A stretch of 64,000 nt of DNA. Source: Escherichia phage vB_EcoS_ESCO40. The notes beneath the pieces are model-generated. The model was not told the DNA's origin. It worked only from the letters and a program-made list of their open reading frames with translations, and made no database searches. The stretch lies in the sequence record NC_106514.1. One strand, written 5' to 3'. Positions within the stretch are counted from its first letter, which is position 1. Every line of letters starts with the position of its first letter. This document shows, piece after piece, positions 1-64,000 of the stretch. Position numbers and translations under genes: made by a program.

Positions 1-28
1 ATAACCGCCCTCCCTATAACCGCCCTGT
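1..28. repeat. tandem direct repeat (ataaccgccct x2)
   Basis: 11-mer ataaccgccct at 1-11 and 18-28 inside an ORF-free 420 bp. Confidence 0.5.
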
Positions 29-235
29 ATAGGAAAACCGGCCTAGGATATTTATAGCAGGAGAGAAACTGCCCTAGAATGTGAGAGTTTTCCTAGAAAC
101 TTAGGAGTCTACTAGAAAGTGTTGTGCCATCCTAGTAGATGGGCGGCAACAGGTGTATCATCTTGAATGTAAATTATGCGGTCAAAAGTTTTACTTTTAT
201 TTTAAATATAAGATCCCCCAGGATTGGAAGAGATG

Positions 236-360
236 CTCCACCCCTGGGATACGGATTGCGTGAGATGGTACAAAACTTCTGAAGATTTCCCTAGCCCTCC
301 GACAAGCTACGGGGGAAATAGAAGTTTCCCATCCACCATCCGTATCCGGGTGGATCTCTT
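236..360. repeat. imperfect long-range inverted repeat
   Basis: ctccacccctgggatacggatt (236-257) is a near reverse complement of ccatccgtatccgggtggatc (338-358); CTAG-containing motifs recur in 40-140. Confidence 0.45.
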
Positions 361-420
361 TATTCTATGTTATTTCATAGAGTTATTATAACATGCAGAA
401 ATCATAACGTCAAGTAGAGT

Positions 421-1311
421 TTATTCATCGAACATGATATTTCCTTTCATTCCCATCTCTGCATACTCCATGAGTTCTTTGATGGACCTCACGGGGTAAT
501 CTACTTTACTGAAGTTATCATAGATCTTACATGAACTCTCGTATAACTCGTTAGGTATCTGCAATTTGTTATCTGTTAGCTTCTCATAACATGCTGAAGA
601 ACTTGTACCCTCAAACAGAACTGCAATAACTGCTGCTATTTGTTTAGTAAGCTCATCTGCTCCTAGAATAACTCTATTAATAGCAATCGTTACCTCATGC
701 TTAGGTTTCACTGGTGGAAGAATAGGTTTAAGATCCTTAGGTAAAGGTTCTGTTCCTAGGAATCCTTCTTTTGTGCGGAACCAATAGTTATCTAGGTCAG
801 ATATCGTCTTAGACTTATTCCAAATAGTGAAGCAGGGTTTATTTCCTTCACGATCTCTGTATTCACGAATTGGAAGATAATGATCAGGAAATGAATTAAG
901 TGCATCATGCATCGGTGAGCCTGTCTTTTTAAAGGGCAAACCATACAACTCATTATAATTCATAACTTCATCTTCATAAACATGGAAATCTTTATATGCT
1001 GGAAGATTAAACCATTCCTGAAGTGAATGAACTGCAAAACGTTGTGCCCAAGCATGCATCACTAGAACTCTATATTCTTTTACTTCATCTTTTGGAGAAG
1101 TACCTTTAGCTGTCCTAGCTGACCGAATACAGAACATCTCAACAACACGTTTCTCATTTAAAGAGAGTTCAGAATAACAACGTTCATGGCAACCTTCTAG
1201 CATTTCTAGAAGTTCACGTAGTTTCTCTACATCGACCGGTGGAAAAGGTCTTTCTTCAACTGCGAATTTACCAGTTACACCTTTTGGTTTTCTATTACTA
1301 TAAAATCCCAT
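421..1311 (-). CDS. hypothetical protein (296 aa)
   Basis: Long ORF, stop/start overlap with next gene (ATGA at 1311); no motif recognised. Confidence 0.6.
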   Translation of the reverse strand: MGFYSNRKPKGVTGKFAVEERPFPPVDVEKLRELLEMLEGCHERCYSELSLNEKRVVEMFCIRSARTAKGTSPKDEVKEYRVLVMHAWAQRFAVHSLQEWFNLPAYKDFHVYEDEVMNYNELYGLPFKKTGSPMHDALNSFPDHYLPIREYRDREGNKPCFTIWNKSKTISDLDNYWFRTKEGFLGTEPLPKDLKPILPPVKPKHEVTIAINRVILGADELTKQIAAVIAVLFEGTSSSACYEKLTDNKLQIPNELYESSCKIYDNFSKVDYPVRSIKELMEYAEMGMKGNIMFDE

Positions 1312-1925
1312 TAATTACCTCTCTTATCCTCGTCAATAACAGCTCCCAACGCCTCCACAATAGCATCTTCTAAGCTTCCATGTTTACTAGGATTATTAAA
1401 ATGAATAGTACAAACAGAACCCCTAGAAACTCCAGCATCCGCAGGTGCTACGCTTCGCATATCAGATTCAAAAGCTTCTTGGGTATGTTTTAACTGTACA
1501 GAAGGCCCATAATCTTCACCAACTCGATATGAGGAATTATTTTCTATAACGCCACCGCATGGAACATTGTGCAAATCCGACGTTATTTTAGGACTGTTCC
1601 ACATTGTAATTGGCCCTGACTGCCATGGATCTCTAATAGTTACTGGAGTACTAGGGCGGTTCACCTCAGCCTTCACGAGTTTATAACCAGCATCTATTAA
1701 TGCATTAATAAGGTTATCAGCTGGAATGCGAGCCTTGCCAAAAATCTTACGAGCGTTGTTGAGCTTACCTTCAAAATCTTTACATGCTTTAATATTAGTG
1801 TGTGCAAAGGTTAGCTCCATAGATTTGAACTGTACAGTAGCAGTTAAATCTTTAAAGCTATAATCCCACGTATTCAGTTCATGATCTGGTACTACTTGAA
1901 TAGATTGTTGTGCATATAAAGTCAT
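1311..1925 (-). CDS. hypothetical protein (204 aa)
   Basis: ORF overlapping both neighbours by 1 nt, typical translational coupling. Confidence 0.6.
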   Translation of the reverse strand: MTLYAQQSIQVVPDHELNTWDYSFKDLTATVQFKSMELTFAHTNIKACKDFEGKLNNARKIFGKARIPADNLINALIDAGYKLVKAEVNRPSTPVTIRDPWQSGPITMWNSPKITSDLHNVPCGGVIENNSSYRVGEDYGPSVQLKHTQEAFESDMRSVAPADAGVSRGSVCTIHFNNPSKHGSLEDAIVEALGAVIDEDKRGN

Positions 1926-2110
1926 TATTTATTCTCCAGTTTGTCTAATAGCTTATGAGCTGCTAGATTATATTGTTTAACCTCACGGTTAAGGATTTGG
2001 TTCTCACACTTTAACTCTAAATTCTTATTATTAAGAATATTGCAGATTAGTAGAAGTGCTAGTATAACTAGTAGGGAACCTACGAGCATTAAAAGAAAAA
2101 GAGTTTCCAT
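1925..2110 (-). CDS. small membrane protein (61 aa)
   Basis: Hydrophobic N-terminus LFLLMLVGSLLVILALLLI; coupled to neighbours. Confidence 0.45.
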   Translation of the reverse strand: METLFLLMLVGSLLVILALLLICNILNNKNLELKCENQILNREVKQYNLAAHKLLDKLENK

Positions 2111-2343
2111 TATTTAATTCCCATGTAACGTTTGAGATACGTGATGAAGTCTTCTGTTGTATGTTCTACGCTACCCTGAACCACAAACAACTTTAAAGCC
2201 TCACGCTGTAATTTAAGAGCAGCTAACTCACCACGTAATTTTGTTATATCTTCCGCTAGTTCTCTAGCTCTGCGCATAATAGCAAATGATACAAATGTTA
2301 CAATAAATAACATAACTGCTAAAATAATTACTATGATCTCCAT
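2110..2343 (-). CDS. small membrane protein (77 aa)
   Basis: TM-like segment IIVIILAVMLFIVTFVSFAI. Confidence 0.45.
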   Translation of the reverse strand: MEIIVIILAVMLFIVTFVSFAIMRRARELAEDITKLRGELAALKLQREALKLFVVQGSVEHTTEDFITYLKRYMGIK

Positions 2344-2621
2344 ATTAACATCCAGCTCTTATCATATATTTGGGCATGCTCTATTAATTCATTTATTGAT
2401 GTAGAATTATCGTAGATACCCTCTAGTAAACGTTTTCTGTCAAATTTATCAACCAAATACTCTGTGTCATTTATTACTACCCTATACAGCTCTGGAACTA
2501 GGGGGTGTTTGTTTGGTATTGGGCGACTGCTTATGTCTATTTCATTATATCCCCACGTTGTTTTAAATAGTTTGTTACTAAGTGCTGCTAGTGGGTTTGA
2601 CCATACAATATAGCTACTCAC
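2331..2621 (-). CDS. hypothetical protein (96 aa)
   Basis: ORF in gene chain. Confidence 0.5.
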   Translation of the reverse strand: MSSYIVWSNPLAALSNKLFKTTWGYNEIDISSRPIPNKHPLVPELYRVVINDTEYLVDKFDRKRLLEGIYDNSTSINELIEHAQIYDKSWMLIWRS

Positions 2622-3060
2622 TACTTATCTCCATTCTTAGCTTTGAAAACTTATTATACCAAACTATATGATTATCGTCAATTACAAATTTATGGTAACA
2701 TGCTGGTACGGTATAAATTCCATAATCCGTGACACGCTGCACAACCTTGTGTGCACACAGTCGACAACCATGCCCTTCTAAATGAGATCTAGCAGTTTGC
2801 CAGTAATAACCATCATGATCTGGACAATAAATCTCGACTTGCTGCTGCATTGTTTTATAATTTACACGCTCATACCCAAAGAAAGCCCCATGAGCTGCAA
2901 CGGCTTTCTTGATAAATATAAGGTTTAGTGCTTCTTGTTGAAAGTCGGGATGTAGCTGCTTAATCTTAGTTCTATTAATAGATCCATCCGATTTGATGAA
3001 CCTATTTATTGGAAAGTTGTTAGCTTCCTCGATTAATAATTCATTTACTTTCTCTCTCAT
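2614..3060 (-). CDS. hypothetical Cys/His-containing protein (about 148 aa)
   Basis: ORF track gives 2614-3162; I place the start at the ATG at 3060, directly after the stop of the upstream 67-aa gene; start uncertain. Confidence 0.45.
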   Translation of the reverse strand: MREKVNELLIEEANNFPINRFIKSDGSINRTKIKQLHPDFQQEALNLIFIKKAVAAHGAFFGYERVNYKTMQQQVEIYCPDHDGYYWQTARSHLEGHGCRLCAHKVVQRVTDYGIYTVPACYHKFVIDDNHIVWYNKFSKLRMEISSE

Positions 3061-3061
3061 A

Positions 3062-3265
3062 TTAGATACTCTCACAACTAAGGTGGAAACATTCGTAAGC
3101 ATCCCCAGTAAACTCTTTATCTTGTAGTAAACACTTAGCCTGGTCTTCCGGTACTCCAGCATCTAATAATTGTTGTTTATTTGGCTTTTCAGCGAATACT
3201 TTTACAAAATACTCACCATCTTGATTATACTCATTTATATCTCTAGTAAGGACATATACTTGCAT
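3062..3265 (-). CDS. hypothetical protein (67 aa)
   Basis: RBS AAGGAAC 5 nt before ATG; preceded by terminator hairpin. Confidence 0.5.
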   Translation of the reverse strand: MQVYVLTRDINEYNQDGEYFVKVFAEKPNKQQLLDAGVPEDQAKCLLQDKEFTGDAYECFHLSCESI

Positions 3266-3283
3266 TTGAAGTTCCTTGAAAAC

Positions 3284-3314
3284 ATAAAAGGCCAGAACAA
3301 TTAAGTCCTGGCCT
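3284..3314 (-). terminator. intrinsic terminator hairpin
   Basis: aggccag / ctggcct stem followed on minus strand by U-rich tract. Confidence 0.5.
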
Positions 3315-3321
3315 CCTAAAA

Positions 3322-3693
3322 TTAATGAAGTTGTTTACCACTTCTTAACATAGTGGCCGTTTCCATAAGACCTAGCGTAGCATCACGCTTATTGATCTGT
3401 TTACCAAGTTCATCAGTACGTTTACTGATGTAAGCATTAATAGCCATATTCATAGCTGTAGCGAGATCTTCTTTGGTTATCTCTTCATCATCTAAAGCTA
3501 ATTTAGCCAAAGAATCAAATGTGCTAGAGAGTCCTATAAGATCTGAGGTTTCTCCAGCCAAAATAGGATTAATATTATCTACTGTTACTTCTAGCATGGA
3601 GTTGACAATATCTTCACCATCTATTAGACCAGTTTCAATATTACTCTCCCACTCCTTCATCTGCTCCAATAATGGATTTTTCTTTTCTGTCAT
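3322..3693 (-). CDS. hypothetical acidic protein
   Basis: ORF 3322-3759 in track; RBS CAGGAAACC precedes internal ATG at 3693 (MTEKK...). Confidence 0.45.
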   Translation of the reverse strand: MTEKKNPLLEQMKEWESNIETGLIDGEDIVNSMLEVTVDNINPILAGETSDLIGLSSTFDSLAKLALDDEEITKEDLATAMNMAINAYISKRTDELGKQINKRDATLGLMETATMLRSGKQLH

Positions 3694-4102
3694 GGTAGAG
3701 GTTTCCTGTGTCAGTCGGTAAGAAGGATGATTGCGTTTTAGGTGGATGTTGCTTAGCAATCCAGTTAAGAATCAGCACGCGACTGGGAACAATATCGGTG
3801 TTATACCAAAAATCGTGAACCCATTGACGAGCATCTTCAAACTTACCAAATTTATATGCTTTCTTAAACAATTCAAATCCAAAACAATCTGGTGTAAAGT
3901 CTACTTCTCGGTATTGAATTACTTTAGAACCAGTTAGGTCTTGGATCGCTGCATTAATTTCTGTATGCGAGAATTTTGTTTCATGAAACTTATTAAAGAA
4001 TCGGTAGTTGAAGCGTCCGTTCGTTTCGACAAATAACTGGATGAAGAGATCGTTAAATTGGTTATCAAACCAGTAATTCTGTAGTTGTTGTAGTGCTGTC
4101 AT
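3641..4102 (-). CDS. hypothetical protein (153 aa)
   Basis: ORF. Confidence 0.5.
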   Translation of the reverse strand: MTALQQLQNYWFDNQFNDLFIQLFVETNGRFNYRFFNKFHETKFSHTEINAAIQDLTGSKVIQYREVDFTPDCFGFELFKKAYKFGKFEDARQWVHDFWYNTDIVPSRVLILNWIAKQHPPKTQSSFLPTDTGNLYHDRKEKSIIGADEGVGE

Positions 4103-4299
4103 TTACGAACCCCGTTAATCGCCATAATGATGCCTTCATACATAAAAGGAAGTAACCCAGAAGTATAGAATATATTTTCTGTTATTCCTAGATGTCGAAA
4201 AAGTATATTAAACAATGCTGTTAGAAATACAACCTGAGGCAGTAATACAAAATACTCAGTTACAATCTTTGGTGCCTGATAAACAAGACGTTTTATCAT
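4099..4299 (-). CDS. small membrane protein (66 aa)
   Basis: Hydrophobic segments; 4-nt overlap with upstream gene. Confidence 0.4.
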   Translation of the reverse strand: MIKRLVYQAPKIVTEYFVLLPQVVFLTALFNILFRHLGITENIFYTSGLLPFMYEGIIMAINGVRK

Positions 4300-4398
4300 T
4301 GTTTTTAAGTCTCCTTATTACTTTGGCCTGCTCCACAATAATGAAAACTGCGAGCACTAATAGTGCTATTAGCCCCGCAGTAATTGGTACTAGATCAA

Positions 4399-4728
4399 TC
4401 ATGGGAGACGCCATACATAATTAGCTGTCTGTAGAACCTTAGGTGTGTCATCATGGTACATTACTACAGACTTTGGTGAATAACTATCAGCTAGTTCTTT
4501 ACGAATCATCTTACATTCTTCACCAGTATCGATATTTTTAACTATCACTTTCATATTAAGAGGTGTTAATACAGAAAGCGGTTTCCAGGAGTCCTCAATC
4601 TCAATTCCTACCTTTTTCTCGATTACCGTGAGAACTTCTAGTGTATCATCTGGAATACTAATATTATTATTATTCACAAACTGTAATATCTCATGTAAGG
4701 TATTTAATTCATTAAAATTAAGCTTCAT
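4399..4728 (-). CDS. hypothetical protein (109 aa)
   Basis: ORF. Confidence 0.5.
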   Translation of the reverse strand: MKLNFNELNTLHEILQFVNNNNISIPDDTLEVLTVIEKKVGIEIEDSWKPLSVLTPLNMKVIVKNIDTGEECKMIRKELADSYSPKSVVMYHDDTPKVLQTANYVWRLP

Positions 4729-4963
4729 CTTTAAGAATATCCTCTACCATATCACAGGACTGTTGCAATTCGTCAGCAATGCGCTTAACATCTGTTTTTG
4801 TTACTTTACCGATTAACATCACCAGTAACATAGAAAGTATAATAAGTGGAACTGGGATAACAAATAGTGCTACCTTAACTACATTCTTTGGTGCCCATGT
4901 ATGGTACTTAGTAACTAGAACTCCCACCACGATTAGATAAAATGCTAGAATAAACATCATCAT
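4718..4963 (-). CDS. membrane protein (81 aa)
   Basis: Two TM-like segments. Confidence 0.5.
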   Translation of the reverse strand: MMMFILAFYLIVVGVLVTKYHTWAPKNVVKVALFVIPVPLIILSMLLVMLIGKVTKTDVKRIADELQQSCDMVEDILKDEA

Positions 4964-5241
4964 TTTTTAATCTCCGTGATTATCTGTGTACGCATTACTT
5001 TAGCAGGTAATTTATTATTCCCAACTATTGCTTCTATACTATTTAGTTTTTCCTTAAGAATATCCGAGCGTCTCTGGGCTATTTCAATATCTTGCTCTTG
5101 CTCTAGCAAACGGTGGTGTAGTCCATCATTAGTACTAAGCATACTTTCCATGTTTTTTCGTGCATTCACAATCCCAATAACTCCGCCAATCGCTACTAGT
5201 GTAGTAAGAACTAGTAACCCAATAAGAATTTCTGTAATCAT
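4960..5241 (-). CDS. membrane-anchored coiled-coil protein (93 aa)
   Basis: N-terminal TM segment LIGLLVLTTLVAIGGVIGIV. Confidence 0.5.
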   Translation of the reverse strand: MITEILIGLLVLTTLVAIGGVIGIVNARKNMESMLSTNDGLHHRLLEQEQDIEIAQRRSDILKEKLNSIEAIVGNNKLPAKVMRTQIITEIKK

Positions 5242-5774
5242 TTATTTAATTCCTCTAAAGTAGGTAAGGGTCTTGTATGATCAAAAGTTTCTATAACAGC
5301 GTTAGACCCATGTAGTTCTAAACGTAGTTCATTAGCTCTTTGAACTGCCAACTCTAAATCTAAATACCTAAAGTAGCCTCCGTGTACTGTAATACTTTCG
5401 GCGCTTCTGACCTGGACTCTCCATTGTTGTCGATCTTTTTTCCAGGTAACTCCTAAGTACCCCGAATTAGATTGAGCGATTTTGCTGCGATTATTCTCTT
5501 GGGACGTACAATCTTTTAAACTACACCATCTATTATCTTTTCTTATATTATTTAAGTGGTGTACTAGATTTGGAATATATCCCTCCATGTACAAAAAGGC
5601 TAATCTATGTGCTGCATATCTTTTTCTATTTATTCCAATAAATATATAACCATCCTTATCAGGACTACCCGCAATACTACCTGCTTTACCCCGCCCTCTA
5701 CTGACTTTCCTTATAAACTCGCCCGTTTCCGGGCGGTATTCAAATAATTCTTTTAATCTTTCTTGTGTTATCAT
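5238..5774 (-). CDS. HNH homing endonuclease with AP2-like DNA-binding domain
   Basis: HNH motif NLVHHLNNIRKDNR...; paralogous to the gene at 19718-20233 (shared N-terminus ...TQ..LK....Y.P.TGEF). Confidence 0.7.
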   Translation of the reverse strand: MITQERLKELFEYRPETGEFIRKVSRGRGKAGSIAGSPDKDGYIFIGINRKRYAAHRLAFLYMEGYIPNLVHHLNNIRKDNRWCSLKDCTSQENNRSKIAQSNSGYLGVTWKKDRQQWRVQVRSAESITVHGGYFRYLDLELAVQRANELRLELHGSNAVIETFDHTRPLPTLEELNK

Positions 5775-6046
5775 TTTTTCTTTAATTGCTTGACTTCACG
5801 CTCAAAGCTAGCTGCTCGGCGTTCTGCCACTGCTTGATGCTCCTTAGCAAATCGTGCCTCTTGTTTCGCTAAGTTAAAGGCCATAGCGTTCTTATTAAGA
5901 GAATCATACATCTTTTTCATTGCTGGGATGGACATTTTCATCAGTTGCCCCTCAAATCCTTGCATGTCGAGGAGAATTGCTAATACGTTAGCCATTTCAG
6001 TCTTGGTAAGGTTAGAGGCGTCGAAGTCTTTAGTCATGTTTTCCAT
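5771..6046 (-). CDS. hypothetical protein (about 91 aa)
   Basis: Track start 6064 lies in the conserved promoter leader; RBS GAGAGGAAA precedes ATG at 6046. Confidence 0.45.
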   Translation of the reverse strand: MENMTKDFDASNLTKTEMANVLAILLDMQGFEGQLMKMSIPAMKKMYDSLNKNAMAFNLAKQEARFAKEHQAVAERRAASFEREVKQLKKK

Positions 6047-6078
6047 TAGAATTTCCTCTCTCATTAATTTATGAACTT

Positions 6079-6107
6079 ATTATACAGAATTTTAAGGCTT
6101 AAAGCAA
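6079..6107 (-). promoter_or_regulatory. sigma70-type early promoter (T5 family)
   Basis: minus-strand TTGCTT-17-TATAAT with A-rich upstream tract. Confidence 0.6.
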
Positions 6108-6124
6108 CTGAATTTTTTAATTAC

Positions 6125-6556
6125 TTACCAATCGTTAACAACACCAGAGAACTCAGAAGCAAAAACTTTTTCAAATTTTTCTGCAATTTCAGGATGATCC
6201 TTACAGATCAACTCAATACACGCTTCTGGAGTCATTCCTTCGTCTTCAGGATCACCGTAATATTTGTCCCAAAGATCATCAGGGATGATGTGCTCTGCCA
6301 AATCTTGGAAAGAGATTAGCTGATAACGTTCTGCTTCCTCGGGGATAAGGATTTCACAAAGATCTTTATCTATATCACTATGATAATCAGCAATTAGCAG
6401 GGCATTGCAAGCATGACACTCCCAGACCATTAATCGTTCAGAGATAGGGTTAGACTTATCCTGAACGTAAGATTGAAACAGGGTTCTGAAAGTAGCTTTA
6501 ACTTGTTCAAACTTATCTGCTGCTGCAAAAACTAGAGCTTTATCAACTTTGTTCAT
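6125..6556 (-). CDS. hypothetical acidic protein (143 aa)
   Basis: ORF behind promoter and RBS GAAGGAAAC. Confidence 0.55.
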   Translation of the reverse strand: MNKVDKALVFAAADKFEQVKATFRTLFQSYVQDKSNPISERLMVWECHACNALLIADYHSDIDKDLCEILIPEEAERYQLISFQDLAEHIIPDDLWDKYYGDPEDEGMTPEACIELICKDHPEIAEKFEKVFASEFSGVVNDW

Positions 6557-6586
6557 TTTGTTTCCTTCTCATCAATTTATAAAGTA

Positions 6587-6615
6587 ATTATACAGAAACT
6601 TAGGCATTTTAGCAA
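6587..6615 (-). promoter_or_regulatory. sigma70-type early promoter (T5 family)
   Basis: TTGCTA-17-TATAAT on minus strand. Confidence 0.6.
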
Positions 6616-6715
6616 ATAAAACTTTTAATTAAAATGCCTAGTCCTGTACCAATAGCAATACAAATGATTATACATATTGCTACTAATTGTATTACTCGTT
6701 TAATAATAGCCATGA

Positions 6716-7237
6716 TTAGACATTTAACATCCAGCTAGTTTTATCATGGGAAGTATACCTACCACTCATGATGTCCTCCAGTCGTACTGGTGATTTTGCA
6801 TACTCAACGCAAACGTTAATATAACGAGGGTCTCCCATTAACTCAAAGTGAGTATGCCCATGTAAGTTCTTCTTGCCCCTTAACTCTCCTGGGTGTACTG
6901 GAGCATGGGAAAGCCAGAAGTTTTTATATTTAACTAGTGATTGTACATTATCTACAACTCCTACTAAGTCTTTGAAAGATAATCCTTCTCGCTCTAAGTC
7001 GTGATTCCCCAAAACTAGTGTAGTTCTAACATTGCTAAAGAGTTTTCCGAACTTCTCCAAACCATTTCTAGATACAAATGCATCTCCTAAAATATAAAAT
7101 ACTGTACGCTTATCTTTCATGGATGTAATAGTATCCATAATAAATTCATCATGCTCTTCCATAGTAGAGAAGATTGGTCTGAATTTAGTAATATTTGCAT
7201 GTCCTAAATGGAGATCACTCCAAAAGCAAACTTTCAT
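6716..7237 (-). CDS. metallophosphoesterase (calcineurin-like)
   Basis: Motifs DLHLGH, GDAF, GNHD, GHTH. Confidence 0.7.
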   Translation of the reverse strand: MKVCFWSDLHLGHANITKFRPIFSTMEEHDEFIMDTITSMKDKRTVFYILGDAFVSRNGLEKFGKLFSNVRTTLVLGNHDLEREGLSFKDLVGVVDNVQSLVKYKNFWLSHAPVHPGELRGKKNLHGHTHFELMGDPRYINVCVEYAKSPVRLEDIMSGRYTSHDKTSWMLNV

Positions 7238-8113
7238 TTAAAGAATCCTCTGTACACCACAGCTATCTTCTCGAAGCGTGGTAAATGTTGTGATTTTCCC
7301 AGTTTCATCATTAACCTGCGCAATCGTCAACTGCCCGTTGAAAACACCGCCAGTATCAAGATAAACACGGTTTTTATAAAGAAGCGGGTAAGGTACTCCA
7401 GTATGTCCGTGAAACACGAAATCTACTCCTTTAACTTCTGGCACTTCTACCATGTATTTTTCTTTAAACCCAGAATAACGCTGGAAATAGGGGTGTTCCT
7501 CACCATTTTTAGACAAGAGGAAGCCTATCTCTTGGATTACATCTCGATCCCATAAATATGGTTCAACATAGTATCCAGGATGGTCATGTGGGTCTTCCTT
7601 AGCTGCTTCTACTTGTGCAATAAGGTTATCCCATACTGGGGTTTCCACTTCGTTACCGCATTCTTTGTACGTAAAAGGTACACCACCATGAACAACACCA
7701 TATTTCTTGCCACGATGCAGCACAGTCAGAAATACTGGAAGTTTTTCAGCCATGTCTTCGGCAATATTTTTAATGGTATCTGCATCTAGTTCATTCATAG
7801 CCCACATACCACCGTTATACATCCAGTTAGCCCAATCTCCTACAATCATAAACTGGTCATGATTTCCACGGACACTGATAAAGCGTGGGTTATACAGGAA
7901 TTTAGCTAGAACTTGTAGATTCTGCGCGCCTCGGTCAATTAAATCCCCTACACATACAACGCAATCTTTCTTGCCGTTATATCCAGCTAATTTCAACGCA
8001 TCTTCTAGCAAATCGTTGCACCCATGAATATCACCAACAAAGAATAAGTTAACATCATCAGGTACTACTAGTGTTTTATGCACATTAAATTCTTTTTTCA
8101 TAATTATTCCCAA
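7238..8113 (-). CDS. Ser/Thr protein phosphatase (PPP family)
   Basis: Motifs GDIHG, GDLIDRG, GNHD. Confidence 0.8.
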   Translation of the reverse strand: MGIIMKKEFNVHKTLVVPDDVNLFFVGDIHGCNDLLEDALKLAGYNGKKDCVVCVGDLIDRGAQNLQVLAKFLYNPRFISVRGNHDQFMIVGDWANWMYNGGMWAMNELDADTIKNIAEDMAEKLPVFLTVLHRGKKYGVVHGGVPFTYKECGNEVETPVWDNLIAQVEAAKEDPHDHPGYYVEPYLWDRDVIQEIGFLLSKNGEEHPYFQRYSGFKEKYMVEVPEVKGVDFVFHGHTGVPYPLLYKNRVYLDTGGVFNGQLTIAQVNDETGKITTFTTLREDSCGVQRIL

Positions 8114-8349
8114 ATAACATTTAAAATAGTTGTACCATAGTTATTAGATAGTTTGAGAGTATAACCCTCTTTATAAATGGCTTTTATGGCCTCATAGCTA
8201 ATTTCATCACGGTTAAACTGCACATAAGAACCACCACATTCTACAGAAGATATAATCCGTCTTTTAACGTATCTATACGGTTTCTTTCTGCTATTGAGAA
8301 GAGCAGCTCTATTAACTCTAGCTAAATGTTTTGCTTGCTCTGCTAACAT
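8104..8349 (-). CDS. hypothetical protein (81 aa)
   Basis: ORF. Confidence 0.5.
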   Translation of the reverse strand: MLAEQAKHLARVNRAALLNSRKKPYRYVKRRIISSVECGGSYVQFNRDEISYEAIKAIYKEGYTLKLSNNYGTTILNVIWE

Positions 8350-8353
8350 TTAA

Positions 8354-8731
8354 TTATCTCCAATGGTTGGTATGTTTTTCAGCCTCTTCATCATTAGGCT
8401 CAAATACTACGTGGCAATCTACAGCTTCCCAAAAGGCTTCACGGATTAAGGAGTTTTTAGCTGAGATATCTAACTCTTCCCACTCCTCCAAAGTCTCTAA
8501 GTCTGTATCAACTTCGGTATCACAGCCAACCAAACCCAGAGACACAACAAGAGTAAGACGATCTTCACGTTCTTCGGGATAAACCTCAGCATACTCCCAA
8601 GCAGCTTCTTCAACATAATATTGTTGTTCCTTTTCTGGAAGTGACTTATACTTTTCTTCTGTAATACCCATCTCAACAGCGCGAGTACCACAAACTACGT
8701 TATTATTAATAATTAGATATGCATAGTTCAT
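8354..8731 (-). CDS. hypothetical acidic protein (125 aa)
   Basis: ORF behind promoter. Confidence 0.55.
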   Translation of the reverse strand: MNYAYLIINNNVVCGTRAVEMGITEEKYKSLPEKEQQYYVEEAAWEYAEVYPEEREDRLTLVVSLGLVGCDTEVDTDLETLEEWEELDISAKNSLIREAFWEAVDCHVVFEPNDEEAEKHTNHWR

Positions 8732-8788
8732 TGGAATACCCCTATTTCTTGTAGTGCGTAGATAGCCTTCTCATCAATCTATACAAAT

Positions 8789-8817
8789 ATTATATCAAAA
8801 TTTTTAGCAAAAAGCAA
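8789..8817 (-). promoter_or_regulatory. sigma70-type early promoter (T5 family)
   Basis: TTGCTT-17-TATAAT. Confidence 0.6.
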
Positions 8818-8858
8818 GTAAAATAAAAGCCTGATCCGCTAAGATCAGGCTTGGTTTA

Positions 8859-9149
8859 TTAATCTTCTGGATTATCATCCAGGAAGTTTTTAATAGCTTC
8901 GTGCATAGTTTCCTTACGAAGCTGACGTCCAATCAAAATATGGTTAGCTTCTACTCGACCATTAGGTAAGCGATCTGCCAGAACTACTACAGGAACTTGG
9001 CGTACACCAAATTTCTGCATTAATTCTGTATTATCAGTCTCTTTATGGACTTCCAAATTATAGTCATTGACTACTTTATCAAATACTGGCTCAAACATTT
9101 TGCAAGGATTGCAAGTAGAACCTTTCAATAGATATACTAATTTACTCAT
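8859..9149 (-). CDS. thioredoxin/glutaredoxin-like protein
   Basis: CxxC motif CNPC near N-terminus, about 96 aa. Confidence 0.55.
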   Translation of the reverse strand: MSKLVYLLKGSTCNPCKMFEPVFDKVVNDYNLEVHKETDNTELMQKFGVRQVPVVVLADRLPNGRVEANHILIGRQLRKETMHEAIKNFLDDNPED

Positions 9150-9573
9150 AGTTATTAATGGCCTCTAAGAAGTTTTTCATAGTTTTTACGGTTGCGGTGC
9201 TCAGATCAAGATTTACACCCAAACACTCGGTTAATGCTTCCTGATAAGGAGCCTTTAATCTGCCTTCTGGGACTTCTACCTTCTTATATTCTTTATTTTT
9301 GACCTTTTTAATCATAGTCTCTAGTACAAGAAGTGGTAATTTAGCACCTTCAATATCAGTACCCAAAAGTTCAGTTAAAATTTTATTAAGATCAAGACGA
9401 GTTAACTTTTTGCCCTTAGACATAGATGCACCTACCTTTGTATCAATAGATTTTTCCGCTTTCTTTTCGAGCTTTTTGTACTCAGGAGAGTCATGATCAC
9501 GGAGTGCAATGTTTAGCTCGTAATGTGGTATACGAAAATGTTCCGCCATTTGAGTGTAGAAACGATCAGACAT
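9142..9573 (-). CDS. hypothetical protein (143 aa)
   Basis: ORF behind conserved leader and promoter. Confidence 0.5.
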   Translation of the reverse strand: MSDRFYTQMAEHFRIPHYELNIALRDHDSPEYKKLEKKAEKSIDTKVGASMSKGKKLTRLDLNKILTELLGTDIEGAKLPLLVLETMIKKVKNKEYKKVEVPEGRLKAPYQEALTECLGVNLDLSTATVKTMKNFLEAINNYE

Positions 9574-9606
9574 AATATATACCTCTCTTAACTAATTTAT
9601 GTATAT

Positions 9607-9635
9607 ATTATATAATAACTAGGGCTAAAAGTCAA
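9607..9635 (-). promoter_or_regulatory. sigma70-type promoter
   Basis: TTGACT-17-TATAAT on minus strand. Confidence 0.55.
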
Positions 9636-9648
9636 CTACTTTTTTATC

Positions 9649-10065
9649 TTAATCTACTGCATGTATAAATCTTTTCCTAACTAGATACATAGTTATTGGG
9701 TAAATTGAGTACATAAGTATAGGGGAGAAAAGGGTGAAATACGCTGTAACTCCCCCAGCTAACATCAAAGGTATTAATGCTAGAGTAAGGGCCATAAGAA
9801 TCATACCGAATGAAACAGCCAAAGCTATGGATATAGGATTCTCTAGTTCCATCCATAACCAACAATATTTCGTATCTCTATGGCAATTGCATTTACAAAC
9901 GCCGAATGAACCCATAATTATATACTCTAGTCCGTGAATAACCTTTATTAATAAGCTATTTCGGGTAGTTAATGCAATGATAGTAAAGACTATCATTAAA
10001 ACGAATACTACTAGACTTATTTTCCAGATACCTAGCAGCATCATAGTGAATAGTTCTGCAAACAT
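9649..10065 (-). CDS. integral membrane protein (138 aa)
   Basis: Multiple hydrophobic segments. Confidence 0.5.
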   Translation of the reverse strand: MFAELFTMMLLGIWKISLVVFVLMIVFTIIALTTRNSLLIKVIHGLEYIIMGSFGVCKCNCHRDTKYCWLWMELENPISIALAVSFGMILMALTLALIPLMLAGGVTAYFTLFSPILMYSIYPITMYLVRKRFIHAVD

Positions 10066-10104
10066 GGCTTTCTCCTATCTTCAAAAATTATTAAAGCCCC
10101 CTTT

Positions 10105-10131
10105 GCCTAAAAAGGCGGGAATATTCCCGCC
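10105..10131 (-). terminator. intrinsic terminator
   Basis: GGCGGG-AATATT-CCCGCC hairpin followed by U-run on minus strand, just after the endolysin stop. Confidence 0.6.
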
Positions 10132-10142
10132 TAAGTTATTAA

Positions 10143-10556
10143 TTAAACTAGTTCGACATGACCGCCATCATAGGTACCACGTTTTATTTCATCGTGATAG
10201 TCTCCCGAAGCATTCCAATCAGCACCAAAACGAAGTTTAATGCCTAGCTCTTTACCCGCTTGTTCAAAAGCCTTTTTAACTGCCCAAAATGCTTCTAAGT
10301 CATTCCAATCAATTTTGCCATTAATATATGGAGCAAAATCAATAGCATCCCCAGTAATATGTTTGCTTTTACTGGGATCTTTTAGAAATGAAGTACCGTT
10401 AGCAATGTTCTGGGCACTTTGTGCTACTGTACGAACACCTTGCACGATTGTGAAATCATACGGAGATAATTCTAAAGCCCTACGAGCTACTTTTTGTAGT
10501 TCGGGCTTAACGGTAGCTAATTGTTTTTCGCTATTTTTACCAAATTTAAAACTCAT
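10143..10556 (-). CDS. endolysin, L-alanyl-D-glutamate peptidase (137 aa)
   Basis: Size and zinc-peptidase-like H/D/H residues consistent with the T5-type endolysin. Confidence 0.75.
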   Translation of the reverse strand: MSFKFGKNSEKQLATVKPELQKVARRALELSPYDFTIVQGVRTVAQSAQNIANGTSFLKDPSKSKHITGDAIDFAPYINGKIDWNDLEAFWAVKKAFEQAGKELGIKLRFGADWNASGDYHDEIKRGTYDGGHVELV

Positions 10557-11209
10557 ATTGACCTACCTAAAGATCTCTGTTGTGGTGAACAGAGCTTTGC
10601 TAAATATTCCTTGAACTGTTCAGAATCAGCTGTATCTACGGGATTATCTTTCCAAGCAATACCAATGTACCCAGCATAGATATTTTTTAGATTGAAGTAT
10701 GGACAAGTGTATATGTAATTAAAAGTAACGTTTTTAAACGCAGGTATATTTAACCCCATATATTTATTTACTCTTACACTTAAATCCGATGCGTAGTTAA
10801 AGCCCTCTAAATGACGTCTGTATAATTCAGACGTTTTATTTACCGCTTTATCGGCCAAGTCAGCCCTATCTAATTGCGCATTACTTTCCCATGCAATAAT
10901 ATTGGAATAATCATTGATAGCATCTGGTTTATACTTGACTACAAAAACAGCATCTGCACCCGTCTGAGAGAAGAGAACCATGCTCTTTTCCCTCGCCACA
11001 TTAGGGAAGTTATCTATCCTCTGGGTTTGTAAATCCTGTAAAACTGCAGACGTGGAAAAAGTCTTTAAGAATGACATCACTTCACTAGTATTACTAACAA
11101 ATAAGAAAATAATGACAGCAACTAAGATAGTTAGCAGACGTTTAAGAAGCGATGCTGGGTCTTTCGCTTCTTGGAGCAGTACTGTTAATAATTGTAAGAA
11201 CTTTTCCAA
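10553..11209 (-). CDS. holin-like membrane protein (218 aa, TTG start)
   Basis: TM segment LLTILVAVIIFLFV; RBS AGAGGAGG 7 nt before TTG at 11209; track start 11263 lies inside the promoter. Confidence 0.55.
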   Translation of the reverse strand: MEKFLQLLTVLLQEAKDPASLLKRLLTILVAVIIFLFVSNTSEVMSFLKTFSTSAVLQDLQTQRIDNFPNVAREKSMVLFSQTGADAVFVVKYKPDAINDYSNIIAWESNAQLDRADLADKAVNKTSELYRRHLEGFNYASDLSVRVNKYMGLNIPAFKNVTFNYIYTCPYFNLKNIYAGYIGIAWKDNPVDTADSEQFKEYLAKLCSPQQRSLGRSI

Positions 11210-11233
11210 TTTGTAACCTCCTCTAACCAGTAC

Positions 11234-11261
11234 CATTATACTAATTTTGGAGGAAAATTTC
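11234..11261 (-). promoter_or_regulatory. sigma70 promoter of the lysis cassette
   Basis: TTGAAA-17-TATAAT on minus strand. Confidence 0.5.
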
Positions 11262-11365
11262 AATGGGTTTTTAAATGTTACACTTGGAGCACAAAATTAT
11301 GTCGTTGTCAAGAAGAATTTTAGATAAAAGAAAAGCCAGGGTTAAGTACCCTGGCTTAAAATTAC

Positions 11366-11965
11366 TTACTCTTCGTTGTGCTCTTCGGATTGAGGTAACT
11401 GGGCTTTACTATATTGCTCAGATCGATATTTTGCCAAGATTTCAATACGCTTATGGATTTCCTTGCTATCTAGATAGATATTTTTGTTGTCTTTTACCAT
11501 CTCGTCGATTTCATCTATTGAGAAGAACGGATAGTAGACATCCAGCATCATATCTTCTACGAACTTATTGTAAGATTCATAGGCTTTCTTGATTTCTTGA
11601 CCTTTCTCACAGAACCCGCCAGAAAACGTGTGTCCCATTAGCGTAGCATGTGGATGTACTACCCATCCATGACAAGATAGGAAAATTGTGCAGTAAGCAG
11701 AAGCACTAGGACCAATCAGGTGCCCTATAACTGTTCCACGGCAATTAGCAATTAAGTTAGATAACTGTGCAGCAGTATCAACATAACCACCCGGGCCATT
11801 AATCATCAGATTAATTTCGTCGTCCTCATTTGCCTGCATAAGTACCATTGATAAATCACGGTATTCATCCGGCGGACCAAGTTCTTCATCAAAGAAAAAG
11901 GTATACTCGTTAGATTGGCGAATGGAGTGGAACAGGTTAGTCTTTTCTTCTTTTTTATTAGTCAT
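11366..11965 (-). CDS. ClpP-like serine protease
   Basis: Region GPSASAY...MGH resembles the ClpP catalytic Ser/His context. Confidence 0.6.
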   Translation of the reverse strand: MTNKKEEKTNLFHSIRQSNEYTFFFDEELGPPDEYRDLSMVLMQANEDDEINLMINGPGGYVDTAAQLSNLIANCRGTVIGHLIGPSASAYCTIFLSCHGWVVHPHATLMGHTFSGGFCEKGQEIKKAYESYNKFVEDMMLDVYYPFFSIDEIDEMVKDNKNIYLDSKEIHKRIEILAKYRSEQYSKAQLPQSEEHNEE

Positions 11966-11977
11966 AGCGATCCTTGA

Positions 11978-12730
11978 TTATCCAACTAGTGGTTCTAGCT
12001 CTAAGTCACAGAAGTTATACACTTCTAGTTTAAGGTTATTGATACCATCGAATTTATTAACTAATTCGTGAGTGATATATTTTGCAGGAATACCACTTTC
12101 AGATGGATGATCTGATTTAATAGTGAACTTCTGCTCAGCGGGCACTACATTTATTAGTAAAGAATCCATATCTAAATGGTTCGTTTCTCTGAGTAACTCT
12201 CCTTCATTAGGGAATCTCACATCTGTTATTACGGCGACATCTGGGTCGTCTTTAGCGATGGATTGCTCCAGAATTATGAGCCAAATGCGTTCATGTACCA
12301 GCTGCCTTCCTAGCTCTGTTCCTACGAGCTGTAACATTTTTCTCGGAGAAATAAATAAACTATAAAGTCCGTCTTCTTTATTCTCTGAGATAAGTTGTTG
12401 AGGATTAAGATATTTTTCCTCAAAAATCGGCCAAACGTACGAGAAGTCTTCAAACTTATCGATACCATATTTAAACCATACGTCTCTAGCCCGCTCCAAT
12501 TGAGATTGTGTGACCGTAAACCATTGGTCAATCTCTTTTCCCCTGCGCTCTCCTAGAAACTCTGGAGTTACACCGAGGATTACGGATGCAAGTTCATAAA
12601 CGGGCTTAGCAAAACTATAACGACGGGCTAAATACGTTGGATACGTGTCATTACACCAATCGATAATTAATTTTGCAACGGTATCTTTTCCCGAACCAGC
12701 TTCACCATGTAAACCGACTAATACTGACAT
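11978..12730 (-). CDS. deoxynucleoside monophosphate kinase (P-loop)
   Basis: Walker A GEAGSGKDT at N-terminus. Confidence 0.65.
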   Translation of the reverse strand: MSVLVGLHGEAGSGKDTVAKLIIDWCNDTYPTYLARRYSFAKPVYELASVILGVTPEFLGERRGKEIDQWFTVTQSQLERARDVWFKYGIDKFEDFSYVWPIFEEKYLNPQQLISENKEDGLYSLFISPRKMLQLVGTELGRQLVHERIWLIILEQSIAKDDPDVAVITDVRFPNEGELLRETNHLDMDSLLINVVPAEQKFTIKSDHPSESGIPAKYITHELVNKFDGINNLKLEVYNFCDLELEPLVG

Positions 12731-13083
12731 TAATCTTTCCTATTGTTAATTGGTGGATAATATACTAAACAACGTTTTTCTTGTAAATCTTGGCGATAGA
12801 AGCAAACCATACCAGTCAGTCGTGAAATAAAGGAATATTCTGCCTCACGGCATTTTGCCAACATATTCCAGTCTTTATATGGTACAACAACTACTACGCC
12901 ATCTTCGCCATTTGTAGCTAATTTCTTTTCGAATTTGAAATCAAAGCTACAAGGCTGAAGTCCTTTAGGCCAATCCACATGGGCTTGCTTTAACTCATGT
13001 GACGGCTCTGGTACTACCGTTTCTGCACAGCCTGTGATTGTGATTGCGGCTGCGAGCAGTATTCCAAGCTTCCAGTTAAACAT
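12730..13083 (-). CDS. lipoprotein (possible outer-membrane spanin-like)
   Basis: Signal peptide with lipobox ITGC; start embedded in upstream gene. Confidence 0.5.
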   Translation of the reverse strand: MFNWKLGILLAAAITITGCAETVVPEPSHELKQAHVDWPKGLQPCSFDFKFEKKLATNGEDGVVVVVPYKDWNMLAKCREAEYSFISRLTGMVCFYRQDLQEKRCLVYYPPINNRKD

Positions 13084-13457
13084 GCTAATCTTTCCTCGAA
13101 CTCTTTACTCTGCTTTTTAGCAATTAATGTTACCAATCCAGGCTTTGCAGCTATAATATCTTGGCGACTAAGAGCTTTATCTAACTGCTTAATCTTTTTG
13201 TCTAGATCTGCTTGCGAAATATTATTCATTGTGAAATACTGATTCATTCTAGTCTCACGAAGTTCACTTTCAGCTTTCACCTTATTAAGGGAAGTCTCTA
13301 GATAAGAAATCTTTTTAGTAGCTACCGCAAGATCTCCCGCTAAAGTCTCCACTTTATCTACTAAGTGATAAGCACCGAATCCGATGCCTATCGCTAGACC
13401 TGCTCCCAGGATATACCACTTACCTTGCCATAGAGAACTAATAAAGTTTTTTATCAT
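13014..13457 (-). CDS. membrane-anchored coiled-coil protein (inner-membrane spanin-like)
   Basis: N-terminal TM segment then charged coiled-coil; overlaps the lipoprotein gene. Confidence 0.5.
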   Translation of the reverse strand: MIKNFISSLWQGKWYILGAGLAIGIGFGAYHLVDKVETLAGDLAVATKKISYLETSLNKVKAESELRETRMNQYFTMNNISQADLDKKIKQLDKALSRQDIIAAKPGLVTLIAKKQSKEFEERLACLTGSLEYCSQPQSQSQAVQKR

Positions 13458-14152
13458 CTTTTCATATTCCTGAATGACGTAACCGTATCAAATCCATGTG
13501 CTGCTAGGCGGTCTTTATCAGAAGTGGTAATAATATCTGGTTCTCCTGTTCCAAGCACGCCCCAGATATATTGCTCGATCATCTGGTGTAAACGGTATAA
13601 GTTACTTTCAATTTCCTGCCACGGAATACCTGACTGATGGAAACGAATGTTAGTCTGAATCACGAAGTTACGAACATCATCGTTATCGTTCTTCTTGATA
13701 CCTTTCACATATGCAATCGGTACACGCAGTTCGGACAAGATACGTTCTGCTTTAGGTTTTGCTTCAACGAGCAAATCACGCATTGTTTCACGAACATCTC
13801 CACGACTCTTATCCATTAAGTAGGAGCGAGCATGCAATCCCATCTCTTCCATTTTATCGAACATAGTGTCGAGGTCGAACGTTTTGAAGCTAAATGCTGG
13901 ATGCCAGCAGTACAGCTCATGTAACCAGTAAACTTCCCCTGCAACAAATAGTGGGTTTACAAAATATTCGAAATCACCCCGGAAAGATAGCGAACCATCA
14001 CGAAATACCTGGCGAGTATGCACAATGTTCTTTTCTGCATCATCGGTTACTTTAACCAGTAACTCCTCAGTTTTACGTTCCCACACACGATCTGGGTCGA
14101 ACAAACTGTTCTGCAAATCATACACATCGGCGAACTTAGAAATAATCCTCAT
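13454..14152 (-). CDS. hypothetical protein (232 aa)
   Basis: ORF with RBS AAGAGGA. Confidence 0.55.
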   Translation of the reverse strand: MRIISKFADVYDLQNSLFDPDRVWERKTEELLVKVTDDAEKNIVHTRQVFRDGSLSFRGDFEYFVNPLFVAGEVYWLHELYCWHPAFSFKTFDLDTMFDKMEEMGLHARSYLMDKSRGDVRETMRDLLVEAKPKAERILSELRVPIAYVKGIKKNDNDDVRNFVIQTNIRFHQSGIPWQEIESNLYRLHQMIEQYIWGVLGTGEPDIITTSDKDRLAAHGFDTVTSFRNMKR

Positions 14153-14183
14153 ATTTAATCCTCTTGCCTCAATCTATAAACAT

Positions 14184-14212
14184 ATTATACAAAAGTTTGG
14201 GCATCTAAGCAA
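14184..14212 (-). promoter_or_regulatory. sigma70-type early promoter (T5 family)
   Basis: TTGCTT-17-TATAAT. Confidence 0.6.
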
Positions 14213-14306
14213 CTAAAATTTTATTATAAAAATAGCCCAGTCGCAAAAGTGCAGGCTGGGCTTTGTCATTATTTGCTTTTGCTAGTAAGCTGACTTAGTG
14301 TCAATC

Positions 14307-14477
14307 TTATATAATATTAGTTTTTCTAGCTTTGTGCAGTACCCCTGCATTTCTCCACAATTTGATGTCAGCAACTGTTTCCTTATACGGAGCAATGGTA
14401 GAACCAATTGGGCCAGCAACTAATAGTCCAAAGAACCCTACAATACGCATATAGAACAAGCATTCTTTGGCTGTCAT
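14307..14477 (-). CDS. small membrane protein
   Basis: ATG at 14477 directly follows the stop of the upstream ORF; track ORF 14307-14552. Confidence 0.35.
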   Translation of the reverse strand: MTAKECLFYMRIVGFFGLLVAGPIGSTIAPYKETVADIKLWRNAGVLHKARKTNII

Positions 14478-14478
14478 A

Positions 14479-14652
14479 TTATTTACTGCTTTTTTTCTGT
14501 CTTTCATCTTTAAACTCATGTTCTTGACCATCAATACGTAGATACTTAACAAACCATTCAGCAGAATGTTCGTCCAAATGTCTAATAATAGCTATCGCGT
14601 ATCCAGCACCGATTAAAAACCAAGTTGTAACAAGAATTAGTAATATAGTCAT
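14479..14652 (-). CDS. small membrane protein
   Basis: RBS GGAG before ATG at 14652; track ORF 14479-14688. Confidence 0.35.
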   Translation of the reverse strand: MTILLILVTTWFLIGAGYAIAIIRHLDEHSAEWFVKYLRIDGQEHEFKDERQKKSSK

Positions 14653-14762
14653 ATTATCTCCAGTTAGGGCTAGCAGCCACCTCACCACTTACCGCACTAA
14701 GGGGCACGACTCCCTTATCCGTAACAGTTGCAGGTGACGCAACTCGGTCCTACGCGAGTTCT
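14653..14762. other. GC-rich ORF-free element
   Basis: Locally G+C-rich stretch with hairpin gttgc-aggtgac-gcaac in an otherwise AT-rich intergenic region. Confidence 0.3.
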
Positions 14763-15047
14763 TTAAGTATTCTGCATTTCAGCTTTAAATTTTTTCATAT
14801 TACGAGTTTTTCGGTAATAGAAAAATACAGATGCTGGTCCTAGTAGAATATCCATAATAAATATTGCAGATCTAGCACACCTGAGCAACGTTTTATCATC
14901 AAGAGGTGCTAGGTCTGATGGACGTGTTTTATGTACAACATATAAGATCACATCTTTATTCTTGGAGATGAATAAATCATCTATTAGACTATAAATAGCA
15001 ACCACAGAGCCGATGACGAACCAAAGAGCAAATGGAGAAACAATCAT
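14763..15047 (-). CDS. membrane protein (94 aa)
   Basis: Hydrophobic N-terminus. Confidence 0.5.
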   Translation of the reverse strand: MIVSPFALWFVIGSVVAIYSLIDDLFISKNKDVILYVVHKTRPSDLAPLDDKTLLRCARSAIFIMDILLGPASVFFYYRKTRNMKKFKAEMQNT

Positions 15048-15340
15048 TTCAGATCCTTTTCATTAATTAAAATATTTGTAAATAATGGAGTATTTCCTAA
15101 ACACATGGTAGGCCCAAAGGTTTGCATAACTACCCACAGCTGCATAGTAATCATACCATCTTTAATCTCTGGATCTTTGTACTCCTCGATACGTTTTTTA
15201 GCAAAGGCAACTACATCTGGAGTGCTACCATTCTTTATAACATGATCATGCCAAAATTGTGTATTCTCACTACGCAGGAATGTTAAGATGTCCTTAGTTG
15301 CTGGAATCTGAACTGTGCTATTGATGTTTAGCTTTTTCAT
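15044..15340 (-). CDS. hypothetical protein (98 aa)
   Basis: ORF, coupled. Confidence 0.5.
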   Translation of the reverse strand: MKKLNINSTVQIPATKDILTFLRSENTQFWHDHVIKNGSTPDVVAFAKKRIEEYKDPEIKDGMITMQLWVVMQTFGPTMCLGNTPLFTNILINEKDLK

Positions 15341-15737
15341 GTTCTTCTCTCCGACGTTTGCGTTCTTTCATCATATGATCTGCTACAACTTCATGGTAGT
15401 AGTCATTAATGTTATCTTCTGGCAAGAAATGCCTAATAGTCTCTAGCTGACAAATAACTCGATGAAGATGGTTATTTGGTAGACACAATTTTATACCTAC
15501 AACAAATCCAGAGAAGCCTGGAACACTGAACATGGGTTGGGCTTCTACTCTACCTTCAGAGTTGATATTAAGCTCAATTGAGATACCCATTTTCATGCTA
15601 TAAAGCTGGCAGTATTCCCCATTACCAGACCTTGACCAAATAGTGAAGTCCTCATCAATTTGGTCTTGGATTTCTGTAATTGCAAATTTAATTCTAGGGT
15701 CTAAATTATTCATCTTCACCTTCAAAGTTGCAATCAT
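15318..15737 (-). CDS. hypothetical protein (139 aa)
   Basis: ORF. Confidence 0.5.
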   Translation of the reverse strand: MIATLKVKMNNLDPRIKFAITEIQDQIDEDFTIWSRSGNGEYCQLYSMKMGISIELNINSEGRVEAQPMFSVPGFSGFVVGIKLCLPNNHLHRVICQLETIRHFLPEDNINDYYHEVVADHMMKERKRRREEHEKAKHQ

Positions 15738-16005
15738 AACGACAAGTAAAAGAACTAGAGCTATTAGTACGTTGAGTAGTTATCTCACCACGTTTGCTAA
15801 CAGTAACGGCTGGAGTAGAGAAGTTTTTGTTAGTATATATCTCTACTTTACCATTACGTTCCTTAACATCACGAACTTTACCATACTCGGTAATAATGCC
15901 GTTCTGCTGGACTTTAACATTACCATTTTTCATAGAAACTTTGGTAGATGCTAGAGAACCGAAACTAACTGCCGAAACCATCAGTGCAATAATAAACTTA
16001 TTCAT
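15706..16005 (-). CDS. secreted protein with signal peptide (about 99 aa)
   Basis: RBS GAGGAAG before ATG at 16005; N-terminus MNKFIIALMVSAVSFGSLAST. Confidence 0.45.
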   Translation of the reverse strand: MNKFIIALMVSAVSFGSLASTKVSMKNGNVKVQQNGIITEYGKVRDVKERNGKVEIYTNKNFSTPAVTVSKRGEITTQRTNSSSSFTCRYDCNFEGEDE

Positions 16006-16279
16006 CAGTATCTTCCTCATTACAGTCACGGCATACATCATAATCATTGAAGGAATGTTCGTGAGCTGCACACCACCAAGAACAAGAATCGCAGAGGAAT
16101 ATTTCGGTTTTCTCAAGTGCTTGGCCTAAAAGATCATCAGCTTCCTCAGCAGTAATCTTCAATCCACACACATCTGCCACACGTTCTTTAATTAAACGAC
16201 CTGCTTCATGGTAAGACATACAGGTTCCAGCAACATCATGTTCAACAACATGAATGGCACAGTCTAGGCGATTTTTCAT
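15998..16279 (-). CDS. Cys-rich hypothetical protein (93 aa)
   Basis: ORF behind conserved leader. Confidence 0.5.
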   Translation of the reverse strand: MKNRLDCAIHVVEHDVAGTCMSYHEAGRLIKERVADVCGLKITAEEADDLLGQALEKTEIFLCDSCSWWCAAHEHSFNDYDVCRDCNEEDTDE

Positions 16280-16309
16280 TTCAAACCTCTCTCATCAATT
16301 TATAAATAT

Positions 16310-16338
16310 ATTATAGCAAGAAAAGAGAGGTTTAGCAA
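16310..16338 (-). promoter_or_regulatory. sigma70-type early promoter (T5 family)
   Basis: TTGCTA-17-TATAAT. Confidence 0.6.
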
Positions 16339-16355
16339 ATGAATTATTTCAGAAA

Positions 16356-16703
16356 TTAGTCATAGCACCACCATAACCCACGCTTACGCATGTCATGATC
16401 GCGATTATAGTCGTAATTTTCTGGATCTTTCATCACGCGGTGGAGTTCTTGACGATTCCCTTGACGAACCATTTTATTAGAATGCCACTTAACATTCTTA
16501 CTAACAGAATTCCAGCTGTAACCATCCTTTTTCTCATTACGAATGGTTGCTTCCTTCATTTCTTTTTTGATGTCGTCCCAAGATTTGGCATAAATAACAC
16601 GAATCCAGTAGCCATTTTCTTTGATGAAAGAATATTCTTGAGAGAATTGTTCTTTAGACTTCCACCACTGATCACCAGATTGTTTACGATAAGTACGGCT
16701 CAT
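16356..16703 (-). CDS. hypothetical protein (115 aa)
   Basis: ORF. Confidence 0.5.
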   Translation of the reverse strand: MSRTYRKQSGDQWWKSKEQFSQEYSFIKENGYWIRVIYAKSWDDIKKEMKEATIRNEKKDGYSWNSVSKNVKWHSNKMVRQGNRQELHRVMKDPENYDYNRDHDMRKRGLWWCYD

Positions 16704-16780
16704 ATTACCTCCATTAAGTCTTTTAAATTAACCTAATGTGGATGAATTTTATTATACATATATTATGTACCTTTATACAG

Positions 16781-16813
16781 AAAAACCCCAGACTACTTAT
16801 TCAATAGCTGGGG
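16781..16813 (-). terminator. intrinsic terminator
   Basis: ccccag / ctgggg stem plus U-run on minus strand. Confidence 0.5.
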
Positions 16814-16824
16814 TTTGTTATTAA

Positions 16825-17139
16825 TTACAGATCGGGGCGTTCATCTTCGAAACAGCCTGAGCTGATTCCCTCTCCGAATCCTACAAAGCCATCAAATTCA
16901 TCATTTGAGATGCTCATAATCATTGCTTCCATTTTCCGGATCTCCGAGGTTTTCATGCCTGCTTTACTATTCTTATAATATTTGCGGGGGTTCCCGCACA
17001 TCCAACAAGAACAGATGCAAGGAGTAGTAGTGATAATACCTAACCGCTTAGGGCTTTCTTCATGTGGAAAGACTGTCCAGTACTTCTTGCGGTTGTTCTT
17101 CACACGTTGCCGGTGATGGCGTCTTAATGCTCGATCCAC
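16825..17139 (-). CDS. basic Cys-cluster protein (104 aa, GTG start)
   Basis: RBS AGGAGA 5 nt before GTG; CICSCWMCGN cluster. Confidence 0.45.
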   Translation of the reverse strand: MDRALRRHHRQRVKNNRKKYWTVFPHEESPKRLGIITTTPCICSCWMCGNPRKYYKNSKAGMKTSEIRKMEAMIMSISNDEFDGFVGFGEGISSGCFEDERPDL

Positions 17140-17220
17140 ACATTTCTCCTAAAACTTGGGAGATAAATGGAGTTTGCTCGACTACCTTGCGTAGTTCGGA
17201 GAAACCGTATCCAAGCCCCA

Positions 17221-17589
17221 TTACATCGCCTGAGTAAATGTACGACTAATAACGTCGTTCTGTTGTTCACGCGTCAGTGCGTTAAAACGTACAGCGTACC
17301 CTGAAACACGGATAGTTAATTGAGGGTATTTTTCAGGATGTTTCTGTGCATCCAAAAGCTGATCACGACTTAACACATTGACATTTAGGTGTTGACCACC
17401 TTCAATTTGAGGGGCGACTTCCACCTTGACTTCACGGAAGGATTCGGGGTCAAAATGGGGTGTGATACCCTCTAGATCTTCAACTAGAACTTTTTGTTTA
17501 AGTTCACCATCTTTAGAGTATAATTGAATAATCTGATTATTATGAACAATATTAATTACGCCAGATTTAAGATTTTGGTACGCTTTCAT
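17221..17589 (-). CDS. autonomous glycyl-radical cofactor (GrcA/YfiD-like)
   Basis: C-terminus [11 protein letters not shown]...[20 protein letters not shown] matches the glycyl-radical domain of GrcA/PflB as I recall it; RBS CAGGAG before ATG at 17589. Confidence 0.7.
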
Positions 17590-17775
17590 TAGATCTCCTG
17601 TTTGGTAGTTAGTAGTGGGTTTGAACCACTGTAGTCGCTCCGTATGAAGGAGGTGCATAACCACTCTGCCAACTAACTATTATGTTTTACTAGGCTAAGT
17701 AAGTATTCTTTGTACTCTTTAGACCAACTAGCTTTTTTAAACTTTCCTGGACGCATAGTCTTAATTCCTAGATTT

Positions 17776-17852
17776 GGTACTCCGGGAGGGATTTAAACCC
17801 CCGATCTCTCGGTTATCAGCCGAGTGCTTTAGATCGCTAAGCTACCGAAGCA
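17776..17852 (-). tRNA. tRNA-Ile (anticodon GAU)
   Basis: Cloverleaf by eye: anticodon stem CTCGG/CCGAG, loop CTGATAA, T-loop TTTAAAT, CCA encoded. Confidence 0.75.
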
Positions 17853-17866
17853 TTAAAATAATTACA

Positions 17867-18157
17867 TCACACACTGTCTAAGTAAGAAGTATAATGGAAT
17901 TTAGCTTCTCCAGTCTTATCTACTTCTACCTCAGTTCGTGGTACTTGACGAACTACACCATGAATCATCTTATAGCGAATACCTTTAGCTGGTTCATGAT
18001 CTTTTGGAAATACTTGTTTAACCGTTACTACTTTATACCCCTCTCGCGGTGTTAATACAACTATTTGATCACCTTCTTTGATTTTCCAAGAAGATGGAAA
18101 TTCATAGGTGTATCTTTGGCCACCAGTTTGGAATACTACAGAAAGATAACGCTTCAT
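17867..18157 (-). CDS. hypothetical protein (96 aa)
   Basis: ORF behind promoter. Confidence 0.5.
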   Translation of the reverse strand: MKRYLSVVFQTGGQRYTYEFPSSWKIKEGDQIVVLTPREGYKVVTVKQVFPKDHEPAKGIRYKMIHGVVRQVPRTEVEVDKTGEAKFHYTSYLDSV

Positions 18158-18187
18158 TTGGTTTCCCTCTCATTAATTTATATAAAT

Positions 18188-18216
18188 ATTATAGCAAGAA
18201 ATAAGAGAGAAAGCAA
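18188..18216 (-). promoter_or_regulatory. sigma70-type early promoter (T5 family)
   Basis: TTGCTT-17-TATAAT. Confidence 0.6.
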
Positions 18217-18231
18217 ATGAATTTTTAAGTT

Positions 18232-18306
18232 TGGTGCTCCCACTAGGAATCGAACCCAGCTCAGATGCTTACAAGGCAACTGCATCGCCAACAATGCTTT
18301 AGGAGC
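18232..18306 (-). tRNA. tRNA-Thr (anticodon UGU)
   Basis: Loop CTTGTAA, T-arm CTGGG-TTCGATT-CCTAG, CCA encoded; one mismatch in anticodon stem. Confidence 0.6.
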
Positions 18307-18473
18307 GATAATCCCATTATTTCAACGGGATTTCTTTTTCAAATACAGGGGATTTATCTGACATTACTGTCATTGCCAACTGCTGAAGAAACTCGAAAGT
18401 TAGCTTTAAGCGTTCTTCGCCTAATTCAACCTCAACGTATTTCTTTTGTTTGTCAACCTTTAATTTTAGGTTA

Positions 18474-18695
18474 TCAGCCATCTTCGGATTCTCGTTGCTC
18501 GGCTAATGCTAGCCAGTCTGGTAAAAGAAACTTAGTACGAAATTCTTCATACGTTTCTTCTGGATAAAAGCTAAAACCTCCTTTCTCATCATTCAAGATA
18601 ACAGAGCCGTCAGTTTGTTCGTATGCTCGATATGTTTCTCCAATAATGATAACTCGCTTATCAGTACTTTTATTACGAAACTCAAAAACGTGCAT
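18474..18695 (-). CDS. hypothetical protein (73 aa)
   Basis: ORF between tRNA genes. Confidence 0.45.
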   Translation of the reverse strand: MHVFEFRNKSTDKRVIIIGETYRAYEQTDGSVILNDEKGGFSFYPEETYEEFRTKFLLPDWLALAEQRESEDG

Positions 18696-18711
18696 AGTGT
18701 TTCCTTAAAGT

Positions 18712-18787
18712 TGGAGCGGCTAGAGGGAATCGAACCCTACTCAGCGAGGCTTGGAAGGCCTGCGACACAACCCGTGTGCTTAACCGC
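18712..18787 (-). tRNA. tRNA-Gly (anticodon UCC)
   Basis: Loop CTTCCAA; T-loop TTCGATT; CCA encoded. Confidence 0.55.
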
Positions 18788-18794
18788 GATTATT

Positions 18795-18870
18795 TGGCTG
18801 GAGAAGGAGGAATCGAACCTACCATTAACGGAGTCAAAGGCCGTTGTGCTAACCGTTACACTACTCTCCA
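18795..18870 (-). tRNA. tRNA-Gln (anticodon UUG)
   Basis: U1:A72 and G73 as in bacterial tRNA-Gln; loop CTTTGAC. Confidence 0.65.
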
Positions 18871-18876
18871 AGTATT

Positions 18877-18952
18877 TGGCTGGGATGCCACGGATCGAAC
18901 GTGGAACCTTCGGAGGCAGAGGCCGACGATCTGCCAATTGATCTACATCCCA
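18877..18952 (-). tRNA. tRNA-Gln-like (anticodon CUG), atypical position 37
   Basis: U1/G73, loop CTCTGCC with C at position 37; perfect T-arm CCACG-TTCGATC-CGTGG. Confidence 0.45.
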
Positions 18953-18965
18953 ATAATTCTTTACT

Positions 18966-19160
18966 CTATGGAAATAGAGTAACTGGCTCAGGTTCTTCAA
19001 GGCGCTTACCTTCATGATCTACTCGAATGACTCCGCACCCTTCGCAAACCACAACTGCACCATAACCTTCTTTGACTTCGGCTTCTGTAATCAGACCAGA
19101 TAAGTCACCAGTATCTCTACCCCACATATCAATGGAGCATTGTTTGCAGAACTCAGCCAT
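18966..19160 (-). CDS. small zinc-ribbon protein (64 aa)
   Basis: CxxC...CxxC pairs (CKQC, CEGC). Confidence 0.45.
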   Translation of the reverse strand: MAEFCKQCSIDMWGRDTGDLSGLITEAEVKEGYGAVVVCEGCGVIRVDHEGKRLEEPEPVTLFP

Positions 19161-19185
19161 ATTTTATTTCCTATTTAAGTTAATT

Positions 19186-19262
19186 TGGGGTGGCTAGTGG
19201 AATTCGAATCCACATAGGCCTGATTCACAATCAGGATCATTAACCAATTATGATATAGCCAC
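19186..19262 (-). tRNA. tRNA-His (anticodon GUG)
   Basis: Extra 5' G(-1), C73, loop TTGTGAA; ends TAGCCACCCCA. Confidence 0.8.
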
Positions 19263-19627
19263 AATTGAAAACTCGCAGGGTTAGCGAAACCATCCTCAAT
19301 TAGCATGTTCTAGAATACTAATCAAGTTATCTCCTATTGCACGCAGCTCAAGACTAGTACGAATTTTCAATTGTGGCGGCTCTCAGAAACTCTTCTATTC
19401 TAGCCTCAGAAGCTTACCCCCGAACGCATGTCGGGAAAGTCTTTCCAAGAGCATCAAATAGCACCGTTACACTTTGAGCCATTGATGTATCAAGGAATAG
19501 AAGGACTTGAACCTTCATGAGTTAGACCATTTAACTTAACCGCTTTTAAGGTATATTTCTAGGAGTGGATGTTCCTAGTAAACCTATTCGGCAGTCCCGT
19601 CTACCAATTCCGGCATATTCCAAGATT

Positions 19628-19722
19628 TGGAGGTAGGTAAGGGGATCGAACCCTTACACCGTATCACTACGATCAACCGATTTCAAGTCGGAGTCCAGCG
19701 CCAGCCGTTGGATTGACCTACC
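19628..19722 (-). tRNA. class II tRNA, probable tRNA-Ser (anticodon UGA)
   Basis: Acceptor GGTAGGT/ACCTACC, loop CTTGAAA, long variable arm, T-arm AAGGG-TTCGATC-CCCTT; unusually long at 95 nt. Confidence 0.5.
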
Positions 19723-20233
19723 CTATAAACTCTTCATATACTGCAAATTCCCCGAATAACTCACGTCTAAGATTATTAGCTTTATTTACAGCTTTATCTA
19801 GTTCAGTAAAAAGTCCACCATAATGGAGCTTGCCATCTTTACGTACTTCTATTTTCCACTTATTTCTTTGCTTATGCCAAGTTACATTTTTATACCCAGA
19901 GGTATTATCTACCCTTAATTTAGCATTAGCTTGATTCTGTGATACAGTGGCTATTCGTAAGTTATCCCATTTAGTATTGGACTTATCTTGATCCTTGTGG
20001 TCAATTAGATCTGGTATTTTTCCAGTCATGTATAAGAATGCTAGACGATGTGCTAACCAGCTAGTATTTCCTAGAGTTATCTTCCAATAGCCTAGTTCAT
20101 TAATAAATCCCGCTCTAGTTCCAGCATATTTACTATTCCATTGACTATCTAAATCAGATCTATATTTCCAGAAAAACTCTCCAGTATCTGGTTTATATAA
20201 CAACACGGATTTTAATTCTTGTTGTGTTAGCAT
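19718..20233 (-). CDS. HNH homing endonuclease with AP2-like domain (freestanding, inside tRNA array)
   Basis: HNH motif DLIDHKDQDKSNTKWDNLR; track start 20395 would run through a tRNA gene, so start placed at ATG 20233. Confidence 0.7.
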   Translation of the reverse strand: MLTQQELKSVLLYKPDTGEFFWKYRSDLDSQWNSKYAGTRAGFINELGYWKITLGNTSWLAHRLAFLYMTGKIPDLIDHKDQDKSNTKWDNLRIATVSQNQANAKLRVDNTSGYKNVTWHKQRNKWKIEVRKDGKLHYGGLFTELDKAVNKANNLRRELFGEFAVYEEFIG

Positions 20234-20248
20234 ATATACTCCAATATT

Positions 20249-20342
20249 TGGCGGAAAAGATGGGAGTTGAACCCATAAGGCAATATTGCTATTACTCAAC
20301 CGATTTCCAATCGGGTTTAGTCGCCAGTCTATTTGCTTTTCC
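20249..20342 (-). tRNA. class II tRNA-Ser (anticodon GGA)
   Basis: Acceptor GGAAAAG/CTTTTCC, loop TTGGAAA, long variable arm, G73, CCA. Confidence 0.6.
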
Positions 20343-20348
20343 GTAAAA

Positions 20349-20435
20349 TGGTAGGGATGGAGGGACTCGAACCCACACGTATGTTTCAACACCAAGTTCT
20401 AAGCCTGGCGCGGCTACCAATTTCGCCACATCCCC
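20349..20435 (-). tRNA. tRNA-Leu (anticodon UAG)
   Basis: 87 nt, loop CTTAGAA, long variable arm, A73. Confidence 0.7.
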
Positions 20436-20443
20436 ATTTTGTT

Positions 20444-20517
20444 TGGTGGAGAAAGAGGGAGTTGAACCCTCGTCTTCTGCGTGCAAAGCAGATGTTCTAC
20501 CATTAAACTATATCCCC
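20444..20517 (-). tRNA. tRNA-Ala (anticodon UGC)
   Basis: G3:U70 wobble, A73, stem TCTGC/GCAGA, loop TTTGCAC. Confidence 0.75.
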
Positions 20518-20755
20518 AAATTCTTTAGTTTACTAAGGCTATTAGCTCGGCGTAACTACAGCACCTTCGCTTCGAGCGGAAGGAACCGCGTCATCTCGCA
20601 AACCCGATACACTATTCAGTTGCCGCTGAATCTAGTGGACTAATCTAGAACCTCTCCCAAATAGTAGGGATCGTGCTTTTTGGCAGCCAGTCCTAGGTCG
20701 AGCTAATACCTTAGTGAACTATGATGAGGATTTCTCCTCATCAATTTATATAAAT

Positions 20756-20784
20756 ATTATAACAAGAAATTAAGCATCAAGCAA
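20756..20784 (-). promoter_or_regulatory. sigma70-type promoter driving tRNA operon
   Basis: TTGCTT-17-TATAAT; no ORF downstream, only leader and tRNAs. Confidence 0.6.
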
Positions 20785-20802
20785 ATGAGTTTTTCTTGAA
20801 AT

Positions 20803-20878
20803 TGGTAGCGGGTTCCAGTACTGCCCTGGACTTACTTAGCTTATGAGACTAAGAAGAACTCTATGCCTCCCACCCGCA
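20803..20878 (-). tRNA. degenerate tRNA-like element (CAU anticodon loop, non-canonical T-loop)
   Basis: 76 nt with CCA, loop CTCATAA, 1:72 mismatch, T-loop GGCAGTA lacks TTC, weak D-stem. Confidence 0.3.
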
Positions 20879-20884
20879 ATTGTT

Positions 20885-20960
20885 TGGTCAGTGCGGCAGG
20901 ACTCGAACCTGCGACCCGAATCATCCAAGGATCCCACGCTACCAACTGCGCTACGCACTG
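20885..20960 (-). tRNA. tRNA-Pro (anticodon UGG)
   Basis: C1:G72 as in bacterial tRNA-Pro, loop CTTGGAT, T-arm GCAGG-TTCGAGT-CCTGC. Confidence 0.75.
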
Positions 20961-20991
20961 TTTGTTTTTGTTAACTCACTTTATAAGATAT

Positions 20992-21020
20992 ATTATACAG
21001 AGAATTAAGCTAAATAGCAA
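20992..21020 (-). promoter_or_regulatory. sigma70-type promoter driving tRNA operon
   Basis: TTGCTA-17-TATAAT. Confidence 0.6.
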
Positions 21021-21168
21021 ATGAATTTTTAATAAATTTACTTATTGTGTAGGCCACCTGGAGGCTATGAACCCACGGCTGACAAAGAAATTTGCGAGAC
21101 TTCTCTTAAAAGCCAGAATAGATCCGCCGATCTATCGGAACCTACATAATAAGTAAACTTTATAGTGT

Positions 21169-21289
21169 CATTCTAGACAGGACTCGAACCTGCTATCACT
21201 TGTGCGGACTTACGAGAACCATTCTTTCACTCGAATCGAACGAGCTTCTGCCCTCGCCAAGCTGGTTTCCCCATCAACCACGCTAGAAT
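21169..21289 (-). ncRNA. atypical tRNA-like RNA (121 nt, two T-arm-like hairpins)
   Basis: Perfect 7-bp acceptor pairing ATTCTAG/CTAGAAT enclosing CTCG-TTCGATT-CGAG and GCAGG-TTCGAGT-CCTGT hairpins; does not fold as a standard cloverleaf. Confidence 0.3.
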
Positions 21290-21411
21290 GTTTGATTGTT
21301 TTCAGTGCAAGAGTCCGAGTCTTGGACACGACCGCTTCGCAAGTACATAGGCAGCTTATCATGAGTCAGCACTTCCGAATTGCTAGCTCCGTGTTCTGCA
21401 CTGAAATTTTA

Positions 21412-21759
21412 TTAGTTTAACCGTAAAGTATTATCTACTTCACCATTAATTGTTCGGCATTCCTCTGGGATTGCCGGGGTGGCCTTGTATTCCCACCACT
21501 CAGCACCATCATATTCCCCACGTTCTAGCCAAGTTCCGTCGGCAAACCATACATTACCATAAAGTAATTGTCCACCATATCCAGAATCATATTCAAAGTC
21601 TAGGTTATTAAGAAAATCCTCAATGTCTTCTTCTGTATAACCTAAAGGTAATACCCAAACTTTTTTATCCCCATAATACCCGAATTCTATTTTAATACAC
21701 TTAACTTCAGAATTAGTATTTTTTAAGGCGAGTAACAGCTCTTCTTTAGCATTACGCAT
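21412..21759 (-). CDS. hypothetical acidic protein (115 aa)
   Basis: ORF. Confidence 0.5.
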   Translation of the reverse strand: MRNAKEELLLALKNTNSEVKCIKIEFGYYGDKKVWVLPLGYTEEDIEDFLNNLDFEYDSGYGGQLLYGNVWFADGTWLERGEYDGAEWWEYKATPAIPEECRTINGEVDNTLRLN

Positions 21760-21784
21760 AGTATATTCTCATACTGAATTAATT

Positions 21785-21861
21785 TGGCGCGACCGATGGG
21801 ATTTGAACCCACATTCCCTCCCGTGACAGGGGAGTACCATTACCAAGCCAGCCCCGGTCGC
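21785..21861 (-). tRNA. tRNA-Asp (anticodon GUC)
   Basis: Acceptor GCGACCG/CGGTCGC, loop CTGTCAC, G73, CCA. Confidence 0.8.
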
Positions 21862-21870
21862 ATAATTTAT

Positions 21871-22056
21871 TTACTCAGCTTTGAGTTTTTCAATAGCTGC
21901 ATTAAGTTCTTTAAGAAACTCTTTTCGTACATTAAGACGATTGAGACTTACTAGTATATCATGTTTAAGTTCTTCGATGTATTTCTTCTCAACTTCAATA
22001 TTGTTGATAGTGCTATCACGATGAACTTCTAGCTGCGCAATCACATTCTTGGACAT
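21871..22056 (-). CDS. small coiled-coil protein (61 aa)
   Basis: ORF. Confidence 0.4.
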   Translation of the reverse strand: MSKNVIAQLEVHRDSTINNIEVEKKYIEELKHDILVSLNRLNVRKEFLKELNAAIEKLKAE

Positions 22057-22157
22057 GCTTGTTTCCTCAGTTATTAACGAAAATGGTATCTGTGGCTGAA
22101 TTCGATGTCAGCAATGATAGCTGGTTGGCTACCGGTTTACTTAACTCTACACAGAAT

Positions 22158-22240
22158 TTGGCGGGCCGTGTAGGATTCGAACCTACGTTGTCTTTCGACA
22201 TGGATTAACAGTCCACCGCCAAACCGCTTGGCTAACGACC
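22158..22240 (-). tRNA. tRNA with Asn anticodon (GUU) and a 13-nt variable arm
   Basis: Loop CTGTTAA, perfect T-arm GTAGG-TTCGAAT-CCTAC, variable region GTCGAAAGACAAC forming a GAAA-capped mini-hairpin; 83 nt. Confidence 0.5.
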
Positions 22241-22393
22241 CTAAATTTATATTGCTGACTAGGATTTTCACCTAGACGGAGTTAGCACCGTAGCGTGTAG
22301 CGGCATACCTCTCCAAACCGTGCCTCATCTTTCAATTACGGAGACAGTGTTCCTACGCGTGCCTGAATTGATTTAACAATTCTTTCAGCAAAT

Positions 22394-22469
22394 TGGACGA
22401 CCGCATGAGATTTGAACTCACATAAAAAGGATTTGCAATCCTTCGCCTAAGCCATTCAGCCAACGGTCG
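22394..22469 (-). tRNA. tRNA-Cys (anticodon GCA)
   Basis: Stem AAGGA/TCCTT, loop TTGCAAA, T-loop TTCAAAT. Confidence 0.7.
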
Positions 22470-22647
22470 GTTTATCTTGTTTTTCGAGATCTTCAAATTC
22501 TAAATCGTTGAAGTTCCCTAGAGTACGTGTATAGAACCCGTCTCCTGAGTCATAGCCTGATTTACCGCAATCGCACATTTTAAATTCGCGCAGATGTGTG
22601 AAAATATGTTCAGAACCACAACACTTAAATCTAACTAATCGTTTCAT
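22456..22647 (-). CDS. small zinc-ribbon protein (63 aa)
   Basis: CC...C..C pattern; ORF behind promoter. Confidence 0.45.
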   Translation of the reverse strand: MKRLVRFKCCGSEHIFTHLREFKMCDCGKSGYDSGDGFYTRTLGNFNDLEFEDLEKQDKPTVG

Positions 22648-22675
22648 TAGCTTCTCCAGTTCAATTTATGTAATT

Positions 22676-22704
22676 ATTATATAGAACTTTTGGAAACTAA
22701 GCAA
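22676..22704 (-). promoter_or_regulatory. sigma70-type early promoter (T5 family)
   Basis: TTGCTT-17-TATAAT. Confidence 0.6.
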
Positions 22705-22974
22705 CTACATTTTTAAGAATTTGATGCCTTTCTTTTTCTTCTTATATTTCCACGTTAATGGATTTTGTCGATTATGAACGCTTGAGATCTTTGTCTCGTC
22801 AAAGTTCTTCAATATCATGTAATCACAGGATAATTGTTCTAGTGGAATGTGATCACCGTCAAAAGCGTATACATAAGGCCGTTGACTAGCACGATAATGA
22901 TAGACTTTGTTAATTCTACGTTTCAGCGACTTATCCGCGCAGTAAATAAAGAAGTTTTCAGGATGCATCAGCAT
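22705..22974 (-). CDS. hypothetical protein (89 aa)
   Basis: RBS TAGGAGA before ATG. Confidence 0.45.
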   Translation of the reverse strand: MLMHPENFFIYCADKSLKRRINKVYHYRASQRPYVYAFDGDHIPLEQLSCDYMILKNFDETKISSVHNRQNPLTWKYKKKKKGIKFLKM

Positions 22975-22986
22975 CTCCTAAGTAAT

Positions 22987-23063
22987 TGGCGTCCTGTGCG
23001 GGGATCGAACCCGCAAACCCTACCTTGAAAGGGTAGTGACTTTACCAGTTTGTCTAACAGGAC
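22987..23063 (-). tRNA. tRNA-Glu (anticodon UUC)
   Basis: Acceptor GTCCTGT/ACAGGAC, stem CTACC/GGTAG, loop CTTTCAA, G73. Confidence 0.75.
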
Positions 23064-23069
23064 TTAAAT

Positions 23070-23157
23070 TGGTAGGGGAGGATGGAGTCGAACCACCCGA
23101 GTCGCAATGACAACTAATTTACAGTCAGCTCTGCTACCACTTACAGAATACTCCCCC
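23070..23157 (-). tRNA. tRNA-Tyr (anticodon GUA), class II
   Basis: 88 nt, loop CTGTAAA, long variable arm. Confidence 0.65.
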
Positions 23158-23282
23158 ATATTTGAATGAAAAGTAAGTCGGTTAAACTCAAGGTGGAATA
23201 TTTCAGGATTTCCTGACTTTACCCCTCAAAGCAACTCGCTTAGTTACTTCTCATTCAGATATGTTTTCCAAACTAGATAACT

Positions 23283-23311
23283 ATTATATCAAGTTTTAAG
23301 GCACTGAGCAA
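23283..23311 (-). promoter_or_regulatory. sigma70-type promoter driving tRNA operon
   Basis: TTGCTC-17-TATAAT; the -35 sits in the arm of the 23301-23340 hairpin. Confidence 0.55.
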
Positions 23312-23340
23312 GTCAAATTTTGAAGAACTTGCTCAGTGCT
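23301..23340 (-). terminator. 12-bp perfect hairpin (terminator-like) overlapping promoter -35
   Basis: gcactgagcaag ... cttgctcagtgc directly after the stop of the 23348-23623 gene. Confidence 0.45.
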
Positions 23341-23347
23341 GTATTAG

Positions 23348-23623
23348 TTAGTCGAACTTAGGAGTGACAGTTAAGGAGAACGGAAGTTCAAAAACTTCTT
23401 CACCCTCATTACTAACAGTAACTACACGACCTTTAAGTTCAGACATTGAAATATCAATATCAGCTTTTGCATCTGGAGCCATGCCAGCTTCAACACATTT
23501 AGCTTTAACTTCCGGAAGGAGTTCTACATCGTAGAAATAAAGCCATTCAATCTCACCTTCCCAGCCTTCCCAGGATTTACAGATTGCACTTTCAATACCA
23601 GTTGCTATAACTCGATTTTGCAT
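23348..23623 (-). CDS. hypothetical protein (91 aa)
   Basis: ORF, RBS AAGGAG. Confidence 0.5.
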   Translation of the reverse strand: MQNRVIATGIESAICKSWEGWEGEIEWLYFYDVELLPEVKAKCVEAGMAPDAKADIDISMSELKGRVVTVSNEGEEVFELPFSLTVTPKFD

Positions 23624-23653
23624 TCGTTAACTCCTTCATCAATTTATATAACT

Positions 23654-23683
23654 ATTATATCAGAAATTTAAAGTAAAAGGCAA
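23654..23683 (-). promoter_or_regulatory. sigma70-type early promoter (T5 family)
   Basis: TTGCCT-18-TATAAT. Confidence 0.5.
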
Positions 23684-23713
23684 GTACATTTTTAAAAATT
23701 CTGTTCGGAGGAG

Positions 23714-23920
23714 CTAAACTCCAGATTCTTCGGCCAAGTCTAGACTAATAAGAGTTATAGCCATAATTGCCGCACCATGTTCTTTTTCTCCGCTGTTTTT
23801 AGCAGAGTCTATAATATCCTTAATCTGTTCGTAATAACTTTTTACTTCTTGTTCAATGCCTGCCTCGGCTATCATGCCTTTAGTCATGAATCGTTGCATG
23901 GTAATTTCAGGATTAGCCAT
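23714..23920 (-). CDS. hypothetical protein (68 aa)
   Basis: ORF; start overlaps the stop of an unlisted upstream small ORF. Confidence 0.4.
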   Translation of the reverse strand: MANPEITMQRFMTKGMIAEAGIEQEVKSYYEQIKDIIDSAKNSGEKEHGAAIMAITLISLDLAEESGV

Positions 23921-24080
23921 GTTGTTTCTCCAGTTTCATTTTTAATAGTTTACAAATGAAATCAACGTCTTCATCTGTGCCTAAGTCTCTATCCTCAAGG
24001 GTTGCCTTGAAGTTTTTCGTCAATTCCATAAGGATAACTTCCTTAGAACGACGTGTTGGAGGCGGAGGAGGTCTATACAT
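23913..24080 (-). CDS. unlisted small ORF (55 aa, Pro-rich N-terminus MYRPPPPPTRR)
   Basis: Translated by hand; RBS AAGGAA before ATG at 24080; below the 60-aa cutoff of the track. Confidence 0.35.
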   Translation of the reverse strand: MYRPPPPPTRRSKEVILMELTKNFKATLEDRDLGTDEDVDFICKLLKMKLEKQHG

Positions 24081-24095
24081 CTTAATTCCTTAATT

Positions 24096-24172
24096 TGGTA
24101 GGGGTGGTGGGATTCGAACCCACAAAACCTGAATTTTAAGTCCAGTACCTATGCCAATTCGATTACACCCCC
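24096..24172 (-). tRNA. tRNA with Leu anticodon (UAA), class I architecture
   Basis: 77 nt, loop CTTAAAA, perfect T-arm GTGGG-TTCGAAT-CCCAC, A73, short 5-nt variable loop. Confidence 0.5.
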
Positions 24173-24273
24173 ATGTAATCAGTTTATTAGTTGATACATA
24201 TTATAGCCTAGAGAAAACCCTACTATTAATCCTACGAACCAACCAATATAATAATCTTTTAGTTTCACTGGTA

Positions 24274-24459
24274 TCAACCTCGTTCAATATCTAGAGAAAT
24301 ACCACAGGTAGGATTAATGCCTGTGCCTTTGCATGTAGGGCAAACCCAGATATTGCAAAAAGTATCCCCTGCTTCTGCATCAGAACTTTCTCCAATCCCA
24401 CGACATTCAGGACAGGCACATTCTTCTAGCTCTTGCTTGAGTTCTTGAAACTTAGACAT
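24274..24459 (-). CDS. small zinc-finger protein (61 aa)
   Basis: CxxC...CxxC (CPEC, CPTC). Confidence 0.45.
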   Translation of the reverse strand: MSKFQELKQELEECACPECRGIGESSDAEAGDTFCNIWVCPTCKGTGINPTCGISLDIERG

Positions 24460-24468
24460 ATAGTTTCC

Positions 24469-24657
24469 TTATTCAATTACTTTTGAAGCTTCAAGGGAGT
24501 CGATATAGTGTACGTTTTCTACCATAATCATATAATCTGCCACTTTATCCATAGCCTGAGCTTCAGAGGTAGCCCTGGCTAACCTATATCCTTTTTTATA
24601 CTCATCCGGGTATTCCCTATCTGGAATAAACACAACACAAACTAGGTATAGTTCCAC
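24469..24657 (-). CDS. hypothetical protein (62 aa, GTG start)
   Basis: RBS GAGGGG before GTG. Confidence 0.4.
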   Translation of the reverse strand: MELYLVCVVFIPDREYPDEYKKGYRLARATSEAQAMDKVADYMIMVENVHYIDSLEASKVIE

Positions 24658-24678
24658 CTGTAACCCCTCTAATTAAGC

Positions 24679-24756
24679 TGGTGGCTCCCCGAGGATTCGA
24701 ACCTACGTACCTTCCGGTTATGAGCCGGGTGCTCATACCATATGAGCTTGAGAACC
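24679..24756 (-). tRNA. tRNA with CAU anticodon (elongator Met or Ile2)
   Basis: Loop CTCATAA, acceptor GGTTCTC/GGGAGCC with two G-U pairs, A73; T-stem weak (3 bp). Confidence 0.45.
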
Positions 24757-24762
24757 AGAATT

Positions 24763-24851
24763 TGGCGGAAGAAGTGGGAATCGAACCCACAAGGCTATAT
24801 TTCAAACCGACAGATTAGCAATCTGCTGCAATACCGTTATGCTATTCTTCC
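24763..24851 (-). tRNA. class II tRNA-Ser (anticodon GCU)
   Basis: Acceptor GGAAGAA/TTCTTCC, stem CAGA/TCTG, loop TTGCTAA, long variable arm, G73. Confidence 0.7.
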
Positions 24852-24865
24852 GAATTTATAAATAT

Positions 24866-24894
24866 ATTATATTAGAAATTTAGCTTCATAGCAA
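24866..24894 (-). promoter_or_regulatory. sigma70-type promoter driving tRNA operon
   Basis: TTGCTA-17-TATAAT; tRNA-Ser begins about 8 nt after predicted start site. Confidence 0.6.
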
Positions 24895-25390
24895 GAAAAT
24901 TTTTCAAGTTTTCGGTAGACATCTCATCCACATCTACAGGAGAAACAAATCCATTTAATTGTCTAGCAAATTTTTCACCAGCAGGATCATTATCCCCAAC
25001 AGCTACCAATTTAAAAGGTAGTAATTTCAATTGCTTTAACAACGCTTTCCCGGGGGAAGAACCCAACATTGCTAGGGCAGGATAACCAGCGTTATGTAAC
25101 GCAACTGCCTTAAATACAGATTCAGCAATCAATACTACTTTTTCATCTCCATTGAGAGTTTCTAGTCCCCATACACACTGTGTAGTAGAATAAGTAAAAT
25201 ATCTAGCTTCAAGGGGGCACTTACCATGACCTTTTGGAGCAGAAGGATTATAAGTCTGATAGCCTCTCAACATCCCAGAGAAGTCATACAATGGGACTGT
25301 TAGCCATCCTTCCGGACTTAACCAGCAATGATATTTATCTGTATCAAACCCTCTAGATAAGAGATGTTCTGTTAGTTCATCAACAGTCAT
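24872..25390 (-). CDS. Toprim-domain protein (about 172 aa)
   Basis: C-terminal VLIAE...VGDNDPAGEK resembles the Toprim E...DxD signature; track start 25441 lies in the promoter -35. Confidence 0.5.
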   Translation of the reverse strand: MTVDELTEHLLSRGFDTDKYHCWLSPEGWLTVPLYDFSGMLRGYQTYNPSAPKGHGKCPLEARYFTYSTTQCVWGLETLNGDEKVVLIAESVFKAVALHNAGYPALAMLGSSPGKALLKQLKLLPFKLVAVGDNDPAGEKFARQLNGFVSPVDVDEMSTENLKNFLAMKLNF

Positions 25391-25420
25391 ACTAGATTCC
25401 TCTCTCAAATTTATAAATAT

Positions 25421-25449
25421 ATTATACAGAGAATTTAGCATTCAAGCAA
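25421..25449 (-). promoter_or_regulatory. sigma70-type early promoter (T5 family)
   Basis: TTGCTT-17-TATAAT. Confidence 0.6.
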
Positions 25450-25565
25450 TTGAATTTTTTAACTTTTTAGAGGAAAATCATAGGATGCTTAAGGGTAGCA
25501 GATAAGTGGTGAGTACCGAAATTTGTGACCCCACTAAAAATCTGGGGGCAATTTTTAAAGACCCC

Positions 25566-25594
25566 TTGACATTTTCGCCGGGGTAGTGTAAAGT
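25566..25594 (+). promoter_or_regulatory. sigma70 promoter of the opposite-strand island
   Basis: TTGACA-17-TAAAGT on plus strand, unlike the surrounding TTGCT family. Confidence 0.5.
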
Positions 25595-25656
25595 ATATGT
25601 TATGGATGAGTGATCAAAGAGACACACATTTTCTATATACTAGGAGGTGTCAAAAA

Positions 25657-26637
25657 ATGACAGAAGAAGTAGCTAAGAATCCTGAGACCGTCGCTAGCGT
25701 AGCAGCAGAACTGCATCGTCACGAGGAATCAGATAAGAAAAAGTGGGAGAAAGTTAAAGCCTACGAAGAAGAACATCGTGAACACGATGATAAAGATGAA
25801 GAAGATGACGATGATGAACATTGTCATAAATATGGAAAACATAAAATGCAAGAACCAGTAAACGTATTTACTAACGGCTTCCCGGGCATGGGTGCATTCC
25901 CAGCTAACGCAAGTGCTTTCGGTGGAGAAGGTATGGGTCTATTCGGCGCTATCCTAATCGGTGCTCTATTAACAGGCGGATTTGGTGGTTTTGGTGGTTT
26001 TGGTCGCGGTGCTGGCGTTGCCGCTGAAGGGACTGCTGTGGACGCGATCCTTTCTAACCAAGATACTGCAAGTATTCTAGCTGCAATCAATACTACTCGT
26101 ACAGAAGCTAATCAGGGCACTGGGGCTGTTCTAAGCGCAGTAAACGGTGTGGGAGCTGCTCAAGCTGCTAGCACTCAGCAAGTTCTGACTACTATCTACG
26201 GTACAGGTGCTAATCTGTCAAACCAGATCTGTGCTGAAACTCGTAACGTTATTCAGGGTCAGTTCGATCTTTCTCGTCAGATGGATCAATCTTTCGCTGC
26301 TAACCAGATAGCACGTGCTCAAGATAAGTTTGACTCTGCTCAGATTGCTTTCCAGCAATCTATTCAGACTAATAACCAGTTCGCCGCTGTTCAGGCTCAG
26401 ATGTGTGCTAACCAGAACGCTATCGAACGTCAGCTTGCTGAATGTTGCTGTGAGCTTCAGACTGCAATCGCTGGTGTAACTACTGCACGTATCCAGGACG
26501 AACTGAATGAATGCCGTCTGCGCGAAGCAATCGCTGCAGGTAGTGGTGCAAATGGTCAGGTAATCAACCAAATCGCTGTAAGTCTTGGTGCTATCACTCA
26601 GACTCTGGCTGGTCTGCAGGCTAAACTGCCGGCTTAA
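25657..26637 (+). CDS. low-complexity protein: acidic/His-rich N-terminus, glycine-zipper hydrophobic segment, Ala/Gln/Asn-rich C-terminus
   Basis: RBS AGGAGGTG before ATG at 25657 (track start 25597 unsupported); segment LFGAILIGALLTGGFGGFGGFG; codons biased to cgt/ctg/ggt. Confidence 0.65.
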   Translation: MTEEVAKNPETVASVAAELHRHEESDKKKWEKVKAYEEEHREHDDKDEEDDDDEHCHKYGKHKMQEPVNVFTNGFPGMGAFPANASAFGGEGMGLFGAILIGALLTGGFGGFGGFGRGAGVAAEGTAVDAILSNQDTASILAAINTTRTEANQGTGAVLSAVNGVGAAQAASTQQVLTTIYGTGANLSNQICAETRNVIQGQFDLSRQMDQSFAANQIARAQDKFDSAQIAFQQSIQTNNQFAAVQAQMCANQNAIERQLAECCCELQTAIAGVTTARIQDELNECRLREAIAAGSGANGQVINQIAVSLGAITQTLAGLQAKLPA

Positions 26638-26658
26638 ACTTAAGGGGAGGAGCCCATT

Positions 26659-27075
26659 ATGAGTAAATATGGTTTTGTAAACAACGGATTTAATCAACAA
26701 ATGGGCTCCCAGCAGCCCGTTCCGGGACTGGATAACCCTTACCTACAACAGTTGCAACAGCGTTTAGCAGAAGCGCAACAGATGCAGCAACAACTCCAGC
26801 AAAACCCTGGAAGTGTGAGTCCTATGCAAATGATGCAGCAAATGAGCGGGCAGTCACAAATGCCTCAACAAATGCAGCAACAGGTGCCTCAGCAGCAAGT
26901 TCAGCAACAAACCCAACAACCGCAGGTTTCTGTGGAAGGACAGGCAGTACTAGCCCTTTTCGAAGATTTCGCAAAGACAGAGGATGGGAAACAGCTTGTA
27001 TCACTTATGGGTAAGTTTAATAGCTTCTGCCAAAGCCAAGTTGCAAAAGCTCAAAATGGTGGTAATAACTCCTAA
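26659..27075 (+). CDS. Gln-rich protein (138 aa)
   Basis: RBS AAGGGGAGGAG; poly-Q tracts (QQMQQQLQQ, QQMQQQVPQQQVQQQTQQPQ). Confidence 0.6.
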   Translation: MSKYGFVNNGFNQQMGSQQPVPGLDNPYLQQLQQRLAEAQQMQQQLQQNPGSVSPMQMMQQMSGQSQMPQQMQQQVPQQQVQQQTQQPQVSVEGQAVLALFEDFAKTEDGKQLVSLMGKFNSFCQSQVAKAQNGGNNS

Positions 27076-27084
27076 GGAGGAATT

Positions 27085-27279
27085 ATGTGTTGCAGAAAAT
27101 CTGTTTCGTGCTGCCCAATGCCTGTAGCATGTTGTTGCTCTCCAGCAATGTTTACACAAATACCGGCGTTCAATCCCTTTGCCTTTAAGCCTATTCTTAT
27201 CCTGCCCCCTAGAGTAGATTTTCAGTCAAGATTGGCCTCCCGTATGGGTGGTTGCTGTAACAAGAGTATATGGTTCTAA
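27085..27279 (+). CDS. Cys-rich small protein (64 aa)
   Basis: RBS AAGGAGG; N-terminus MCCRKSVSCCPMPVACCC, C-terminal GGCC. Confidence 0.5.
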   Translation: MCCRKSVSCCPMPVACCCSPAMFTQIPAFNPFAFKPILILPPRVDFQSRLASRMGGCCNKSIWF

Positions 27280-27295
27280 AGAACCAATAATAAAA

Positions 27296-27329
27296 AGCCC
27301 CTAGTCGAAAGACTTAGGGCTTTTCTTTT
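27296..27329 (+). terminator. intrinsic terminator of the island
   Basis: Hairpin with GAAA loop followed by TTTTCTTTT. Confidence 0.55.
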
Positions 27330-27339
27330 ATCTTAAATA

Positions 27340-27375
27340 CAGAAAAGCCCTGCGCTCTCCAGGGAACGCAGGGCT
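27340..27375 (-). terminator. intrinsic terminator (convergent)
   Basis: Perfect 9-bp stem agccctgcg / cgcagggct with U-run on minus strand after the SPFH gene. Confidence 0.6.
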
Positions 27376-27399
27376 TACTTCGAATATTACGTGTGGGTA

Positions 27400-28347
27400 T
27401 TACTTGTTACGCATATCCATAATCATCTGGCCATCGTAACCAGTGCCAACTACTGTTTGCGGTACACCACCTTGATACTTCTGAGCACGAATCATTTCAA
27501 CCTCTAGTTGCTTCCAGCGGATCATCTCAGGAGTAATAGTACGTTGCAGAGCGGCGTTAGCTTCAGCTTCTTTCTTAGCTGCATACAGTTTGGCATCTGC
27601 ATCACGTTCGTTTGCAATAGCTTGGTTGTTACGAGCTTCACGATCTGCTTCTGCTTGTTTAACCTTCTGCTGTGCTTCTTGTTCAACACGAGCCAATTCA
27701 GCTTTCGCAGCATTAACTTGTTCTTCACGAACTTTGGTATTCTGTACCTGTTCCATGATTACAGGCGGCAAAGTAATATCCTGAAGGAACACTTGCTTAA
27801 CTGTGTAACCATAAGGGCGTGCGTACTCTTCAACTTCCTGTTGAATTGCAGTTTGCAATTGTGCTTGAATTTTAGCATCAAACAAATCTTGTGCTTTAGG
27901 TACAGACTTACCGAACTCACGAATAGTGGATAACAGCTTCTCAGTTACATATTTATCTAACGCCTGATCCTGAGTACCTGCATTAATACGGTTGATCGGT
28001 GCCTTAGAACCATCAAACTGCAACATAACAGTCAGGTCAACAGTGGATTTAAACTTATCCTGGCTGGGAACCTGAAGTTTATCTAATTTTACAGCAATGT
28101 CTTTTGTACTAAAAGTATCGAAAGATGCAAATGGATTTACAAGATGGAAACCAGGTAATACTGGGTTAGGATCTACTTTACCCAGAAATGTTTGGGTTTT
28201 AACCGTACCATCAGAAACAATAGTATATGAATTAAAAGCTAGGATTAAACCTGCTAAACCAACTACAGCACCAATCCCCCAACGTTTAATAGTACGAATT
28301 ACTTTCTGCTCAGAAGTTAGTTCTTTCATATTTTTAGTATTAAACAT
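27400..28347 (-). CDS. SPFH/band-7 (HflC/prohibitin-like) membrane protein
   Basis: N-terminal TM then long charged coiled-coil with Ala/Glu/Gln repeats typical of SPFH proteins. Confidence 0.65.
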   Translation of the reverse strand: MFNTKNMKELTSEQKVIRTIKRWGIGAVVGLAGLILAFNSYTIVSDGTVKTQTFLGKVDPNPVLPGFHLVNPFASFDTFSTKDIAVKLDKLQVPSQDKFKSTVDLTVMLQFDGSKAPINRINAGTQDQALDKYVTEKLLSTIREFGKSVPKAQDLFDAKIQAQLQTAIQQEVEEYARPYGYTVKQVFLQDITLPPVIMEQVQNTKVREEQVNAAKAELARVEQEAQQKVKQAEADREARNNQAIANERDADAKLYAAKKEAEANAALQRTITPEMIRWKQLEVEMIRAQKYQGGVPQTVVGTGYDGQMIMDMRNK

Positions 28348-28381
28348 ATATTTCCTTTGTTTTAGTTACAGTTAATAAAAT

Positions 28382-28456
28382 TGGCCGAGGTGACAGGATT
28401 CGAACCTGCATAAAGGAATTTAGAAGACTCCTGCCTCTCCCTTAGACTACACCCCG
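28382..28456 (-). tRNA. tRNA-Arg (anticodon UCU)
   Basis: Loop CTTCTAA, T-arm GCAGG-TTCGAAT-CCTGT, G73, CCA. Confidence 0.7.
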
Positions 28457-29253
28457 TTTAAGTATTTTTAAGAACTCTCGTAAAAACTCTTAAAAATACA
28501 GACGATACCGGGAGAGTCATAAGTCTCACTCATTAAGTATTTCAAGACAAAATACAGTAACGTCTATTATTTTCCAGTTTAAGTCAGGGTGACTTAGTGG
28601 TTATGTCCTGCGGTATATTGAGGACTCGGTTAGGCTTGGGGTCATGACTTCCCGCCTTTTGCTGCTACTCAACAGGAGTTATCGCGAATTACCTGTGCTA
28701 TTGTGCACCATTAGTGACATCTCTCATGTCAGCATTTCCCACTTTGTGGATAGCTTGAAAAACTACTCCGATATGGAGAAAGAACTTCACTATCCTAGAA
28801 TACCTTCTAAAGTTCTTCTTTAGCCTGGACATAGTTAAATCGTAATAAAACTATTCAGCAGACTGGTTGGTTAGTCTGGAACCAACTACCACGTGGTTTA
28901 GGCAGTGCGCAACTAACCTCGGAAGCTTTTACGTTAAAAGCATCAGTTATCCAGTTCTTACCGACCGTAGGATTCGAACCTACATCTTCCACCAGTTACG
29001 GCTTGATAATACCAATTATACTAGGACGGCGGTGTTACTACATAAGTGATTTCCACACCCCACTATTTATAAATTAGAGAAGAGTTTAGGGGAGAGGTTT
29101 CAGACGCCTCATTTTACACGTTCTAGCCACTAACCGGGATTGCCGCCCCCTGTGTACTAGTTTTACAACTAACCCACCGACTCTATTCAATGCGCTCCGG
29201 TTGGGATTCTGCACTCAGCGTAATCGGCTCGCTGTTCCCTAATTTATGAATAT
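28457..29253 (-). other. promoter-driven ORF-free region (candidate structured RNA(s) or degenerate tRNAs)
   Basis: About 0.8 kb without an ORF of 60 aa or more, downstream of promoter 29254-29282 and upstream of tRNA-Arg. Confidence 0.4.
28955..29030 (-). ncRNA. tRNA-like element with perfect T-arm but imperfect acceptor
   Basis: GTAGG-TTCGAAT-CCTAC T-arm; acceptor pairing needs a bulge; anticodon not assignable. Confidence 0.25.
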
Positions 29254-29282
29254 ATTATACAGAATTTATAAGCATTTAGCAA
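29254..29282 (-). promoter_or_regulatory. sigma70-type promoter (T5 family)
   Basis: TTGCTA-17-TATAAT. Confidence 0.6.
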
Positions 29283-29290
29283 ATAAATTT

Positions 29291-29734
29291 TTAATTAAAT
29301 TCGCCAGCAATCTGAGCAGCAGTACCACCATCATAACGCCCAGGAAATTCTTCCTTAATCGCTTTCATCAGCATACCTTTTGTAATTCCAGGGTTTAGCT
29401 TAACTAATTCTGCAAAGTATTTACGAATCTCAGTATCAGATAACTGAGGAGGCAGATACTCCTGCAACCACTTATTTAGAATGTATTCATACTGAGCGGA
29501 CTGCAAGCTATAACTATCAAGATCTTGACCATGAAGTTTAGCTTTCATCTGGTTAATGCTTTTTAGTTGAGCTTTGAGATAAGACACAAATTGTTCAGAA
29601 GTGATGAAATCTTTATCAATACGCTGAAGATCCCCGATTATGGTCTGATAGCTTTTAGCGACTTCTTTATCAGAACCATTAAACTTAGAATCCTGCAAAG
29701 CTCTACGCAAAACATCTAAAATATTCTCTTCCAT
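29291..29734 (-). CDS. GatB/YqeY-domain protein
   Basis: Segment EYLPPQLSDTEIRKYF...GMLMKAIKEEFPGRYDGG resembles the YqeY family as I recall it. Confidence 0.55.
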   Translation of the reverse strand: MEENILDVLRRALQDSKFNGSDKEVAKSYQTIIGDLQRIDKDFITSEQFVSYLKAQLKSINQMKAKLHGQDLDSYSLQSAQYEYILNKWLQEYLPPQLSDTEIRKYFAELVKLNPGITKGMLMKAIKEEFPGRYDGGTAAQIAGEFN

Positions 29735-29904
29735 TATTTCATTCCTAACGCTTGGTTAAAAGATTGTTCTGTCATAACTGCTGAGACTTTGGCGAAATCA
29801 AACTTTTTAGGGTTCGTAGTGATCTCAGCAACGTTAGAAGTTTTAACAGTTTTCGTAGTACGAATACCGCGAGTGTTAACACCAATAATTACAACTGATT
29901 TCAT
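29734..29904 (-). CDS. unlisted small ORF (56 aa, MKSVVIIGVNTRG...)
   Basis: Conserved leader plus RBS GAGAGGAAG before ATG at 29904; stop overlaps YqeY start (TAATG). Confidence 0.4.
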   Translation of the reverse strand: MKSVVIIGVNTRGIRTTKTVKTSNVAEITTNPKKFDFAKVSAVMTEQSFNQALGMK

Positions 29905-29935
29905 ATTTCGCTTCCTCTCATTAATTTATGGAAGT

Positions 29936-29964
29936 ATTATACGGAAATTTAAGTATTTAAGCAA
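29936..29964 (-). promoter_or_regulatory. sigma70-type early promoter (T5 family)
   Basis: TTGCTT-17-TATAAT. Confidence 0.6.
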
Positions 29965-29972
29965 GTAAATTT

Positions 29973-30440
29973 TTAAGTTTTAGTGACAACAGGTTTATAA
30001 AACGTATGTCCCTTAATCTTAGTTGTTTTCTTAAACTTCTTTGTCCAGTAAGGTTTATCTTTACCACTATGGAAGTATAGTGCTCCATATGTAGGATCTT
30101 GTGGTAAATCAACGTAGTATATCACTCTAGCTAAATTCTTAGCGGTTTGCCAAGCCTCATCAGTTTTATCAACTTTTGGTCTCTTAGATACCCAAGAGAA
30201 CTGGTTAGACTGATATACTACTTTACAGTAGGAATCTGGGAATTTACCGGAGTTTACACGGTTTTTAGTAACGTGTGCAATCGCCGTCATTCCCTTTATG
30301 CCCTCACCACGACTTTCGAAATAGATATTTTTAGCAATGCAATCTATTTCTTTTGCATCGTGCGATGCCTGACTACTAAAGCTGAAGGTAAGGGCAGCTA
30401 CTAAAAGCAAAGCTGCCTTCATTCTTTTTACTCCTGCCAA
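29973..30440 (-). CDS. secreted cell-wall hydrolase (SleB/CwlJ-like)
   Basis: Signal peptide; motifs IYFESRGE and QFSW typical of the family. Confidence 0.55.
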   Translation of the reverse strand: MAGVKRMKAALLLVAALTFSFSSQASHDAKEIDCIAKNIYFESRGEGIKGMTAIAHVTKNRVNSGKFPDSYCKVVYQSNQFSWVSKRPKVDKTDEAWQTAKNLARVIYYVDLPQDPTYGALYFHSGKDKPYWTKKFKKTTKIKGHTFYKPVVTKT

Positions 30441-30745
30441 TCATATTCAACACGATTGGGGTTTTCTTTGTACCCTAAGTCAAGCAAATCATTACGCATA
30501 TGTTGCTTAGCTACTGGGTTCGAGGTTACTAGTACCACTTTCTTTGGTCTCTGCCCAAATTCTAAGAGTAAACGAAGAATTTGATAACCTTCCATACCAT
30601 CTACAGCCAAGTCATTATCCATATAAACGAAGTGGCCTGTGGTATCAGTTTTATTCAGAAACTCTACAGCGGCTTCTGGGGTTCGAATGATAATGTCCAT
30701 TCCGGGAAGATTACGCACATCATCAATCAAAATATGAAAAGTCAT
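30428..30745 (-). CDS. hypothetical protein (105 aa), receiver-domain-like
   Basis: Acidic pocket ILIDD / YMDNDL followed by a Lys; weak resemblance only. Confidence 0.45.
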   Translation of the reverse strand: MTFHILIDDVRNLPGMDIIIRTPEAAVEFLNKTDTTGHFVYMDNDLAVDGMEGYQILRLLLEFGQRPKKVVLVTSNPVAKQHMRNDLLDLGYKENPNRVEYDWQE

Positions 30746-30775
30746 AATAGCCTCGTTTCATCAATTTAAAAATAT

Positions 30776-30804
30776 ATTATACAGATAACTTAATAAATTA
30801 GCAA
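30776..30804 (-). promoter_or_regulatory. sigma70-type early promoter (T5 family)
   Basis: TTGCTA-17-TATAAT. Confidence 0.6.
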
Positions 30805-31187
30805 ATACATTTTTAAATTGTGAAACTAGTAAACCGATAAACAGCCTAGAGGCGCCACAGGCCATATCTTATGAGCCATGTACCTTTGATCTAGGGTTTG
30901 AATCATCAACGAATACTTTGCATCTTTTAGCTTTAGAAGTTTAGAAGTTTGAGTTCTTTAAACTTTTCAGCTTTCATACTTAAATGTTGATCTTTGAAGT
31001 TGTGTCGGTAATATCAACGACGCTTTGTTCTTACGTGTCAGCTTAAAAGGCTGGTGTAATAAACATAATCTCCAATAGATTATACTTTATAGTATGGTCA
31101 GCGGTCTTATTTAACCTCGTATTTCAACCGCTGCTGCGAGGTAAGATGCTTGGGCTTTCGTCTACCGATTTACTAGCTTTTAAATTA

Positions 31188-31826
31188 TTACTCTACTTCA
31201 ATAAAGGTAGAGGCGTTAGACTCGGACAGAACAAAGTCAACATTTGTTGCAAAGTCCTGGTATTCCTCGTCATGCTGCTTAATCAGCTTCTCCAGTTCCA
31301 GCGGATCAATCAAGAATGGAGTATTCTTGAGTTCTAGCAGGTTGAGCTGCATTTTAACTTCATCTTCGGAAGTTTTCTTATCGCGGGTAGCCATGCTATC
31401 CTGCAAACGCTCATATTTAGCATCAAACTGTGCTTTCTGCGTATTAAACTTAACCGTAGCGGCATGGAACTGCTTACGCATGTTAGCCAACAGCTGAGCT
31501 TTAAGCTCCATAGAACGCTTAGCTTCAATTGCTTCCGCAACAGTCATCTTACGAGAGCCAATCTCAACGATTGTTTCCGCATTGCTCTTAATCAGAGCAG
31601 CTTTGATACAATCACGCTGGGACATCATATCTAGGAGAGATTGGAAATCTGCCTTAATACGAGCAGATAGATCGTCTACTTCGATTGCAGCGCCAACTAC
31701 AACCTTATTTTTATCCTTACCTTCACCAACAGCGATCAGAAGCTGTTGTTCAGTAGCTTTACGGATTTTAGCTTCCAGAGATTTGATAGTTGCCAGAGCG
31801 CGAGTTTTAGAAATACGAGTAGTCAT
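31188..31826 (-). CDS. coiled-coil protein (212 aa), high-expression codon usage
   Basis: Charged heptad-like sequence; cgt/ctg/gct codon bias. Confidence 0.55.
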   Translation of the reverse strand: MTTRISKTRALATIKSLEAKIRKATEQQLLIAVGEGKDKNKVVVGAAIEVDDLSARIKADFQSLLDMMSQRDCIKAALIKSNAETIVEIGSRKMTVAEAIEAKRSMELKAQLLANMRKQFHAATVKFNTQKAQFDAKYERLQDSMATRDKKTSEDEVKMQLNLLELKNTPFLIDPLELEKLIKQHDEEYQDFATNVDFVLSESNASTFIEVE

Positions 31827-31879
31827 TATTTGCTTCCTTATATGAAGTTTGAGATTTGAATTTGTTTAAATTTGATCTA

Positions 31880-32062
31880 TTACAGACCAATTGCCAGCAG
31901 AGTGCGCAGAACAGTATCATTACTGTTATCAATTTTAGGATTAGCACGATTTAACAGATCAAAGATTTTCTGGATACCTGATTGACGTTCAGCCATACGA
32001 CGGATACCCAGATTACGAGTAGCTTTCTTACCATTTTTACGAACATTTTTAGATACTGGCAT
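31880..32062 (-). CDS. small basic protein (60 aa)
   Basis: RBS AAAGGAAAAC; Lys/Arg-rich. Confidence 0.45.
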   Translation of the reverse strand: MPVSKNVRKNGKKATRNLGIRRMAERQSGIQKIFDLLNRANPKIDNSNDTVLRTLLAIGL

Positions 32063-32101
32063 ATTTGTTTTCCTTTTATTGTTTTCTCAAATTTATGAAT
32101 A

Positions 32102-32130
32102 TATTATACAGAATTTTGGAGCCGGAAGCA
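32102..32130 (-). promoter_or_regulatory. sigma70-type early promoter (T5 family)
   Basis: TTGCTT-17-TATAAT. Confidence 0.6.
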
Positions 32131-32132
32131 AA

Positions 32133-32834
32133 TCAAATTTTCATTTTTTCGATCATAGCTGCAACACAATAGCTTTCAACTAAGGCATCAAATGCAGGAT
32201 CATGCTTAACCGGATAGATCCCATAACGAATGGTGTCCATCTTCTCCATTTTAGCTATTGCCCAGCTAATACCTTCGGTCTCTAGAGCCTTATAACTGTA
32301 TCCAGCTTGCATCCAGAGATTACGAAGAGATCGAACATTACCCAAATTCCAGAATTTCCACGGAACTACCTCTTCATTGGTTCCAGCATGGAAAGTGTTT
32401 GCAGAGTAGATAGTCATATCAAACTCTGGGCCATTGCCATAATACAAAGCATTTTCGCCTAGAGCCAACTCCATAATATTTTGAGCCATAGAGAAGGCAG
32501 CATAGTTAGAGCCAAGTTTATTAGTACAATGATGTTTACCATTTTGGAAGGCAATCAGTTTTGGATTACGCTCGTTCATAGCTTCCATAATGTGGATAGC
32601 AGACGGGCTATTTTTAGCTTGATCCATCCAGAATGCTAGAGTAGATGCTGTAACTTTGGCACCAGAATTAAGCTGATCTTGCACATCCAAAGTAACAAAT
32701 ACTAGATTAGGGTCTTTATCAATCCCATGCATAGCCACAAAAGCGAAAGAAGGCATTACGATATGAGTAGTACCACAATCCCCTGGAGTTCCTAGAGATT
32801 CAATATCTAACATACCAAATGGTTTTACTTTCAT
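32133..32834 (-). CDS. DEDDh-type 3'-5' exonuclease-like protein
   Basis: N-terminal MLDIESLG (D-x-E) and C-terminal HDPAFDA (H-x4-D) motifs. Confidence 0.5.
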   Translation of the reverse strand: MKVKPFGMLDIESLGTPGDCGTTHIVMPSFAFVAMHGIDKDPNLVFVTLDVQDQLNSGAKVTASTLAFWMDQAKNSPSAIHIMEAMNERNPKLIAFQNGKHHCTNKLGSNYAAFSMAQNIMELALGENALYYGNGPEFDMTIYSANTFHAGTNEEVVPWKFWNLGNVRSLRNLWMQAGYSYKALETEGISWAIAKMEKMDTIRYGIYPVKHDPAFDALVESYCVAAMIEKMKI

Positions 32835-32862
32835 AACTTATCCTTTATTGCGTAGAAAACTA

Positions 32863-33099
32863 TTAAAGAGCTGTCTCTTTAATAGACTCCCACTTCTTGG
32901 GGTCTTTAAAACCAGGAAGCATATCTTCACTAACATCCCAGTTTTCTTCCATAGAAAAGTCTGGCCATTCATTCCAGCTATCTTCCAGTTCTTCGTAGCA
33001 GGTATCCATTACCTCATGACTAGAAAGTCGTGTATAATCTCTAGCGGACTTATGAGTGCTAGCACGGTTAAAATCATTCTTTGCTACAAAATTACGCAT
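32863..33099 (-). CDS. hypothetical acidic protein (78 aa)
   Basis: RBS TGGAGAAAC. Confidence 0.45.
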   Translation of the reverse strand: MRNFVAKNDFNRASTHKSARDYTRLSSHEVMDTCYEELEDSWNEWPDFSMEENWDVSEDMLPGFKDPKKWESIKETAL

Positions 33100-33140
33100 A
33101 GTTTCTCCAAATAAGAGGGGCTTTCGCCCCCTGACTTAAA

Positions 33141-33356
33141 TTATTTGCCCAGCAGTTTAAGGATATTTTCCATAATAGTTTGGGCAGATTTTTCACTCTT
33201 GTTGGTTTCAGCCAACTTTAAAGCGAGTTCTTCCTGCTGTTTCTGAATATCAGCAGCAATTTTCTGATCAGCCTCGATACGAGCTTGAAGTTCATCAGTG
33301 ATAGTAGTAAAGGAAGCAACGATTTCAGTAACGGAACGTGGTTTCTTGGAGAACAT
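33141..33356 (-). CDS. small coiled-coil protein (71 aa)
   Basis: Flanked on both sides by identical GGGGC-GAAA-GCCCC hairpins. Confidence 0.45.
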   Translation of the reverse strand: MFSKKPRSVTEIVASFTTITDELQARIEADQKIAADIQKQQEELALKLAETNKSEKSAQTIMENILKLLGK

Positions 33357-33415
33357 AAAAATATCCTTGATTAGTTAGAGAGCTAGTTGACTGTAGGGGC
33401 TTTCGCCCCTATCTA

Positions 33416-33931
33416 TTACTTCGCTTTACGTTTACGAGCTGGTTTAGCAGATTTACGAGCGGAATCGCCCGTGAATTTAATACCTACACCATAACACAGA
33501 GCACGAACGTTATCTTTGCTATATTCTACACCAAAGATATTTGGCTTAACAGAACCAAACTGTCCACGAGTATCACGCAATACATCTGCTGTTGGTTTAC
33601 GCTTCTGGTTAACTGCCTTCTCATAGTCTTTCATAGACATACCATTACGAGAGAACAATTCAGCCCCAGCGTTGAAGCTCAGGGAAACTGGGACAGATTT
33701 GTGGCCGTAATTTTCTACATACATAACCATTTTGTAGGATTTACGGGTAGCATTTTTAGCTTTAGGCTTCTGACGAATCGGAGCCGGATTATTCAGTGCT
33801 TGTGCAGCCTGAGCATCGGTAGGATGCTTACGCAGGTGACGTTCCAGGCGAGCTTTGCGATTAGCCTCAGTCTTCGGGAAAGTTTTAACTGCCGGAGCTG
33901 CTTGAGTTTTTGCGTTTTTCTGCTTAGCCAT
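33416..33931 (-). CDS. basic protein (171 aa), high-expression codon usage
   Basis: Lys/Arg-rich termini. Confidence 0.55.
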   Translation of the reverse strand: MAKQKNAKTQAAPAVKTFPKTEANRKARLERHLRKHPTDAQAAQALNNPAPIRQKPKAKNATRKSYKMVMYVENYGHKSVPVSLSFNAGAELFSRNGMSMKDYEKAVNQKRKPTADVLRDTRGQFGSVKPNIFGVEYSKDNVRALCYGVGIKFTGDSARKSAKPARKRKAK

Positions 33932-33969
33932 TATTTATTTTCCTTTTTGTTTATCAATTTATGAAGTAT

Positions 33970-33998
33970 ATTATACGAGAATTTGAAGCGTTTAGCAA
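33970..33998 (-). promoter_or_regulatory. sigma70-type early promoter (T5 family)
   Basis: TTGCTA-17-TATAAT. Confidence 0.6.
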
Positions 33999-34014
33999 AT
34001 GAATTTTTTAAAAA

Positions 34015-34293
34015 TTATCTACCAACCATCTTAGCTTGTTCGGCATCTGAGACATATTGATACGCTCCTTTATTATACGCTGGAGCAGTACACATTTTCT
34101 TACGCTCAATCTCTTCTTGAGCTTTTCTTTCGCGTTCAGCTAATTCTTCGTCCAGATAAACTAAACGTTGTTCTGGAGGAGGTGGAAGACGTGTTTCTGG
34201 CTCACCAATATTAGCCTTTCTTATTTGACGAGGTGATTGTGCACGTTTTCTCAATGGTTTAAATCCTAATGAATTTGAGTTATAAATTCGCAT
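34015..34293 (-). CDS. hypothetical protein (92 aa)
   Basis: ORF. Confidence 0.45.
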   Translation of the reverse strand: MRIYNSNSLGFKPLRKRAQSPRQIRKANIGEPETRLPPPPEQRLVYLDEELAERERKAQEEIERKKMCTAPAYNKGAYQYVSDAEQAKMVGR

Positions 34294-34318
34294 AAAGCCC
34301 CCTCACTTTCAATACGAA

Positions 34319-34347
34319 TATTATACTAAATTAAAGGGCTTTAAGCA
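34319..34347 (-). promoter_or_regulatory. sigma70-type early promoter (T5 family)
   Basis: TTGCTT-17-TATAAT. Confidence 0.6.
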
Positions 34348-34368
34348 AGAAAATTTTTAATTTATTTA

Positions 34369-34857
34369 TCACATCTCAGCCATTTCAGCTTCAGTAATAA
34401 CTGTATTACATAGTGCATCTACAGCTTCATTACCACTAATTCCTGAGTGCCCTTTTACTTTAATAAAAGTAGGATTAGTATTGTGGAAGTTAATGTATTG
34501 CTGAGTTAATTTAAATGCTTCTTGCCAAAGTTCTAGATTAAGAGGGATTTCACCATCTGCTTTCTTCCAGCCTTTCTTTTGCCAAGAAAACATCCAACTT
34601 TCCATACCATTTTTGCAATAAGCAGAGTCAGTATATATAATAATTGGTCTATTATCTTTTTTAACGGACCAACGTAGAGCTTCTACAATAGCTGTGAGTT
34701 CCATCTCATTATTTGTAGTTTTAGGACTATAACCAGATTTAGAGCCTAAACGATCGTCGTTATCATCATAGACAATAAAACCCCAAGCACCCGGGCCAGG
34801 GTTGGACTTACAAGCACCATCTGTGTAAATGTGGAAAACCGACATTATACCTCCCAA
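34369..34857 (-). CDS. rnhA: ribonuclease H
   Basis: N-terminal IYTDGACKSNPGPGAWG RNase HI signature. Confidence 0.8.
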   Translation of the reverse strand: MGGIMSVFHIYTDGACKSNPGPGAWGFIVYDDNDDRLGSKSGYSPKTTNNEMELTAIVEALRWSVKKDNRPIIIYTDSAYCKNGMESWMFSWQKKGWKKADGEIPLNLELWQEAFKLTQQYINFHNTNPTFIKVKGHSGISGNEAVDALCNTVITEAEMAEM

Positions 34858-35126
34858 CTAATTTTAAGACCTATGTCTACAAAGGCGGCTTCTCGGTAGT
34901 ATTGTGAGAGATGATACCCCTTATCCGATAAGGTTTTTAGTACCGATTTAGCGGCTCCTGGCATTTCTCTAGGATTATATAGCCACCTAGCGTAAGGATT
35001 ATCTCGAATAATTACTTCTGTATTTCCAGACTTAGCAGCTTCTACAATCTTTTCTTCTATAAACTTTAGAAATGCGGGTACTTCTGTTAATCCTGCAAGT
35101 TCTTGGGCTTCTTTGGCTGAAATCAT
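34845..35126 (-). CDS. hypothetical protein (93 aa)
   Basis: ORF. Confidence 0.5.
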   Translation of the reverse strand: MISAKEAQELAGLTEVPAFLKFIEEKIVEAAKSGNTEVIIRDNPYARWLYNPREMPGAAKSVLKTLSDKGYHLSQYYREAAFVDIGLKISWEV

Positions 35127-35148
35127 TGTATACCTCCAATTTATAAAA

Positions 35149-35177
35149 TATATTATATTTAAATTTCACTAAATAAG
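35149..35177 (-). promoter_or_regulatory. sigma70-type early promoter (T5 family)
   Basis: TTGCTT-17-TATAAT. Confidence 0.6.
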
Positions 35178-35180
35178 CAA

Positions 35181-35210
35181 ATGAAATTTAAATATAATAG
35201 CCCCGAAGGG
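35181..35210 (-). terminator. intrinsic terminator
   Basis: AGCCC-UUCG-GGGCU hairpin plus U-rich tract after thyA stop. Confidence 0.6.
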
Positions 35211-35219
35211 CTATTTAAG

Positions 35220-36059
35220 TTAAGAGGACATTTTAGCTTTAAGAGCTGGATGAGGATCGTACCCCTCTAAATGGAATGACCAAGCTGCCGTATTATTTTC
35301 TAGTAAGTCGTAAAGATCTACAAACTCTGGCATTACTAGAGTTGGCAGAGGGCGTGGCTTGCGTTTTACCTGTTCTTCTACCTGTTCCATGTGGTCATTA
35401 TAGATATGAGTATCACCGCCACTAAAGATAAGATAACGAGGTTTTAATCCTGTCAGTTTTGCTAATATATGCGTTAATAAAGCATAACTAGCAATATTGA
35501 AAGGTAAACCGAGGAAACAATCCACAGAGCGTTGTGTCCATTTAAGATCTAGGTATCCATCGTTACTTACATAGCACTGGAAGCCATAGTGACATGGTGG
35601 TAATGCCATTTTATCAAGTTCAGCTACGTTCCACGCAGAAACTAGGTGTCTACGACCATGTGGATTATTCTTGAGTCCCTCAATGAGTTCTAAAATCTGA
35701 TCTCGTCCGCCAAAGTTGCGCCATTGTTTACCATATACTGGTCCTAGATTACCATTGTCATAACCCATGCTTATAGCTTGGTCTTCATAATTTGGGGTCC
35801 AGATGGTCCACTGTCCTTCGTCACGACCAAATGTGAATACACGTAGATCATGAAGATTTGTGGAACCAGACAAGAACCATAAAAGTTCTCCTACTACTGA
35901 TTTCCAGGCCAGGCGTTTAGTAGTTACAGCCGGGAACCCTTCACGTAAATCGAACTTAGCATAGGAATCAAAAATTGAAACTGTGCCTGTTCCTGTACGG
36001 TCATTACGGGGTTCACCTAGTAAAATTACATCTGTCAAAATTTTTAAGTATTGTTGCAT
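35220..36059 (-). CDS. thyA: thymidylate synthase
   Basis: Active-site region ALPPCHYGFQCYV and YGKQWR motifs. Confidence 0.85.
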   Translation of the reverse strand: MQQYLKILTDVILLGEPRNDRTGTGTVSIFDSYAKFDLREGFPAVTTKRLAWKSVVGELLWFLSGSTNLHDLRVFTFGRDEGQWTIWTPNYEDQAISMGYDNGNLGPVYGKQWRNFGGRDQILELIEGLKNNPHGRRHLVSAWNVAELDKMALPPCHYGFQCYVSNDGYLDLKWTQRSVDCFLGLPFNIASYALLTHILAKLTGLKPRYLIFSGGDTHIYNDHMEQVEEQVKRKPRPLPTLVMPEFVDLYDLLENNTAAWSFHLEGYDPHPALKAKMSS

Positions 36060-36592
36060 TAATAAGTAACCAATTCCTGTACAAATCGCAGGCTGTTATC
36101 ACTGTTTGCGCCAACTGCATAGACTAATCGGGTGGATTCATAGTTATAATCCAGTATCATACTATCTAGGTGTATATCTGCCTCTAGCTTCTGTTCGCTA
36201 AAGATTGTAGATACAAAAGCACTTTCTATATGCCCATGTTGGTACATTTCTAGAAGAAGATTAGCTCCGCCTAGAACTACTGTTTGCTGATCTTTTAGAA
36301 AGGTAGGTAATGTATCACCTATCATTGATATGGGAGTGTAAATATCATGTGTAATATCGTCTGGCAATGGACGATCAGCACGAATAAATAGGTCAGAAGC
36401 TCCAATCATACGTTCCCTAACGGCATATGGAAGAGCTAAATAAGTACCAGCACCAATGATGATGTTATCTGGATTCAACACGTCCAGTTGAGAATAGAAA
36501 GCATCTAGTTCTTCTTTGAAGGAACCCCATGGAAGTTTACCACGGAGGCCGAACTCCCCATTCGGCCCAACTGCATATATTGCTGTAATCAT
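36059..36592 (-). CDS. frd: dihydrofolate reductase
   Basis: N-terminal IYAVGPNGEFGLRGKLPW; coupled to thyA and nrdB. Confidence 0.75.
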   Translation of the reverse strand: MITAIYAVGPNGEFGLRGKLPWGSFKEELDAFYSQLDVLNPDNIIIGAGTYLALPYAVRERMIGASDLFIRADRPLPDDITHDIYTPISMIGDTLPTFLKDQQTVVLGGANLLLEMYQHGHIESAFVSTIFSEQKLEADIHLDSMILDYNYESTRLVYAVGANSDNSLRFVQELVTY

Positions 36593-37734
36593 AAGAAATC
36601 TCCAAATTCATTACCCAGATCTTTCAGAGTATCAGTAGAGGTCTCAGTTACCTGACCTACACGGTAAGCTGCACCAATCTGGATTTCTTGCGGAGCAGGC
36701 TGTAGAGAAGTAGTATCCAACCAGTTCATGATCCACGGAATAGGGTTTTTGGTGATTACAGGCAGATTACTTGGCCATTCTACACCGATGTGCATAAATG
36801 CATTGCGCCCCACAAAGTACAGATATTCTTCTAGAAGTTCTGCATTCAAGCCAATCAGACTACGACCTTTGAAAATGAAATGACCCCATTCAATTTCAGT
36901 TTTCAGAGTTTTCAGGAGCTGTGCTGGTGCTTTAGCCACTGCCTCATCTACCAGATCTTTGTCAAATTGCTGAAACATAATCTGGATGATTGCTTTGGAC
37001 ATCTGAGTGTGCAGAGCTTCATCTTTAGCGATTAATTGCAGATTTTTAGCAATACCTTGCAGAATATCGTTCTCTGCTAATGCAAAGGTACATGCAAAGG
37101 ATGCGTAAAACTGCATTGCTTCCAGACCATAGATCGCAAAGTAAGCGTCTAATAGTTTAGCCTGAGTTTCACGTTTAACTTCAGGGAACTCAGTTTCTGG
37201 ATATGTATTGTCGCCACGATGATCGCGTACTGCAATGAAATACTGACCTAACTGGTACAGTTCATCGAATAGTTCAACAGAATCAGCGATGCGTGCGAAT
37301 GCTTCCTGGTTTTTGGTTACAGAATCAATAAATTCTGCTGGATCAGTCAACACATTACGAATAATATTACTATATGCACGGCTATGCAGATCTTCGAAGT
37401 AGCTCCACTGCTTGAGCATACCTTCCAATTCTGGACGACTTACAAGCGGCATAATAGCTGCTTCAGGAGCACGACTGATAAAGGAATCTGTTTGGGTCTG
37501 CCATGCTAAGTTCAGGAGTGTAATTTCCTGAATTTCACGTGGGAGGTTGGGCCATTGTTTCTTATCTGCTTCCAGACTGATTTCAGTTTCAGTCCAAAAT
37601 TGAGAGCGTTGCAGAAGTGCCAGACGCTCTAATTCTGGATGTGCTACACGCACATAATCTGCGATACCTAGAGAATCGCCCAGGAAAAGATCAGCGTTAG
37701 TATGATCCCAATTCAGGTTTAGTAAAGTAGTCAT
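36589..37734 (-). CDS. nrdB: ribonucleotide reductase small subunit (class I)
   Basis: Length and di-iron R2-like sequence; adjacent to large subunit. Confidence 0.8.
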   Translation of the reverse strand: MTTLLNLNWDHTNADLFLGDSLGIADYVRVAHPELERLALLQRSQFWTETEISLEADKKQWPNLPREIQEITLLNLAWQTQTDSFISRAPEAAIMPLVSRPELEGMLKQWSYFEDLHSRAYSNIIRNVLTDPAEFIDSVTKNQEAFARIADSVELFDELYQLGQYFIAVRDHRGDNTYPETEFPEVKRETQAKLLDAYFAIYGLEAMQFYASFACTFALAENDILQGIAKNLQLIAKDEALHTQMSKAIIQIMFQQFDKDLVDEAVAKAPAQLLKTLKTEIEWGHFIFKGRSLIGLNAELLEEYLYFVGRNAFMHIGVEWPSNLPVITKNPIPWIMNWLDTTSLQPAPQEIQIGAAYRVGQVTETSTDTLKDLGNEFGDFL

Positions 37735-37765
37735 TGATTTTCCTCTTTCTCACTATTTCAGGAAT

Positions 37766-37794
37766 ATTATAGCAAATCAGGTAGCGATTAGCAA
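37766..37794 (-). promoter_or_regulatory. sigma70-type early promoter (T5 family)
   Basis: TTGCTA-17-TATAAT. Confidence 0.6.
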
Positions 37795-37804
37795 GTAAAA
37801 TTTC

Positions 37805-37832
37805 AAAGAAAAAGGAGACCCGAAGATCTCCT
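37805..37832 (-). terminator. intrinsic terminator
   Basis: aggaga / tctcct stem with U-run after nrdA stop. Confidence 0.55.
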
Positions 37833-37840
37833 TGTTTTTA

Positions 37841-40172
37841 TTAAATAGTACAACCACCGGATGCACAACCTGCTGCTTCTTCTCCAGCACCTCCACCATT
37901 TGCGGTATTGAAGTTAGCATAATACCAAGTTTTCCACCCATACTTAACAGCAGTCATGAAATCACGAACTACTACTGGGCCAGGAATAATTTCATTCTCA
38001 AACTTGGTGTAGTCATAGTACATATTCGTGCTGATAGACTGACTGAAGAATTTCTGCATAGTTGCTACCCATTTGATCCACTCGATACGATCTACATCAT
38101 AAGCCAATTTATAGCTCATTAACGTTTCCCAATCGGTTGCACCTGGAGCAATTGCAATTACTTTATTTACTGCACTACCTTTGATAGATACAATCTTACG
38201 AGGTGGTTCGATAGAGTTAGTAACACCTAACAGAACAGAAGAACTTTCTCCCGGCATCTGAGCAGTCAGAACAGAGTTACGCATACCATATTTCATAATA
38301 TCTGCACGCAGAGACTCCCAATCCATTTCTAGACCTACGGATACCAGTTCATCAACAGTTTTCTTGTACGTGTCGATTACCAGAATTCCTTTAGATGGTT
38401 TAGTACGATCAAACCACTCACATGCGCCCTGTTCTTTAGCCAGGCGTACGGAGGCTTTATGCAGGAAGTAAGATAGTTTTTCAGCCTCACGGTGGATCCA
38501 GTTACGAGCTTCAATACCTTCGTAAGCCAGACCTTCTGCTGCCATTGCACCTGCTGCGTTCATTAGTCCAATACCAACATTACGACGTTTCTTAGCCGTA
38601 TATTCCATAGTTGGGAACGGATAATCCTGAATTTCAATAATTGTATCAACGAATTTCAGAAGGATGTAGCAAGTTTTTTCCCACTCAGCCAGAGATTCCA
38701 TGCGTCCTAGTACAACACCACCTAAGTTGCACAGAGATACTTCACCAATATCCTCCGGCTTCATTTGATCAAGTTGTTCTTTTGTTTTATACAGTTCCGT
38801 GATATGATGGAACGGACGTGTAGGCTGAGTAATTTCAACACAAAGGTTTGTCATACGGATCGGATCAAGGAAGTTACCGTGACGATTAGATTCCCCGATG
38901 TGGTGAGCATACATACGTCCTGTTTCCATTCGGATACGTAGCCAAGTATCTAGGATTTCTTTTGCAGAGACTTTAGGAGCTGCTGGAACTGTTTTTCCTT
39001 CGTGGTCGATCTTTGTAAGAGATGCCACACGTTTCTCCGCTGCCACATAGATTTCTTCAAATTTAGCCTCGTCATCACTATAAAACGCTTCATGAACTTC
39101 TGGAGCATAGAAGTATGACATTAGCGTAATATCTTCATTTTTCAGATAACGTTTTAACAAAAGATTGTTGAAGCTCAGAGAATAATCCATCTTATCGATT
39201 TTATTCTCATCTGTAGCACGTTGCTGCTTAACCTGCATCAATTGAATGATTTCAGGGTCAAAGTATGGATAAGACACTGTAGCAGAACCACCACGAGTTT
39301 GCTGAGTATTGGCCTTTACTGAGCGGTCAATGTGTCGATAATATGGCAGTTTTCCGGAATGCGGGAATGCCCCATTTCGCACCGGATCAGCAATTGATCG
39401 GCTTTCAAGATGATACCCGATTCCCGCTCTGGCTGCGACCATTTTGAAGACGATGTGCTCGGCTGTGTCGATTGAATCCAATGTGTCAGTGGAATCCACG
39501 AGGCAACAACTAGCAAATCCACGATCACTAGAGCGCAAGCCAACCAATGGCGGCGTAGGAATGTTGATTTTGTGTAGCGACATTGCGTTGTAGAGGTCGA
39601 TTGCATCTAGAATTGTCCAATTAGGTTGAGATAACATCGCCATTGCCATACCCATATAGGCGAATTGCGGGGTTTCGTAAATTTCGCCAGTTGCGATATT
39701 ACGACGGGAATACTTATCAAAGAATTGTTTCAATCCTCCGCTAGTGAAAAGACGGTCGCGATCATGGTCGATAACCTGATTCAGAGCTTCAAATTGCTCA
39801 TCGGTAATCCATGCACTCATGTCTTCCCATGCACCTACACTAACCATATGATCGTGGAAGAAGCGTAGAGAAGGTGGTTCGAAGGAATCATAAAGGCGTT
39901 TACGCATCTGCGCAAGACGTAATTCCTTTGCTGGCACGTCGTATGCTGGATTATCTTTGATAAGACTTTCAGCAGCTTTAATTAAAGCATCCATCAGAGT
40001 GTCGGAATCTACAACCCCTTTAGGCAGAGTTTTTTGAGCAGCCATAGTAATGGCTGACCAACTTACATCAACTGTTTTGCAGCCATACTCTGCCCAACCA
40101 TTGAGTTTTTCAGGAGCAAAGTCTTCTACAGTACCGTCACGTTTAATTACTTTTTCAATGCGATGGCTCATT
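37841..40172 (-). CDS. nrdA: ribonucleotide reductase large subunit (class I)
   Basis: N-terminal ATP-cone (RVIKRDGT...); start at ATG 40172 with RBS AAGGAAAA rather than track start 40276. Confidence 0.85.
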
Positions 40173-40315
40173 TGGTTTTCCTTTTTATAGTTATCAGGAT
40201 TTAGGAAATAGTTTACTTTATTCTCAGTCATTTGGCAAATAAAATTTTCTGATAGAAAAGGCCCGAGTATTTTCATACCCAGGCCTTCTGTGTTGTCAGT
40301 CTAGTTTTTGGCCAC

Positions 40316-40513
40316 TTAAGTTCTCAGCAGAATATCTATTGAGGTACTTAGTTCATTATAATTGAAGGGCCGATTTGGATTTGAGGTTACAATTTTCCAC
40401 GCTAGGGTAGTCTTAGGACTTTCTTCCCCTTCCTTACGTGTAATCATATTAGCAGCACTCAGTGAAGTACGATGTATTTTAGTTTTACGGTGTAGATGTA
40501 CGACGTTTCCCAT
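40316..40513 (-). CDS. small basic protein (about 65 aa)
   Basis: RBS GGGGAAGG before internal ATG at 40513; track ORF extends into phoH. Confidence 0.35.
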   Translation of the reverse strand: MGNVVHLHRKTKIHRTSLSAANMITRKEGEESPKTTLAWKIVTSNPNRPFNYNELSTSIDILLRT

Positions 40514-40514
40514 A

Positions 40515-41276
40515 TTACACCTTCCCCATGTCTTTAAAAATATCATAGAATGCTTTAGACTCAACAGAACGAACGTTATCAATCAATTCGATCATTGAGA
40601 ATGGGGCATTTTCGTATTTCTCATAGACTTCCATAAGTAGTGCTAGACCTGAGTCACCTTTAATGTCTTTCTGAGCTATATCTCCGCAGATAATTAAACG
40701 GCAGTCTTGTCCTACACGAGTTAGGAGACAAACCATTGCCTCAACGGAAATATTCTGAGCTTCATCGACAATTACATAGGAGTTGTTGAAAGTTCTGCCA
40801 CGAGCATGTTCTATAGCCAAAAATTTAATTTTCTGACGTTCGACATATCCCTTATAGGCATGATCACCGATGGCCCATTTCATACCATCAGCTATTGGCT
40901 CTAACCAAGGCTCTAGCTTTTCCGCTAGATCACCAGGAAGCATACCAAGAGACTTACCTAGAGGTTCATTAGGACGTACGAGGATCACTTGCTCAATATC
41001 TGAGTGAATGTCTACGAGTTCCTGAGCTGCAAGAACAGACGGGATAAAGGTTTTACCAGTACCTGGCTCCCCGATACCCACAGTCACTGTGTTGTTCTTG
41101 ATCATATTGATATATGATTTTTGCTCGCGGTTTTTACCTACTAGGGATTTAGCAACTGGGTTAGCGTAATCATTAGAAAAATCAGCCTGAATTACGTTAT
41201 TCTCATATTTGTTGCCACGCTTTCTTGAACCATTGCGGTTCTCTCTTTTTTGACGTGCTTTTCCCATAAATAACAC
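40515..41276 (-). CDS. phoH: PhoH-like ATPase
   Basis: Walker A GEPGTGKTF and PhoH-like length. Confidence 0.8.
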   Translation of the reverse strand: MLFMGKARQKRENRNGSRKRGNKYENNVIQADFSNDYANPVAKSLVGKNREQKSYINMIKNNTVTVGIGEPGTGKTFIPSVLAAQELVDIHSDIEQVILVRPNEPLGKSLGMLPGDLAEKLEPWLEPIADGMKWAIGDHAYKGYVERQKIKFLAIEHARGRTFNNSYVIVDEAQNISVEAMVCLLTRVGQDCRLIICGDIAQKDIKGDSGLALLMEVYEKYENAPFSMIELIDNVRSVESKAFYDIFKDMGKV

Positions 41277-41353
41277 TCCTATAGTGTACTTCGCTTCTAA
41301 CAGAGGATCAACAAAGAGATCTTGTTTATCAACTTACAAATATATTATAACAA

Positions 41354-41382
41354 GGTTTACAGCAAAAAGCAAGTATAATTTT
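41354..41382 (-). promoter_or_regulatory. sigma70-type early promoter (T5 family), leftward arm of divergent pair
   Basis: TTGCTT-17-TATAAT. Confidence 0.6.
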
Positions 41383-41544
41383 AAATAAACCTATGATATT
41401 GCTTTTAAGTAAAAAATTTACTTGCTTATAAAGGTAGAAATATGATACTAGATAATCATTTATTTATATGTAAAGATATTATGCTGTATAGCATCGATAA
41501 AAATTGATAAAAATCAAAAGTCAAATAGTATTAGAAAAATGTAG

Positions 41545-41573
41545 TTGACTTATGGGGTGGAATTGTGTATAAT
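41545..41573 (+). promoter_or_regulatory. sigma70 promoter, rightward arm of divergent pair
   Basis: TTGACT-17-TATAAT on plus strand. Confidence 0.6.
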
Positions 41574-41594
41574 ATATGAATTAAGGAGAATTTA

Positions 41595-42266
41595 ATGGTA
41601 AGAAAGAAAATAACTACAGAAGATGTGAACTTAACACTTGCTCCCAGAGGAATAATTATGCTAAGCACGTATATATCAGCTAAATCCAATGCTATATTTA
41701 AGTGCTCTAATGGACATAGTTGGGAGGCTAGAGTAGATAATGTAAAAGGTGGGAGAGGTTGCCCTTATTGTGCTAGTCGTACTTTAGATCTTAAAGAGGT
41801 AAGTGAATCCTTAGCTGCTCGTGGAATAAAGATGGAAGGTAAATACATCAATTCTAAGAGTAAAATTATGTTCAGCTGTGAGAATAATCATAGGTGGGAG
41901 TCTACACTTGATAGTGTTAGAAACCATAGTTCTGGTTGTCCTATATGTTTATTAGAGAAGGATAATTATCCTACTAGCGTATATATTTTAATAAGTAATG
42001 TGGGAACCAAAATAGGAGTGTCTAGCAGAACTAAAGATAGACTCAGAGATATTAAAACTTCTTCTAACATACATGATTTAAAAATATTTAAGGAATATAG
42101 CTTTTCAGATAGATCAAAAGCTATGCGTATTGAAAGAGAGGCCCATTTACAGTTTAAGGAATATAATTGTCAGTACAAAGATTTTGATGGTGCTACAGAA
42201 TTTTTTAATATTGAGCCAGAAGTAGTAGCAAGGTTTATTGAGGAAATAATTAATGACAGAGAATGA
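41595..42266 (+). CDS. zinc-ribbon repeat protein with GIY-YIG-like C-terminal domain
   Basis: Two repeats of ...C.NGH.WE......CPYC/CPIC, then YILISNVG...RLRDIK; overlaps nrdD start. Confidence 0.55.
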   Translation: MVRKKITTEDVNLTLAPRGIIMLSTYISAKSNAIFKCSNGHSWEARVDNVKGGRGCPYCASRTLDLKEVSESLAARGIKMEGKYINSKSKIMFSCENNHRWESTLDSVRNHSSGCPICLLEKDNYPTSVYILISNVGTKIGVSSRTKDRLRDIKTSSNIHDLKIFKEYSFSDRSKAMRIEREAHLQFKEYNCQYKDFDGATEFFNIEPEVVARFIEEIINDRE

Positions 42267-44079
42267 ATTAATTGAGAATTGCAAAGGTCTGCTCACTCTA
42301 ACTGCGGATAAGGACTTACAGCATAATAATGCTAATAAGCCTAGTGAGATGTTCCATACTCAAAGAGACTTATTAGCTGGGGAAATTAACAAGTATTTAG
42401 TATCGCAAGAATTACCTAAACACCTGTTAGACGCACATAATCTAGGTAAAATACACATTCATGACATGGACTACAGAGCACAAGGGTACACCAACTGTTG
42501 CTTAGTAGATCTAGGCGGTATGCTGAAAAATGGCACTAAAATTGGTAACGCAAATATTGAAACCCCTAAATCCATAACTACTGCATGCGCGATTACTGCT
42601 CAGATTATTGCTCAAGTATCGGGTGCTCAGTATGGTGGCACCTCTATTGATCGTATCGATGAGGTTTTAGCCCCCTATGTCAGAAAGTCTTATGATAAAC
42701 ACCTGGGTCGTGGGCTACGTTGGCTCAAGGATGAAAGAAAAGCTGCTGTGTATGCTACTGAGCTTACTGAAAAAGAGTGTTATGATGCATTCCAAGCCCT
42801 AGAGTATGAAACTAATTCATTATTTAACTCTAATGGGCAGACCCCTTTTGTTACGCTTGGCTTTGGATTAGGTCAAGAGTGGGAGGAAAGGATGATTCAG
42901 AAAGCCATCCTCCAAAATCGTATTAAAGGTTTAGGTGCTGCTGAGTCAACCCCTATCTTCCCTAAACTAGTATTCTCAGTTAAAGAAGGGTTAAATAAAA
43001 ATCCAGGTGATCCTAACTATGATATAAAACAGCTAGCACTTGAGTGTTCTGCTACTCGTATGTATCCAGACTATTTAAGTTACGAGAGAGTTGTAGCTGT
43101 TACTGGTGATTTTAAAGCCCCTATGGGTTGTCGTAGTTTTTTATCTGCTATCCCCTCTGGAGAAATTGCAGGGCGTAATAATTTAGGTGTTGTGTCTATC
43201 AATCTACCTATGGTTGCTGCTGAGGCAGATGGAGTTTTTGAAGATTTCTGGGATATTCTAGACAAATATGTGGATGAGGCTTTTGAAGCGCATGACTTCT
43301 TCTTAAACAGACTGAAGAAAGTTAAGGCTAAACAAGCCCCTATTCTTTATATGCACGGTGGTTTTGGTGTACGTTTAGAAGGGGAAGAATATGTATGGCC
43401 TATTTTTGAGGGTAGATCCTCTGTATCTCTTGGGTATATTGGGGTCTATGAGATGTGCCAAATAATGTTTAGTTTACCACAGACTCATAGGGACTGTATT
43501 GAATTTACAGAGGAAGTTCTCACTCACTTAAAAAATCGTTGCGAAGTTAAAGCTAATGAGACTAATCTTGGGTTTAGCTTGTATGCTACTCCTAGTGAGT
43601 CTCTGTGTAATCGCTTTAATAAATTACTGGAGCGTAGATTCCCAGAGTATTCTTGGTTAACAGACAAAGGCTATCTTACTAATAGTCACCATTTGGACGT
43701 AAGAGAGAAGGTAGCCCCAGATACTAAATTTGAGTACGAAGCTCATTTTACCAAAATAGCTAATGGGGGTAATATATCGTTTGTGGAATTACCACAAATG
43801 AAAAAATTCCATAAAGCTCTTGAATACGTAGTAGATAAGGGACTAGAGTGTAGCCATTATATCGGTGTTAATATACCGATTGACGAGTGTTTCAACTGCG
43901 GATATATGGGTGAATCTATTGCCTCTGAGCGTGGGTTTGTATGTCCAAGTTGTGGGTCTGAAGAAATAGAGGTTACACGTAGGGTTTGCGGGTACCTGGG
44001 ATCCCCGGGCAGTAGGCCTTTCAATTCTGGGAAACAAAAAGAAGTGCTTGGTAGAGTAAAACACTTAAATCTTAAGTAA
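42253..44079 (+). CDS. nrdD: anaerobic ribonucleoside-triphosphate reductase (class III)
   Basis: C-terminal zinc-ribbon CFNCGY...CPSCGS and glycyl-radical motif RVCGYLG. Confidence 0.85.
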   Translation: MTENELIENCKGLLTLTADKDLQHNNANKPSEMFHTQRDLLAGEINKYLVSQELPKHLLDAHNLGKIHIHDMDYRAQGYTNCCLVDLGGMLKNGTKIGNANIETPKSITTACAITAQIIAQVSGAQYGGTSIDRIDEVLAPYVRKSYDKHLGRGLRWLKDERKAAVYATELTEKECYDAFQALEYETNSLFNSNGQTPFVTLGFGLGQEWEERMIQKAILQNRIKGLGAAESTPIFPKLVFSVKEGLNKNPGDPNYDIKQLALECSATRMYPDYLSYERVVAVTGDFKAPMGCRSFLSAIPSGEIAGRNNLGVVSINLPMVAAEADGVFEDFWDILDKYVDEAFEAHDFFLNRLKKVKAKQAPILYMHGGFGVRLEGEEYVWPIFEGRSSVSLGYIGVYEMCQIMFSLPQTHRDCIEFTEEVLTHLKNRCEVKANETNLGFSLYATPSESLCNRFNKLLERRFPEYSWLTDKGYLTNSHHLDVREKVAPDTKFEYEAHFTKIANGGNISFVELPQMKKFHKALEYVVDKGLECSHYIGVNIPIDECFNCGYMGESIASERGFVCPSCGSEEIEVTRRVCGYLGSPGSRPFNSGKQKEVLGRVKHLNLK

Positions 44080-44087
44080 GCTAATCA

Positions 44088-44120
44088 GCCAGGTTGCTAG
44101 TCGACCTGGCTTTTATTTTA
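44088..44120 (+). terminator. intrinsic terminator
   Basis: gccaggt / acctggc stem plus T-run. Confidence 0.6.
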
Positions 44121-44121
44121 T

Positions 44122-44150
44122 TTGCTTTCAGCCAAAAATTTATATATAAT
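44122..44150 (+). promoter_or_regulatory. sigma70-type early promoter (T5 family)
   Basis: TTGCTT-17-TATAAT with conserved leader. Confidence 0.6.
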
Positions 44151-44178
44151 AGATTTATAAATTTGAGAGGAGAAGACT

Positions 44179-44460
44179 ATGAGCGAATTGCTTCCTAAAG
44201 TAGATGTTTCTCATCTTGGAGAGCCTAGTGAAGAACGTAAGGCTCTTGATTGGCTAGGTTACTTTGATTATCGTCGTGTTGTTGCAACATGGAATGATAA
44301 GAAAGTTAAGAAGTTTCGGGTACATTATGTAGGTAAAGACAAGTGGCTCTGGATTGATTATGAGGAATCGAAGGGGTCTACTAAGGCTGTGAAAATTTAT
44401 TGTATGTATGGGTATTATTATGCTCACTGTGATAAGAATGAATTTACAGTACAGAACTAA
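44179..44460 (+). CDS. hypothetical protein (93 aa)
   Basis: ORF behind conserved leader RBS. Confidence 0.5.
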   Translation: MSELLPKVDVSHLGEPSEERKALDWLGYFDYRRVVATWNDKKVKKFRVHYVGKDKWLWIDYEESKGSTKAVKIYCMYGYYYAHCDKNEFTVQN

Positions 44461-44469
44461 GGAACAAGA

Positions 44470-44700
44470 ATGAAAGACGTAAAACATCTTAAATATCGCT
44501 TAATCTATAATGGACGTATGGAAACTGAGGAGCTAGCTCAATTAGCTACTAACTCTAATGAGGTTATGGTGCGTGCGCTAGCAATTGAAAAGTTGCGTGC
44601 TTCTTATGAAAGTCGTATTATGCGACTGGAGGAAACCCTTTATGGACTTCTTGAATCAGAGGCTAAAAGTAACCCAGAGGATGGGCCTTCTAAGCAATAG
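44470..44700 (+). CDS. hypothetical protein (76 aa)
   Basis: ORF. Confidence 0.5.
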   Translation: MKDVKHLKYRLIYNGRMETEELAQLATNSNEVMVRALAIEKLRASYESRIMRLEETLYGLLESEAKSNPEDGPSKQ

Positions 44701-44752
44701 AGGGTAACTTTACCCAAAATATTATCAAAGGACTCAAGAGAGGAATCATATA

Positions 44753-45589
44753 ATGCGTAGATTAATTATTATTAGTGGTGCAGGTTTGAGTGTTGAAAGT
44801 GGTGTACGAGCCTTCCGTACTGATACTGCTAGTGGTAAAGCATTGTGGGATGATTATGATCTAGAAGAGGTGTGTAATATTCATGCCTTTCGTGGTAATT
44901 TTTACCATAAAACTCACGCATTTTACAATAAACGTCGTGAAGAGTTAGAAACTGTTGAACCTAATCTTGCACACTTGCGTATTGGTGAATGGTATAAACA
45001 ATACCCAGGTCAGGTAGTAAACTTGACTACCAACGTTGATGACCTTATTGAGCGTGCTGGTGTTCCGCATAGTGACATTCTGCACATTCACGGATACTTA
45101 AAAGAGGTTGTTGTAGCTGATAGCTACAATAGTAGCAATAAACGAATTATTGATGTTGGGTATAGCTCTATTGACCCAGATGATTATAAGTGGGTTAAAC
45201 CTAATGTAATCTTCTTCGGAGAACATGCTCCAGCATACGCGGAGATGTACAATGTTTTTGATGGTATTACCAGTCAAGATATGATTGTGGTGGTTGGTTG
45301 CTCTAACCAAGTAATTAACTTCTACTGGGAATTATTCCCTGTTCTTAATCGGACTGCTGCGAAACTTATGGTAGTTAACTACTACGATAGTGCCTTAGCG
45401 GCGGAACCAGGCTATCAAGGTATGACTCGTAGTGATATGTACCAACTGGAAGATCGTGATATTCCTTACTGGAGTAAAGGTGCGGTAGATGCTTTCAGTG
45501 ACCCTGGTTTTATCGCTCGTGTAGAAGCTCATCTAGAGGGTAGACCTTATATGCCGGAGAGAAGGGGAAACAGATATGTCCATAGTTAA
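44753..45589 (+). CDS. Sir2-like NAD-binding protein (no zinc ribbon)
   Basis: GAGLSVESGVRAFR and TTNVDDL...LHIHGY motifs; no CxxC zinc module seen. Confidence 0.65.
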   Translation: MRRLIIISGAGLSVESGVRAFRTDTASGKALWDDYDLEEVCNIHAFRGNFYHKTHAFYNKRREELETVEPNLAHLRIGEWYKQYPGQVVNLTTNVDDLIERAGVPHSDILHIHGYLKEVVVADSYNSSNKRIIDVGYSSIDPDDYKWVKPNVIFFGEHAPAYAEMYNVFDGITSQDMIVVVGCSNQVINFYWELFPVLNRTAAKLMVVNYYDSALAAEPGYQGMTRSDMYQLEDRDIPYWSKGAVDAFSDPGFIARVEAHLEGRPYMPERRGNRYVHS

Positions 45590-45758
45590 ATCTGTATATA
45601 CACATCCCGATGATATATTTGTATGGGCGGATGGTAGTTGGTGTTATCGTTGTGAGCTATGGGAAATGGACTATAAATCTGATGACTATGGTGTCATATA
45701 TGTTGATACGGTTGAGTATGATACGTTCTTAGCAAGGGACAAAAATGGAAATAAGTAA
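45576..45758 (+). CDS. hypothetical protein (60 aa)
   Basis: ORF, coupled. Confidence 0.4.
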   Translation: MSIVKSVYTHPDDIFVWADGSWCYRCELWEMDYKSDDYGVIYVDTVEYDTFLARDKNGNK

Positions 45759-46251
45759 TACTCCAATTATTTTTCTAGATATTGATGGGGTGCTCAACTC
45801 GAGCATCTCTCATCACCATGCACCTGATGATGAAAAGATTTTCTTTGGAAGTGACTGGGTTTTTAAACCGCTTCTCAAGGCTTTTCAGGACTTTATTCGT
45901 CCTTCTCCAATAATGATTGTTGGGGTATCTTCATGGTTCTCTGTCAGGAATGAGATGGAGAACGTTCAGATTATGACCGGATTAGATCTTATCGATCGTT
46001 TTCTTGGTACAACGGATTTTACTGGTGGTGGGCTATCTAGGGGTAATTCTGTTCTTCGCTTCGTTGAAAAGTATAAGCTCAAACATTGGTGTGTGCTGGA
46101 TGACGCTGGTGCTATGATGTATCAGTATCCAACGGTTATAGTCAATGGTAGAACTGGAATAAATCTTCAAGATTTAAGAGCTGTTAGCTATATGTTAGAA
46201 TTTAGTCCAGATCTTGAAATGTGTAAAGCCCTACAACAATTTAAGGTGTAA
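45745..46251 (+). CDS. HAD-like phosphatase candidate
   Basis: N-terminal IIFLDIDGVLN (DxDG) and later VLDDAG. Confidence 0.5.
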   Translation: MEISNTPIIFLDIDGVLNSSISHHHAPDDEKIFFGSDWVFKPLLKAFQDFIRPSPIMIVGVSSWFSVRNEMENVQIMTGLDLIDRFLGTTDFTGGGLSRGNSVLRFVEKYKLKHWCVLDDAGAMMYQYPTVIVNGRTGINLQDLRAVSYMLEFSPDLEMCKALQQFKV

Positions 46252-46253
46252 AT

Positions 46254-46682
46254 ATGTTTAATAATGTATTCTCTAAAGAAGCTAACCCAATATTGGTTAA
46301 TTTTTGGCGTACTCTTCCAGACAACCTGTACAATGAGGCTATTAATGCCCTGAAAATATGGTGTGAGAATAATGAAATCTCCTTTGCTTTTAGAGGTGAG
46401 GTTGAAGAATCTCCCTGTATTGGTTTAATTGTGCAGGTAGAGGATGGTTTTGAAGAGATTGTCGGCTGGAAAGAGTTAGATGAAATGGGCTTGGTTTTTG
46501 CATTAAACTATAAGCTGTTTATGCCTAATAAACACCGTATTGTTGTTAACTATAAAACCAATGAATCTCCTGGTTTTCAAGTTAATGAACATTACGGTTG
46601 GTCTTACTCACCGGAAGAGGTAAATGATGGTATCCAGAAACTTCGTCGTTTTGGTTATCAGATTCCTGGTTTAACTGCCTAA
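46254..46682 (+). CDS. hypothetical protein, paralog A (142 aa)
   Basis: Shares conserved core with 46692-47084 (...ELDEMGLVFALNYKLFMP vs ...ELSAMGLIVALNFSLFHP). Confidence 0.5.
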   Translation: MFNNVFSKEANPILVNFWRTLPDNLYNEAINALKIWCENNEISFAFRGEVEESPCIGLIVQVEDGFEEIVGWKELDEMGLVFALNYKLFMPNKHRIVVNYKTNESPGFQVNEHYGWSYSPEEVNDGIQKLRRFGYQIPGLTA

Positions 46683-46691
46683 GGGGACACA

Positions 46692-47084
46692 ATGGAACAA
46701 GTATATTGGCGTCAGATTGATCCTAGTTTGGTGAAGCGTGCGGAGAAGCTGCTACAACGTTGGTTGGGGGTAAGACAAGCCTCCTTCACTTTTCCAGAGC
46801 AGCAAATAGATGATCCCTGTGTTGGTGTTTTCCTATCAGGCTACGCTAGGGAATGGGAATTGGATTGGAATGAATTGTCTGCTATGGGTTTAATTGTTGC
46901 ACTAAATTTCTCTTTGTTCCATCCACGTGGTTTGGCCATATGTCGTGTGCCTGGTGACGGTTGTTCGCCCCATCTTTTACAGGTGGAAGATGATATTTGG
47001 GAGTACACTCCAGGTATTCTCAAAGAAGCTAAAGAACAATTAAATCGTGTTGGAATCTATGTTCCGGGACTAAATGATGAATAA
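46692..47084 (+). CDS. hypothetical protein, paralog B (130 aa)
   Basis: Tandem paralog of the previous gene. Confidence 0.5.
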   Translation: MEQVYWRQIDPSLVKRAEKLLQRWLGVRQASFTFPEQQIDDPCVGVFLSGYAREWELDWNELSAMGLIVALNFSLFHPRGLAICRVPGDGCSPHLLQVEDDIWEYTPGILKEAKEQLNRVGIYVPGLNDE

Positions 47085-47268
47085 AGAATATTGGGTATGT
47101 TATGGTAAAATTAAAAAGTGGAATAAGGGTCAACTTTCCGCTAAACAAGTAAAATTTATGGCGAGATATTTGACTGATCCCACTTTCGATATTAAAAAGT
47201 TAAGTAGCTCAAACCGCGCTATTATACTTAAATTTGCTAATACTATTCGTGGTCTTTTTTATGATTAA
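47074..47268 (+). CDS. hypothetical protein (64 aa)
   Basis: ORF. Confidence 0.4.
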   Translation: MMNKEYWVCYGKIKKWNKGQLSAKQVKFMARYLTDPTFDIKKLSSSNRAIILKFANTIRGLFYD

Positions 47269-47275
47269 TCCGTAT

Positions 47276-47304
47276 AACCGAGTCATTTTGGCTCGGTTTT
47301 CTCT
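47276..47304 (+). terminator. intrinsic terminator
   Basis: aaccgag / ctcggtt stem plus T-run. Confidence 0.6.
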
Positions 47305-47344
47305 GTACTCAAAGACACTGATAGCACCATCCGGAAAATTTTAC

Positions 47345-47373
47345 TTGCATGATACTCAAAATCTTGATATAAT
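47345..47373 (+). promoter_or_regulatory. sigma70-type promoter
   Basis: TTGCAT-17-TATAAT. Confidence 0.55.
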
Positions 47374-47389
47374 ATTTATATTGAATTGA

Positions 47390-47873
47390 GAGACATTAGT
47401 AAAAATTGGTTTTACTAATTTTTCTTGTTTACAATCCGCGATACGGAACAGTTAGGCTGCCCCATTAAGGGTTGTTTTAACTGTTACGTGTTAGTTTTTA
47501 AACAAATAGTTAATAGAATACTTAGCGATCTGCGTCCCATAGGAACCCTGGTAAGGCCTCGAAGCAACCTAGTATGAGGTGGTTGTGAAGTGAGATGGGA
47601 GGAGTGAAAAACTACCGAGACGTGATTCTGTAAGTTATATTGCATCTAGTATGAGCTAGTATATGAAGCATTAGGTGAGCAAATCTGGCTTAGCGGCCAT
47701 CCTCAAGGATTTGTGCGGTATAATGAGGCAGCAGCGCAGCGTGAAAGTGGAAGTTGCCACCCCACTTCAGTATTTGCGATTAATTTGTTGAGAAATTGAC
47801 AGTAACAGTTGTTCTATTCTTTCTGAATAGTCCTAAAGAAAACTTATTTCATTTCCAACACAGGAGTATTGTT
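47390..47873 (+). other. long ORF-free leader with AACAGTT/AACTGTT palindromes
   Basis: About 480 nt between promoter and the first plausible start (GTG 47874); contains a possible 12-codon upstream ORF (atgggaggagtgaaaaac...). Confidence 0.35.
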
Positions 47874-50663
47874 GTGTTTTCAATCCTACAAGGTCATGCA
47901 GGATTTCATCGCGATTTAGCCACAGGCAATTGGCGAGAAGTTAAAGCAGAAGATTATCTTTTTGCTAAAAGATTTTCCTCAAAGCATCCTGAAGGTAAAC
48001 CAGCTTCAATGCCCTTCAAGTTTGATGTAATTGACGAAGTTGATCCTCAAACCCTAGTAGAAATGCTCCCTCTTATGAGACGTTTAACGTCTGACCCTCA
48101 TATCGTTGCGGTACGAGGTCGATGTCTTGCACCTAAAAATAATGTGCGGCGTAAGAAGGGCAACTTTAATGTATCTAATCCAAGTCATATAATCGCAATG
48201 GATGTGGATGGTATTGTAGATACAGGAGGTTGTAACAAGTTTGATCTTGTTGGCGTGGCTCGACATATTATTAGGATGTTAAATAGTATTAGTGAGGATA
48301 TGTTTCCTCTTGATGCAGGGTTTATCGCTCATGCATCGTCTTCGGCTGGACTAAAACCAGGTATCCGAATGCACTTAATACTAGAATCTAATGTTAAAGT
48401 TACACAGGGTCAGATCAAGTTCTTATTTACATCTATCAACGAAAGTAGTAGACAAAAGTATGGCTTTGATATTGCCGACTTAGCTTATTACTCTTCCGTA
48501 CAGCTCCACTATTTCGCAGATCCTTTATTTATTGATGGTATAGTCGATCCGTTTAAAGCGGAGGGTGCTTCACGTCTGGTATTTGTTAAAGGCTCAAAAG
48601 TAAATTTACCTAATAATCTAGTTGACTATGAAACAACTAGAGGAGAGTTTAAAGAGGAATTCTACTCTTTACTCGATCAAATTAAAGGTAAAAAAGCTGC
48701 CTCTGATAAAGTAGAGGAAACTATCAGTGAGCTAGAAGAGGCTGATGATGGGGTATACTTACGTATTATTCCAAAGCTATATCACCGAGCGTTAGAGGAT
48801 GGGGTAGATTTTGGTTGGCTAGAAAAAGAAATCCGCCCAGCTTTATCAGAATATATTGCAACTAAAGATAATAGCCGTAATATTCAGGATTATTTCAATA
48901 ACGGACGGAAACAGGCATTAAAAGCCTTTGTGAATAACTCTAAGCGTGAGATCCCTGAAGTATTAAAAGGTATCCCCCTTAAAAAGCTAGAAACTAATTC
49001 ACTAGAGACTGACAACTTCTTGAAATTAAATACTGTACCACCAGAAGGCTATATGACTTTTGTAAAAGCAAGTCTAGGCACAGGTAAAACCACGGCGGTT
49101 GTGCGTTGGTTAGATTCAGGGGTTATTAAAGGTAATTTCTTAGCAATTACCAATACTAGAGCACTGGTATCTTCAAATGCTAAGAAATTTAGTGCAGGAC
49201 AATATGATAAGTCTGTAGATATGCTTAATTTTAAGCGTGGTGCTATTGACCGTATGTCCACAACTATTCACTCTTTGCATAAATTCAAGAGTTTTATTGG
49301 TCAAATTGACGCAATCTTTATCGATGAATGTGATGCAGTAATGAATGACCTATTATTCGCTCCGGTTGTTAAGCAACGTCGCGAGTGTATTCAGGTTCTT
49401 CGTGATATTCTTGCAACTGCAAAAATAATTATATTATCTGATGGGGATATTAGTGCAGAAACAATTGAAGCATATGGTTCTTTGATTGAGTTCGATAAAC
49501 CAGTTGCATTTTACAATCACCACCGTAAAATGCTGTCAAAAGCTCATGCTTATGAGTTCCCTGATGAATCCAGTATTTGGGTTGCACTTCAGACTTCTCT
49601 AGAGATGGGTGAGAAATCTATTCTAGTATCTGATTGTGGCCCGGATGAGCTGAATGAGAAAGGTATGGCACTGCGTCGTAATACGGGTGCGTTAGTTAAG
49701 GAAATCCATTCAAACTCTACCTCAGATGTGGATATTCGACGTATTCTGGATTACACAACTAATGAACTAATTGATCAACAAATTGATTGCTTATTATGTA
49801 GTCCATCCGTAACGAGTGGTGTTGACTTTAACTATTTTGATAACGTATTTGTTATTACTAGAACTAGTAATCAAGCGCCAAACATGCGTTTTCAAGCAAT
49901 CAGGCGCGACCGTGGTGCTCAGAATATCTATTATTTTATTGATAAATCCACTAGTGGGTTCTCTGCTGGTTCTGAACAATATAATATTGATGAAGGTTGG
50001 CTGGAGTTAGCACAGCAGTTATATGCGCGTCGCAGGGAGCTAGAATCTAGGAACTATACTAGTACTTTACGTTATTACTTGCTTGATCAAGGTGCAACTA
50101 TTGATATTTTCAGCGAAAGCTGGGGAACTATTGAAGGTGCTGGTAAAGAGTACACAGAAGAGCGAATCAAAGCTATTCTGCATTCAACTCCAGATTATTG
50201 TGCTCCACGTCATGCGGATGCGTATGAAGCTAAACTACTTCTTGTTCGCTATTATCATCTTGAGTCTATTAAAGATGTAACAGTTGAGCATGTTGAACAA
50301 TATATCAAAGATAAGCCGAATGATCGAGCTGCATTCTTCCATAAGATGCACGAGATGTTCTGGGAAGATATTAAGAAGTGTTCAAATGTGACCATTAAAC
50401 CATTCATAGAAGCTCTGAAAGGTAAGAAGAAGGACTTCTTCCTTAAAACAGGTCAGAGTGCTAACCCAAAATATGCTAGAATGTATCTTGGTATGATGGG
50501 TATTGGTAAAGATATGAACACGGAGAATATCGTAGACTGGTACAGAACCTATTGTAAAATCGAGTGTATGCCAATTCCTTATAAGTTCATGACTGACGAG
50601 GAAAAACATATGCACGATGAAGCAATGTCAGAGCTAGGTGCTAGAAATGACAGTGAAGAATAA
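47874..50663 (+). CDS. large P-loop NTPase (about 929 aa), replication-associated candidate
   Basis: Walker A GTGKTT, Walker B IFIDECD; RBS CAGGAG before GTG at 47874 (track start 47796 unsupported). Confidence 0.55.
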   Translation: MFSILQGHAGFHRDLATGNWREVKAEDYLFAKRFSSKHPEGKPASMPFKFDVIDEVDPQTLVEMLPLMRRLTSDPHIVAVRGRCLAPKNNVRRKKGNFNVSNPSHIIAMDVDGIVDTGGCNKFDLVGVARHIIRMLNSISEDMFPLDAGFIAHASSSAGLKPGIRMHLILESNVKVTQGQIKFLFTSINESSRQKYGFDIADLAYYSSVQLHYFADPLFIDGIVDPFKAEGASRLVFVKGSKVNLPNNLVDYETTRGEFKEEFYSLLDQIKGKKAASDKVEETISELEEADDGVYLRIIPKLYHRALEDGVDFGWLEKEIRPALSEYIATKDNSRNIQDYFNNGRKQALKAFVNNSKREIPEVLKGIPLKKLETNSLETDNFLKLNTVPPEGYMTFVKASLGTGKTTAVVRWLDSGVIKGNFLAITNTRALVSSNAKKFSAGQYDKSVDMLNFKRGAIDRMSTTIHSLHKFKSFIGQIDAIFIDECDAVMNDLLFAPVVKQRRECIQVLRDILATAKIIILSDGDISAETIEAYGSLIEFDKPVAFYNHHRKMLSKAHAYEFPDESSIWVALQTSLEMGEKSILVSDCGPDELNEKGMALRRNTGALVKEIHSNSTSDVDIRRILDYTTNELIDQQIDCLLCSPSVTSGVDFNYFDNVFVITRTSNQAPNMRFQAIRRDRGAQNIYYFIDKSTSGFSAGSEQYNIDEGWLELAQQLYARRRELESRNYTSTLRYYLLDQGATIDIFSESWGTIEGAGKEYTEERIKAILHSTPDYCAPRHADAYEAKLLLVRYYHLESIKDVTVEHVEQYIKDKPNDRAAFFHKMHEMFWEDIKKCSNVTIKPFIEALKGKKKDFFLKTGQSANPKYARMYLGMMGIGKDMNTENIVDWYRTYCKIECMPIPYKFMTDEEKHMHDEAMSELGARNDSEE

Positions 50664-50880
50664 AAAATGGGAAACAAGGAAGTTTCCAGTAAAAGAACGT
50701 AAGGTTCCTGTTTATGATACTTCGGAAAAGCTATGTAGGGTGGTACCACACAGATTAGCTGGTATCCCTAACATATCCGAGTGGTTACTTAAACAACGGA
50801 GGACTAGCGTATCCCTCCGCATAGGGTTTGAGTTAGATAAAGTATATGCTGAACTTTCTTCTTTGCTCAAAGAATCATAA
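50638..50880 (+). CDS. hypothetical protein (80 aa)
   Basis: ORF overlapping end of ATPase gene. Confidence 0.4.
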   Translation: MLEMTVKNKKWETRKFPVKERKVPVYDTSEKLCRVVPHRLAGIPNISEWLLKQRRTSVSLRIGFELDKVYAELSSLLKES

Positions 50881-50888
50881 AAAATTAT

Positions 50889-50917
50889 TTGCTTTCAGGA
50901 AAAATTTTCTGTATAAT
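50889..50917 (+). promoter_or_regulatory. sigma70-type early promoter (T5 family)
   Basis: TTGCTT-17-TATAAT with conserved leader. Confidence 0.6.
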
Positions 50918-50948
50918 AGATTCATAAATTTGAGAGAGGAGTTTAAAT

Positions 50949-51653
50949 ATGGCTGGTTCTCGCAGAAAGAAACATATCCATGAAATCCCGGATGAAGTCT
51001 TTAAAAAAGTTATAGAGCATCTGGAGAACGGTGGTACTAAGAAAGCAGCATGTGAAATGCTCGGCGTATCATCCAATCCAACTATGGAAAGGATGATTGA
51101 AGAATGGCAAGACCGCCAGATTCAAGTTGCCGAAATGAAGAAAAAGAAACGTGGTACACTCATTGAAGGTATTGAGTTGGCCAACGTTATTGAGCAGTAT
51201 CTATCTGGTGACTCCTTTGAGGAGATTGCCGATCGTAATTATCGTTCTGTAGCAATGGTTAAATCTGTTCTGGAACGATATGGTGCTCTACTTCGTTTGA
51301 ACGATATTGTAGATCCATTGAATCCACCAATTATTCCTGATGATGCTGTAGCAGAAGAATTTGAGGTAGGCGAGCTTGTTTGGGTTCCTGGATACCAGTG
51401 TATCGGTGAAATCAAAAAGGCAATGGATAATCCTGTTGGTTGCTACCGTGTATGGCTTCTATCAGAAGGCAAACAACAGAACGTTCATTATATGAATTAT
51501 GAATTAGCTTCTGTAAAGCATTTGGAAAAGTTAGGGGTTGACGTAAAATCTCTGGGGTACAAGTGGACTCGTGAAGAAGTTATTACGTTGATTAACGAAG
51601 CTGTTAAGGCTGCCCTGAAACTTGATAAAGAAAAAGGAAAACGCCGTGAGTAG
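50949..51653 (+). CDS. helix-turn-helix DNA-binding protein (234 aa)
   Basis: N-terminal HTH-like TKKAACEMLGVSSNPTMERM. Confidence 0.5.
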   Translation: MAGSRRKKHIHEIPDEVFKKVIEHLENGGTKKAACEMLGVSSNPTMERMIEEWQDRQIQVAEMKKKKRGTLIEGIELANVIEQYLSGDSFEEIADRNYRSVAMVKSVLERYGALLRLNDIVDPLNPPIIPDDAVAEEFEVGELVWVPGYQCIGEIKKAMDNPVGCYRVWLLSEGKQQNVHYMNYELASVKHLEKLGVDVKSLGYKWTREEVITLINEAVKAALKLDKEKGKRRE

Positions 51654-51897
51654 ACTAACTGATTTACTTAAAGATGGGGAAGTAAAAACACTATATCGCA
51701 GAAGCTGGGGTAACGATAATAACGGCTTAGTGTTACTAACTTTAGATGCTGACTCGGATGTAGCTACCCAGCATACCTGGGTAGCCGGTAACTATCCATA
51801 TAGCGAGGTCGTTTCATTAACAGTATGCGAAGCTATTGCGGACGATTGGGAGGTTGCCAGCATTGATGATATGCTCGCTGTTGGCCTGGTGGAGTAA
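51622..51897 (+). CDS. hypothetical protein (91 aa)
   Basis: ORF. Confidence 0.45.
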   Translation: MIKKKENAVSRLTDLLKDGEVKTLYRRSWGNDNNGLVLLTLDADSDVATQHTWVAGNYPYSEVVSLTVCEAIADDWEVASIDDMLAVGLVE

Positions 51898-51914
51898 CTA
51901 CTTAAAAATTTCAG

Positions 51915-51943
51915 TTGCTTAATCCTATAATTCTTGATATAAT
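51915..51943 (+). promoter_or_regulatory. sigma70-type early promoter (T5 family)
   Basis: TTGCTT-17-TATAAT. Confidence 0.6.
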
Positions 51944-52000
51944 ATTCTCATAGTTTGAAAGAACTATTCTGTTTAATTCTTAATTAAGGAAATATAAAAT

Positions 52001-52411
52001 ATGACTACTCCAACTCAGTGGACTGATGAACTGTTCGAAAAAATGTCTTCCGAATACGTTGCTCGTATGGAGCAATTCCCAGAGGATGAACGTCCGAGTG
52101 TTAGTATGGAAATTGTTAGTGAAATTGCCCAAGAAAATGGTGTAACTCCGAACGGTTTTCGTATGAAGCTGACTAAAGCAGGTGTGTATATCAAGAAAGC
52201 TGCTGGTTCTGCTTCTAAATCTAGCGCATCTACTGGAGAAAAAGCTTCTGGTGGTTCTCGTACCTCCAAAGCCCAAGCTCATGCCGACCTGCGTTCAGCA
52301 TTCTCTGATGCTGGCTTAGCACCAGATTTTCTGGATGATGCAATTATCGACAAACTGACCGGTAAAGCGGCCGCTCATCTGGCAGAAGCAATCCGAGCTA
52401 TCACTAAGTAA
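52001..52411 (+). CDS. repeat-containing DNA-binding-like protein (136 aa)
   Basis: Helix-hairpin-like repeats similar to those in 55329-56096; high-expression codons. Confidence 0.5.
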   Translation: MTTPTQWTDELFEKMSSEYVARMEQFPEDERPSVSMEIVSEIAQENGVTPNGFRMKLTKAGVYIKKAAGSASKSSASTGEKASGGSRTSKAQAHADLRSAFSDAGLAPDFLDDAIIDKLTGKAAAHLAEAIRAITK

Positions 52412-52448
52412 TATTTAGATAAATCCACCAACAAAAGGAACTACAGTT

Positions 52449-52745
52449 ATGACCAAAGCTGAAATTATCGCACAGTGTGAAAAATTTGGTGAGTTTTATC
52501 TTCATTACGAGAAACTTCGTCAGAAAGGAACCACGTACCTTCAGGGTACAATGGAATTTGATCCGGCCCAAGATAAATATCTGGCTGAGCGTATTAAACG
52601 TGAACGTATTCGTAAAGCGAAAGATGATGAAATCCTTGTCTTCTCTCGTACTAATGATAGCTTCCGTTTTATTCCTGTCGAGAAAGTTCGTCGTGTGACT
52701 AGCCTCCAATCAGAGTTAGATCGTGCTTCTCCAGTAGGCCGATAA
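52449..52745 (+). CDS. hypothetical protein (98 aa)
   Basis: ORF. Confidence 0.5.
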   Translation: MTKAEIIAQCEKFGEFYLHYEKLRQKGTTYLQGTMEFDPAQDKYLAERIKRERIRKAKDDEILVFSRTNDSFRFIPVEKVRRVTSLQSELDRASPVGR

Positions 52746-52755
52746 GAAAACAATT

Positions 52756-52778
52756 AGCCCCTATATGGGGCTTTTTGT
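52756..52778 (+). terminator. intrinsic terminator
   Basis: agcccc-tatat-ggggct plus T-run. Confidence 0.65.
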
Positions 52779-52795
52779 GTATTTGGGATATGTAA

Positions 52796-53104
52796 ATGAG
52801 CGAACAGGTAAATCAAAACTATGAAGGACACGTTGATGACCAGTCCATCATACTTTGGGAGAAGGAGGGGGAACAAGTAAGATTAACAGTATCTGAATTT
52901 CGTGGGAATCTATACATGGGTATTCGTTACTGGCTTCTTGATATTAATGATGAATGGTTTCCAACGAAATCTGGCTTCTCTTTTCCTTACACCCTAGAAA
53001 CAACATCACAGCTTTTCTATGCGTTTACACAGATTCTTAGTGAATCTGAGGTTTTACATGAAGTACAGAAACGAGCTGAAGAACTCAAAGCCAAGAATGC
53101 CTAG
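52796..53104 (+). CDS. hypothetical protein (102 aa)
   Basis: ORF. Confidence 0.5.
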   Translation: MSEQVNQNYEGHVDDQSIILWEKEGEQVRLTVSEFRGNLYMGIRYWLLDINDEWFPTKSGFSFPYTLETTSQLFYAFTQILSESEVLHEVQKRAEELKAKNA

Positions 53105-53117
53105 TTCTTGGCTTTTT
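53091..53117 (+). terminator. intrinsic terminator
   Basis: ccaagaa / ttcttgg stem plus T-run, overlapping the stop codon. Confidence 0.55.
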
Positions 53118-53131
53118 CTTTATAAATGTAT

Positions 53132-53160
53132 TTGCTTTCAACTCAGTTTTGTTATATAAT
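53132..53160 (+). promoter_or_regulatory. sigma70-type early promoter (T5 family)
   Basis: TTGCTT-17-TATAAT. Confidence 0.6.
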
Positions 53161-53189
53161 ATTTATATAAATTAATGAGAGGATCAATC

Positions 53190-53390
53190 ATGGCAATGAC
53201 AGTAACACTTCCCAAGATTCAAGCAAAACTTAATCTACTTTCCACAGCACGTATTAATTATCAAGATAGCATAGGCACAGTAAATCAAAAAGCGTACAAA
53301 GATGCGTTTCTGAAAGAATCTGCTGATTTGATGGATATGGTTACACAATATAATAAAGAACTCAAGATGGAAATCGCCGATGATGAATAA
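53190..53390 (+). CDS. hypothetical protein (about 66 aa)
   Basis: Track start 53175 is the ATG inside the conserved leader; RBS GAGAGGA precedes ATG at 53190. Confidence 0.45.
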   Translation: MAMTVTLPKIQAKLNLLSTARINYQDSIGTVNQKAYKDAFLKESADLMDMVTQYNKELKMEIADDE

Positions 53391-54354
53391 TGTAAAAGGC
53401 TTTATTAGGCGTTGTCAAGAAGCATATTATCAAGGCATGTCTTTAATCTCTGATGAGGAGTATGATTGCCTGGTAAAACGCTTCCCGTTAGAAGAAGAGA
53501 TCGGGCCTAAAGGTGATATTCCACATCTGTATCGTATGTATTCTTTACAGAAAGTTTATTATAATCGTGGAGATAAACCCCCATTTAACCCCTTAGGTCA
53601 GGTAGAAACTGATAAGTTAGATGGTTGTGCAATTTCTCTGTTATATATTAACGGCGAATTTGTCCAAGCATTAACCCGTGGTAATGGTATTCTAGGGAAT
53701 GATGTCACAAGCAACGTAAGATTGCTGAACATTCCTAAAAAGATTTCCCAAAAAGTACCTACTCAAATCACTGGTGAAGTTCTAATTACAAAAGAAGTAG
53801 AAAATAAACGTAACTTTGCCTCTGGTGCTATTAACCTCAAAGATAGTGATGATTTCGTACAACGCATTGGAGAAGGCGGTTTAATCTTTGTTGCTTACGG
53901 TATCCAATGTTCTGCTGAATCTGTAGGTATTACAGAAGCATACTTAAAAGATATGCTTTGGCTAGAGAATGAGAACTTCTTAACAGTTGTTAATGTGCGT
54001 TCCTTCTTTAAATGGATTCCGACGGACGGTAAAGTTGTTCGTATTAATGACAACAACAAATTCTTCCGTGAAGGCTGGACTAATAAATTCCCTCGTGGAG
54101 CATTCGCTATTAAAGAGGATGAAGAAGGCGAAATTACAACTCTTACTAAAGTTGAATGGCAGGTAGGGGCTTCTGGTAAAGTAACTCCAGTTGGTTATTT
54201 CGAACCGGTAATTATTGATGATGCTACAATTGTTAAGGCGACTCTTAATAACGTTGATTATATTAACTCTCTCGATCTAGAGATCGGTTGCCAGATTCGA
54301 GTGATTCGTGCTGGTGGTGTAATCCCGTGCATAGTAGAGCGAGTATACGATTAA
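53380..54354 (+). CDS. ligA: NAD-dependent DNA ligase, N-terminal part (adenylation domain)
   Basis: KxDG adenylation motif (ETDKLDGCA). Confidence 0.7.
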   Translation: MMNNVKGFIRRCQEAYYQGMSLISDEEYDCLVKRFPLEEEIGPKGDIPHLYRMYSLQKVYYNRGDKPPFNPLGQVETDKLDGCAISLLYINGEFVQALTRGNGILGNDVTSNVRLLNIPKKISQKVPTQITGEVLITKEVENKRNFASGAINLKDSDDFVQRIGEGGLIFVAYGIQCSAESVGITEAYLKDMLWLENENFLTVVNVRSFFKWIPTDGKVVRINDNNKFFREGWTNKFPRGAFAIKEDEEGEITTLTKVEWQVGASGKVTPVGYFEPVIIDDATIVKATLNNVDYINSLDLEIGCQIRVIRAGGVIPCIVERVYD

Positions 54355-54497
54355 TACATAACCCTTTGCTACCCATCTACCATATCGGAATTATAAAGTG
54401 GTTATTGACATTTTCGCCGCTTAGGTATATACTATTATCATTCAGTTGAGGGATAGAAAGTTATGGCGAGGGTAAGCAAAGTTAGTTAAAATTGTAG

Positions 54498-54526
54498 TTG
54501 CTAAATGCTTAAATACTTGCTATAAT
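54498..54526 (+). promoter_or_regulatory. sigma70-type promoter between the two ligase ORFs
   Basis: TTGCTA-17-TATAAT with TG at extended -10. Confidence 0.55.
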
Positions 54527-54556
54527 ATTTATATAAATTGATAAGGAAGAAATTTG

Positions 54557-55336
54557 ATGAAAATCGAAATTCCAACACAATGTCCCTCTTGTGGTTCTAA
54601 GCTAGATCTTGTCAACGGACAATTATTCTGTCGTAATAAGTCCAACTGTCCAGCGCAATCAAGTAAGTTAATTGAGAACTTCTGTACAAAAATGAAGTTA
54701 AAGGGCTTTGGCCCGAAAACTATTGAGAAGCTGGAGCTGACGAAGATTTCAGAACTATTTTACCTAACCGAAGAAGATTTGGTTAGAGCCGTGGGTAGCA
54801 AGGTTGCCGCTAAGTTAATTAGCGAATTAAATACTAAAGTTCGCGGAGACATTGACTTTGGTTCAGTTCTCGGTTCTTTAGGAATCCCTCTAATTGGAGA
54901 GGTTGCAGCAAAGAAATTGTCCCAAAATTGCACCAGTTTTCAAGATGTGAGAGCTGATGGCAAAGCTGGAGAAAATTATAAAGCCTGGCTAAATTCCCCA
55001 CAAGGCAAGGATGTTATCGAATTACCGTGGAAATTCACAACTGGTATTAAAGGTGCTAAAGCTGGGGTCATCATTACTGATGGTCTAGTAGCCCAGCCAA
55101 ATGGAATCACGGTGTGTATTACCGGGTCTTTGCAAGATTTTGCAAATAGAACGGATGCAACAAATTATTTAGAAGGTCTAGGGTATACTGTTAAAAAATC
55201 AGTTACCAAAGACGTTAAATACCTAATCTGTGAGGATGAATCGAAGCGTTCTTCCTCATCTTATAAGAAAGCCGAAACGAATGGGATAGAAATCCTGTCG
55301 ATTAAAGAACTATTGGAGAAAAATAATAATGTCTAA
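54557..55336 (+). CDS. ligA: NAD-dependent DNA ligase, C-terminal part (Zn finger, HhH, BRCT-like)
   Basis: CPSCGSKLDLVNGQLFCRNKSNCPAQ zinc finger; RBS AAGGAAG before ATG at 54557. Confidence 0.65.
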   Translation: MKIEIPTQCPSCGSKLDLVNGQLFCRNKSNCPAQSSKLIENFCTKMKLKGFGPKTIEKLELTKISELFYLTEEDLVRAVGSKVAAKLISELNTKVRGDIDFGSVLGSLGIPLIGEVAAKKLSQNCTSFQDVRADGKAGENYKAWLNSPQGKDVIELPWKFTTGIKGAKAGVIITDGLVAQPNGITVCITGSLQDFANRTDATNYLEGLGYTVKKSVTKDVKYLICEDESKRSSSSYKKAETNGIEILSIKELLEKNNNV

Positions 55337-56096
55337 ACTGAACTGGAACGTAGAAGGTGTAACCGAGTCTCTGAAAGCAAAAGCCACTGCTCTGGGTGTT
55401 GATGTAATCTCTCAAGAACAAGTAGCTACTATCGCTGCTGAACTGGCCGCTGAAACTGGCAAAGACGTTACCGCTCGCTCTGTTGGCTCTAAGCTGCGTA
55501 AAGAAGGTTTCGAAGTACAGAAAGCTAACGAAGTACAGAAATCTCCGTGGACTCCTGAGCAGGAAGCTGAACTGGTTGATTTCCTGAACGCTCATGCTGG
55601 TCAGTATACTTATGCTGAAATCGCTGCTGCTGTAGCTGGTGGTCAATTTGGTGCTAAGCAGGTACAGGGTAAGATCCTGAGTCTGGAAATGACCGCTTCT
55701 GTTAAACCAACTGAAAAAGCTGCTGCTGTTCGTTCCTTCACTCCGGATGAAGAAACTGACTTTGTTAATCAGGTTGTTGCTGGTGCTACTATTGAAGCTA
55801 TCGCTGCTCACTTCGGTCGTAATATCAAGCAGATCCGTGGTAAAGCTCTGAGTCTGCTGCGTGAAGGTCGTATCGCTGCTATGCCGGTACAGGAAACTTC
55901 AAGTGCTAAAACCCGTGAAGATCTGTTAGAAGGTCTGGATCTGGCTAATATGACCGTTGCTGAGATCGCTGAGAAAACTGGTAAGTCTGAGCGCGGTGTT
56001 AAATCTATGCTGTCTCGTCGTGGTCTGGTTGCTAAGGACTATGATGGTGCCGCTAAGCGTGCTAAACTGGATGCAAAAGCTGCGGCTGCTGAATAA
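55329..56096 (+). CDS. abundant repeat-containing DNA-binding-like protein (255 aa)
   Basis: Four helix-hairpin-like repeats (eg TVAEIAEKTGKSERGVKSMLSRRGL); strong cgt/ctg/ggt/gct codon bias. Confidence 0.5.
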   Translation: MSKLNWNVEGVTESLKAKATALGVDVISQEQVATIAAELAAETGKDVTARSVGSKLRKEGFEVQKANEVQKSPWTPEQEAELVDFLNAHAGQYTYAEIAAAVAGGQFGAKQVQGKILSLEMTASVKPTEKAAAVRSFTPDEETDFVNQVVAGATIEAIAAHFGRNIKQIRGKALSLLREGRIAAMPVQETSSAKTREDLLEGLDLANMTVAEIAEKTGKSERGVKSMLSRRGLVAKDYDGAAKRAKLDAKAAAAE

Positions 56097-56113
56097 TCTG
56101 GTAAATTAAACCT

Positions 56114-56146
56114 AAGGGGAGGGGGCTATGCTCCTTCCCCTTTTTG
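56114..56146 (+). terminator. intrinsic terminator
   Basis: G-rich / C-rich stem plus TTTTT. Confidence 0.55.
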
Positions 56147-56178
56147 CATTTAGAAGGCACGAAAGCGTGCAAAGGAGA

Positions 56179-57651
56179 ATGACCTTGTTTAACGTGCAAG
56201 CTGTAGTGTTGAAGATGCTTCTAGCTTCAGAACAGAAGCAAATAGCATTGGAAACATTCTCAAAACTGCATAAAGATCATTTTAATGACGCTTTCTCCTC
56301 AATTTACCAAGCCGTCCAGAATTATTATAAAAAATATAACACAATGCCGTCCATTGACGCACTGATGCTTGAGGCTAATAGGAACGCCCGCCTTTCTCAA
56401 GCTCTAGTCGTTTTAGCTAACACTCAAATTCCAGAAGTTAGCATGGAACAGGCACTTGAAGTCTTAGAGGCCGAGTATACACAGGATTTATTCCTGAAGC
56501 TTCTAGAAACAGACGTGCTTCAAGATTTAACAATGCTGGATCAGGGAGAAATTCTTAACCGAGTTGCCTCCCTTCACTTAAAATTAGAAGAGAAAGTAAC
56601 GAATACTGGAAAAGTATTCAACGCAGATAACATGCGTATTTTCCAGAGAGAAGAAGATACCAAACTGAACTTAATCGCTCTTGGTATTTGTAATGAGTTC
56701 GATGCTCAAATTGGTTTAGCTCGCACAGAAACGTTACTGCTTGGTGGTTGGCGTGGTACTGGTAAATCCATTATCTGTTCAAACATACAGGTTCAGCAAT
56801 ATTTGAATGGAGATATTGCTCCATACTTCTCAATTGAGATGAAAGAACATGAAGTATTTAGACGTAATCTAGCCATGTTAGCTGGTGTATCAGCACTAGC
56901 AATGCGTAATAATACTCTAGAAGGTGCAGCTCTGTTGAGATTAGCCAGAACTAGAGCTAGGATGTTTAATGGTGGTGAGGAGCTTTTCGATAACTTCGTT
57001 AAACAGTACACAATGGCTAAGATGAGTGATTTCTACGATATGGAAAGTAAGCTAATAGAAGGATATGAGCTACATACTCCTATGATTATTGTTTATGATC
57101 CTGAGCTGTCTATTACAACAGTTGACGTAGAATTAAATAAATTAGTTGCTAGATATGGGGATAAAGTTACAGTAGCTTTACTGGACTATATTAACCAAAC
57201 CCGACTTCCAGACTCTAAAACCATTGATATGTATGACTGGAAAGAACAGATGGTTGTTAGCTCGTCTTTCAAATCTATCTGCCAGAAACATAACGTGGCT
57301 GGTGTAGCCCCTTACCAGATTGATCAAGATGGTAGAACACGTATGTCAAAGGGGATTCTTGATTCCGCAGACATGGCTGCTAATCTTAATGCTGCTAAAG
57401 CTGATAATGGTCAAGGTGCTATTATGTTTGACTTCGTTAAGACCCGTTCTTCTGATAGCGTGAAGTTTATGCCTAAAATGAACTGGGAAACCCTGCGAAT
57501 GGATAACACTACCAACCTAGCAATGGAAGATATATCTCAAATGGAAGCTGAGTTCGTTATCCCTATTGAGAAGGATAAGCCAGCTCAATCTAAACGTGCT
57601 AAGAAAGACAAAGCTGAAAATTCAACAGGTGAACAGGCCAGCGATATATGA
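56179..57651 (+). CDS. P-loop ATPase (RecA/DnaB-fold helicase candidate)
   Basis: Walker A GGWRGTGKS; track start 56128 lies inside the terminator hairpin so start moved to about 56179 (uncertain, could be TTG 56185). Confidence 0.5.
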   Translation: MTLFNVQAVVLKMLLASEQKQIALETFSKLHKDHFNDAFSSIYQAVQNYYKKYNTMPSIDALMLEANRNARLSQALVVLANTQIPEVSMEQALEVLEAEYTQDLFLKLLETDVLQDLTMLDQGEILNRVASLHLKLEEKVTNTGKVFNADNMRIFQREEDTKLNLIALGICNEFDAQIGLARTETLLLGGWRGTGKSIICSNIQVQQYLNGDIAPYFSIEMKEHEVFRRNLAMLAGVSALAMRNNTLEGAALLRLARTRARMFNGGEELFDNFVKQYTMAKMSDFYDMESKLIEGYELHTPMIIVYDPELSITTVDVELNKLVARYGDKVTVALLDYINQTRLPDSKTIDMYDWKEQMVVSSSFKSICQKHNVAGVAPYQIDQDGRTRMSKGILDSADMAANLNAAKADNGQGAIMFDFVKTRSSDSVKFMPKMNWETLRMDNTTNLAMEDISQMEAEFVIPIEKDKPAQSKRAKKDKAENSTGEQASDI

Positions 57652-58538
57652 GTAGAATAACAGAACTACTTGATCTGAAAGGCATTGAATATAAAGACAC
57701 AGGTGGGGACATCCTCATCTGTTGTCTCAATCCAGATCATGACGATAAACACCCAAGTTTGCGTATTGACCCTGAAACAGGTATTATGCACTGCTTGAGT
57801 TGTGGCTTCGGTAAAGGTATACCGAGCATTTACCATTATTTTAATGAGACTCAGTACCGACAGTCCCCAAGGCTATCGCAAGTACGTAAAAAGATTTCAG
57901 AGATTAGGAATGGATCAACGAATCTTGCAATTCCTGAATCTGCTTACCTTTTCGAAGGTGATTTCCGGGGTATAAGTTCTAAGACCTTGAAGAAATATTT
58001 TGCTTTCCAACACCAAGAGAGCTGGGAAGGCAGAATTGTATTCCCAATCACAGATGCTGTTGGACGCAATATCCTATTTTTGGGTCGTTCTATAAACAGT
58101 TCTGCCCCTCCTAAATACTTAGTAAAACCAAAACAAGTTTCACCGCCAATTTTTCCTGTACGATATAATACTCCAGTTCTTATTCTAGTTGAAGGCATCT
58201 TTGATATGCTGAACCTAGAGGATAATGGTATAGACTATGCTTCTTGCTGCTTTGGTACACATCAGTTTACTTCGGATAACATTGCAGATAAGTTCAGTCC
58301 TTATATTATTGCTGGGGTAAAAGTTGTTGTTATCTTACTAGATAATGATGCTTCCGGTAATAAAGCTGCACAAGCACTGGCCAAGCTAATTCGTACAAAA
58401 ACGCGTTTAACACCTGTAGTTGCTAACTTTCTTCTGCCCGAAGGTAAAGACCCCGGTGATTTAAATAAAGAAGAGATTGATATGTTAGCAAAACGTATTG
58501 AAATTTTAGTTGCTGAATCACTTAAAGATTTGGTATAA
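57648..58538 (+). CDS. DNA primase (zinc-finger plus Toprim)
   Basis: CHC2-type zinc finger C..H....C..CG and Toprim E...DND signature. Confidence 0.7.
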   Translation: MSRITELLDLKGIEYKDTGGDILICCLNPDHDDKHPSLRIDPETGIMHCLSCGFGKGIPSIYHYFNETQYRQSPRLSQVRKKISEIRNGSTNLAIPESAYLFEGDFRGISSKTLKKYFAFQHQESWEGRIVFPITDAVGRNILFLGRSINSSAPPKYLVKPKQVSPPIFPVRYNTPVLILVEGIFDMLNLEDNGIDYASCCFGTHQFTSDNIADKFSPYIIAGVKVVVILLDNDASGNKAAQALAKLIRTKTRLTPVVANFLLPEGKDPGDLNKEEIDMLAKRIEILVAESLKDLV

Positions 58539-58564
58539 TAGTCCTAAATAACTGAGGAGCTACT

Positions 58565-58894
58565 ATGGAATATGTATATATTTATGAAGATGTTCCAGTA
58601 TACGATAGTATAACACACGAAGAAGTTAAACTAGAGCTATTTACAGTACTAGAGTCCCTTAATAAACGAAAGGATTTCCATTTATTTGGTGATCCTAAAT
58701 TACCTGCATCTTATATTTTCTTTAAAGTAAAAGATACAGGTCAAGAGGTGTATCTAACTTATGATTGGGCTGTTGTAGAAAATACTGAGCAATCTATGAA
58801 AGTGTTAGGTGCTTTTCTGCGTATAGATGAAGAATTTCGGTCACTAGAAAAGCAGCGCAATGAAATGCGTAAATTACTACATACCTATAAATAG
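58565..58894 (+). CDS. hypothetical protein (109 aa)
   Basis: ORF. Confidence 0.5.
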   Translation: MEYVYIYEDVPVYDSITHEEVKLELFTVLESLNKRKDFHLFGDPKLPASYIFFKVKDTGQEVYLTYDWAVVENTEQSMKVLGAFLRIDEEFRSLEKQRNEMRKLLHTYK

Positions 58895-58897
58895 TAT

Positions 58898-58927
58898 TTG
58901 CTATTATCCCAATATTTTTGATACAAT
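58898..58927 (+). promoter_or_regulatory. sigma70-type promoter
   Basis: TTGCTA-18-TACAAT. Confidence 0.5.
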
Positions 58928-58988
58928 ATATTGGTAAGTTAGAGAAGAAACACTGAAGTTATACTTACTTACCAAGAGGAGATTAAAT

Positions 58989-61556
58989 TTGAAAATCGCA
59001 GTAGTTGATAAAGCTCTAAATAACACTCGTTATGATAAACATTTCCAGCTATACGGCGAGGAAGTTGATGTATTCCATATGTGTAACGAGAAGTTGTCCG
59101 GTCGTTTGCTCAAAAAGCATATTACTATCGGGACTCCGGAAAACCCATTTGACCCGAATGATTATGATTTTGTTATACTGGTAGGTGCCGAACCTTTCCT
59201 ATACTTTGCAGGTAAGAAAGGTATTGGTGATTATACTGGTAAACGTGTAGAGTATAATGGATATGCTAACTGGATTGCGAGTATCAGCCCAGCCCAGTTA
59301 CACTTTAAACCTGAAATGAAACCAGTTTTTGGTGCAACAGTAGAGAATATCCACGATATTATCAATGGTCGTGAGAAGATTGCAAAAGCTGGTGATTACC
59401 GTCCTATTACTGACCCGGATGAGGCAGAAGAATATATCAAGATGGTGTATAATATGGTTATCGGACCTGTCGCATTCGACTCCGAAACCTCAGCACTATA
59501 CTGTCGAGATGGTTATCTGCTTGGTGTTTCTATGTCTCACCAAGAGTATCAGGGTGTATATATCGATTCTGATTGTCTCACAGAAGTTGCAGTATATTAC
59601 CTCCAGAAAATTCTAGATAGTGAAAACCACACTATTGTTTTTCACAACTTGAAGTTTGATATGCACTTTTATAAGTACCATCTGGGACTTACTTTTGATA
59701 AAGCACATAAAGAACGCAGGCTCCATGATACCATGTTGCAGCACTATGTTCTAGATGAACGTCGGGGTACTCATGGCTTGAAATCTCTAGCAATGAAGTA
59801 TACCGATATGGGTGACTATGACTTCGAACTAGATAAGTTCAAAGATGATTACTGCAAAGCACATAAAATCAAGAAAGAAGATTTCACCTATGATTTAATT
59901 CCGTTTGATATTATGTGGCCTTACGCTGCGAAAGATACAGATGCTACCCTACGTTTACACAACTTCTTCTTACCGAAAATTGAGAAGAATGAAAAACTTT
60001 GCAGTCTGTACTATGATGTTTTGATGCCTGGTTGCGTATTCTTGCAACGTGTTGAGGATCGTGGAGTACCTATCTCTATTGATCGTTTGAAAGAAGCTCA
60101 GTATCAATTGACTCATAATTTGAATAAAGCCCGTGAGAAACTGTACACTTATCCAGAAGTTAAACAGCTAGAACAAGATCAGAATGAAGCATTTAACCCG
60201 AACTCTGTTAAGCAACTTCGTGTTCTTCTGTTCGATTATGTTGGTTTGACTCCAACTGGTAAGTTAACAGATACTGGTGCAGATTCTACAAACGCAGAAG
60301 CTCTGAATGAGTTGGCAACCCAGCATCCGATTGCTAAAACTCTTCTAGAGATTCGTAAGCTGACTAAGCTGATCTCTACTTATGTTGAGAAGATTCTACT
60401 GAGTATTGATGCAGATGGTTGCATTCGTACTGGTTTCCATGAACATATGACTACTTCTGGTCGTCTGAGTTCTTCTGGTAAACTGAACCTGCAACAGTTA
60501 CCTCGTGATGAATCTATCATTAAGGGTTGTGTAGTTGCACCACCTGGATACCGTGTAATCGCATGGGACTTAACAACTGCGGAAGTTTATTATGCTGCTG
60601 TTCTATCTGGTGATAGAAATATGCAACAAGTATTTATCAACATGAGAAATGAACCTGATAAATACCCTGACTTCCACTCTAACATCGCCCACATGGTATT
60701 TAAATTGCAATGTGAACCTCGTGATGTTAAGAAGTTGTTCCCAGCTCTACGTCAGGCAGCTAAGGCAATTACCTTTGGTATTTTGTATGGTTCTGGCCCG
60801 GCTAAAGTAGCACATTCTGTTAATGAAGCATTGCTAGAACAAGCAGCCAAAACTGGTGAACCGTTTGTTGAATGTACTGTTGCAGATGCTAAAGAGTATA
60901 TTGAGACTTACTTTAGTCAATTCCCACAGCTTAAGCGTTGGATTGATAAGTGCCACGATCAGATCAAGAATCATGGATTTATCTATAGTCACTTTGGTCG
61001 TAAACGTCGTCTACATAATATCCACTCCGAAGACCGTGGCGTTCAGGGTGAAGAAATTCGTTCTGGATTTAACGCAATCATTCAGTCTGCTTCTTCTGAT
61101 AGTCTCCTTTTAGGTGCTGTAGATGCAGATAATGAGATCATTTCTCTTGGCTTAGAACAAGAGATGAAGATTGTTATGCTGGTTCATGACTCCGTAGTTG
61201 CTATTGTTCGTGAGGATTTGATCGACCAATACAATGAACTTCTGATTCGTAATATTCAGAAAGACCGTGGTATCAGTATTCCTGGTTGTCCTATTGGTAT
61301 TGATTCAGATTCTGAAGCTGGAGGTTCTCGTGACTATTCTTGTGGTAAGATGAAGAAACAGCACCCATCAATCGCTTGTATTGATGATGATGAGTATACT
61401 CGTTATGTCAAGGGTGTATTACTTGATGCAGATTTCGAGTATAAGAAATTAGCTGCAATGGATAAAGAGCATCCAGACCACAGCAAGTACAAGGATGATA
61501 AGTTTATTGCTGTATGTAAAGATCTGGATAACGTGAAAAGGATTCTCGGTGCTTAA
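58989..61556 (+). CDS. DNA polymerase, family A (855 aa, TTG start)
   Basis: 3'-5' exonuclease and Pol I-like palm motifs; 855 aa matches my recollection of T5 DNA polymerase; RBS AAGAGGAG before TTG. Confidence 0.85.
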   Translation: MKIAVVDKALNNTRYDKHFQLYGEEVDVFHMCNEKLSGRLLKKHITIGTPENPFDPNDYDFVILVGAEPFLYFAGKKGIGDYTGKRVEYNGYANWIASISPAQLHFKPEMKPVFGATVENIHDIINGREKIAKAGDYRPITDPDEAEEYIKMVYNMVIGPVAFDSETSALYCRDGYLLGVSMSHQEYQGVYIDSDCLTEVAVYYLQKILDSENHTIVFHNLKFDMHFYKYHLGLTFDKAHKERRLHDTMLQHYVLDERRGTHGLKSLAMKYTDMGDYDFELDKFKDDYCKAHKIKKEDFTYDLIPFDIMWPYAAKDTDATLRLHNFFLPKIEKNEKLCSLYYDVLMPGCVFLQRVEDRGVPISIDRLKEAQYQLTHNLNKAREKLYTYPEVKQLEQDQNEAFNPNSVKQLRVLLFDYVGLTPTGKLTDTGADSTNAEALNELATQHPIAKTLLEIRKLTKLISTYVEKILLSIDADGCIRTGFHEHMTTSGRLSSSGKLNLQQLPRDESIIKGCVVAPPGYRVIAWDLTTAEVYYAAVLSGDRNMQQVFINMRNEPDKYPDFHSNIAHMVFKLQCEPRDVKKLFPALRQAAKAITFGILYGSGPAKVAHSVNEALLEQAAKTGEPFVECTVADAKEYIETYFSQFPQLKRWIDKCHDQIKNHGFIYSHFGRKRRLHNIHSEDRGVQGEEIRSGFNAIIQSASSDSLLLGAVDADNEIISLGLEQEMKIVMLVHDSVVAIVREDLIDQYNELLIRNIQKDRGISIPGCPIGIDSDSEAGGSRDYSCGKMKKQHPSIACIDDDEYTRYVKGVLLDADFEYKKLAAMDKEHPDHSKYKDDKFIAVCKDLDNVKRILGA

Positions 61557-62046
61557 TTTCAAATTGCCCGTCTATGCGTTACGGGCGTTTGTATCAATTG
61601 AGCAAGAAGGTGATTATTCCGTAATTACAACAAGATATAATAAATATGTGCTAGATAACAGGAAGTTGCCTGGCACGTTTTCTCAACGTAGGCTTATTCT
61701 ATTTGAGAAACGGAAAGAATTACCATACAAGCTTTATCCTATTAGGGGTAGAATATCAATGTTGTCTCAATTAGTTGGGTCAAAGCGTGACCAATTTATA
61801 GATTCTGATGGAAATCTTATTAATTGGAAGAAAACTACGTTCTATGATGTTGTCACCTCTAAAGTTTTGCATTCAGCTAGAATTTATAATGGAAAATACC
61901 AATGCTATGTGGCTAAAGTCCCTTATCCATTTGTACTATCCTATGTTCCAGCTTATATAAGCTATATTCTGGTAAATAATAGCCCTGTTATTTATCAAGC
62001 CCATCAAGAGGAGCCTGAAATTCCTAGACTTAGAATAAAATTATGA
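61549..62046 (+). CDS. hypothetical protein (165 aa, GTG start)
   Basis: ORF coupled between polymerase and helicase. Confidence 0.45.
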   Translation: MLNFKLPVYALRAFVSIEQEGDYSVITTRYNKYVLDNRKLPGTFSQRRLILFEKRKELPYKLYPIRGRISMLSQLVGSKRDQFIDSDGNLINWKKTTFYDVVTSKVLHSARIYNGKYQCYVAKVPYPFVLSYVPAYISYILVNNSPVIYQAHQEEPEIPRLRIKL

Positions 62047-63395
62047 AGGTTGTTATATCTAATAAAGCCTATTTCAAGCCCGATGATGAACTTTGGGATT
62101 ATTGTAGTAAGCAAACCACTTATCACATAGAGACAATGACTAGTAAATACCCTATTATGTATAAGAATAGTGGTGTTGTTGCCAAAGAGATTAAGTGGAT
62201 TCCTATTACGCGTCTGGACTTACTAGATGCTAAAGGAGTAAAATACGAATTAGTCGATAAACGCACATTAGCTCCGGTAGATATACCAAAACCTAAGTTC
62301 AAACTGCGTGAAGAAGATCAGCTTCCAATATACGAAGAATGCGATGATACCTGTATTATTAATGGTAAGCCTGGATTTGGTAAAACTATCCTAGCCCTTG
62401 CACTTGCGTATAAATTTGGCCAGAAAACTTTGGTAATCTGTACGAATACATCCATTCGTGAAATGTGGGCGGCAGAAGTTCGTAAATGGTTTGGGTTTGA
62501 ACCAGGCATCATAGGTTCTGGGAAATACAATATTGATCCACCAATTGTAGTTAGTAATATTCAAACAGTGAATAAACATGCGAATAATCTTTCTAAAGTA
62601 TTCGGTACTGTTATAGTTGATGAAGTTCACCATTGTGTAGCTACAACTTTCACTAACTTCCTAGAAATATCATGTGCTCGCTATAAAATTGGACTATCCG
62701 GTACACTAAAACGAAAAGATGGTTTGCAAGTTATGTTCAAAGATTTCTTTGGATATAAAATCTTTAGTCCTCCAGTTAATAATACTGTTGCTCCTACAAT
62801 CCACAGGTACTCCGTACCAGTTGAATTGTCTGGAAACCAAAACGTACCGTGGGCATTACGTGCTAACGATGTGTATAATCATCCTGAATATCGAGAGACC
62901 ATTATAAACCTAGCACATTTATATGTGAATATGGGACATAAAGTACTCATTGTAAGTGATAGAACAGAGTTAATCCAAACAGTACTAGAAGCACTATCTC
63001 AGAGAGGAGTCACAACCTATGAGATTATTGGCGCAACCCACTTAGATGACCGATTAAAAATTCAGGAAGATATAGCAAAAGGTGGGTCTTGTGTACTTGC
63101 AGCAGCTCAAAGTATCTTCTCTGAAGGTATTTCCCTTAACGAGCTGTCTTGTTTAATAATGGGAAGCCTCATTAATAATGAATCTCTCATCGAACAGCTT
63201 GCAGGCCGTGTTCAACGTATTGTCGATGGTAAACTCGACCCTATTGTTGTAGATCTAATTATGAAAGGTGGCACTGGGTTAAGGCAGGCTTCTGGACGTA
63301 TGGCAGTATATCGTAACAACGGGTGGAAAACTATTACTATGACTCCGGAGAAAGCAGTTCAATTAGCTAAAATTGCATTTGGCAACAGCTCATAA
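62043..63395 (+). CDS. SF2 helicase
   Basis: Walker A GKPGFGKT and DEVHH box. Confidence 0.7.
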   Translation: MKVVISNKAYFKPDDELWDYCSKQTTYHIETMTSKYPIMYKNSGVVAKEIKWIPITRLDLLDAKGVKYELVDKRTLAPVDIPKPKFKLREEDQLPIYEECDDTCIINGKPGFGKTILALALAYKFGQKTLVICTNTSIREMWAAEVRKWFGFEPGIIGSGKYNIDPPIVVSNIQTVNKHANNLSKVFGTVIVDEVHHCVATTFTNFLEISCARYKIGLSGTLKRKDGLQVMFKDFFGYKIFSPPVNNTVAPTIHRYSVPVELSGNQNVPWALRANDVYNHPEYRETIINLAHLYVNMGHKVLIVSDRTELIQTVLEALSQRGVTTYEIIGATHLDDRLKIQEDIAKGGSCVLAAAQSIFSEGISLNELSCLIMGSLINNESLIEQLAGRVQRIVDGKLDPIVVDLIMKGGTGLRQASGRMAVYRNNGWKTITMTPEKAVQLAKIAFGNSS

Positions 63396-63479
63396 ATGAT
63401 GTATAATATATACATAAATTTGAGAGAGAAAGTTTCGGATTGATAAGAAAGTCCGAAGCAGAAAAATAAAAATTTTAGT

Positions 63480-63509
63480 TGCTAAATTCTCTCGAAATCT
63501 AGTATAATA
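63480..63509 (+). promoter_or_regulatory. sigma70-type early promoter (T5 family)
   Basis: TTGCTA-18-TATAAT with conserved leader; a near-duplicate -10/leader copy lies at about 63406-63430. Confidence 0.55.
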
Positions 63510-63615
63510 TATACATAAATTCGAGGAGAAAACAAAAATTAAATTCTTCGATTATGAAAAGCTATACTTACTAGCTAGAGGAAATTCTGACCTAATTATT
63601 AAGCTATTCAAAAGA

Positions 63616-63900
63616 ATGCTTACAGAGCCTGATGCTCACCAATTATTGGTCGGTTCCTCATTTATTTTGAATGAATCAACAATAGTTGATAATCCAAATA
63701 AATTGTCTAATAGACAACTGGCAGAATATCTAGGAATTTTAAGTCTACGAAATTATGCCGAATACAAGTTTACAAACGATCCTAGTTTGGACATACAATA
63801 TGTTCCAGTATGGATACCACGTTTAGTAATCGACACTAACCCACTAATCGCAATTAACAAATCGAAATTAATCTTTAAAGAGGAAATAAAATATGGCTAA
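63616..63900 (+). CDS. hypothetical protein (94 aa)
   Basis: ORF; weak RBS, start uncertain. Confidence 0.4.
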   Translation: MLTEPDAHQLLVGSSFILNESTIVDNPNKLSNRQLAEYLGILSLRNYAEYKFTNDPSLDIQYVPVWIPRLVIDTNPLIAINKSKLIFKEEIKYG

Positions 63901-64000
63901 GTCTTGGGGCGAAACTACTGGCGGTTCTAACGATAAAATCGAATTCCTGAAGTTCAACAACGGTATCACTCGTGTTCGTATCGTTTCTGGTGTTCTTCCA
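63893..64000 (+). CDS. highly expressed protein, 5' part only (runs off window end)
   Basis: RBS AAAGAGGAAA before ATG at 63893; MAKSWGETTGGSNDKIEF... with strong cgt/ggt/ctg codon bias. Confidence 0.5.
   Translation, partial: MAKSWGETTGGSNDKIEFLKFNNGITRVRIVSGVLP

What the first reader, a model, noticed from the sequence alone, without database searches (positions are those of the whole stretch)
1..420. Repeat-rich ORF-free region at the window start
420 bp with a tandem 11-mer (ataaccgccct x2), several CTAG-centred motifs and an imperfect inverted repeat around 236-360. T5-type genomes are known to have a repeat-rich region bounding the first-step-transfer DNA; this may be part of that boundary or another cis-acting site.
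Basis: partly seen in the sequence, partly recalled or inferred. Interest (0 to 1): 0.45.

Follow-up and report, generated by a model that had tools for sequence, protein, structure and literature searches.

The report
Unannotated structured RNA gene beside T5 repeat
The stretch is the non-coding DNA just outside the left terminal repeat of a T5-like phage: its first ~80 bases are the tail of a known repeat region, and the inverted repeat looks like an undescribed small structured RNA gene that comes in at least seven interchangeable versions.

Summary
The window is a T5-like phage. [quoted passage not shown]

Window 1-83 is the tail of the known T5 "Repeat Region 3", which holds the injection-stop signal. 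It carries an AACCGCCC box cluster, and DRD repeat copy 9 is missing.

Window 91-167 is a near-invariant core, matched in all 436 T5-like records. Its function is unresolved.

The inverted repeat (211-360) is the strongest predicted fold in the 64 kb. On the minus strand it sits between a near-consensus extended -10 sigma-70 promoter (413-385) and a terminator-like hairpin with a U-tract (231-204). That predicts a ~175-nt RNA.

Relatives carry at least seven discrete versions here (A-G). Each has the same promoter, 5' hairpin, long hairpin and terminator.
- Version B shows three compensatory pairs.
- All one-sided changes keep pairing through G-U on the minus strand.
- The minus strand always folds better.

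No Rfam family, GenBank annotation or retrievable paper describes it.

Expression and function are untested. My best guess is a protein-binding or RNase III-processed non-coding RNA.

The parts
1..83 (.). Right-hand tail of the T5 'Repeat Region 3' (the region that holds the injection stop signal), lying in unique DNA about 177-260 bp right of the LTR end. DRD copy 9 is missing between positions 83 and 84.
   Evidence: Alignment with T5 and AKFV33. DRD 13-mer positions in T5, AKFV33 and the window. AY587007 annotation of DRD copies 1-9 and of the LTR end. Davison preprint.
1..26 (+). Two exact copies of ATAACCGCCCT with period 15. Together with degenerate copies at 34-44 and 65-75 they form a cluster of AACCGCCC boxes.
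   Evidence: The pair is at least 90% conserved in 31 distinct relatives. It is not annotated in any T5 record.
43..135 (.). Cluster of five CTAG-centred motifs: GGCCTAGGA, CCCTAGAA, TCCTAGAA, ACTAGAA, TCCTAGTA.
   Evidence: The motifs at 93, 112 and 132 lie in the near-invariant core.
91..167 (.). Near-invariant non-coding core shared by T5-like phages. Function unresolved; probably a cis-acting DNA site.
   Evidence: All 436 records match window 84-225 at least in part, and in the third group (SP15, DT57C, EPS7 and others) the match stops at about window 167. Per-position conservation in 31 distinct sequences. The exact 20-mer is found only in T5-like contigs, plus one 2.6-kb MAG contig that carries version B.
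168..204 (.). AT-rich spacer. It is conserved among versions A, B and C, and replaced by a different AT-rich stretch in versions D-G.
204..231 (-). Terminator-like hairpin (231-214) followed by UCUUAUAUUU. Predicted 3' end of the RNA.
   Evidence: In version F (SP15, BF23) the equivalent element is a canonical hairpin followed by UUUUUCUUU.
229..359 (-). Long imperfect hairpin of about 58 bp. This is the variable 'version A' cassette body.
   Evidence: 64 pairs; one-sided changes are all G-U/G-C; paired 1-nt deletions in INF11. (top structural outlier in 64 kb). (37 records, 95.5-98.7% identical).
364..381 (-). Small 5' hairpin of the predicted RNA (CUAUG...CAUAG). Transcription start predicted at about 378.
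   Evidence: Every other version has an equivalent small 5' hairpin.
385..413 (-). Sigma-70 promoter: TTGACG, 17 nt, TGtTATAAT (extended -10). It starts 8 nt after the stop codon of the upstream gene.
   Evidence: 11 of 12. It is one of only two sites in 64 kb with at least 11 of 12 matches plus TGn, against 0.27 expected. The hexamers, TGn and spacing are conserved across versions A-G while the spacer sequence varies.
421..1311 (-). Context: T5.018-family gene of 296 aa and unknown function. There is no terminator between it and the RNA unit.
   Evidence: phrog_8583; no Pfam hit; 43% identity to T5.018.

Best explanation
Window 1-420 is the intergenic DNA between the left terminal repeat of a T5-like phage and its first early gene. 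It has three parts.

1. Window 1-83 is the outer tail of the known repeat-rich region that holds the injection stop signal. It carries AACCGCCC boxes and CTAG motifs. These are most likely protein-binding DNA sites (inferred).

2. Window 91-167 is a near-invariant 77-bp core. It is probably also a cis-acting DNA site tied to the repeat boundary (inferred, function unknown).

3. Window about 204-413, on the minus strand, is a self-contained gene for a ~175-nt non-coding RNA. An extended -10 sigma-70 promoter is followed by a small 5' hairpin, a ~58-bp imperfect hairpin and an intrinsic-terminator-like 3' end. Host RNA polymerase alone should transcribe it. By position it is the first promoter of the second-step-transfer DNA to enter the cell.

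What the sequence data show:
- The promoter, hairpins and terminator are present in every version of the locus.
- Base pairing is maintained by compensatory and wobble-compatible substitutions.
- The locus exists as at least seven discrete, internally conserved versions, which appear to be exchanged between phages at conserved flanks.
- In versions D, F and G the apical half of the hairpin is swapped on a conserved basal stem.

What I infer: the RNA works through its long double-stranded shape rather than by antisense pairing. It would be a protein-binding decoy or scaffold, and/or an RNase III substrate. It also closes the 3' end of the leftward early operon. I read the variable apical domain as a specificity determinant under diversifying selection. 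That reading is the least certain part. Expression and function are untested.
For: Location:
- The closest relative is AKFV33, at 91% identity over 3 kb.
- Window position 1 equals T5 10396. The LTR ends 177 bp to the left in T5 and BF23.
- The nine DRD copies map as annotated, in line with the published Repeat Region 3.

Promoter:
- 11 of 12 matches plus TGn at 413-385.
- Only two such sites occur in 64 kb, against 0.27 expected.
- Hexamers and spacing are conserved with a variable spacer in versions A-G.

Structure:
- z = -6.2.
- Top structural outlier in the window.
- Every version folds into the same three-part architecture, with minus-strand z between -3.8 and -6.8.

Selection on pairing:
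- Version B, 12 sequences: 70 pairs, 99.9% of cells paired, 3 pairs changed on both sides, 4 one-sided changes all G-U compatible. Sliding the partners gives 36-46% paired.
- Version A: 64 pairs, one-sided changes all G-U/G-C, plus matching 1-nt deletions on opposite arms in INF11.

Strand:
- The minus strand is more stable than the plus strand in all 8 representatives, by 1.9-14.9 kcal/mol.
- Minus-strand folds hold 44 G-U pairs and no A-C 1x1 mismatches. Plus-strand folds hold 28 G-U pairs and 7 A-C mismatches.

Not coding and not mobile:
- No conserved ORF.
- Single copy per genome.
- Absent from E. coli genomes and plasmids.

Not described:
- No Rfam hit for any of the six versions tested.
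- No feature in three T5 records or in BF23.
- Literature searches found nothing.
Against: - No expression data were available. The promoter and terminator are consensus matches only.
- In version A the U-tract is weak (UCUUAUAUUU).
- Published T5 early promoters are said to carry ATATT in the discriminator (PMC7472727). This promoter has AACTCT.
- The three compensatory pairs in version B all separate the same two clades, so they may reflect few independent events.
- Version A shows no two-sided substitutions, because its copies are 95-99% identical.
- The strand asymmetry is small for versions A and D (4.7 and 1.9 kcal/mol). G-T wobbles are also tolerated in single-stranded DNA hairpins.
- No antisense target of 12 nt or more was found in the 64 kb, and no partner protein is known, so the decoy/scaffold function is conjecture.
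- About 58 of the 436 records were not assigned to any version.
- The LTR end of this particular phage is not visible in the window.
Confidence: 0.6

Rival explanations
1. The hairpin is only the 3' end of the leftward early operon. It would be an oversized, possibly bidirectional, terminator and/or an RNase III processing and stabiliser site like those between T7 early genes. The promoter-like site would be incidental, or would merely add transcripts with the same 3' end.
For: - There is no terminator between the stop codon at 421 and the hairpin, so operon transcripts must run into it.
- Terminator-like sites are found on both strands, at 336-353 (+) and 231-214 (-).
- The region separates convergently transcribed blocks: rightward pre-early genes in the LTR and leftward early genes.
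- A ~58-bp near-perfect RNA duplex is a textbook RNase III substrate (established knowledge).
Against: - The -35 hexamer, -10 hexamer, TGn and 17-18 nt spacing are kept in all seven versions while the spacer sequence drifts. That is the signature of a promoter in use.
- The order in the direction of transcription is promoter, then hairpins, then terminator. It is not terminator, then promoter.
- Ordinary terminators in this genome are short GC hairpins, for example the tandem pair at about 27.25-27.4 kb.
- A 130-nt stem with a swappable apical half is far more than termination needs.
Confidence: 0.17
2. The inverted repeat, the conserved core and the boxes act at the DNA level in making genome ends. 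They would be recognition sites for terminase or another end-processing protein. A snap-back hairpin would help duplicate the terminal repeat from concatemers, as proposed for phage T7, where a promoter (phiOR), a hairpin-forming repeat and the terminal repeat lie in the same order.
For: - The elements lie 177-540 bp from the LTR end.
- The order promoter, inverted repeat, terminal repeat mirrors the T7 arrangement (recalled from the literature, not tested here).
- DRD 13-mers flank the LTR end on both sides.
- The core 91-167 is more conserved than neighbouring genes.
- Covariation cannot by itself tell RNA from single-stranded DNA.
Against: - Hairpin-primed copying of the repeat, which lies to the left, would need the plus-strand hairpin. 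The wobble pairs and the energy favour the minus strand in all 8 representatives.
- Each version carries a terminator U-tract and a promoter, which have no role in a DNA hairpin.
- Discrete versions are found in phages of two genera (Tequintavirus and Epseptimavirus). That is unexpected for a site that must match one terminase.
- This rival remains a fair explanation for parts 1-167, but not for the cassette.
Confidence: 0.12
3. The region encodes one or more small proteins, for example the 47-aa ORF at 139-282 or the 55-aa ORF at 224-391 on the plus strand. Some automated annotations of relatives suggest this.
For: - Mechanical ORFs exist.
- A few GenBank records place 'hypothetical protein' features here: EPS7 AGC_0017, INF11, PMBT22 and MM-2.
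Against: - No ribosome-binding site precedes these starts.
- The ORFs run into the variable cassette and end differently in every version.
- INF11 has three separate 1-nt deletions inside the cassette.
- Most records, including the three curated T5 records, annotate nothing here.
Confidence: 0.03

Closest known systems
T5 'Repeat Region 3' / injection stop signal region (Heusterspreute 1987; Wang 2005; Davison 2015 and bioRxiv 10.1101/866236)
   Same: - Window 1-83 aligns to the last ~95 bp of this region (AY587007 10316-10409).
- The order of motifs is conserved in T5-like phages.
- It is non-coding and repeat-rich.
   Different: - The window part lies outside the LTR, to the right of the annotated iss (T5 9140-10149) and of the 7.9% nick.
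- It has lost DRD copy 9.
- The AACCGCCC boxes and the 91-167 core are not named features.
- Window 84-420 lies beyond the published region altogether.
Enterobacterial 3'UTR-derived small RNAs with their own promoter ('type I', e.g. DapZ, MicL)
   Same: - A sigma-70 promoter sits at the very end of the upstream gene.
- The small RNA shares its intrinsic terminator with the upstream mRNA.
- Size is 100-300 nt.
   Different: - Those RNAs act through a single-stranded seed with Hfq.
- This RNA is almost wholly double-stranded, and no target was found.
- It is phage-encoded and comes in non-alignable versions.
Bacillus phage phi29 packaging RNA (pRNA)
   Same: - About 174 nt and highly structured.
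- Encoded next to the left genome end and transcribed towards that end.
- Relatives keep the fold while the sequence diverges almost completely.
   Different: - No Rfam pRNA match.
- T5 packages with a conventional terminase, and no RNA requirement is known.
- The fold is a simple long hairpin rather than the pRNA three-way junction with interlocking loops.
Adenovirus VA RNA I (viral double-stranded-RNA-like decoy)
   Same: - About 160 nt, mostly duplex.
- Strongly expressed from a host-polymerase promoter.
- Variable apical stem on a conserved base.
- This is a working model of how a long hairpin RNA can act, by sequestering a host protein.
   Different: - Eukaryotic virus and Pol III transcript.
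- No bacterial double-stranded-RNA sensor is implicated here.
- The resemblance is purely functional. It is recalled, not tested.
T7 phiOR promoter plus hairpin-forming repeat beside the terminal repeat (concatemer processing)
   Same: - The order is promoter, inverted repeat, terminal repeat.
- No gene lies downstream of the promoter.
   Different: - The strand preference of the T5-type hairpin is the wrong one for priming synthesis into the repeat.
- A terminator is present.
- The repeat is about 130 nt long and hypervariable.

Membership tests
T5 Repeat Region 3 / injection stop signal | Maps within AY587007 9194-10409 (NC_005859 9274-10489) | tested here: met
   Window 1-83 aligns to NC_005859 10396 to about 10489. 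Window 84-420 lies beyond it.
T5 Repeat Region 3 / injection stop signal | Carries the named repeats (DRD 13-mer TGTGCAAATCCGA, DRA, DRB, DRC, IRC'/IRD', DnaA boxes) | tested here: not met
   There is no DRD copy in window 1-420. Copy 9 is deleted, and the only window copy is at 1568-1580. The 11-mer pair is not DRA. DnaA boxes were not searched for with a tool.
T5 Repeat Region 3 / injection stop signal | Lies in the first-step-transfer DNA or LTR and halts DNA injection | tested here: not met
   Position is the part tested. By homology to T5 and BF23 the window starts 177 bp outside the LTR, and about 650 bp right of the 7.9% nick and shear point. The injection-stop activity itself cannot be tested with these tools.
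Independently transcribed bacterial or phage small non-coding RNA gene | Own promoter, conserved in position across relatives | tested here: met
   TTGACG-17-TGtTATAAT, conserved in versions A-G.
Independently transcribed bacterial or phage small non-coding RNA gene | Intrinsic terminator at the 3' end | tested here: met
   Hairpin 231-214 plus U-rich tail. The element is canonical in version F and weaker in A and D.
Independently transcribed bacterial or phage small non-coding RNA gene | Secondary structure maintained by compensatory change | tested here: met
   Version B has 3 two-sided and 4 wobble-compatible one-sided changes, with 99.9% of cells paired. In version A only one-sided changes and paired deletions are seen.
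Independently transcribed bacterial or phage small non-coding RNA gene | A discrete transcript is detected in infected cells | not testable with these tools
   No transcriptome data are accessible here. The papers found do not report this locus.
Any Rfam 15 family (including 6S RNA, phi29 pRNA, tRNA-like) | Covariance-model match | tested here: not met
   No relevant hit at E <= 10 in window 1-1500, or at E <= 1 in loci that carry versions B-F. Version G was not scanned. At the gathering threshold only tRNAs are found.
Miniature inverted-repeat / REP- or ERIC-like mobile element | Multiple dispersed copies in phage or host genomes | tested here: not met
   One place per phage record. No match in 5,426 E. 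coli genomes or 72,556 plasmids.

The most novel reading that the evidence does not exclude
T5-like phages carry a previously unrecognised, cassette-exchanged structured RNA. It would be the first transcript made from the second-step-transfer DNA. It would act as a double-stranded-RNA-like decoy or specificity determinant, for example against a host defence or RNase, or in competition between related phages. Its hypervariable apical stem would be the product of an arms race.
Probability: 0.15. Interest if true: 0.75.

Novelty: new member of a known kind. Interest (0 to 1): 0.55.

Why it matters
T5 is a classical model phage. The DNA around its terminal-repeat boundary has been analysed for decades as a set of cis-acting repeats.

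If the hairpin is a real RNA gene, several things follow:
- T5-like genomes (more than 400 in GenBank) lack an annotation for a conserved transcription unit.
- The first promoter of the second-step-transfer DNA to enter the cell makes an RNA, not a protein.
- The locus offers a natural series of interchangeable versions for testing what a long hairpin RNA does during infection.

The analysis also separates what is already known (the repeat tail) from what is not named (the AACCGCCC boxes and the invariant 77-bp core). That narrows future work on injection stop and end formation.

Tried and rejected
- **Tandem Repeats Finder** on 1-1000 found nothing.
- **tRNA/tmRNA and Rfam searches** gave no relevant hit.
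- **Protein-based locus search** in viral contigs returned only AKFV33.
- **Metagenome scan** with a 20-mer gave two T5-like contigs, both version B, plus three chance matches.
- **Genome-collection scan** gave one small MAG contig.
- **Host or plasmid origin of the cassette** was rejected, with no match.
- **Antisense targets** in the 64 kb: the longest exact complement is 11 nt, which is chance level.
- **Identity of the 11-mer pair.** I first assumed it was 'DRA copies 2/3'. The AY587007 annotation shows it is not.
- **Stem 109-115 / 132-138 inside the conserved core.** One compensatory case (DT57C) is offset by mismatches in T5, saus132 and others, so no conserved structure is claimed.
- **Weak minus-strand promoter-like site at 185-157.** It is not conserved in versions D-G.
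- **Neighbouring proteins** gave no functional clue.
- **Second structural outlier (about 27.2 kb)** is a pair of ordinary terminators.
- **Other two CTAG clusters** share no motif with this one.
- **Literature searches** for a T5 small RNA at this locus found nothing.

Full report
**Identity and position**

The window is a T5-like phage of the family Demerecviridae. The first 3 kb match AKFV33 at 91% identity, and 419 phage records match in all. The 420-bp interval alone matches 436 records.

Alignment with T5 and AKFV33 puts window position 1 at T5 NC_005859 10396. In that record the left terminal repeat (LTR) is 1-10219 and the annotated injection stop signal is 9140-10149. In BF23 the paper (PMC10644984) reports that the repeat ends were determined with PhageTerm. 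There the LTR ends at 9743 and window position 1 maps to 9920. In both phages the window therefore starts 177 bp outside the repeat. The LTR end of this particular phage cannot be seen in the window.

The first real gene is a T5.018-family ORF at 421-1311 on the minus strand.

**The observation**

- The 11-mer ATAACCGCCCT occurs at 1-11 and 16-26. The period is 15, and Tandem Repeats Finder does not call it. With the degenerate copies at 34-44 and 65-75, four of the window's 26 near-matches to AACCGCCC lie in the first 74 bp.
- CTAG occurs five times in 43-132. Only three clusters this dense exist in 64 kb, against 0.28 expected.
- The inverted repeat spans 211-360. Its minus-strand fold has MFE -74.7 kcal/mol and z = -6.2. 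It is the top GC-corrected structural outlier of the whole window, ahead of the tRNA cluster.

**Part 1, window 1-83: a known repeat region**

Davison's analysis defines an untranslated "Repeat Region 3" at AY587007 9194-10409. It overruns the LTR by 270 bp and ends with nine copies of direct repeat D (DRD) (10.1101/866236).

AY587007 coordinates equal NC_005859 coordinates minus 80. The 13-mer TGTGCAAATCCGA occurs exactly nine times in T5 between 9752 and 10489, as annotated. Window 1-83 aligns to the stretch between copies 8 and 9. Copy 9 itself is deleted in this phage.

The 11-mer pair lies at AY587007 10316-10341 and is not one of the named repeats. DRA copies 2 and 3 lie at 10026-10064.

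This piece is nonetheless outside the LTR and outside the annotated stop signal.

**Part 2, window 91-167: an invariant core**

A search with window 84-225 matches all 436 records. In about 180 of them the match stops at window 167.

In 31 distinct sequences, positions 91-167 are mostly 90-100% identical, whereas 27-64 and 76-90 vary. The core contains three of the CTAG motifs. An exact 20-mer from it occurs only in T5-like contigs, plus one small MAG contig that carries version B.

A possible stem (109-115 with 132-138) has one compensatory case but several mismatched ones, so I claim no structure. No ORF is conserved. I take this block to be a cis-acting DNA site of unknown function.

**Part 3, window 204-413, minus strand: a candidate RNA gene**

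Eight nucleotides after the stop codon of the upstream gene lies TTGACG-17 nt-TGtTATAAT (413-385; 11 of 12 matches plus an extended -10). Only two sites of this quality occur in 64 kb, against 0.27 expected.

Downstream on the same strand come three elements:
- a small hairpin at 381-364;
- a ~58-bp imperfect hairpin at 359-229;
- a terminator-like hairpin at 231-214 followed by UCUUAUAUUU.

Together these predict an RNA of about 175 nt.

**Versions of the locus in relatives**

Relatives replace the stretch between the conserved flank and the conserved -10 region with unrelated sequences. I found seven versions.

| Version | Example phages | Records or loci |
|---|---|---|
| A | this window, AKFV33 | 37 records, 95.5-98.7% identical |
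| B | T5 | 141 records |
| C | chee24 | 35 records |
| D, E, F | DT57C; EPS7 and saus132; SP15 and BF23 | 165 records together |
| G | KPP2018, MM-2 | 2 records fetched, plus 2 IMG/VR contigs |

Versions A-F account for 378 of the 436 records.

Every version has the same promoter, with the hexamers, TGn and 17-18 nt spacing kept while the spacer varies. Every version also has a small 5' hairpin, a long hairpin and a terminator. Minus-strand z-scores run from -3.8 to -6.8. In version F the terminator is canonical.

Versions D, F and G share the basal stem (CUCUAGGGGCGAUGAUUAUUACA ... CACGCGCCCC) but have different apical halves. The D hairpin occurs with two different -35/spacer flanks. Each version is found in both Tequintavirus and Epseptimavirus. 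Together these points suggest exchange of the cassette by recombination at the conserved flanks.

**Evidence that pairing is selected, and on which strand**

- Version B, 12 distinct sequences: 70 predicted pairs and 99.9% of cells paired. Three pairs changed on both sides. Four one-sided changes all keep pairing through G-U. Sliding the partners by 1-3 columns drops pairing to 36-46%.
- Version A: variation is low. All one-sided changes are G-U/G-C, and INF11 has lost one base from each of two opposed arms.
- Strand: the minus strand folds better than the plus strand in all eight representatives, by 1.9-14.9 kcal/mol. Minus-strand folds contain 44 G-U pairs and no A-C single mismatches. Plus-strand folds contain 28 G-U pairs and 7 A-C mismatches.

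This fits an RNA read from the minus strand, in agreement with the promoter and terminator orientation.

There are caveats.
- The three compensatory pairs separate the same two clades.
- The asymmetry is small for versions A and D.
- G-T wobbles are also tolerated in single-stranded DNA.

**What it is not**

- It matches no Rfam family, in the window or in loci carrying versions B-F. Version G was not scanned.
- It is not a tRNA or tmRNA.
- It is not a dispersed repeat. There is one copy per genome, and none in E. coli genomes or plasmids.
- It does not appear to code for protein.
- No antisense target of 12 nt or more exists in the 64 kb.
- None of the three T5 records, nor BF23, annotates anything here.
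- The searchable literature does not mention a T5 small RNA at this locus. Subscription-only papers, including Wang et al. 2005, could not be read.

**Mechanism**

Shown from sequence:
- a conserved transcription-unit architecture;
- selection on base pairing;
- discrete exchangeable versions.

Inferred:
- Host RNA polymerase transcribes the unit as soon as this DNA enters the cell.
- By position it is the first promoter of the second-step-transfer DNA.
- No terminator separates it from the upstream gene, so the same hairpins also form the 3' end of the early operon.
- The RNA is almost entirely duplex and no target was found. I therefore favour action through shape, as a protein-binding decoy or scaffold and/or an RNase III substrate, over seed-based antisense regulation.
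- The variable apical stem would be the specificity element.

This functional step is conjecture.

**Rivals**

- *Terminator or stabiliser hairpin only.* This is plausible as a second role, but it does not explain the conserved promoter.
- *DNA-level role in end formation, in the T7 style (promoter, hairpin, repeat).* This is attractive for parts 1-167. For the cassette, hairpin-primed copying into the repeat would need the plus-strand hairpin, whereas the data favour the minus strand.
- *Small proteins.* These are unlikely.

**Verdict**

The main content is a conserved core of unknown function and a candidate, undescribed structured RNA gene with at least seven versions. I rate it a new member of a known kind (a phage small non-coding RNA), of moderate interest pending expression data.

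Noticed in passing
window 1568-1580 (+) and 1654-1661 (-): There is an exact tenth copy of the DRD 13-mer TGTGCAAATCCGA inside the T5.019-homologue coding region. It is conserved at the same place in T5 (12153) and AKFV33 (11429) and is not annotated as a repeat. The window's only other exact AACCGCCC lies 75 bp away. An exact 13-mer is not expected by chance in 64 kb.
   Followed up: partly
window 2681-2653 (-): This is the only other site in the 64 kb with at least 11 of 12 promoter matches plus an extended -10 (TTGACG-17-TATAAT). It lies just upstream of the ORF that starts at 2621, and is likely an early promoter.
   Followed up: no
window 27250-27400 (-): The second strongest structural outlier is two tandem GC-rich hairpins, each followed by a U-run. 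These are ordinary intrinsic terminators in the tRNA region.
   Followed up: yes
window 24682-24756 (-) and 28959-29030 (-): Rfam's tRNA model scores two further tRNA-like genes above its gathering threshold (40.3 and 35.5 bits). ARAGORN did not report them.
   Followed up: no
window 2614-3162 (-): This 182-aa ORF has weak PHROG matches to HNH-type and homing endonucleases. DT57C carries a different homing endonuclease gene right next to its RNA cassette.
   Followed up: no
L022/L045 (DT57C type) versus L044, L049, L059 (FFH1 type): The same version-D hairpin is joined to two different -35/spacer sequences and two different right-hand neighbours. The recombination breakpoint therefore lies inside the conserved -10 block CTATGAGATTATTATAACATG.
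   Followed up: partly
window 421-1311 (-) versus T5.018 and BF23_00019: The gene next to the cassette also varies. It is 43% identical to T5.018 over the first ~200 residues with an unrelated C-terminus, and it is unrelated to the 237-aa neighbour in BF23. The start of the early region is thus a variable island.
   Followed up: partly
window 20041-20115 and 56869-56957: Two other clusters of five CTAG within 100 bp. They share no motif with the cluster at 43-132 and look like coding sequence.
   Followed up: yes
L061 (SABI01000336.1, 'Spirochaetia bacterium' MAG contig, 2589 bp): This contig carries the T5-like core and a version-B cassette. It is probably T5-like phage DNA binned into a bacterial MAG.
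   Followed up: no

What the first reader, a model, noticed from the sequence alone, without database searches (positions are those of the whole stretch)
17221..17589. Stand-alone GrcA-like glycyl-radical protein; nrdD present but no nrdG seen
The 122-aa product ends with the glycyl-radical signature ([12 protein letters not shown]) and aligns closely with E. coli GrcA as I recall it. The phage also encodes class III RNR NrdD (42253-44079) with its own glycyl-radical motif, but I found no radical-SAM CxxxCxxC activase anywhere in the window. The phage may rely on host activases and carry a spare radical domain to repair oxygen-damaged host PflB or its own NrdD.
Basis: partly seen in the sequence, partly recalled or inferred. 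Interest (0 to 1): 0.5.

Follow-up and report, generated by a model that had tools for sequence, protein, structure and literature searches.

The report
Phage T5 spare glycyl-radical protein
This is the already catalogued phage T5 gene T5.056, a small "spare part" protein of the GrcA/YfiD kind. It most likely lets the phage keep the host's oxygen-damaged pyruvate formate-lyase running, so the finding is real but ordinary.

Summary
A 122-aa ORF lies on the minus strand at 17221-17589 and carries an exact RVSGYAV glycyl-radical motif (Gly97). It has a strong Shine-Dalgarno site and sits directly behind a tRNA-Met gene. The window is a T5-like phage (Tequintavirus).

- **Identity.** The protein is 100% identical to T5.056 of reference phage T5; all 9 nucleotide differences are synonymous. 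About 435 T5-like records carry it.
- **Family.** It is a full-length homologue (52% identity, shared MKAYQ N-terminus) of T4 vs.6/Y06I. That protein was shown in 2001 to be activated by the host PFL activase and to rescue oxygen-cleaved pyruvate formate-lyase.
- **Target.** Its last 61 residues are 80% identical to the E. coli PflB C-terminus. It has no detectable similarity to the phage's own NrdD, so "repairs NrdD" is not supported.
- **Activase.** NrdD (42253-44079) is intact. No NrdG/PflA-like activase exists in the window or in three complete T5-like genomes. This nrdD-only state of T5 was reported in 2013.

Best reading: host PflA activates the spare part, which rescues host PflB, while host NrdG activates NrdD. 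Rescued PFL may also supply the formate NrdD needs (inference). Verdict: already known, low interest.

The parts
17221..17589 (-). grcA-like CDS (122 aa plus stop), orthologue of T5.056 and member of the phage vs.6/Y06I family
   Evidence: Translation. Pfam Gly_radical 3.6e-18. phrog_1209 full length, 5.8e-48. 100% aa identity to T5.056. Best PDB sequence match is YfiD 6owr, 1.6e-30.
17290..17310 (-). Codons for RVSGYAV (residues 94-100), the heptapeptide that PFL activating enzyme accepts as substrate. Radical glycine Gly97 = 17299-17301.
   Evidence: Sequence read directly, index computed. RVSGYAV as a PFL-AE substrate mimic: PMC10665898.
17595..17599 (-). Shine-Dalgarno AGGAG, 5 nt upstream of the ATG
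   Evidence: Sequence read directly.
17603..17678 (-). tRNA-Met (CAU) immediately upstream and co-oriented. It is the last member of the phage tRNA cluster and fixes the CDS start at 17589.
   Evidence: ARAGORN. Same arrangement in T5: tRNA-Met 28038-28113, T5.056 27656-28024.
42253..44079 (+). nrdD, class III (anaerobic) ribonucleotide reductase catalytic subunit, 608 aa, no ATP-cone. Glycyl motif RRVCGYLG at 43978-44001 (Gly580).
   Evidence: 52% identity to E. coli NrdD. 57% to T5 NrdD and 97.5% to the phage C13 NrdD.
36589..40276 (-). nrdB (36589-37734) and nrdA (37841-40276), the class Ia aerobic reductase. This is context showing the phage carries both aerobic and anaerobic dNTP supply.
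   Evidence: ORFs placed by nucleotide synteny with T5 nrdB/nrdA. Not scanned against Pfam here.

Best explanation
The ORF is the T5.056 orthologue, a phage-type autonomous glycyl radical cofactor ('spare part' protein) of the T4 vs.6/Y06I lineage within the GrcA/YfiD family.

Proposed mechanism:
1. The gene is transcribed with the early-region tRNA cluster (inferred from its position and from the promoters annotated in the T5 record).
2. Host pyruvate formate-lyase activating enzyme (PflA) recognises its RVSGYAV loop and abstracts an H atom from Gly97 (inferred from motif identity and from the T4 homologue).
3. The radical-bearing C-terminal domain docks onto host PflB that was cleaved at Gly734 by oxygen, replaces the lost radical domain, and restores pyruvate + CoA -> acetyl-CoA + formate. 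This is shown for T4 Y06I and E. coli YfiD, and inferred here.
4. T5 is known to degrade host DNA and shut off host expression. The infected cell therefore cannot make new PflB or induce its own grcA, so a phage copy keeps fermentative ATP and acetyl-CoA production going in microaerobic gut conditions (inference).
5. The formate made by PFL is also the reductant of class III RNR, so the spare part may indirectly feed the phage's NrdD (inference).

NrdD itself is a separate matter. It is activated by pre-existing host NrdG, because T5-like genomes encode no activase.
For: Family identity:
- Pfam Gly_radical 3.6e-18.
- The top NCBIfam hit is the GrcA model TIGR04365, E=2.5e-35.
- phrog_1209 matches end to end, 5.8e-48.
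- tblastn aligns residues 1-122 with T4 vs.6 at 52% identity. The N-terminus MKAYQxL is shared with T4 and RB43 but not with E. coli GrcA.
- PDB sequence search gives YfiD 6owr at 1.6e-30 and PFL 1h16 at 4.8e-27.
- In the AF2 model (mean pLDDT 74) Gly97 falls between two predicted strands (92-95, 98-101), and Foldseek ranks YfiD and PFL first.

Target and activase specificity:
- 80% identity to PflB 700-760.
- The RVSGYAV heptapeptide, present exactly, is by itself a competent PFL-AE substrate (PMC10665898).
- 41 columns of the C-terminal domain are invariant across 30 phage and bacterial homologues.

Function of the homologue: Y06I of T4 receives its radical from PFL-AE and restores activity to oxygen-cleaved PFL (PMC8683613 citing Wagner 2001).

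Selection:
- 9 synonymous and 0 non-synonymous differences against T5; 11 to 5 and 14 to 5 against and between other relatives.
- About 435 T5-like records hold it at 80% identity or more.

No phage activase:
- Window.
- Complete T5, C13 and S.Kent 1-2-1 genomes give no tblastn hit at E<=0.1, and an NrdG profile gives nothing below E=0.27.
- None of 40 evenly spread NrdG-positive phage records is a Tequintavirus. A block of 39 Salmonella Enteritidis PT1 phages appears in the T5-like, GrcA and nrdD tallies but not in the NrdG tally.
- PMC3653736 lists T5, SPC35 and EPS7 among the phages it discusses that carry nrdD with nrdAB, and says many such phages have nrdD only.

Host NrdG is plausible: the glycyl loop VTRRVCGYLGSP is identical to that of E. 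coli NrdD. The C-terminal region is 61-64% identical to E. coli in T5-likes against 48.5% in T4, which carries its own NrdG. NrdG acts catalytically and then dissociates, and formate is the reductant (PMC4009431).
Against: No experiment on the T5 protein was found in the searchable literature.

The N-terminal 60 residues are only about 31% identical to T4 Y06I and do not align with E. coli GrcA. In YfiD that region matters for radical installation (PMC8683613), so activation control could differ.

The protein scores 121.5 bits against the 170-bit cutoff of the GrcA equivalog model. T4 Y06I, the validated protein, also fails at 153 bits.

Cross-activation of a 52%-identical NrdD by host NrdG is untested.

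The formate link to NrdD rests on co-occurrence in few independent phage lineages and is confounded by phylogeny.

The remaining 45-55 kb of this particular phage genome was not seen.
Confidence: 0.75

Rival explanations
1. The small protein is a spare radical domain for the phage's own NrdD. After oxygen cleaves NrdD at Gly580, the protein would dock and restore ribonucleotide reduction, with host NrdG or PflA installing the radical.
For: Co-occurrence of the GrcA-like gene with nrdD in T5-like and T4-like phages. Nolan et al. 2006 speculated that vs.6 might act in nucleotide metabolism because NrdD shares the Gly_radical domain (PMC1524935). PMC8683613 notes that spare parts for other glycyl radical enzymes are conceivable.
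Against: No detectable similarity between the protein and the window's NrdD (best E=11). Its radical domain is 80% identical to PflB and carries RVSGYAV, not RRVCGYLG. The NrdD radical domain includes a Zn-ribbon (CxxC...CxxC) that the small protein lacks. According to a 2026 review, formate lyases are the only glycyl radical enzyme class with identified spare parts (PMC13450708).
Confidence: 0.03
2. The protein is a decoy or modulator rather than a repair part. It would titrate host PflA, or occupy PflB, to shut down or redirect host fermentative metabolism for the phage's benefit.
For: The phage-specific N-terminal region differs from E. coli GrcA and is predicted to be folded: a 4-strand sheet at pLDDT about 80-85. 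In YfiD the N-terminus controls activation. Early-region placement fits a host-takeover function.
Against: The T4 homologue restores rather than blocks PFL activity. The catalytic loop and the whole C-terminal domain are nearly invariant, including residues needed only if the radical is used productively. A decoy would not need 41 invariant columns matching PflB.
Confidence: 0.07
3. It rescues a different PFL-type host enzyme, such as TdcE (2-ketobutyrate formate-lyase), rather than PflB. Some records annotate it that way.
For: Annotations such as '2-ketobutyrate formate-lyase' appear in several records. In my recollection, not tested here, TdcE and PflB have very similar C-termini.
Against: Those names are automatic best-hit transfers onto a 122-aa protein. 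TdcE was not compared here. PflB is the abundant constitutive enzyme and the demonstrated partner of YfiD and Y06I. This reading is not mutually exclusive with the best explanation.
Confidence: 0.1
4. It is a non-functional passenger fragment of a captured pflB or grcA gene.
For: It is short and resembles only the C-terminal tail of a 760-aa enzyme. PHROGs labels the family 'unknown function'.
Against: It has a strong SD and an intact ORF. The excess of synonymous changes is strong, 9:0 against T5. It is retained in about 435 T5-like and about 1150 T4-like records and also in jumbo phages. The T4 homologue is active.
Confidence: 0.03

Closest known systems
Phage T5 gene T5.056 (YP_006884.1, 'putative acetyltransferase-related protein', NC_005859 27656-28024)
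   Same: 100% amino-acid identity over 122 residues. Same position directly downstream of tRNA-Met in the early tRNA cluster, and same orientation.
   Different: Nine synonymous nucleotide differences. The reference annotation name is uninformative (an InterPro IPR001150 match only).
Bacteriophage T4 vs.6 / Y06I, autonomous glycyl radical cofactor (Wagner et al. 2001)
   Same: Stand-alone protein of 120-122 aa. Alignable end to end at 52% identity, shared MKAYQxL N-terminus, C-terminal domain 80% identical, same PHROG. The phages share a lifestyle: virulent, host-DNA-degrading, and nrdD-bearing.
   Different: The N-terminal 60 residues are only about 31% identical. T4 also encodes its own NrdG next to nrdD, whereas T5-likes do not. 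The T4 C-terminal 61 residues are identical to E. coli GrcA from IEGGQ onward except Ile for Val at the first residue, while the T5 version has its own substitutions.
E. coli GrcA/YfiD (P68066; NMR structure 6OWR)
   Same: Same size class. 74% identity over the C-terminal 72 residues, identical RVSGYAV loop, best PDB match by both sequence and fold.
   Different: The N-terminal 50 residues do not align. It scores below the TIGR04365 equivalog cutoff (121.5 against 170). The YfiD N-terminus is reported as disordered, whereas the phage N-terminus is predicted as a beta sheet with moderate confidence.
C-terminal glycyl radical domain of E. coli pyruvate formate-lyase PflB (residues 700-760)
   Same: 80% identity and 95% similarity over 61 residues with no gaps. 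This is the piece the spare part is thought to replace.
   Different: The phage protein lacks the 700-residue catalytic barrel, so it cannot be a formate acetyltransferase by itself. Annotations such as 'pyruvate formate-lyase' are misnomers.
Class III RNR operon nrdDG (E. coli, T4)
   Same: NrdD is intact. It keeps the active-site Cys motifs NC(C/M)L and PMGCRSFL, the Zn-ribbon and the RRVCGYLG loop.
   Different: No nrdG. The slot after nrdD holds an unrelated 93-aa ORF. This is an nrdD-only arrangement, as already noted for T5, SPC35 and EPS7.

Membership tests
[quoted passage not shown] | Small stand-alone protein (about 120-130 aa) consisting essentially of a glycyl radical domain | tested here: met
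   122 aa. Pfam PF01228 is the only domain, at residues 62-103.
[quoted passage not shown] | PFL-type radical loop RVSGYAV with the radical glycine, and a C-terminal domain that duplicates the PflB C-terminus | tested here: met
   Exact RVSGYAV at residues 94-100. 80% identity to PflB 700-760. Foldseek top hits are 6owr and 2pfl.
[quoted passage not shown] | Scores above the trusted cutoff of NCBIfam equivalog TIGR04365 (170 bits) | tested here: not met
   121.5 bits, with only residues 50-122 aligned. Calibration: the biochemically validated T4 Y06I also fails at 153.3 bits, while E. coli GrcA scores 234. The cutoff therefore delimits bacterial GrcA, not the functional class.
[quoted passage not shown] | Glycyl radical installed by PFL activating enzyme (PflA) | not testable with these tools
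   Inferred only, from the exact substrate heptapeptide (PMC10665898) and from Y06I.
[quoted passage not shown] | Restores activity to oxygen-cleaved PFL | not testable with these tools
   Shown for YfiD and Y06I only (PMC8683613). No T5 data were found.
Phage vs.6/Y06I lineage (phrog_1209) | End-to-end match to the phage family profile, including the phage-type N-terminus | tested here: met
   phrog_1209 at 5.8e-48, residues 1-122 on profile positions 1-121 of 121. tblastn covers 100% of the query on T4. MKAYQ is shared.
Complete class III ribonucleotide reductase system (NrdD + NrdG) | Catalytic subunit NrdD with glycyl radical loop and Zn-ribbon | tested here: met
Complete class III ribonucleotide reductase system (NrdD + NrdG) | Cognate radical-SAM activase NrdG (CxxxCxxC cluster) encoded by the same genome | tested here: not met
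   Absent from the window and from three complete Tequintavirus genomes. The rest of this phage's own genome was not seen.
Pyruvate formate-lyase / formate C-acetyltransferase (as many records name it) | Catalytic barrel of about 750 aa with the Cys418-Cys419 active site | tested here: not met
   Only the last 61 residues of PflB are represented. TIGR01255 scores 86 bits against a cutoff of 994.

The most novel reading that the evidence does not exclude
The phage spare part may be more than a passive copy of host GrcA. It could be half of a two-gene anaerobic dNTP strategy. After host shutoff it would keep, or even force, host PflB active, and its phage-specific folded N-terminal region might relax the damage-dependent control of activation seen in YfiD. 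PFL would then keep producing the formate that the phage's NrdD consumes as reductant. This would explain why GrcA-like genes travel with nrdD in at least the T5-like and T4-like phage lineages (jumbo phages also carry GrcA-like genes, but their nrdD was not checked), and why T5-likes can dispense with nrdG but not with grcA.
Probability: 0.3. Interest if true: 0.45.

Novelty: already known. Interest (0 to 1): 0.15.

Why it matters
It matters little as a discovery. The gene has been in the T5 reference genome since the mid-2000s, its T4 homologue was characterised biochemically in 2001, and the nrdD-without-nrdG state of T5 was described in 2013.

The residual value is practical:
- The gene is inconsistently and often wrongly named in hundreds of phage records: 'pyruvate formate-lyase', '2-ketobutyrate formate-lyase', 'acetyltransferase-related', 'ribonucleotide reductase subunit'. 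PHROGs labels it 'unknown function'. It also falls below NCBI's GrcA equivalog cutoff.
- Nobody appears to have tested why virulent enterobacterial phages keep a PFL spare part. Nor has anyone tested whether T5 NrdD is really activated by host NrdG, or whether PFL-derived formate couples the two. These questions bear on phage replication in the oxygen-poor gut, and T5 genetics could answer them.

Tried and rejected
1. **Longer GTG start at 17664.** Rejected because it overlaps tRNA-Met 17603-17678, and the ATG at 17589 has an AGGAG site.

2. **The two CxxxCxxC-bearing ORFs as cryptic activases.**
- 26218-26742(-) is antisense to a 346-aa gene.
- 16825-17139(-) is 104 aa with a CxCxCxxC motif.
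- Neither has a credible Pfam match (the 104-aa ORF none; the antisense ORF only E 0.16 and 0.39, far below cutoff) or any NrdG/PflA similarity.

3. **ORF 44179-44460, directly after nrdD, as a decayed NrdG.**
- It was the top phmmer hit to E. coli NrdG, though not significant (E=0.032; 'GKDKWLWIDY' against 'GKDIWVWTGY').
- It was again among the top hits with a 3-sequence NrdG profile (E=0.49).
- Rejected on four counts: no Pfam hit; the motif is not conserved in the 79-aa subfamily; hhalign probability is 0.16%; and T5 has an unrelated ORF in that slot.

4. **Vibrio phages VMJ710 and Dax as 'T5-like phages that kept nrdG'.** VMJ710 is classified as Mohonavirus, not Demerecviridae, so the idea was dropped. 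Dax was not looked up.

5. **Literature searches for T5-specific work on this gene.** Searches on Tequintavirus plus glycyl radical, T5-like plus pyruvate formate-lyase, and T5.056/T5p056/YP_006884 found nothing relevant.

6. **Kammel & Sawers 2022 (PMC9112899).** The paper is not held, so its claim is cited only through the reference list of PMC13450708.

7. A broad search on auxiliary metabolic genes returned nothing useful.

Full report

Yes. The + strand frame at 17221-17589 is full of stops. The reverse complement gives an uninterrupted 122-codon ORF:

[122 protein letters not shown]

- The mechanical ORF list extends it to a GTG at 17664. ARAGORN places a tRNA-Met at 17603-17678 on the same strand, so that extension is excluded.
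- The ATG at 17589 is preceded by AGGAG with a 5-nt spacer.
- The glycyl-radical motif lies at residues 92-103 (Gly97). It is near the C-terminus, not at the end.
- Pfam Gly_radical matches at 3.6e-18.
- NrdD at 42253-44079 is a solid class III reductase: Pfam NRDD 1.8e-157, NCBIfam PRK09263 792 bits against a cutoff of 657. It is 52% identical to E. coli NrdD and lacks the ATP-cone.

**2. What genome is this?**

The 3 kb around the ORF match 465 phage records at 80-99% nucleotide identity. Nearly all are T5-like phages of Escherichia and Salmonella (Tequintavirus, Demerecviridae). The window maps collinearly onto T5 from about 12.0 kb to about 76 kb.

- The ORF is the orthologue of T5.056 ('putative acetyltransferase-related protein', identified by the InterPro glycine-radical domain). 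It sits just downstream of tRNA-Met at the end of the early-region tRNA cluster.
- The protein is 100% identical to T5.056.
- The two genes differ at 9 nucleotides, all synonymous. Comparisons with T5_ev219 give 11 synonymous to 5 non-synonymous codon differences, and 14 to 5. This is purifying selection on a real gene.
- Other records name it 'pyruvate formate-lyase', '2-ketobutyrate formate-lyase', 'glycine radical domain-containing protein' or 'autonomous glycyl radical cofactor GrcA'.

**3. What family is it?**

- BLASTP against E. coli GrcA gives 74% identity, but only over residues 51-122.
- Against E. coli PflB it gives 80% identity, ungapped, over the last 61 residues, PflB 700-760.
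- The N-terminal 50 residues do not align with E. coli GrcA. The NCBIfam GrcA equivalog model accordingly scores 121.5 bits, under its 170-bit cutoff.
- tblastn against 50,697 phage records finds homologues in 1,584 of them. About 435 are T5-like at 80% identity or more. About 1,150 are T4-like phages at 50-73% identity, and there the alignment covers the whole query.
- T4 vs.6 and RB43 vs.6 share the N-terminal MKAYQxL and the overall length. PHROG 1209, labelled 'unknown function', matches end to end at 5.8e-48.
- T4 vs.6 is Y06I. According to PMC8683613, citing Wagner et al. 2001, YfiD of E. coli and Y06I of T4 are the only two validated 'spare part' proteins. Each receives a glycyl radical from the PFL activating enzyme and restores activity to oxygen-cleaved PFL.
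- Y06I itself scores only 153 bits on TIGR04365. The failed cutoff is therefore a property of the model, not evidence against function.
- A wider search shows the same small protein in jumbo phages (K64-1, SE_PL, fHe-Yen9-03, Vibrio phage D479) and in Vibrionaceae and Aeromonas GrcAs. In an alignment of 30 of these, 41 C-terminal columns are invariant.
- The best solved-structure matches are YfiD (6owr, 1.6e-30) and PFL.
- An AlphaFold2 model (mean pLDDT 74) places Gly97 between two predicted strands (92-95, 98-101), flanked by helices. Foldseek ranks 6owr and PFL first.
- Residues 1-36 are predicted as a four-strand sheet at pLDDT about 80-85. The YfiD N-terminus is reported as disordered but is important for radical installation. 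I treat this as a possible difference, not an established one.

**4. Which enzyme does it serve?**

The small protein has no detectable similarity to the window's NrdD (best E=11).

- It carries RVSGYAV, not the RRVCGYLG of NrdD, and it lacks the Zn-ribbon that precedes the NrdD loop.
- RVSGYAV on its own is a competent substrate mimic for PFL-AE (PMC10665898).
- A 2026 review states that formate lyases are the only glycyl radical enzymes with identified spare parts (PMC13450708).
- PflB, or a close PFL-type paralogue, is therefore the supported partner and PflA the supported activase. NrdD repair is not supported.

**5. Is there really no activase?**

*In the window.*
- A six-frame scan finds two CxxxCxxC strings in segments of 60 aa or more.
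- One lies in an ORF antisense to a 346-aa gene. The other is in the 104-aa T5.055 orthologue. Neither has a credible Pfam hit.
- tblastn and phmmer --max with E. coli NrdG, T4 NrdG and E. coli PflA find nothing better than E=0.36 and E=0.032. The same queries hit the T4 nrdG control at 1e-46.

*Outside the window.* I loaded three complete Tequintavirus genomes:
- T5, 121,750 bp.
- 'Campylobacter phage C13', 99,911 bp, which has the window's NrdD allele at 97.5%.
- S.Kent 1-2-1, 113,555 bp.

All three have the GrcA-like gene and NrdD. None has an NrdG or PflA hit at E<=0.1, and an NrdG profile HMM gives nothing below E=0.27.

*Across the collection.*
- E. coli NrdG hits 2,273 phage records. 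None of 40 evenly spaced rows is a Tequintavirus.
- A block of 39 Salmonella Enteritidis PT1 phages is visible in the T5-like, GrcA and nrdD tallies. It is missing from the NrdG tally.
- This is already in the literature. Dwivedi et al. [quoted passage not shown]

*Plausibility of host NrdG.*
- The NrdD glycyl loop VTRRVCGYLGSP is identical to that of E. coli.
- The C-terminal region is 61-64% identical to E. coli in T5-type NrdDs, against 48.5% in T4, which brings its own NrdG.
- NrdG acts catalytically and dissociates after activation (PMC4009431), so pre-existing host protein could suffice.
- Cross-activation remains untested.

**6. Most likely mechanism**

Shown by sequence:
- an intact, conserved, translatable PFL-type radical domain protein;
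- NrdD without a phage activase.

Shown for homologues only:
- activation by PFL-AE;
- rescue of oxygen-cleaved PFL.

Inferred:
- T5, like T4, destroys host DNA early (established knowledge; the T5 record describes A1 as involved in host DNA degradation and shutoff). The infected cell therefore cannot replace damaged PflB or induce its own grcA. A 14-kDa phage-encoded spare part is a cheap way to keep an 85-kDa host enzyme working in fluctuating low oxygen.
- PFL makes formate, and formate is the reductant of class III RNR. The spare part may thus also support NrdD-dependent dNTP synthesis. That would rationalise why GrcA-like genes accompany nrdD in the T5-like and T4-like lineages; jumbo phages also carry GrcA-like genes, but their nrdD was not checked. 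This coupling is my inference. The co-occurrence is confounded by shared ancestry within each lineage.

**7. Things that led nowhere**

The ORF immediately after nrdD (44179-44460) was the best, but non-significant, NrdG-like segment in the window, and again in S.Kent 1-2-1. That raised the idea of a decayed nrdG.
- It has no Pfam match.
- It belongs to a tiny family found only in T5-like phages (10 clusters).
- Its 79-aa subfamily lacks the WxW motif.
- hhalign against an NrdG alignment gives a probability of 0.16%.
- T5 carries an unrelated ORF in that slot.

The idea is rejected. A Vibrio phage with adjacent nrdD-nrdG, VMJ710, turned out not to be in Demerecviridae.

**8. Verdict**

- The gene is T5.056.
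- The family was characterised through T4 Y06I.
- The nrdD-only state of T5 has been described.

Remaining open points are experimental. No T5-specific biochemistry or genetics was found. There is also an annotation-hygiene problem: misnomers in hundreds of records, 'unknown function' in PHROGs, and a sub-threshold score in NCBIfam. Interest is low.

Noticed in passing
window 41461-44479: The nrdD module is a swapped cassette. This stretch has no megablast match to T5, although both flanks are 92-97% identical at nucleotide level. The window's NrdD is only 57% identical to T5 NrdD and 60% to S.Kent 1-2-1 NrdD, but 97.5% to 'Campylobacter phage C13'. At least three NrdD alleles therefore circulate in Tequintaviruses. 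421 phage records match some part of window 41400-44700, a query that also includes conserved flanking DNA; only 6 cover 80% or more of it.
   Followed up: partly
window 41595-42266 (+): A 223-aa ORF with DUF4379 treble-clef zinc-finger, T5orf172/MUG113 (GIY-YIG-like) and CapR domains. It is inserted between phoH and nrdD and overlaps the nrdD start by 14 nt. It is absent from that position in T5. It is probably a mobile endonuclease-like gene associated with the nrdD cassette exchange.
   Followed up: partly
window 44179-44460 (+): A 93-aa ORF (phrog_7953) directly after nrdD, found only in T5-like phages (10 protein clusters). Its weak NrdG-like motif GKDKWLWIDY proved to be chance (hhalign probability 0.16%). 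T5 has an unrelated ORF (T5.100) in this slot.
   Followed up: yes
window 16825-17139 (-): The T5.055 orthologue lies immediately downstream of the grcA-like gene. It carries a cysteine-rich motif, PCICSCWMCGNPRK, has no Pfam match, and belongs to PHROG 4499 (unknown function). It may be a small metal-binding protein, but at 104 aa it is too short to be a radical-SAM activase.
   Followed up: partly
window 17603-28456 (-): 18 tRNA genes, all on the minus strand, form the T5-type tRNA cluster. The grcA-like gene is the first protein gene after its last member, tRNA-Met.
   Followed up: partly
window 17221-17589 (-), residues 1-36: AlphaFold2 predicts a four-strand beta sheet at pLDDT about 80-85 for the phage-specific N-terminus. 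The corresponding part of E. coli YfiD is reported as disordered yet important for radical installation. This could reflect a bound-state conformation or a real difference in activation control.
   Followed up: partly
window 44753-45589 (+): A Sir2-family protein (Pfam SIR2, 2.7e-24), orthologous to T5.102, lies two small ORFs downstream of nrdD.
   Followed up: no
phage collection record OR851003.1 (3,544 bp, 'Salmonella phage S.Kent 1-2-1'): This record carries an nrdG 94% identical to E. coli NrdG. It is almost certainly a host-DNA contig deposited with a phage assembly. It could mislead anyone asking whether T5-like phages encode NrdG.
   Followed up: partly
databases (NCBIfam TIGR04365, PHROG 1209, GenBank product names): Phage GrcA-type proteins, including the biochemically validated T4 Y06I (153 bits), fall below NCBI's 170-bit GrcA cutoff. 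PHROG 1209 is labelled 'unknown function'. Product names range from 'pyruvate formate-lyase' to 'ribonucleotide reductase subunit'. This is a systematic annotation gap.
   Followed up: yes

What the first reader, a model, noticed from the sequence alone, without database searches (positions are those of the whole stretch)
21169..21289. 121-nt tRNA-like RNA with two T-arm hairpins
A perfect 7-bp acceptor pairing (ATTCTAG/CTAGAAT) encloses 121 nt containing two T-arm-like hairpins (CTCG-TTCGATT-CGAG and GCAGG-TTCGAGT-CCTGT) and a TGGT...ACCA D-like stem. It is too long for a tRNA and too short for a group I intron; could be a tRNA disrupted by an insertion or duplication, or a distinct tRNA-like RNA.
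Basis: seen in the sequence. Interest (0 to 1): 0.5.

Follow-up and report, generated by a model that had tools for sequence, protein, structure and literature searches.

The report
Phage T5 tRNA-like RNA2 gene
This is the already annotated "RNA2" gene of T5-like phages: a tRNA-shaped RNA whose anticodon loop is replaced by a conserved 55-nt module with a second T-arm, and it turns out to belong to a widespread phage RNA family of unknown function.

Summary
Window 21289..21169 has a 7-bp acceptor helix, a D arm, a T arm and a second T-arm-like hairpin.

The window is a T5-like phage (Tequintavirus). The element is 97.6% identical to T5 gene rna2, annotated in GenBank AY543070 as "tRNA-like stable RNA with unknown functions". 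It sits in the same place in the tRNA gene cluster. So it is already known as a gene, but its function is not.

New here:
- It is neither a broken tRNA nor a T5 oddity.
- Pattern scans found homologues in many unrelated phage contigs, including environmental ones, always inside tRNA arrays.
- A covariance model built only from non-T5 members hits the window element at 87.9 bits (E 2.6e-21).
- Covariation supports the acceptor, D, "anticodon" and inner-hairpin helices and, more weakly, the outer T stem.
- The 7-nt anticodon loop is replaced by a conserved module: helix GGGY/KWCC, an invariant CGUAA, a second T-arm and a conserved UGG.
- No insert-free allele was found.

Best reading: a tRNA frame carries a non-decoding functional RNA module, processed like a tRNA. 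Its partner is unknown; a decoy for a tRNA-binding factor is my guess.

The parts
21169..21289 (-). Whole RNA2-like gene: 121 nt from the acceptor 5' end to discriminator G. The T5 annotation of rna2 corresponds to 21166-21290.
   Evidence: Covariance model R1 hit at 87.9 bits, E 2.6e-21, full length. blastn to T5 rna2: 97.6% identity over 125 nt. Annotation.
21283..21289 (-). Acceptor helix, 5' strand (AUUCUAG).
   Evidence: Pairs with 21170-21176. All 7 pairs show changes on both sides across the family, e.g. UACGGGG/UCCCGUA in Klebsiella phage Sugarland.
21170..21176 (-). Acceptor helix, 3' strand (CUAGAAU). It is followed by discriminator G (21169) and then ACA rather than CCA.
21263..21280 (-). 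D arm: stem GGUU/AACC (extendable to UGGUU/AACCA) with loop GAUGGGGA, including the G18/G19-like GG.
   Evidence: All 4 stem pairs covary. The tertiary-interaction nucleotides U8, A14, GG and A21 are conserved in the family.
21258..21262 (-). Anticodon-stem equivalent, 5' strand (GCUUG).
   Evidence: Pairs with 21198-21202 (CAAGU). All 5 pairs show double changes, e.g. CCUG/CAGG and GGGUG/CGCCC.
21198..21202 (-). Anticodon-stem equivalent, 3' strand (CAAGU). It is followed by a 4-5-nt variable loop.
21203..21257 (-). Conserved 55-nt module that takes the place of the 7-nt anticodon loop.
   Evidence: Holds most of the invariant columns of the family alignment. The full-coverage matches listed all carry it.
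21250..21253 (-). Helix Pb, 5' strand (GGGC).
   Evidence: Pairs with GUCC at 21206-21209. G-C and G-C are invariant or nearly so. The last pair is C:G in 14 clusters and U:U in 20 (mutual information 0.99 bit).
21206..21214 (-). Invariant CGUAA (21214-21210) followed by helix Pb 3' strand GUCC (21209-21206).
   Evidence: CGUAA is identical in all 53 aligned members. Its C pairs with an invariant G and the neighbouring pair covaries (AU 19, UA 19, CG 4, GC 2), so GUAA looks like a 4-nt bulge.
21229..21245 (-). Second (inner) T-arm-like hairpin: GCUCG-UUCGAUU-CGAGU.
   Evidence: 4 of 5 stem pairs show double changes. The loop keeps the T-loop consensus G-UUCRANY-C.
21219..21221 (-). Conserved UGG in the strand after the inner hairpin. 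It may be a G18/G19-like partner of the inner T-loop (inference).
   Evidence: The GG is invariant or nearly so in the alignments. The interaction itself was not tested.
21177..21193 (-). Outer, canonical T arm: GCAGG-UUCGAGU-CCUGU.

Best explanation
**What it is (shown).** The element is the orthologue of bacteriophage T5 gene rna2. It is a member of a phage-restricted family of tRNA-shaped RNAs.

**Architecture (shown).** It is a complete class-I tRNA frame:
- a 7-bp acceptor helix;
- a D arm with the GG of the elbow;
- a 5-bp anticodon stem;
- a short variable loop;
- a T arm.

The 7-nt anticodon loop is replaced by a conserved module of about 55 nt. The module consists of an internal loop, a 4-bp helix GGGY/KWCC, an invariant CGUAA whose GUAA is probably bulged, a 2-bp helix, a second T-arm hairpin and a conserved UGG.

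**How it most likely works (inferred).**
1. It is transcribed on the minus strand together with the neighbouring tRNA genes.
2. It is cut out by the tRNA-processing enzymes (RNase P, 3' trimming, possibly CCA addition), because its acceptor/T/D parts are those of a tRNA.
3. It accumulates as a stable RNA of about 120 nt.
4. It cannot decode, because it has no anticodon loop.
5. The tRNA body therefore serves as a natural scaffold for processing and stability. The conserved module is the working surface.

My best guess, which is speculative, is that the module presents a second tRNA-like elbow or anticodon-arm-like surface to a tRNA-binding factor of the cell. It would then act as a decoy or inhibitor, in line with the counter-defence role now shown for other genes of the T5 tRNA cluster.
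For: **Identity**
- The window is a T5-like phage.
- blastn to T5 rna2 gives 97.6% identity over 125 nt. The flanking T5.067 ORF, RNAIV, promoter P13a and tRNA-Pro are in the same order.
- GenBank AY543070 labels the gene 'RNA2, tRNA-like stable RNA with unknown functions'. AY692264 and the BF23 record NC_042564 carry the same gene label.

**Family**
- Homologues occur in Demerecviridae of several genera and in Acinetobacter phage W16.
- They also occur in IMG/VR and metagenome contigs.
- The reference-genome scan gave only one true hit, on a 167-kb contig (L117) that resembles the W16 copy; I take it to be phage.

**Structure**
- 93.8% of cells are paired, against 62% in shuffles.
- The covariation score is 0.78, against 0.18 in shuffles (0 of 500 shuffles reach it) and at most 0.22 when partners are slid.
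- RNAalifold independently recovers the same five helices.

**Context**
- In all 38 loci examined the element is on the same strand as tRNA genes; where enough flank is held it sits inside a tRNA array (about two thirds of them).
- At least 7 members encode CCA after the discriminator.

**Other points**
- It is not coding: no frame is conserved, and 7 of 34 members have stops in all six frames.
- The T5 tRNA region is an anti-tRNase arsenal (PMC11464382; bioRxiv 10.64898/2026.07.10.737580).
Against: - No transcript, processing or binding data could be examined here. 'Stable RNA' rests on a database note.
- The window copy has ACA, not CCA, after the discriminator.
- The acceptor-stem sequence is not conserved across the family, so no single aminoacyl-tRNA synthetase identity is evident.
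- No protein gene is a constant neighbour.
- A T5 strain lacking the region (deletion 30661-38625) is viable, so the RNA is dispensable in the laboratory.
- The decoy idea has no direct support.
- Variants L055, L066 and L068 lack the inner T-arm or the D arm. This weakens the 'two elbows' reading.
Confidence: 0.55

Rival explanations
1. It is a precursor tRNA with a 45-50-nt intron in the anticodon loop. Splicing would give a decoding tRNA with the loop N-U-CC-R-Y-N, that is, Arg(CCG)-like or Trp(CCA)-like.
For: - ARAGORN in intron mode reads 18 of 28 members as intron-containing tRNAs, mostly Arg(CCG) or Trp(CCA), with the intron near position 32/33.
- The Rfam tRNA model passes its threshold on two divergent members when the insert is treated as an insertion (L084 at 50.6 bits, L069 at 47.9 bits).
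- The GGG of the insert pairs with the would-be anticodon CC, as introns do in eukaryotic pre-tRNAs.
Against: - ARAGORN intron mode finds nothing in the window, T5-type, Sugarland or EH5 copies.
- Position 37 of the reconstructed loop would be a pyrimidine and position 32 a G or U, which is abnormal for elongator tRNAs (established tRNA knowledge).
- W16-type copies have A at the would-be position 33.
- No intron-free allele appears among the full-coverage matches listed from 383 records.
- Contigs with the CCA type also carry a normal tRNA-Trp(CCA), and L080 carries a normal tRNA-Arg(CCG).
- No bacterial or phage machinery is known for such an intron.
- T5 annotators list the full 125-nt species as the stable RNA.
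Confidence: 0.1
2. It is a cis-acting processing or stability element. A tRNA-shaped 'punctuation mark' would direct RNase P and 3' nucleases to cut the long tRNA-cluster transcript, releasing RNAIV and the flanking mRNAs. It would have no function of its own in trans.
For: It always sits inside tRNA arrays on the same strand. In T5-type phages it lies between an ORF and RNAIV. Some members have acceptor helices that can be extended by flanking bases.
Against: A punctuation role needs only the acceptor and T arms. Yet the most conserved part, across very distant phages, is the inserted module: an invariant CGUAA, a perfect C:G / U:U two-state pair and a covarying inner hairpin. Its neighbours differ from phage to phage.
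Confidence: 0.12
3. It is a chargeable tRNA-like RNA used outside normal decoding. Examples would be a tmRNA-like ribosome factor or an amino-acid donor for a non-ribosomal reaction.
For: The acceptor, T and D parts are intact and some members encode CCA. The Acinetobacter phage W16 copy lies 18 nt upstream of a 76-aa RF-1 (GGQ) domain ORF.
Against: - No tag ORF is present and there is no tmRNA call.
- The acceptor-stem and discriminator identities vary freely.
- The RF-1 neighbour was seen only for the W16 copy and its IMG/VR twin L043. The related L117 has a different ORF there.
Confidence: 0.1
4. It is a decayed tRNA pseudogene, broken by an insertion or a partial duplication that left a second T arm.
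For: It has two T-arm-like hairpins in one gene, and standard tRNA finders do not call it.
Against: - The same architecture occurs in 35 clusters sharing less than 90% identity, from unrelated phages.
- Compensatory changes occur in every helix, including the inner hairpin.
- The insert is more conserved than the frame.
- No intact tRNA allele appears among the full-coverage matches listed.
Confidence: 0.03
5. The locus is part of a small protein-coding gene. Some GenBank records annotate a 'hypothetical protein' over it.
For: ORFs overlap it at 21202-21420(+) and 21210-21362(-). Several phage records carry 'hypothetical protein' there.
Against: No reading frame is conserved. Lengths vary by amounts that are not multiples of 3. 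Of 34 members, 7 have stops in all six frames. The substitutions are pair-compensating.
Confidence: 0.01

Closest known systems
Bacteriophage T5 rna2 ('RNA2, tRNA-like stable RNA with unknown functions'; GenBank AY543070 32959-33083; also in AY692264, the BF23 record NC_042564 and Salmonella phage 5 record AJ604531)
   Same: It is the same gene: 97.6% identity over 125 nt, the same strand relative to the tRNA genes and the same neighbours (T5.067 ORF upstream; RNAIV, promoter P13a and tRNA-Pro downstream).
   Different: Only a few substitutions. [quoted passage not shown]
Canonical bacterial or phage tRNA (Rfam RF00005)
   Same: 7-bp acceptor helix, D arm with GG, 5-bp anticodon stem, 4-5-nt variable loop, T arm with UUCRANY, location in a tRNA array, and an encoded CCA in some members.
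   Different: It has no 7-nt anticodon loop; a 55-nt structured module stands in its place. ARAGORN and Rfam do not call the window copy at any threshold tried.
Intron-containing tRNAs (archaeal and eukaryotic pre-tRNAs; bacterial tRNAs with group I introns)
   Same: An extra sequence lies in the anticodon loop and pairs with anticodon-side bases.
   Different: It is far too short and has the wrong shape for a group I intron. The spliced loop would break tRNA rules (pyrimidine at position 37). No intron-free alleles were seen. The full-length RNA is listed as the stable product.
Phage T4 species 1 and species 2 RNAs (rnaC, rnaD)
   Same: They are small stable RNAs of unknown function encoded within a phage tRNA gene cluster, partly tRNA-like.
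   Different: They are not homologous. Model R1 gives only 18 bits on rnaC (its tRNA-like 3' part) and nothing on rnaD.
Engineered 'tRNA scaffolds' for expressing RNA in E. coli (from memory: Ponchon and Dardel; related paper PMC3753655 appeared but was not read)
   Same: The design principle is the same: a foreign structured RNA replaces the anticodon loop of a tRNA, so the chimera is processed and stabilised like a tRNA.
   Different: Those are artificial. This one is natural, and its insert is conserved.
YrlA / bacterial Y RNAs and the tRNA-like domain of tmRNA
   Same: Both are non-decoding RNAs that contain tRNA-like T-arm and D-arm modules.
   Different: Neither Rfam family matches the window copy. 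The best YrlA score on a divergent member is 23.8 bits against a 69-bit threshold. There is no Ro-binding stem and no tag ORF.

Membership tests
T5 rna2 (RNA2) gene | Sequence orthology to the annotated T5 rna2. | tested here: met
   97.6% identity over all 125 nt. The match falls on the feature 'rna2' in AY692264 and AY543070.
T5 rna2 (RNA2) gene | Conserved position in the tRNA cluster: after tRNA-Asp and the T5.067 ORF, before RNAIV, promoter P13a and tRNA-Pro. | tested here: met
   T5.067 maps to 21412-21759, RNAIV to 21046-21147, P13a to 20976-21039 and tRNA-Pro to 20885-20960, all on the minus strand.
T5 rna2 (RNA2) gene | Accumulates as a stable RNA of about 125 nt in infected cells. 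| not testable with these tools
   Only the annotators' note supports this. No expression data were available.
RNA2-like phage RNA family (defined here; model R1) | A tRNA frame plus the conserved module (AGGGY ... inner T-arm ... UGG ... CGUAA-KWCC-RYN) in place of the anticodon loop. | tested here: met
   87.9 bits, E 2.6e-21, full length, from a model built without any T5-like sequence.
Canonical tRNA (RF00005) | Cloverleaf with acceptor, D, anticodon and T stems. | tested here: met
   The acceptor, D and anticodon stems are fully supported by covariation and the T stem partly (2 of 4 pairs).
Canonical tRNA (RF00005) | A 7-nt anticodon loop with U33 and a purine at position 37. | tested here: not met
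   55 nt lie between the two strands of the anticodon stem. No reading gives both U33 and a purine at 37 across the family.
Canonical tRNA (RF00005) | Recognised by tRNA gene models. | tested here: not met
   ARAGORN gives no call. Rfam gives no hit at the gathering threshold or at E <= 10 for the window copy. Two divergent members do pass.
Intron-containing tRNA | Removing the insert restores a normal anticodon loop. | tested here: not met
   ARAGORN intron mode gives nothing for the window copy. In other members the restored loop has a pyrimidine at position 37.
Intron-containing tRNA | Intron-free alleles exist in relatives. | tested here: not met
   Every full-coverage match listed (40 of 383 rows shown) is in two pieces spanning about 124 nt.
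Intron-containing tRNA | A spliced product is made. | not testable with these tools
   Needs RNA data.
tmRNA | A tRNA-like domain plus a tag reading frame and pseudoknots. | tested here: not met
   ARAGORN, which also searches for tmRNA, and Rfam find none here.
YrlA / bacterial Y RNA (RF02553) | Match to the family model, including the Ro-binding stem. | tested here: not met
   No hit at E <= 10 on the window copy. The best score elsewhere is 23.8 bits against a 69-bit threshold.
T4 species 1 / species 2 RNAs | Homology to rnaC or rnaD. | tested here: not met
   Model R1 gives 18.4 bits on part of rnaC and nothing on rnaD.

The most novel reading that the evidence does not exclude
RNA2-like RNAs are an undescribed, phage-wide class of natural 'tRNA-scaffolded' effector RNAs; no Rfam family matches them. 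The tRNA body secures processing and stability. The conserved module (GUAA bulge, GGGY/KWCC helix and a second T-loop elbow) binds and neutralises a tRNA-directed host factor. Candidates are an anticodon nuclease of an anti-phage defence system, or an enzyme that reads the NGUAA anticodon-loop signature of tRNA-Thr.
Probability: 0.25. Interest if true: 0.75.

Novelty: already known. Interest (0 to 1): 0.45.

Why it matters
The gene has been annotated in T5 GenBank records (AY-series accessions) without a function. T5's tRNA cluster is now known to be a counter-defence arsenal against host tRNA-cutting immune systems such as PARIS, retron Eco7 and OLD.

This work shows that RNA2 is a conserved RNA family spread across very different phages. 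It has a precisely conserved non-decoding module mounted on a tRNA frame. That turns an old curiosity into a testable candidate for a new kind of phage RNA effector, and gives a covariance model and a mutational target list (CGUAA, GGGY/KWCC, the inner T-loop).

If the RNA has only a processing role, the finding is of minor interest.

Tried and rejected
- **Rfam:** searched at gathering and at permissive thresholds, on the window and on 13 divergent loci. No family fits other than partial tRNA matches.
- **Literature:** seven full-text searches found nothing on T5 RNA2 itself. The original work of the laboratory behind AY543070 is not in the library.
- **T4 rnaC and rnaD as homologues:** rejected.
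- **Constant protein neighbour:** flanking ORFs were clustered across 38 loci. Only clade-specific families appeared, and none was informative in Pfam. The RF-1-domain neighbour is confined to W16-type phages.
- **Origin from a neighbouring tRNA, especially tRNA-Thr:** the frame with the insert removed shows no consistent similarity to any isoacceptor in the same locus.
- **Pseudoknot G96-U97 with R104-Y105 (alignment columns):** always base-pair compatible, but only one side varies. It is hard to reconcile sterically with the two stacked helices, so it is left open.
- **D-like mini-hairpin NNN[UGG]N'N'N', or pairing of the linker with the strand before CGUAA:** seen in some clades in different registers. 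Constrained folding gives no consistent answer.
- **K-turn, loop-E, UAA/GAN and GNRA-closing readings of CGUAA:** considered by eye and rejected as not fitting the consensus.
- **Internal promoter-like site at 21199-21170(-):** weak (9 of 12), within chance expectation.

Full report
**1. The observation**

Read on the minus strand, window 21289..21169 is:

AUUCUAG-CG-UGGUUGAUGGGGAAACCA-GCUUG-[55 nt]-CAAGU-GAUA-GCAGGUUCGAGUCCUGU-CUAGAAU-G.

- the perfect 7-bp terminal helix;
- a D-like arm with a GG-containing loop;
- a T arm, GCAGG-UUCGAGU-CCUGU;
- a second T-arm-like hairpin, GCUCG-UUCGAUU-CGAGU, inside the 55 nt.

The minimum-free-energy fold keeps these elements, but its energy is not unusual (z = -0.89). 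Thermodynamics alone therefore proves nothing. ARAGORN finds 18 tRNA genes on the minus strand between 17.6 and 28.5 kb, and Rfam also finds 18. Neither calls this element, and Rfam finds nothing here even at E <= 10.

**2. Identity**

The window is a T5-like phage (Demerecviridae, Tequintavirus). A 181-nt query around the element is 100% identical to Escherichia phage vB_EcoS_VAH1 and matches 480 phage records.

- In T5 record AY692264 the match falls on a misc_RNA called rna2, followed by RNAIV.
- In T5 record AY543070 the same feature (32959-33083, minus strand) reads [quoted passage not shown].
- The BF23 tRNA-region record says "tRNA-like RNA with unknown functions".
- A third T5 record, AY587007, annotates nothing there.

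blastn of the T5 features against the window gives rna2 at 21290-21166 with 97.6% identity. The T5 neighbours are in the same order: ORF T5.067 at 21759-21412, RNAIV at 21147-21046, promoter P13a at about 21039-20976, and tRNA-Pro.

Its function has not been established. I found no paper on it in the searchable library.

**3. It is a family, not a T5 peculiarity**

More distant Demerecviridae keep the architecture while changing the sequence. Examples are Pectobacterium phage DU_PP_V, Klebsiella phage Sugarland and Salmonella phage EH5. In Sugarland the acceptor helix is UACGGGG/UCCCGUA instead of AUUCUAG/CUAGAAU. The anticodon-type stem is CCUG/CAGG instead of CUUG/CAAG. The inner hairpin stem is UACGG/CCGUA instead of GCUCG/CGAGU. 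An Acinetobacter phage of 167 kb (W16), unrelated to T5, also has a copy.

Two degenerate DNA patterns were taken from the conserved blocks.
- They found further copies in IMG/VR contigs (read) and in metagenome contigs whose sample names point to varied environments, including the human gut. Some of these contigs are 100-500 kb long.
- The same scan of one genome per bacterial and archaeal species gave five hits. Only one is a true copy, on a 167-kb contig (L117) that resembles the W16 copy and that I take to be phage. On the evidence of that exact-pattern scan, the family looks phage-restricted.

I built a covariance model (R1) from 17 members, none of them T5-like.
- It hits window 21169-21289(-) full length at 87.9 bits, E 2.6e-21.
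- That is the only such hit in the window. Ordinary tRNAs reach at most 44 bits, by matching the frame and skipping the insert.

**4. Structure from comparison**

Fifty-three members were aligned to the model; they form 35 clusters below 90% identity.
- 93.8% of pair cells are standard pairs, against 62% after shuffling.
- The covariation score is 0.78, against 0.18 in shuffles (0 of 500 reach it) and at most 0.22 when partners are slid by 1-3 columns.
- Changes on both sides occur in all 7 acceptor pairs, all 4 D-stem pairs, all 5 anticodon-stem pairs, 4 of 5 inner-hairpin pairs and 2 of 4 outer T-stem pairs.
- RNAalifold, run without my structure, recovers the same five helices.
- The frame also keeps the tertiary nucleotides of a tRNA: U8, A14, the GG of the D loop and A21.

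The frame is thus a normal class-I tRNA with a 4-5-nt variable loop. The 7-nt anticodon loop is replaced by a module that carries most of the invariant positions of the family.

The module reads as follows, with window bases in brackets:
- a 3-4-nt junction ending in A (GCGA);
- GGGY (GGGC);
- N-G-N-N (AGAA);
- the inner hairpin with loop UUCRANY;
- a strand of 16-22 nt containing an almost invariant UGG;
- an invariant CGUAA;
- KWCC (GUCC);
- R-Y-N (GCA).

GGGY pairs with KWCC. Two G-C pairs are invariant or nearly so, the third position is G.U or G.A, and the last is C:G in 14 clusters and U:U in 20. No other combination occurs apart from one misaligned row (L069, read as A:G). The mutual information is 0.99 bit.

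The G after GGGY-N pairs with the C of CGUAA in 52 of 52 rows. The next pair covaries (AU 19, UA 19, CG 4, GC 2, UG 1, unpaired 7). GUAA therefore looks like a 4-nt bulge between two short helices.

Three points remain inferences or open:
- The inner T-loop may dock on the downstream UGG as a tRNA T-loop docks on G18/G19.
- A possible alternative pairing of G-U (of CGUAA) with R-Y is always compatible but varies on one side only.
- Pairings of the linker strands differ between clades.

Three variants (L055, L066, L068) keep AGGGY...CGUAAKUCCGCA and the outer T arm but lack the inner T arm or the D arm. This suggests that the GUAA/helix core is the most essential part.

**5. What it is not**

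*Not coding.* No frame is conserved, lengths vary by amounts that are not multiples of three, and 7 of 34 members have stops in all six frames.

*Not a broken tRNA.* The insert is the best-conserved part. When the T5-type frame with the insert removed is used as a query, every full-coverage match listed is in two pieces spanning about 124 nt (40 of the 383 matching records are shown). No insert-free allele was seen in cultured phages.

*Probably not an intron-containing pre-tRNA.*
- ARAGORN in intron mode reads 18 of 28 members as Arg(CCG)- or Trp(CCA)-type tRNAs with a 45-50-nt intron. It does not do so for the window, DU_PP_V, Sugarland or EH5 copies.
- The restored loop would have a pyrimidine at position 37.
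- Several contigs with the CCA type also carry a normal tRNA-Trp(CCA), and L080 carries a normal tRNA-Arg(CCG).

*Not related to the T4 stable RNAs rnaC and rnaD*, nor to tmRNA or YrlA.

**6. Context**

In all 38 loci examined the element is on the same strand as tRNA genes. Where enough flank is held it sits inside a tRNA array, often within 10 nt of a neighbouring tRNA (about two thirds of the loci). At least seven members encode CCA after the discriminator. Others have CUA, CAA or ACA; the window copy has G-ACA. Flanking protein genes differ from clade to clade, and none is a constant partner.

In the window, the nearest strong promoter-like site on the minus strand lies downstream of the element. 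It is TTGCTA-17-TATAAT at 21020-20992, which corresponds to T5 P13a. RNA2 must therefore be transcribed from further upstream, together with tRNA-Asp and ORF T5.067. This is an inference.

**7. How it most likely works**

*Shown:* a tRNA frame, conserved and covarying, carries a conserved structured module where the anticodon loop should be, in phage tRNA operons.

*Inferred from established tRNA biology:* an RNA with an intact acceptor/T/D body is a substrate for RNase P and 3' maturation. It will be stable, and without an anticodon loop it cannot decode. This is the logic of the artificial "tRNA scaffold" used to express RNAs in E. coli (my own knowledge).

*Speculative:* the module is a binding surface for a factor that normally reads tRNA, and RNA2 acts as a decoy or inhibitor. 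The circumstantial support is as follows.
- The T5 tRNA cluster supplies nuclease-resistant tRNAs against PARIS, and T5 tRNA-Tyr protects against retron Eco7 (PMC11464382).
- Phage tRNAs rescue infection from the OLD tRNase (bioRxiv 10.64898/2026.07.10.737580).

The invariant NGUAA equals positions 34-38 of threonine tRNAs. CGUA also fits the Y-G-U-N preference that I recall for colicin-E5-type anticodon nucleases. Both are only resemblances.

Against any essential role, the T5Mos strain lacks 30661-38625, which includes rna2, and it grows.

**8. Verdict**

- The "distinct tRNA-like RNA" reading is right, and the "disrupted tRNA" reading is wrong.
- The gene itself is already known (T5 rna2), so its novelty as a feature is nil.
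- New here are the family-wide conservation, the covariation-supported architecture and the definition of the conserved module. No Rfam family matches them, and the literature I could search does not describe them.
- The function remains open.

Noticed in passing
window 21046-21147 (-): Orthologue of T5 rnaIV ('stable RNA with unknown functions'), 95% identical, lying 18 nt downstream of RNA2. It folds as a long hairpin-like RNA whose ends pair. Rfam gives only a chance-level match there (rli51, 19 bits).
   Followed up: partly
window 19264-19624 (-): Three more T5 stable-RNA genes lie in tandem: rnaIII (19264-19369), rnaI (19374-19480) and rna1 (19481-19624). T5 annotates rna1 as a 'tRNA-like stable RNA'; it looks like a class-II, Leu-like tRNA with an insert. 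They were mapped by blastn only.
   Followed up: partly
window 20537-20708 (-) and 22084-22156 (-): Orthologues of T5 rna2H (172 nt, 98% identical) and rna3 (73 nt, 100% identical, 'putative tRNA-like RNA' next to tRNA-Asn). Neither is called by ARAGORN or Rfam.
   Followed up: no
window 24682-24756 (-) and 28959-29030 (-): Two tRNA genes are called by Rfam (40.3 and 35.5 bits) but missed by ARAGORN. Model R1 also gives weak tRNA-frame hits at 18715-18787 and 19631-19722.
   Followed up: no
window 20500-21050, compared with T5 (L002): [quoted passage not shown] It therefore lacks the tRNA-Lys that T5 uses to neutralise the PARIS defence system (PMC11464382).
   Followed up: partly
L006 375-489 and 508-738 (Acinetobacter phage vB_AbaSt_W16): The RNA2-like gene lies 18 nt upstream of a 76-aa ORF that is only an RF-1/GGQ domain (Pfam PF00472, E 3e-10). 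A GGQ domain without a ribosome-binding part next to a tRNA-like RNA is suggestive. The pairing is not seen in the related contig L117.
   Followed up: partly
L044, L054, L088, L108, L078, L106, L083, L062: In several clades the RNA2-like gene is followed within about 10 nt by a tRNA-Thr gene (GGU or UGU). The invariant CGUAA of the module equals positions 34-38 of tRNA-Thr(CGU). No sequence relationship between the frames was found.
   Followed up: partly
L055 1051-1150; L066 836-959; L068 1710-1820: These variant family members keep AGGGY...CGUAAKUCCGCA and the outer T arm. They replace the inner T arm by a plain hairpin (L055) or lack a normal D arm (L066, L068). Scores are 30-41 bits.
   Followed up: partly
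L044, L054, L088, L106: In one environmental clade the acceptor helix can be extended by three more pairs with the flanking bases (GUG...CAC). That would hinder normal RNase P and CCA maturation.
   Followed up: no
window 19718-20395 (-): A 225-aa ORF overlaps the 3' part of tRNA-Ser(GGA) and part of tRNA-Leu. It is at the position of the T5 HNH homing endonuclease hegC, which likewise overlaps tRNA-Ser in T5.
   Followed up: no
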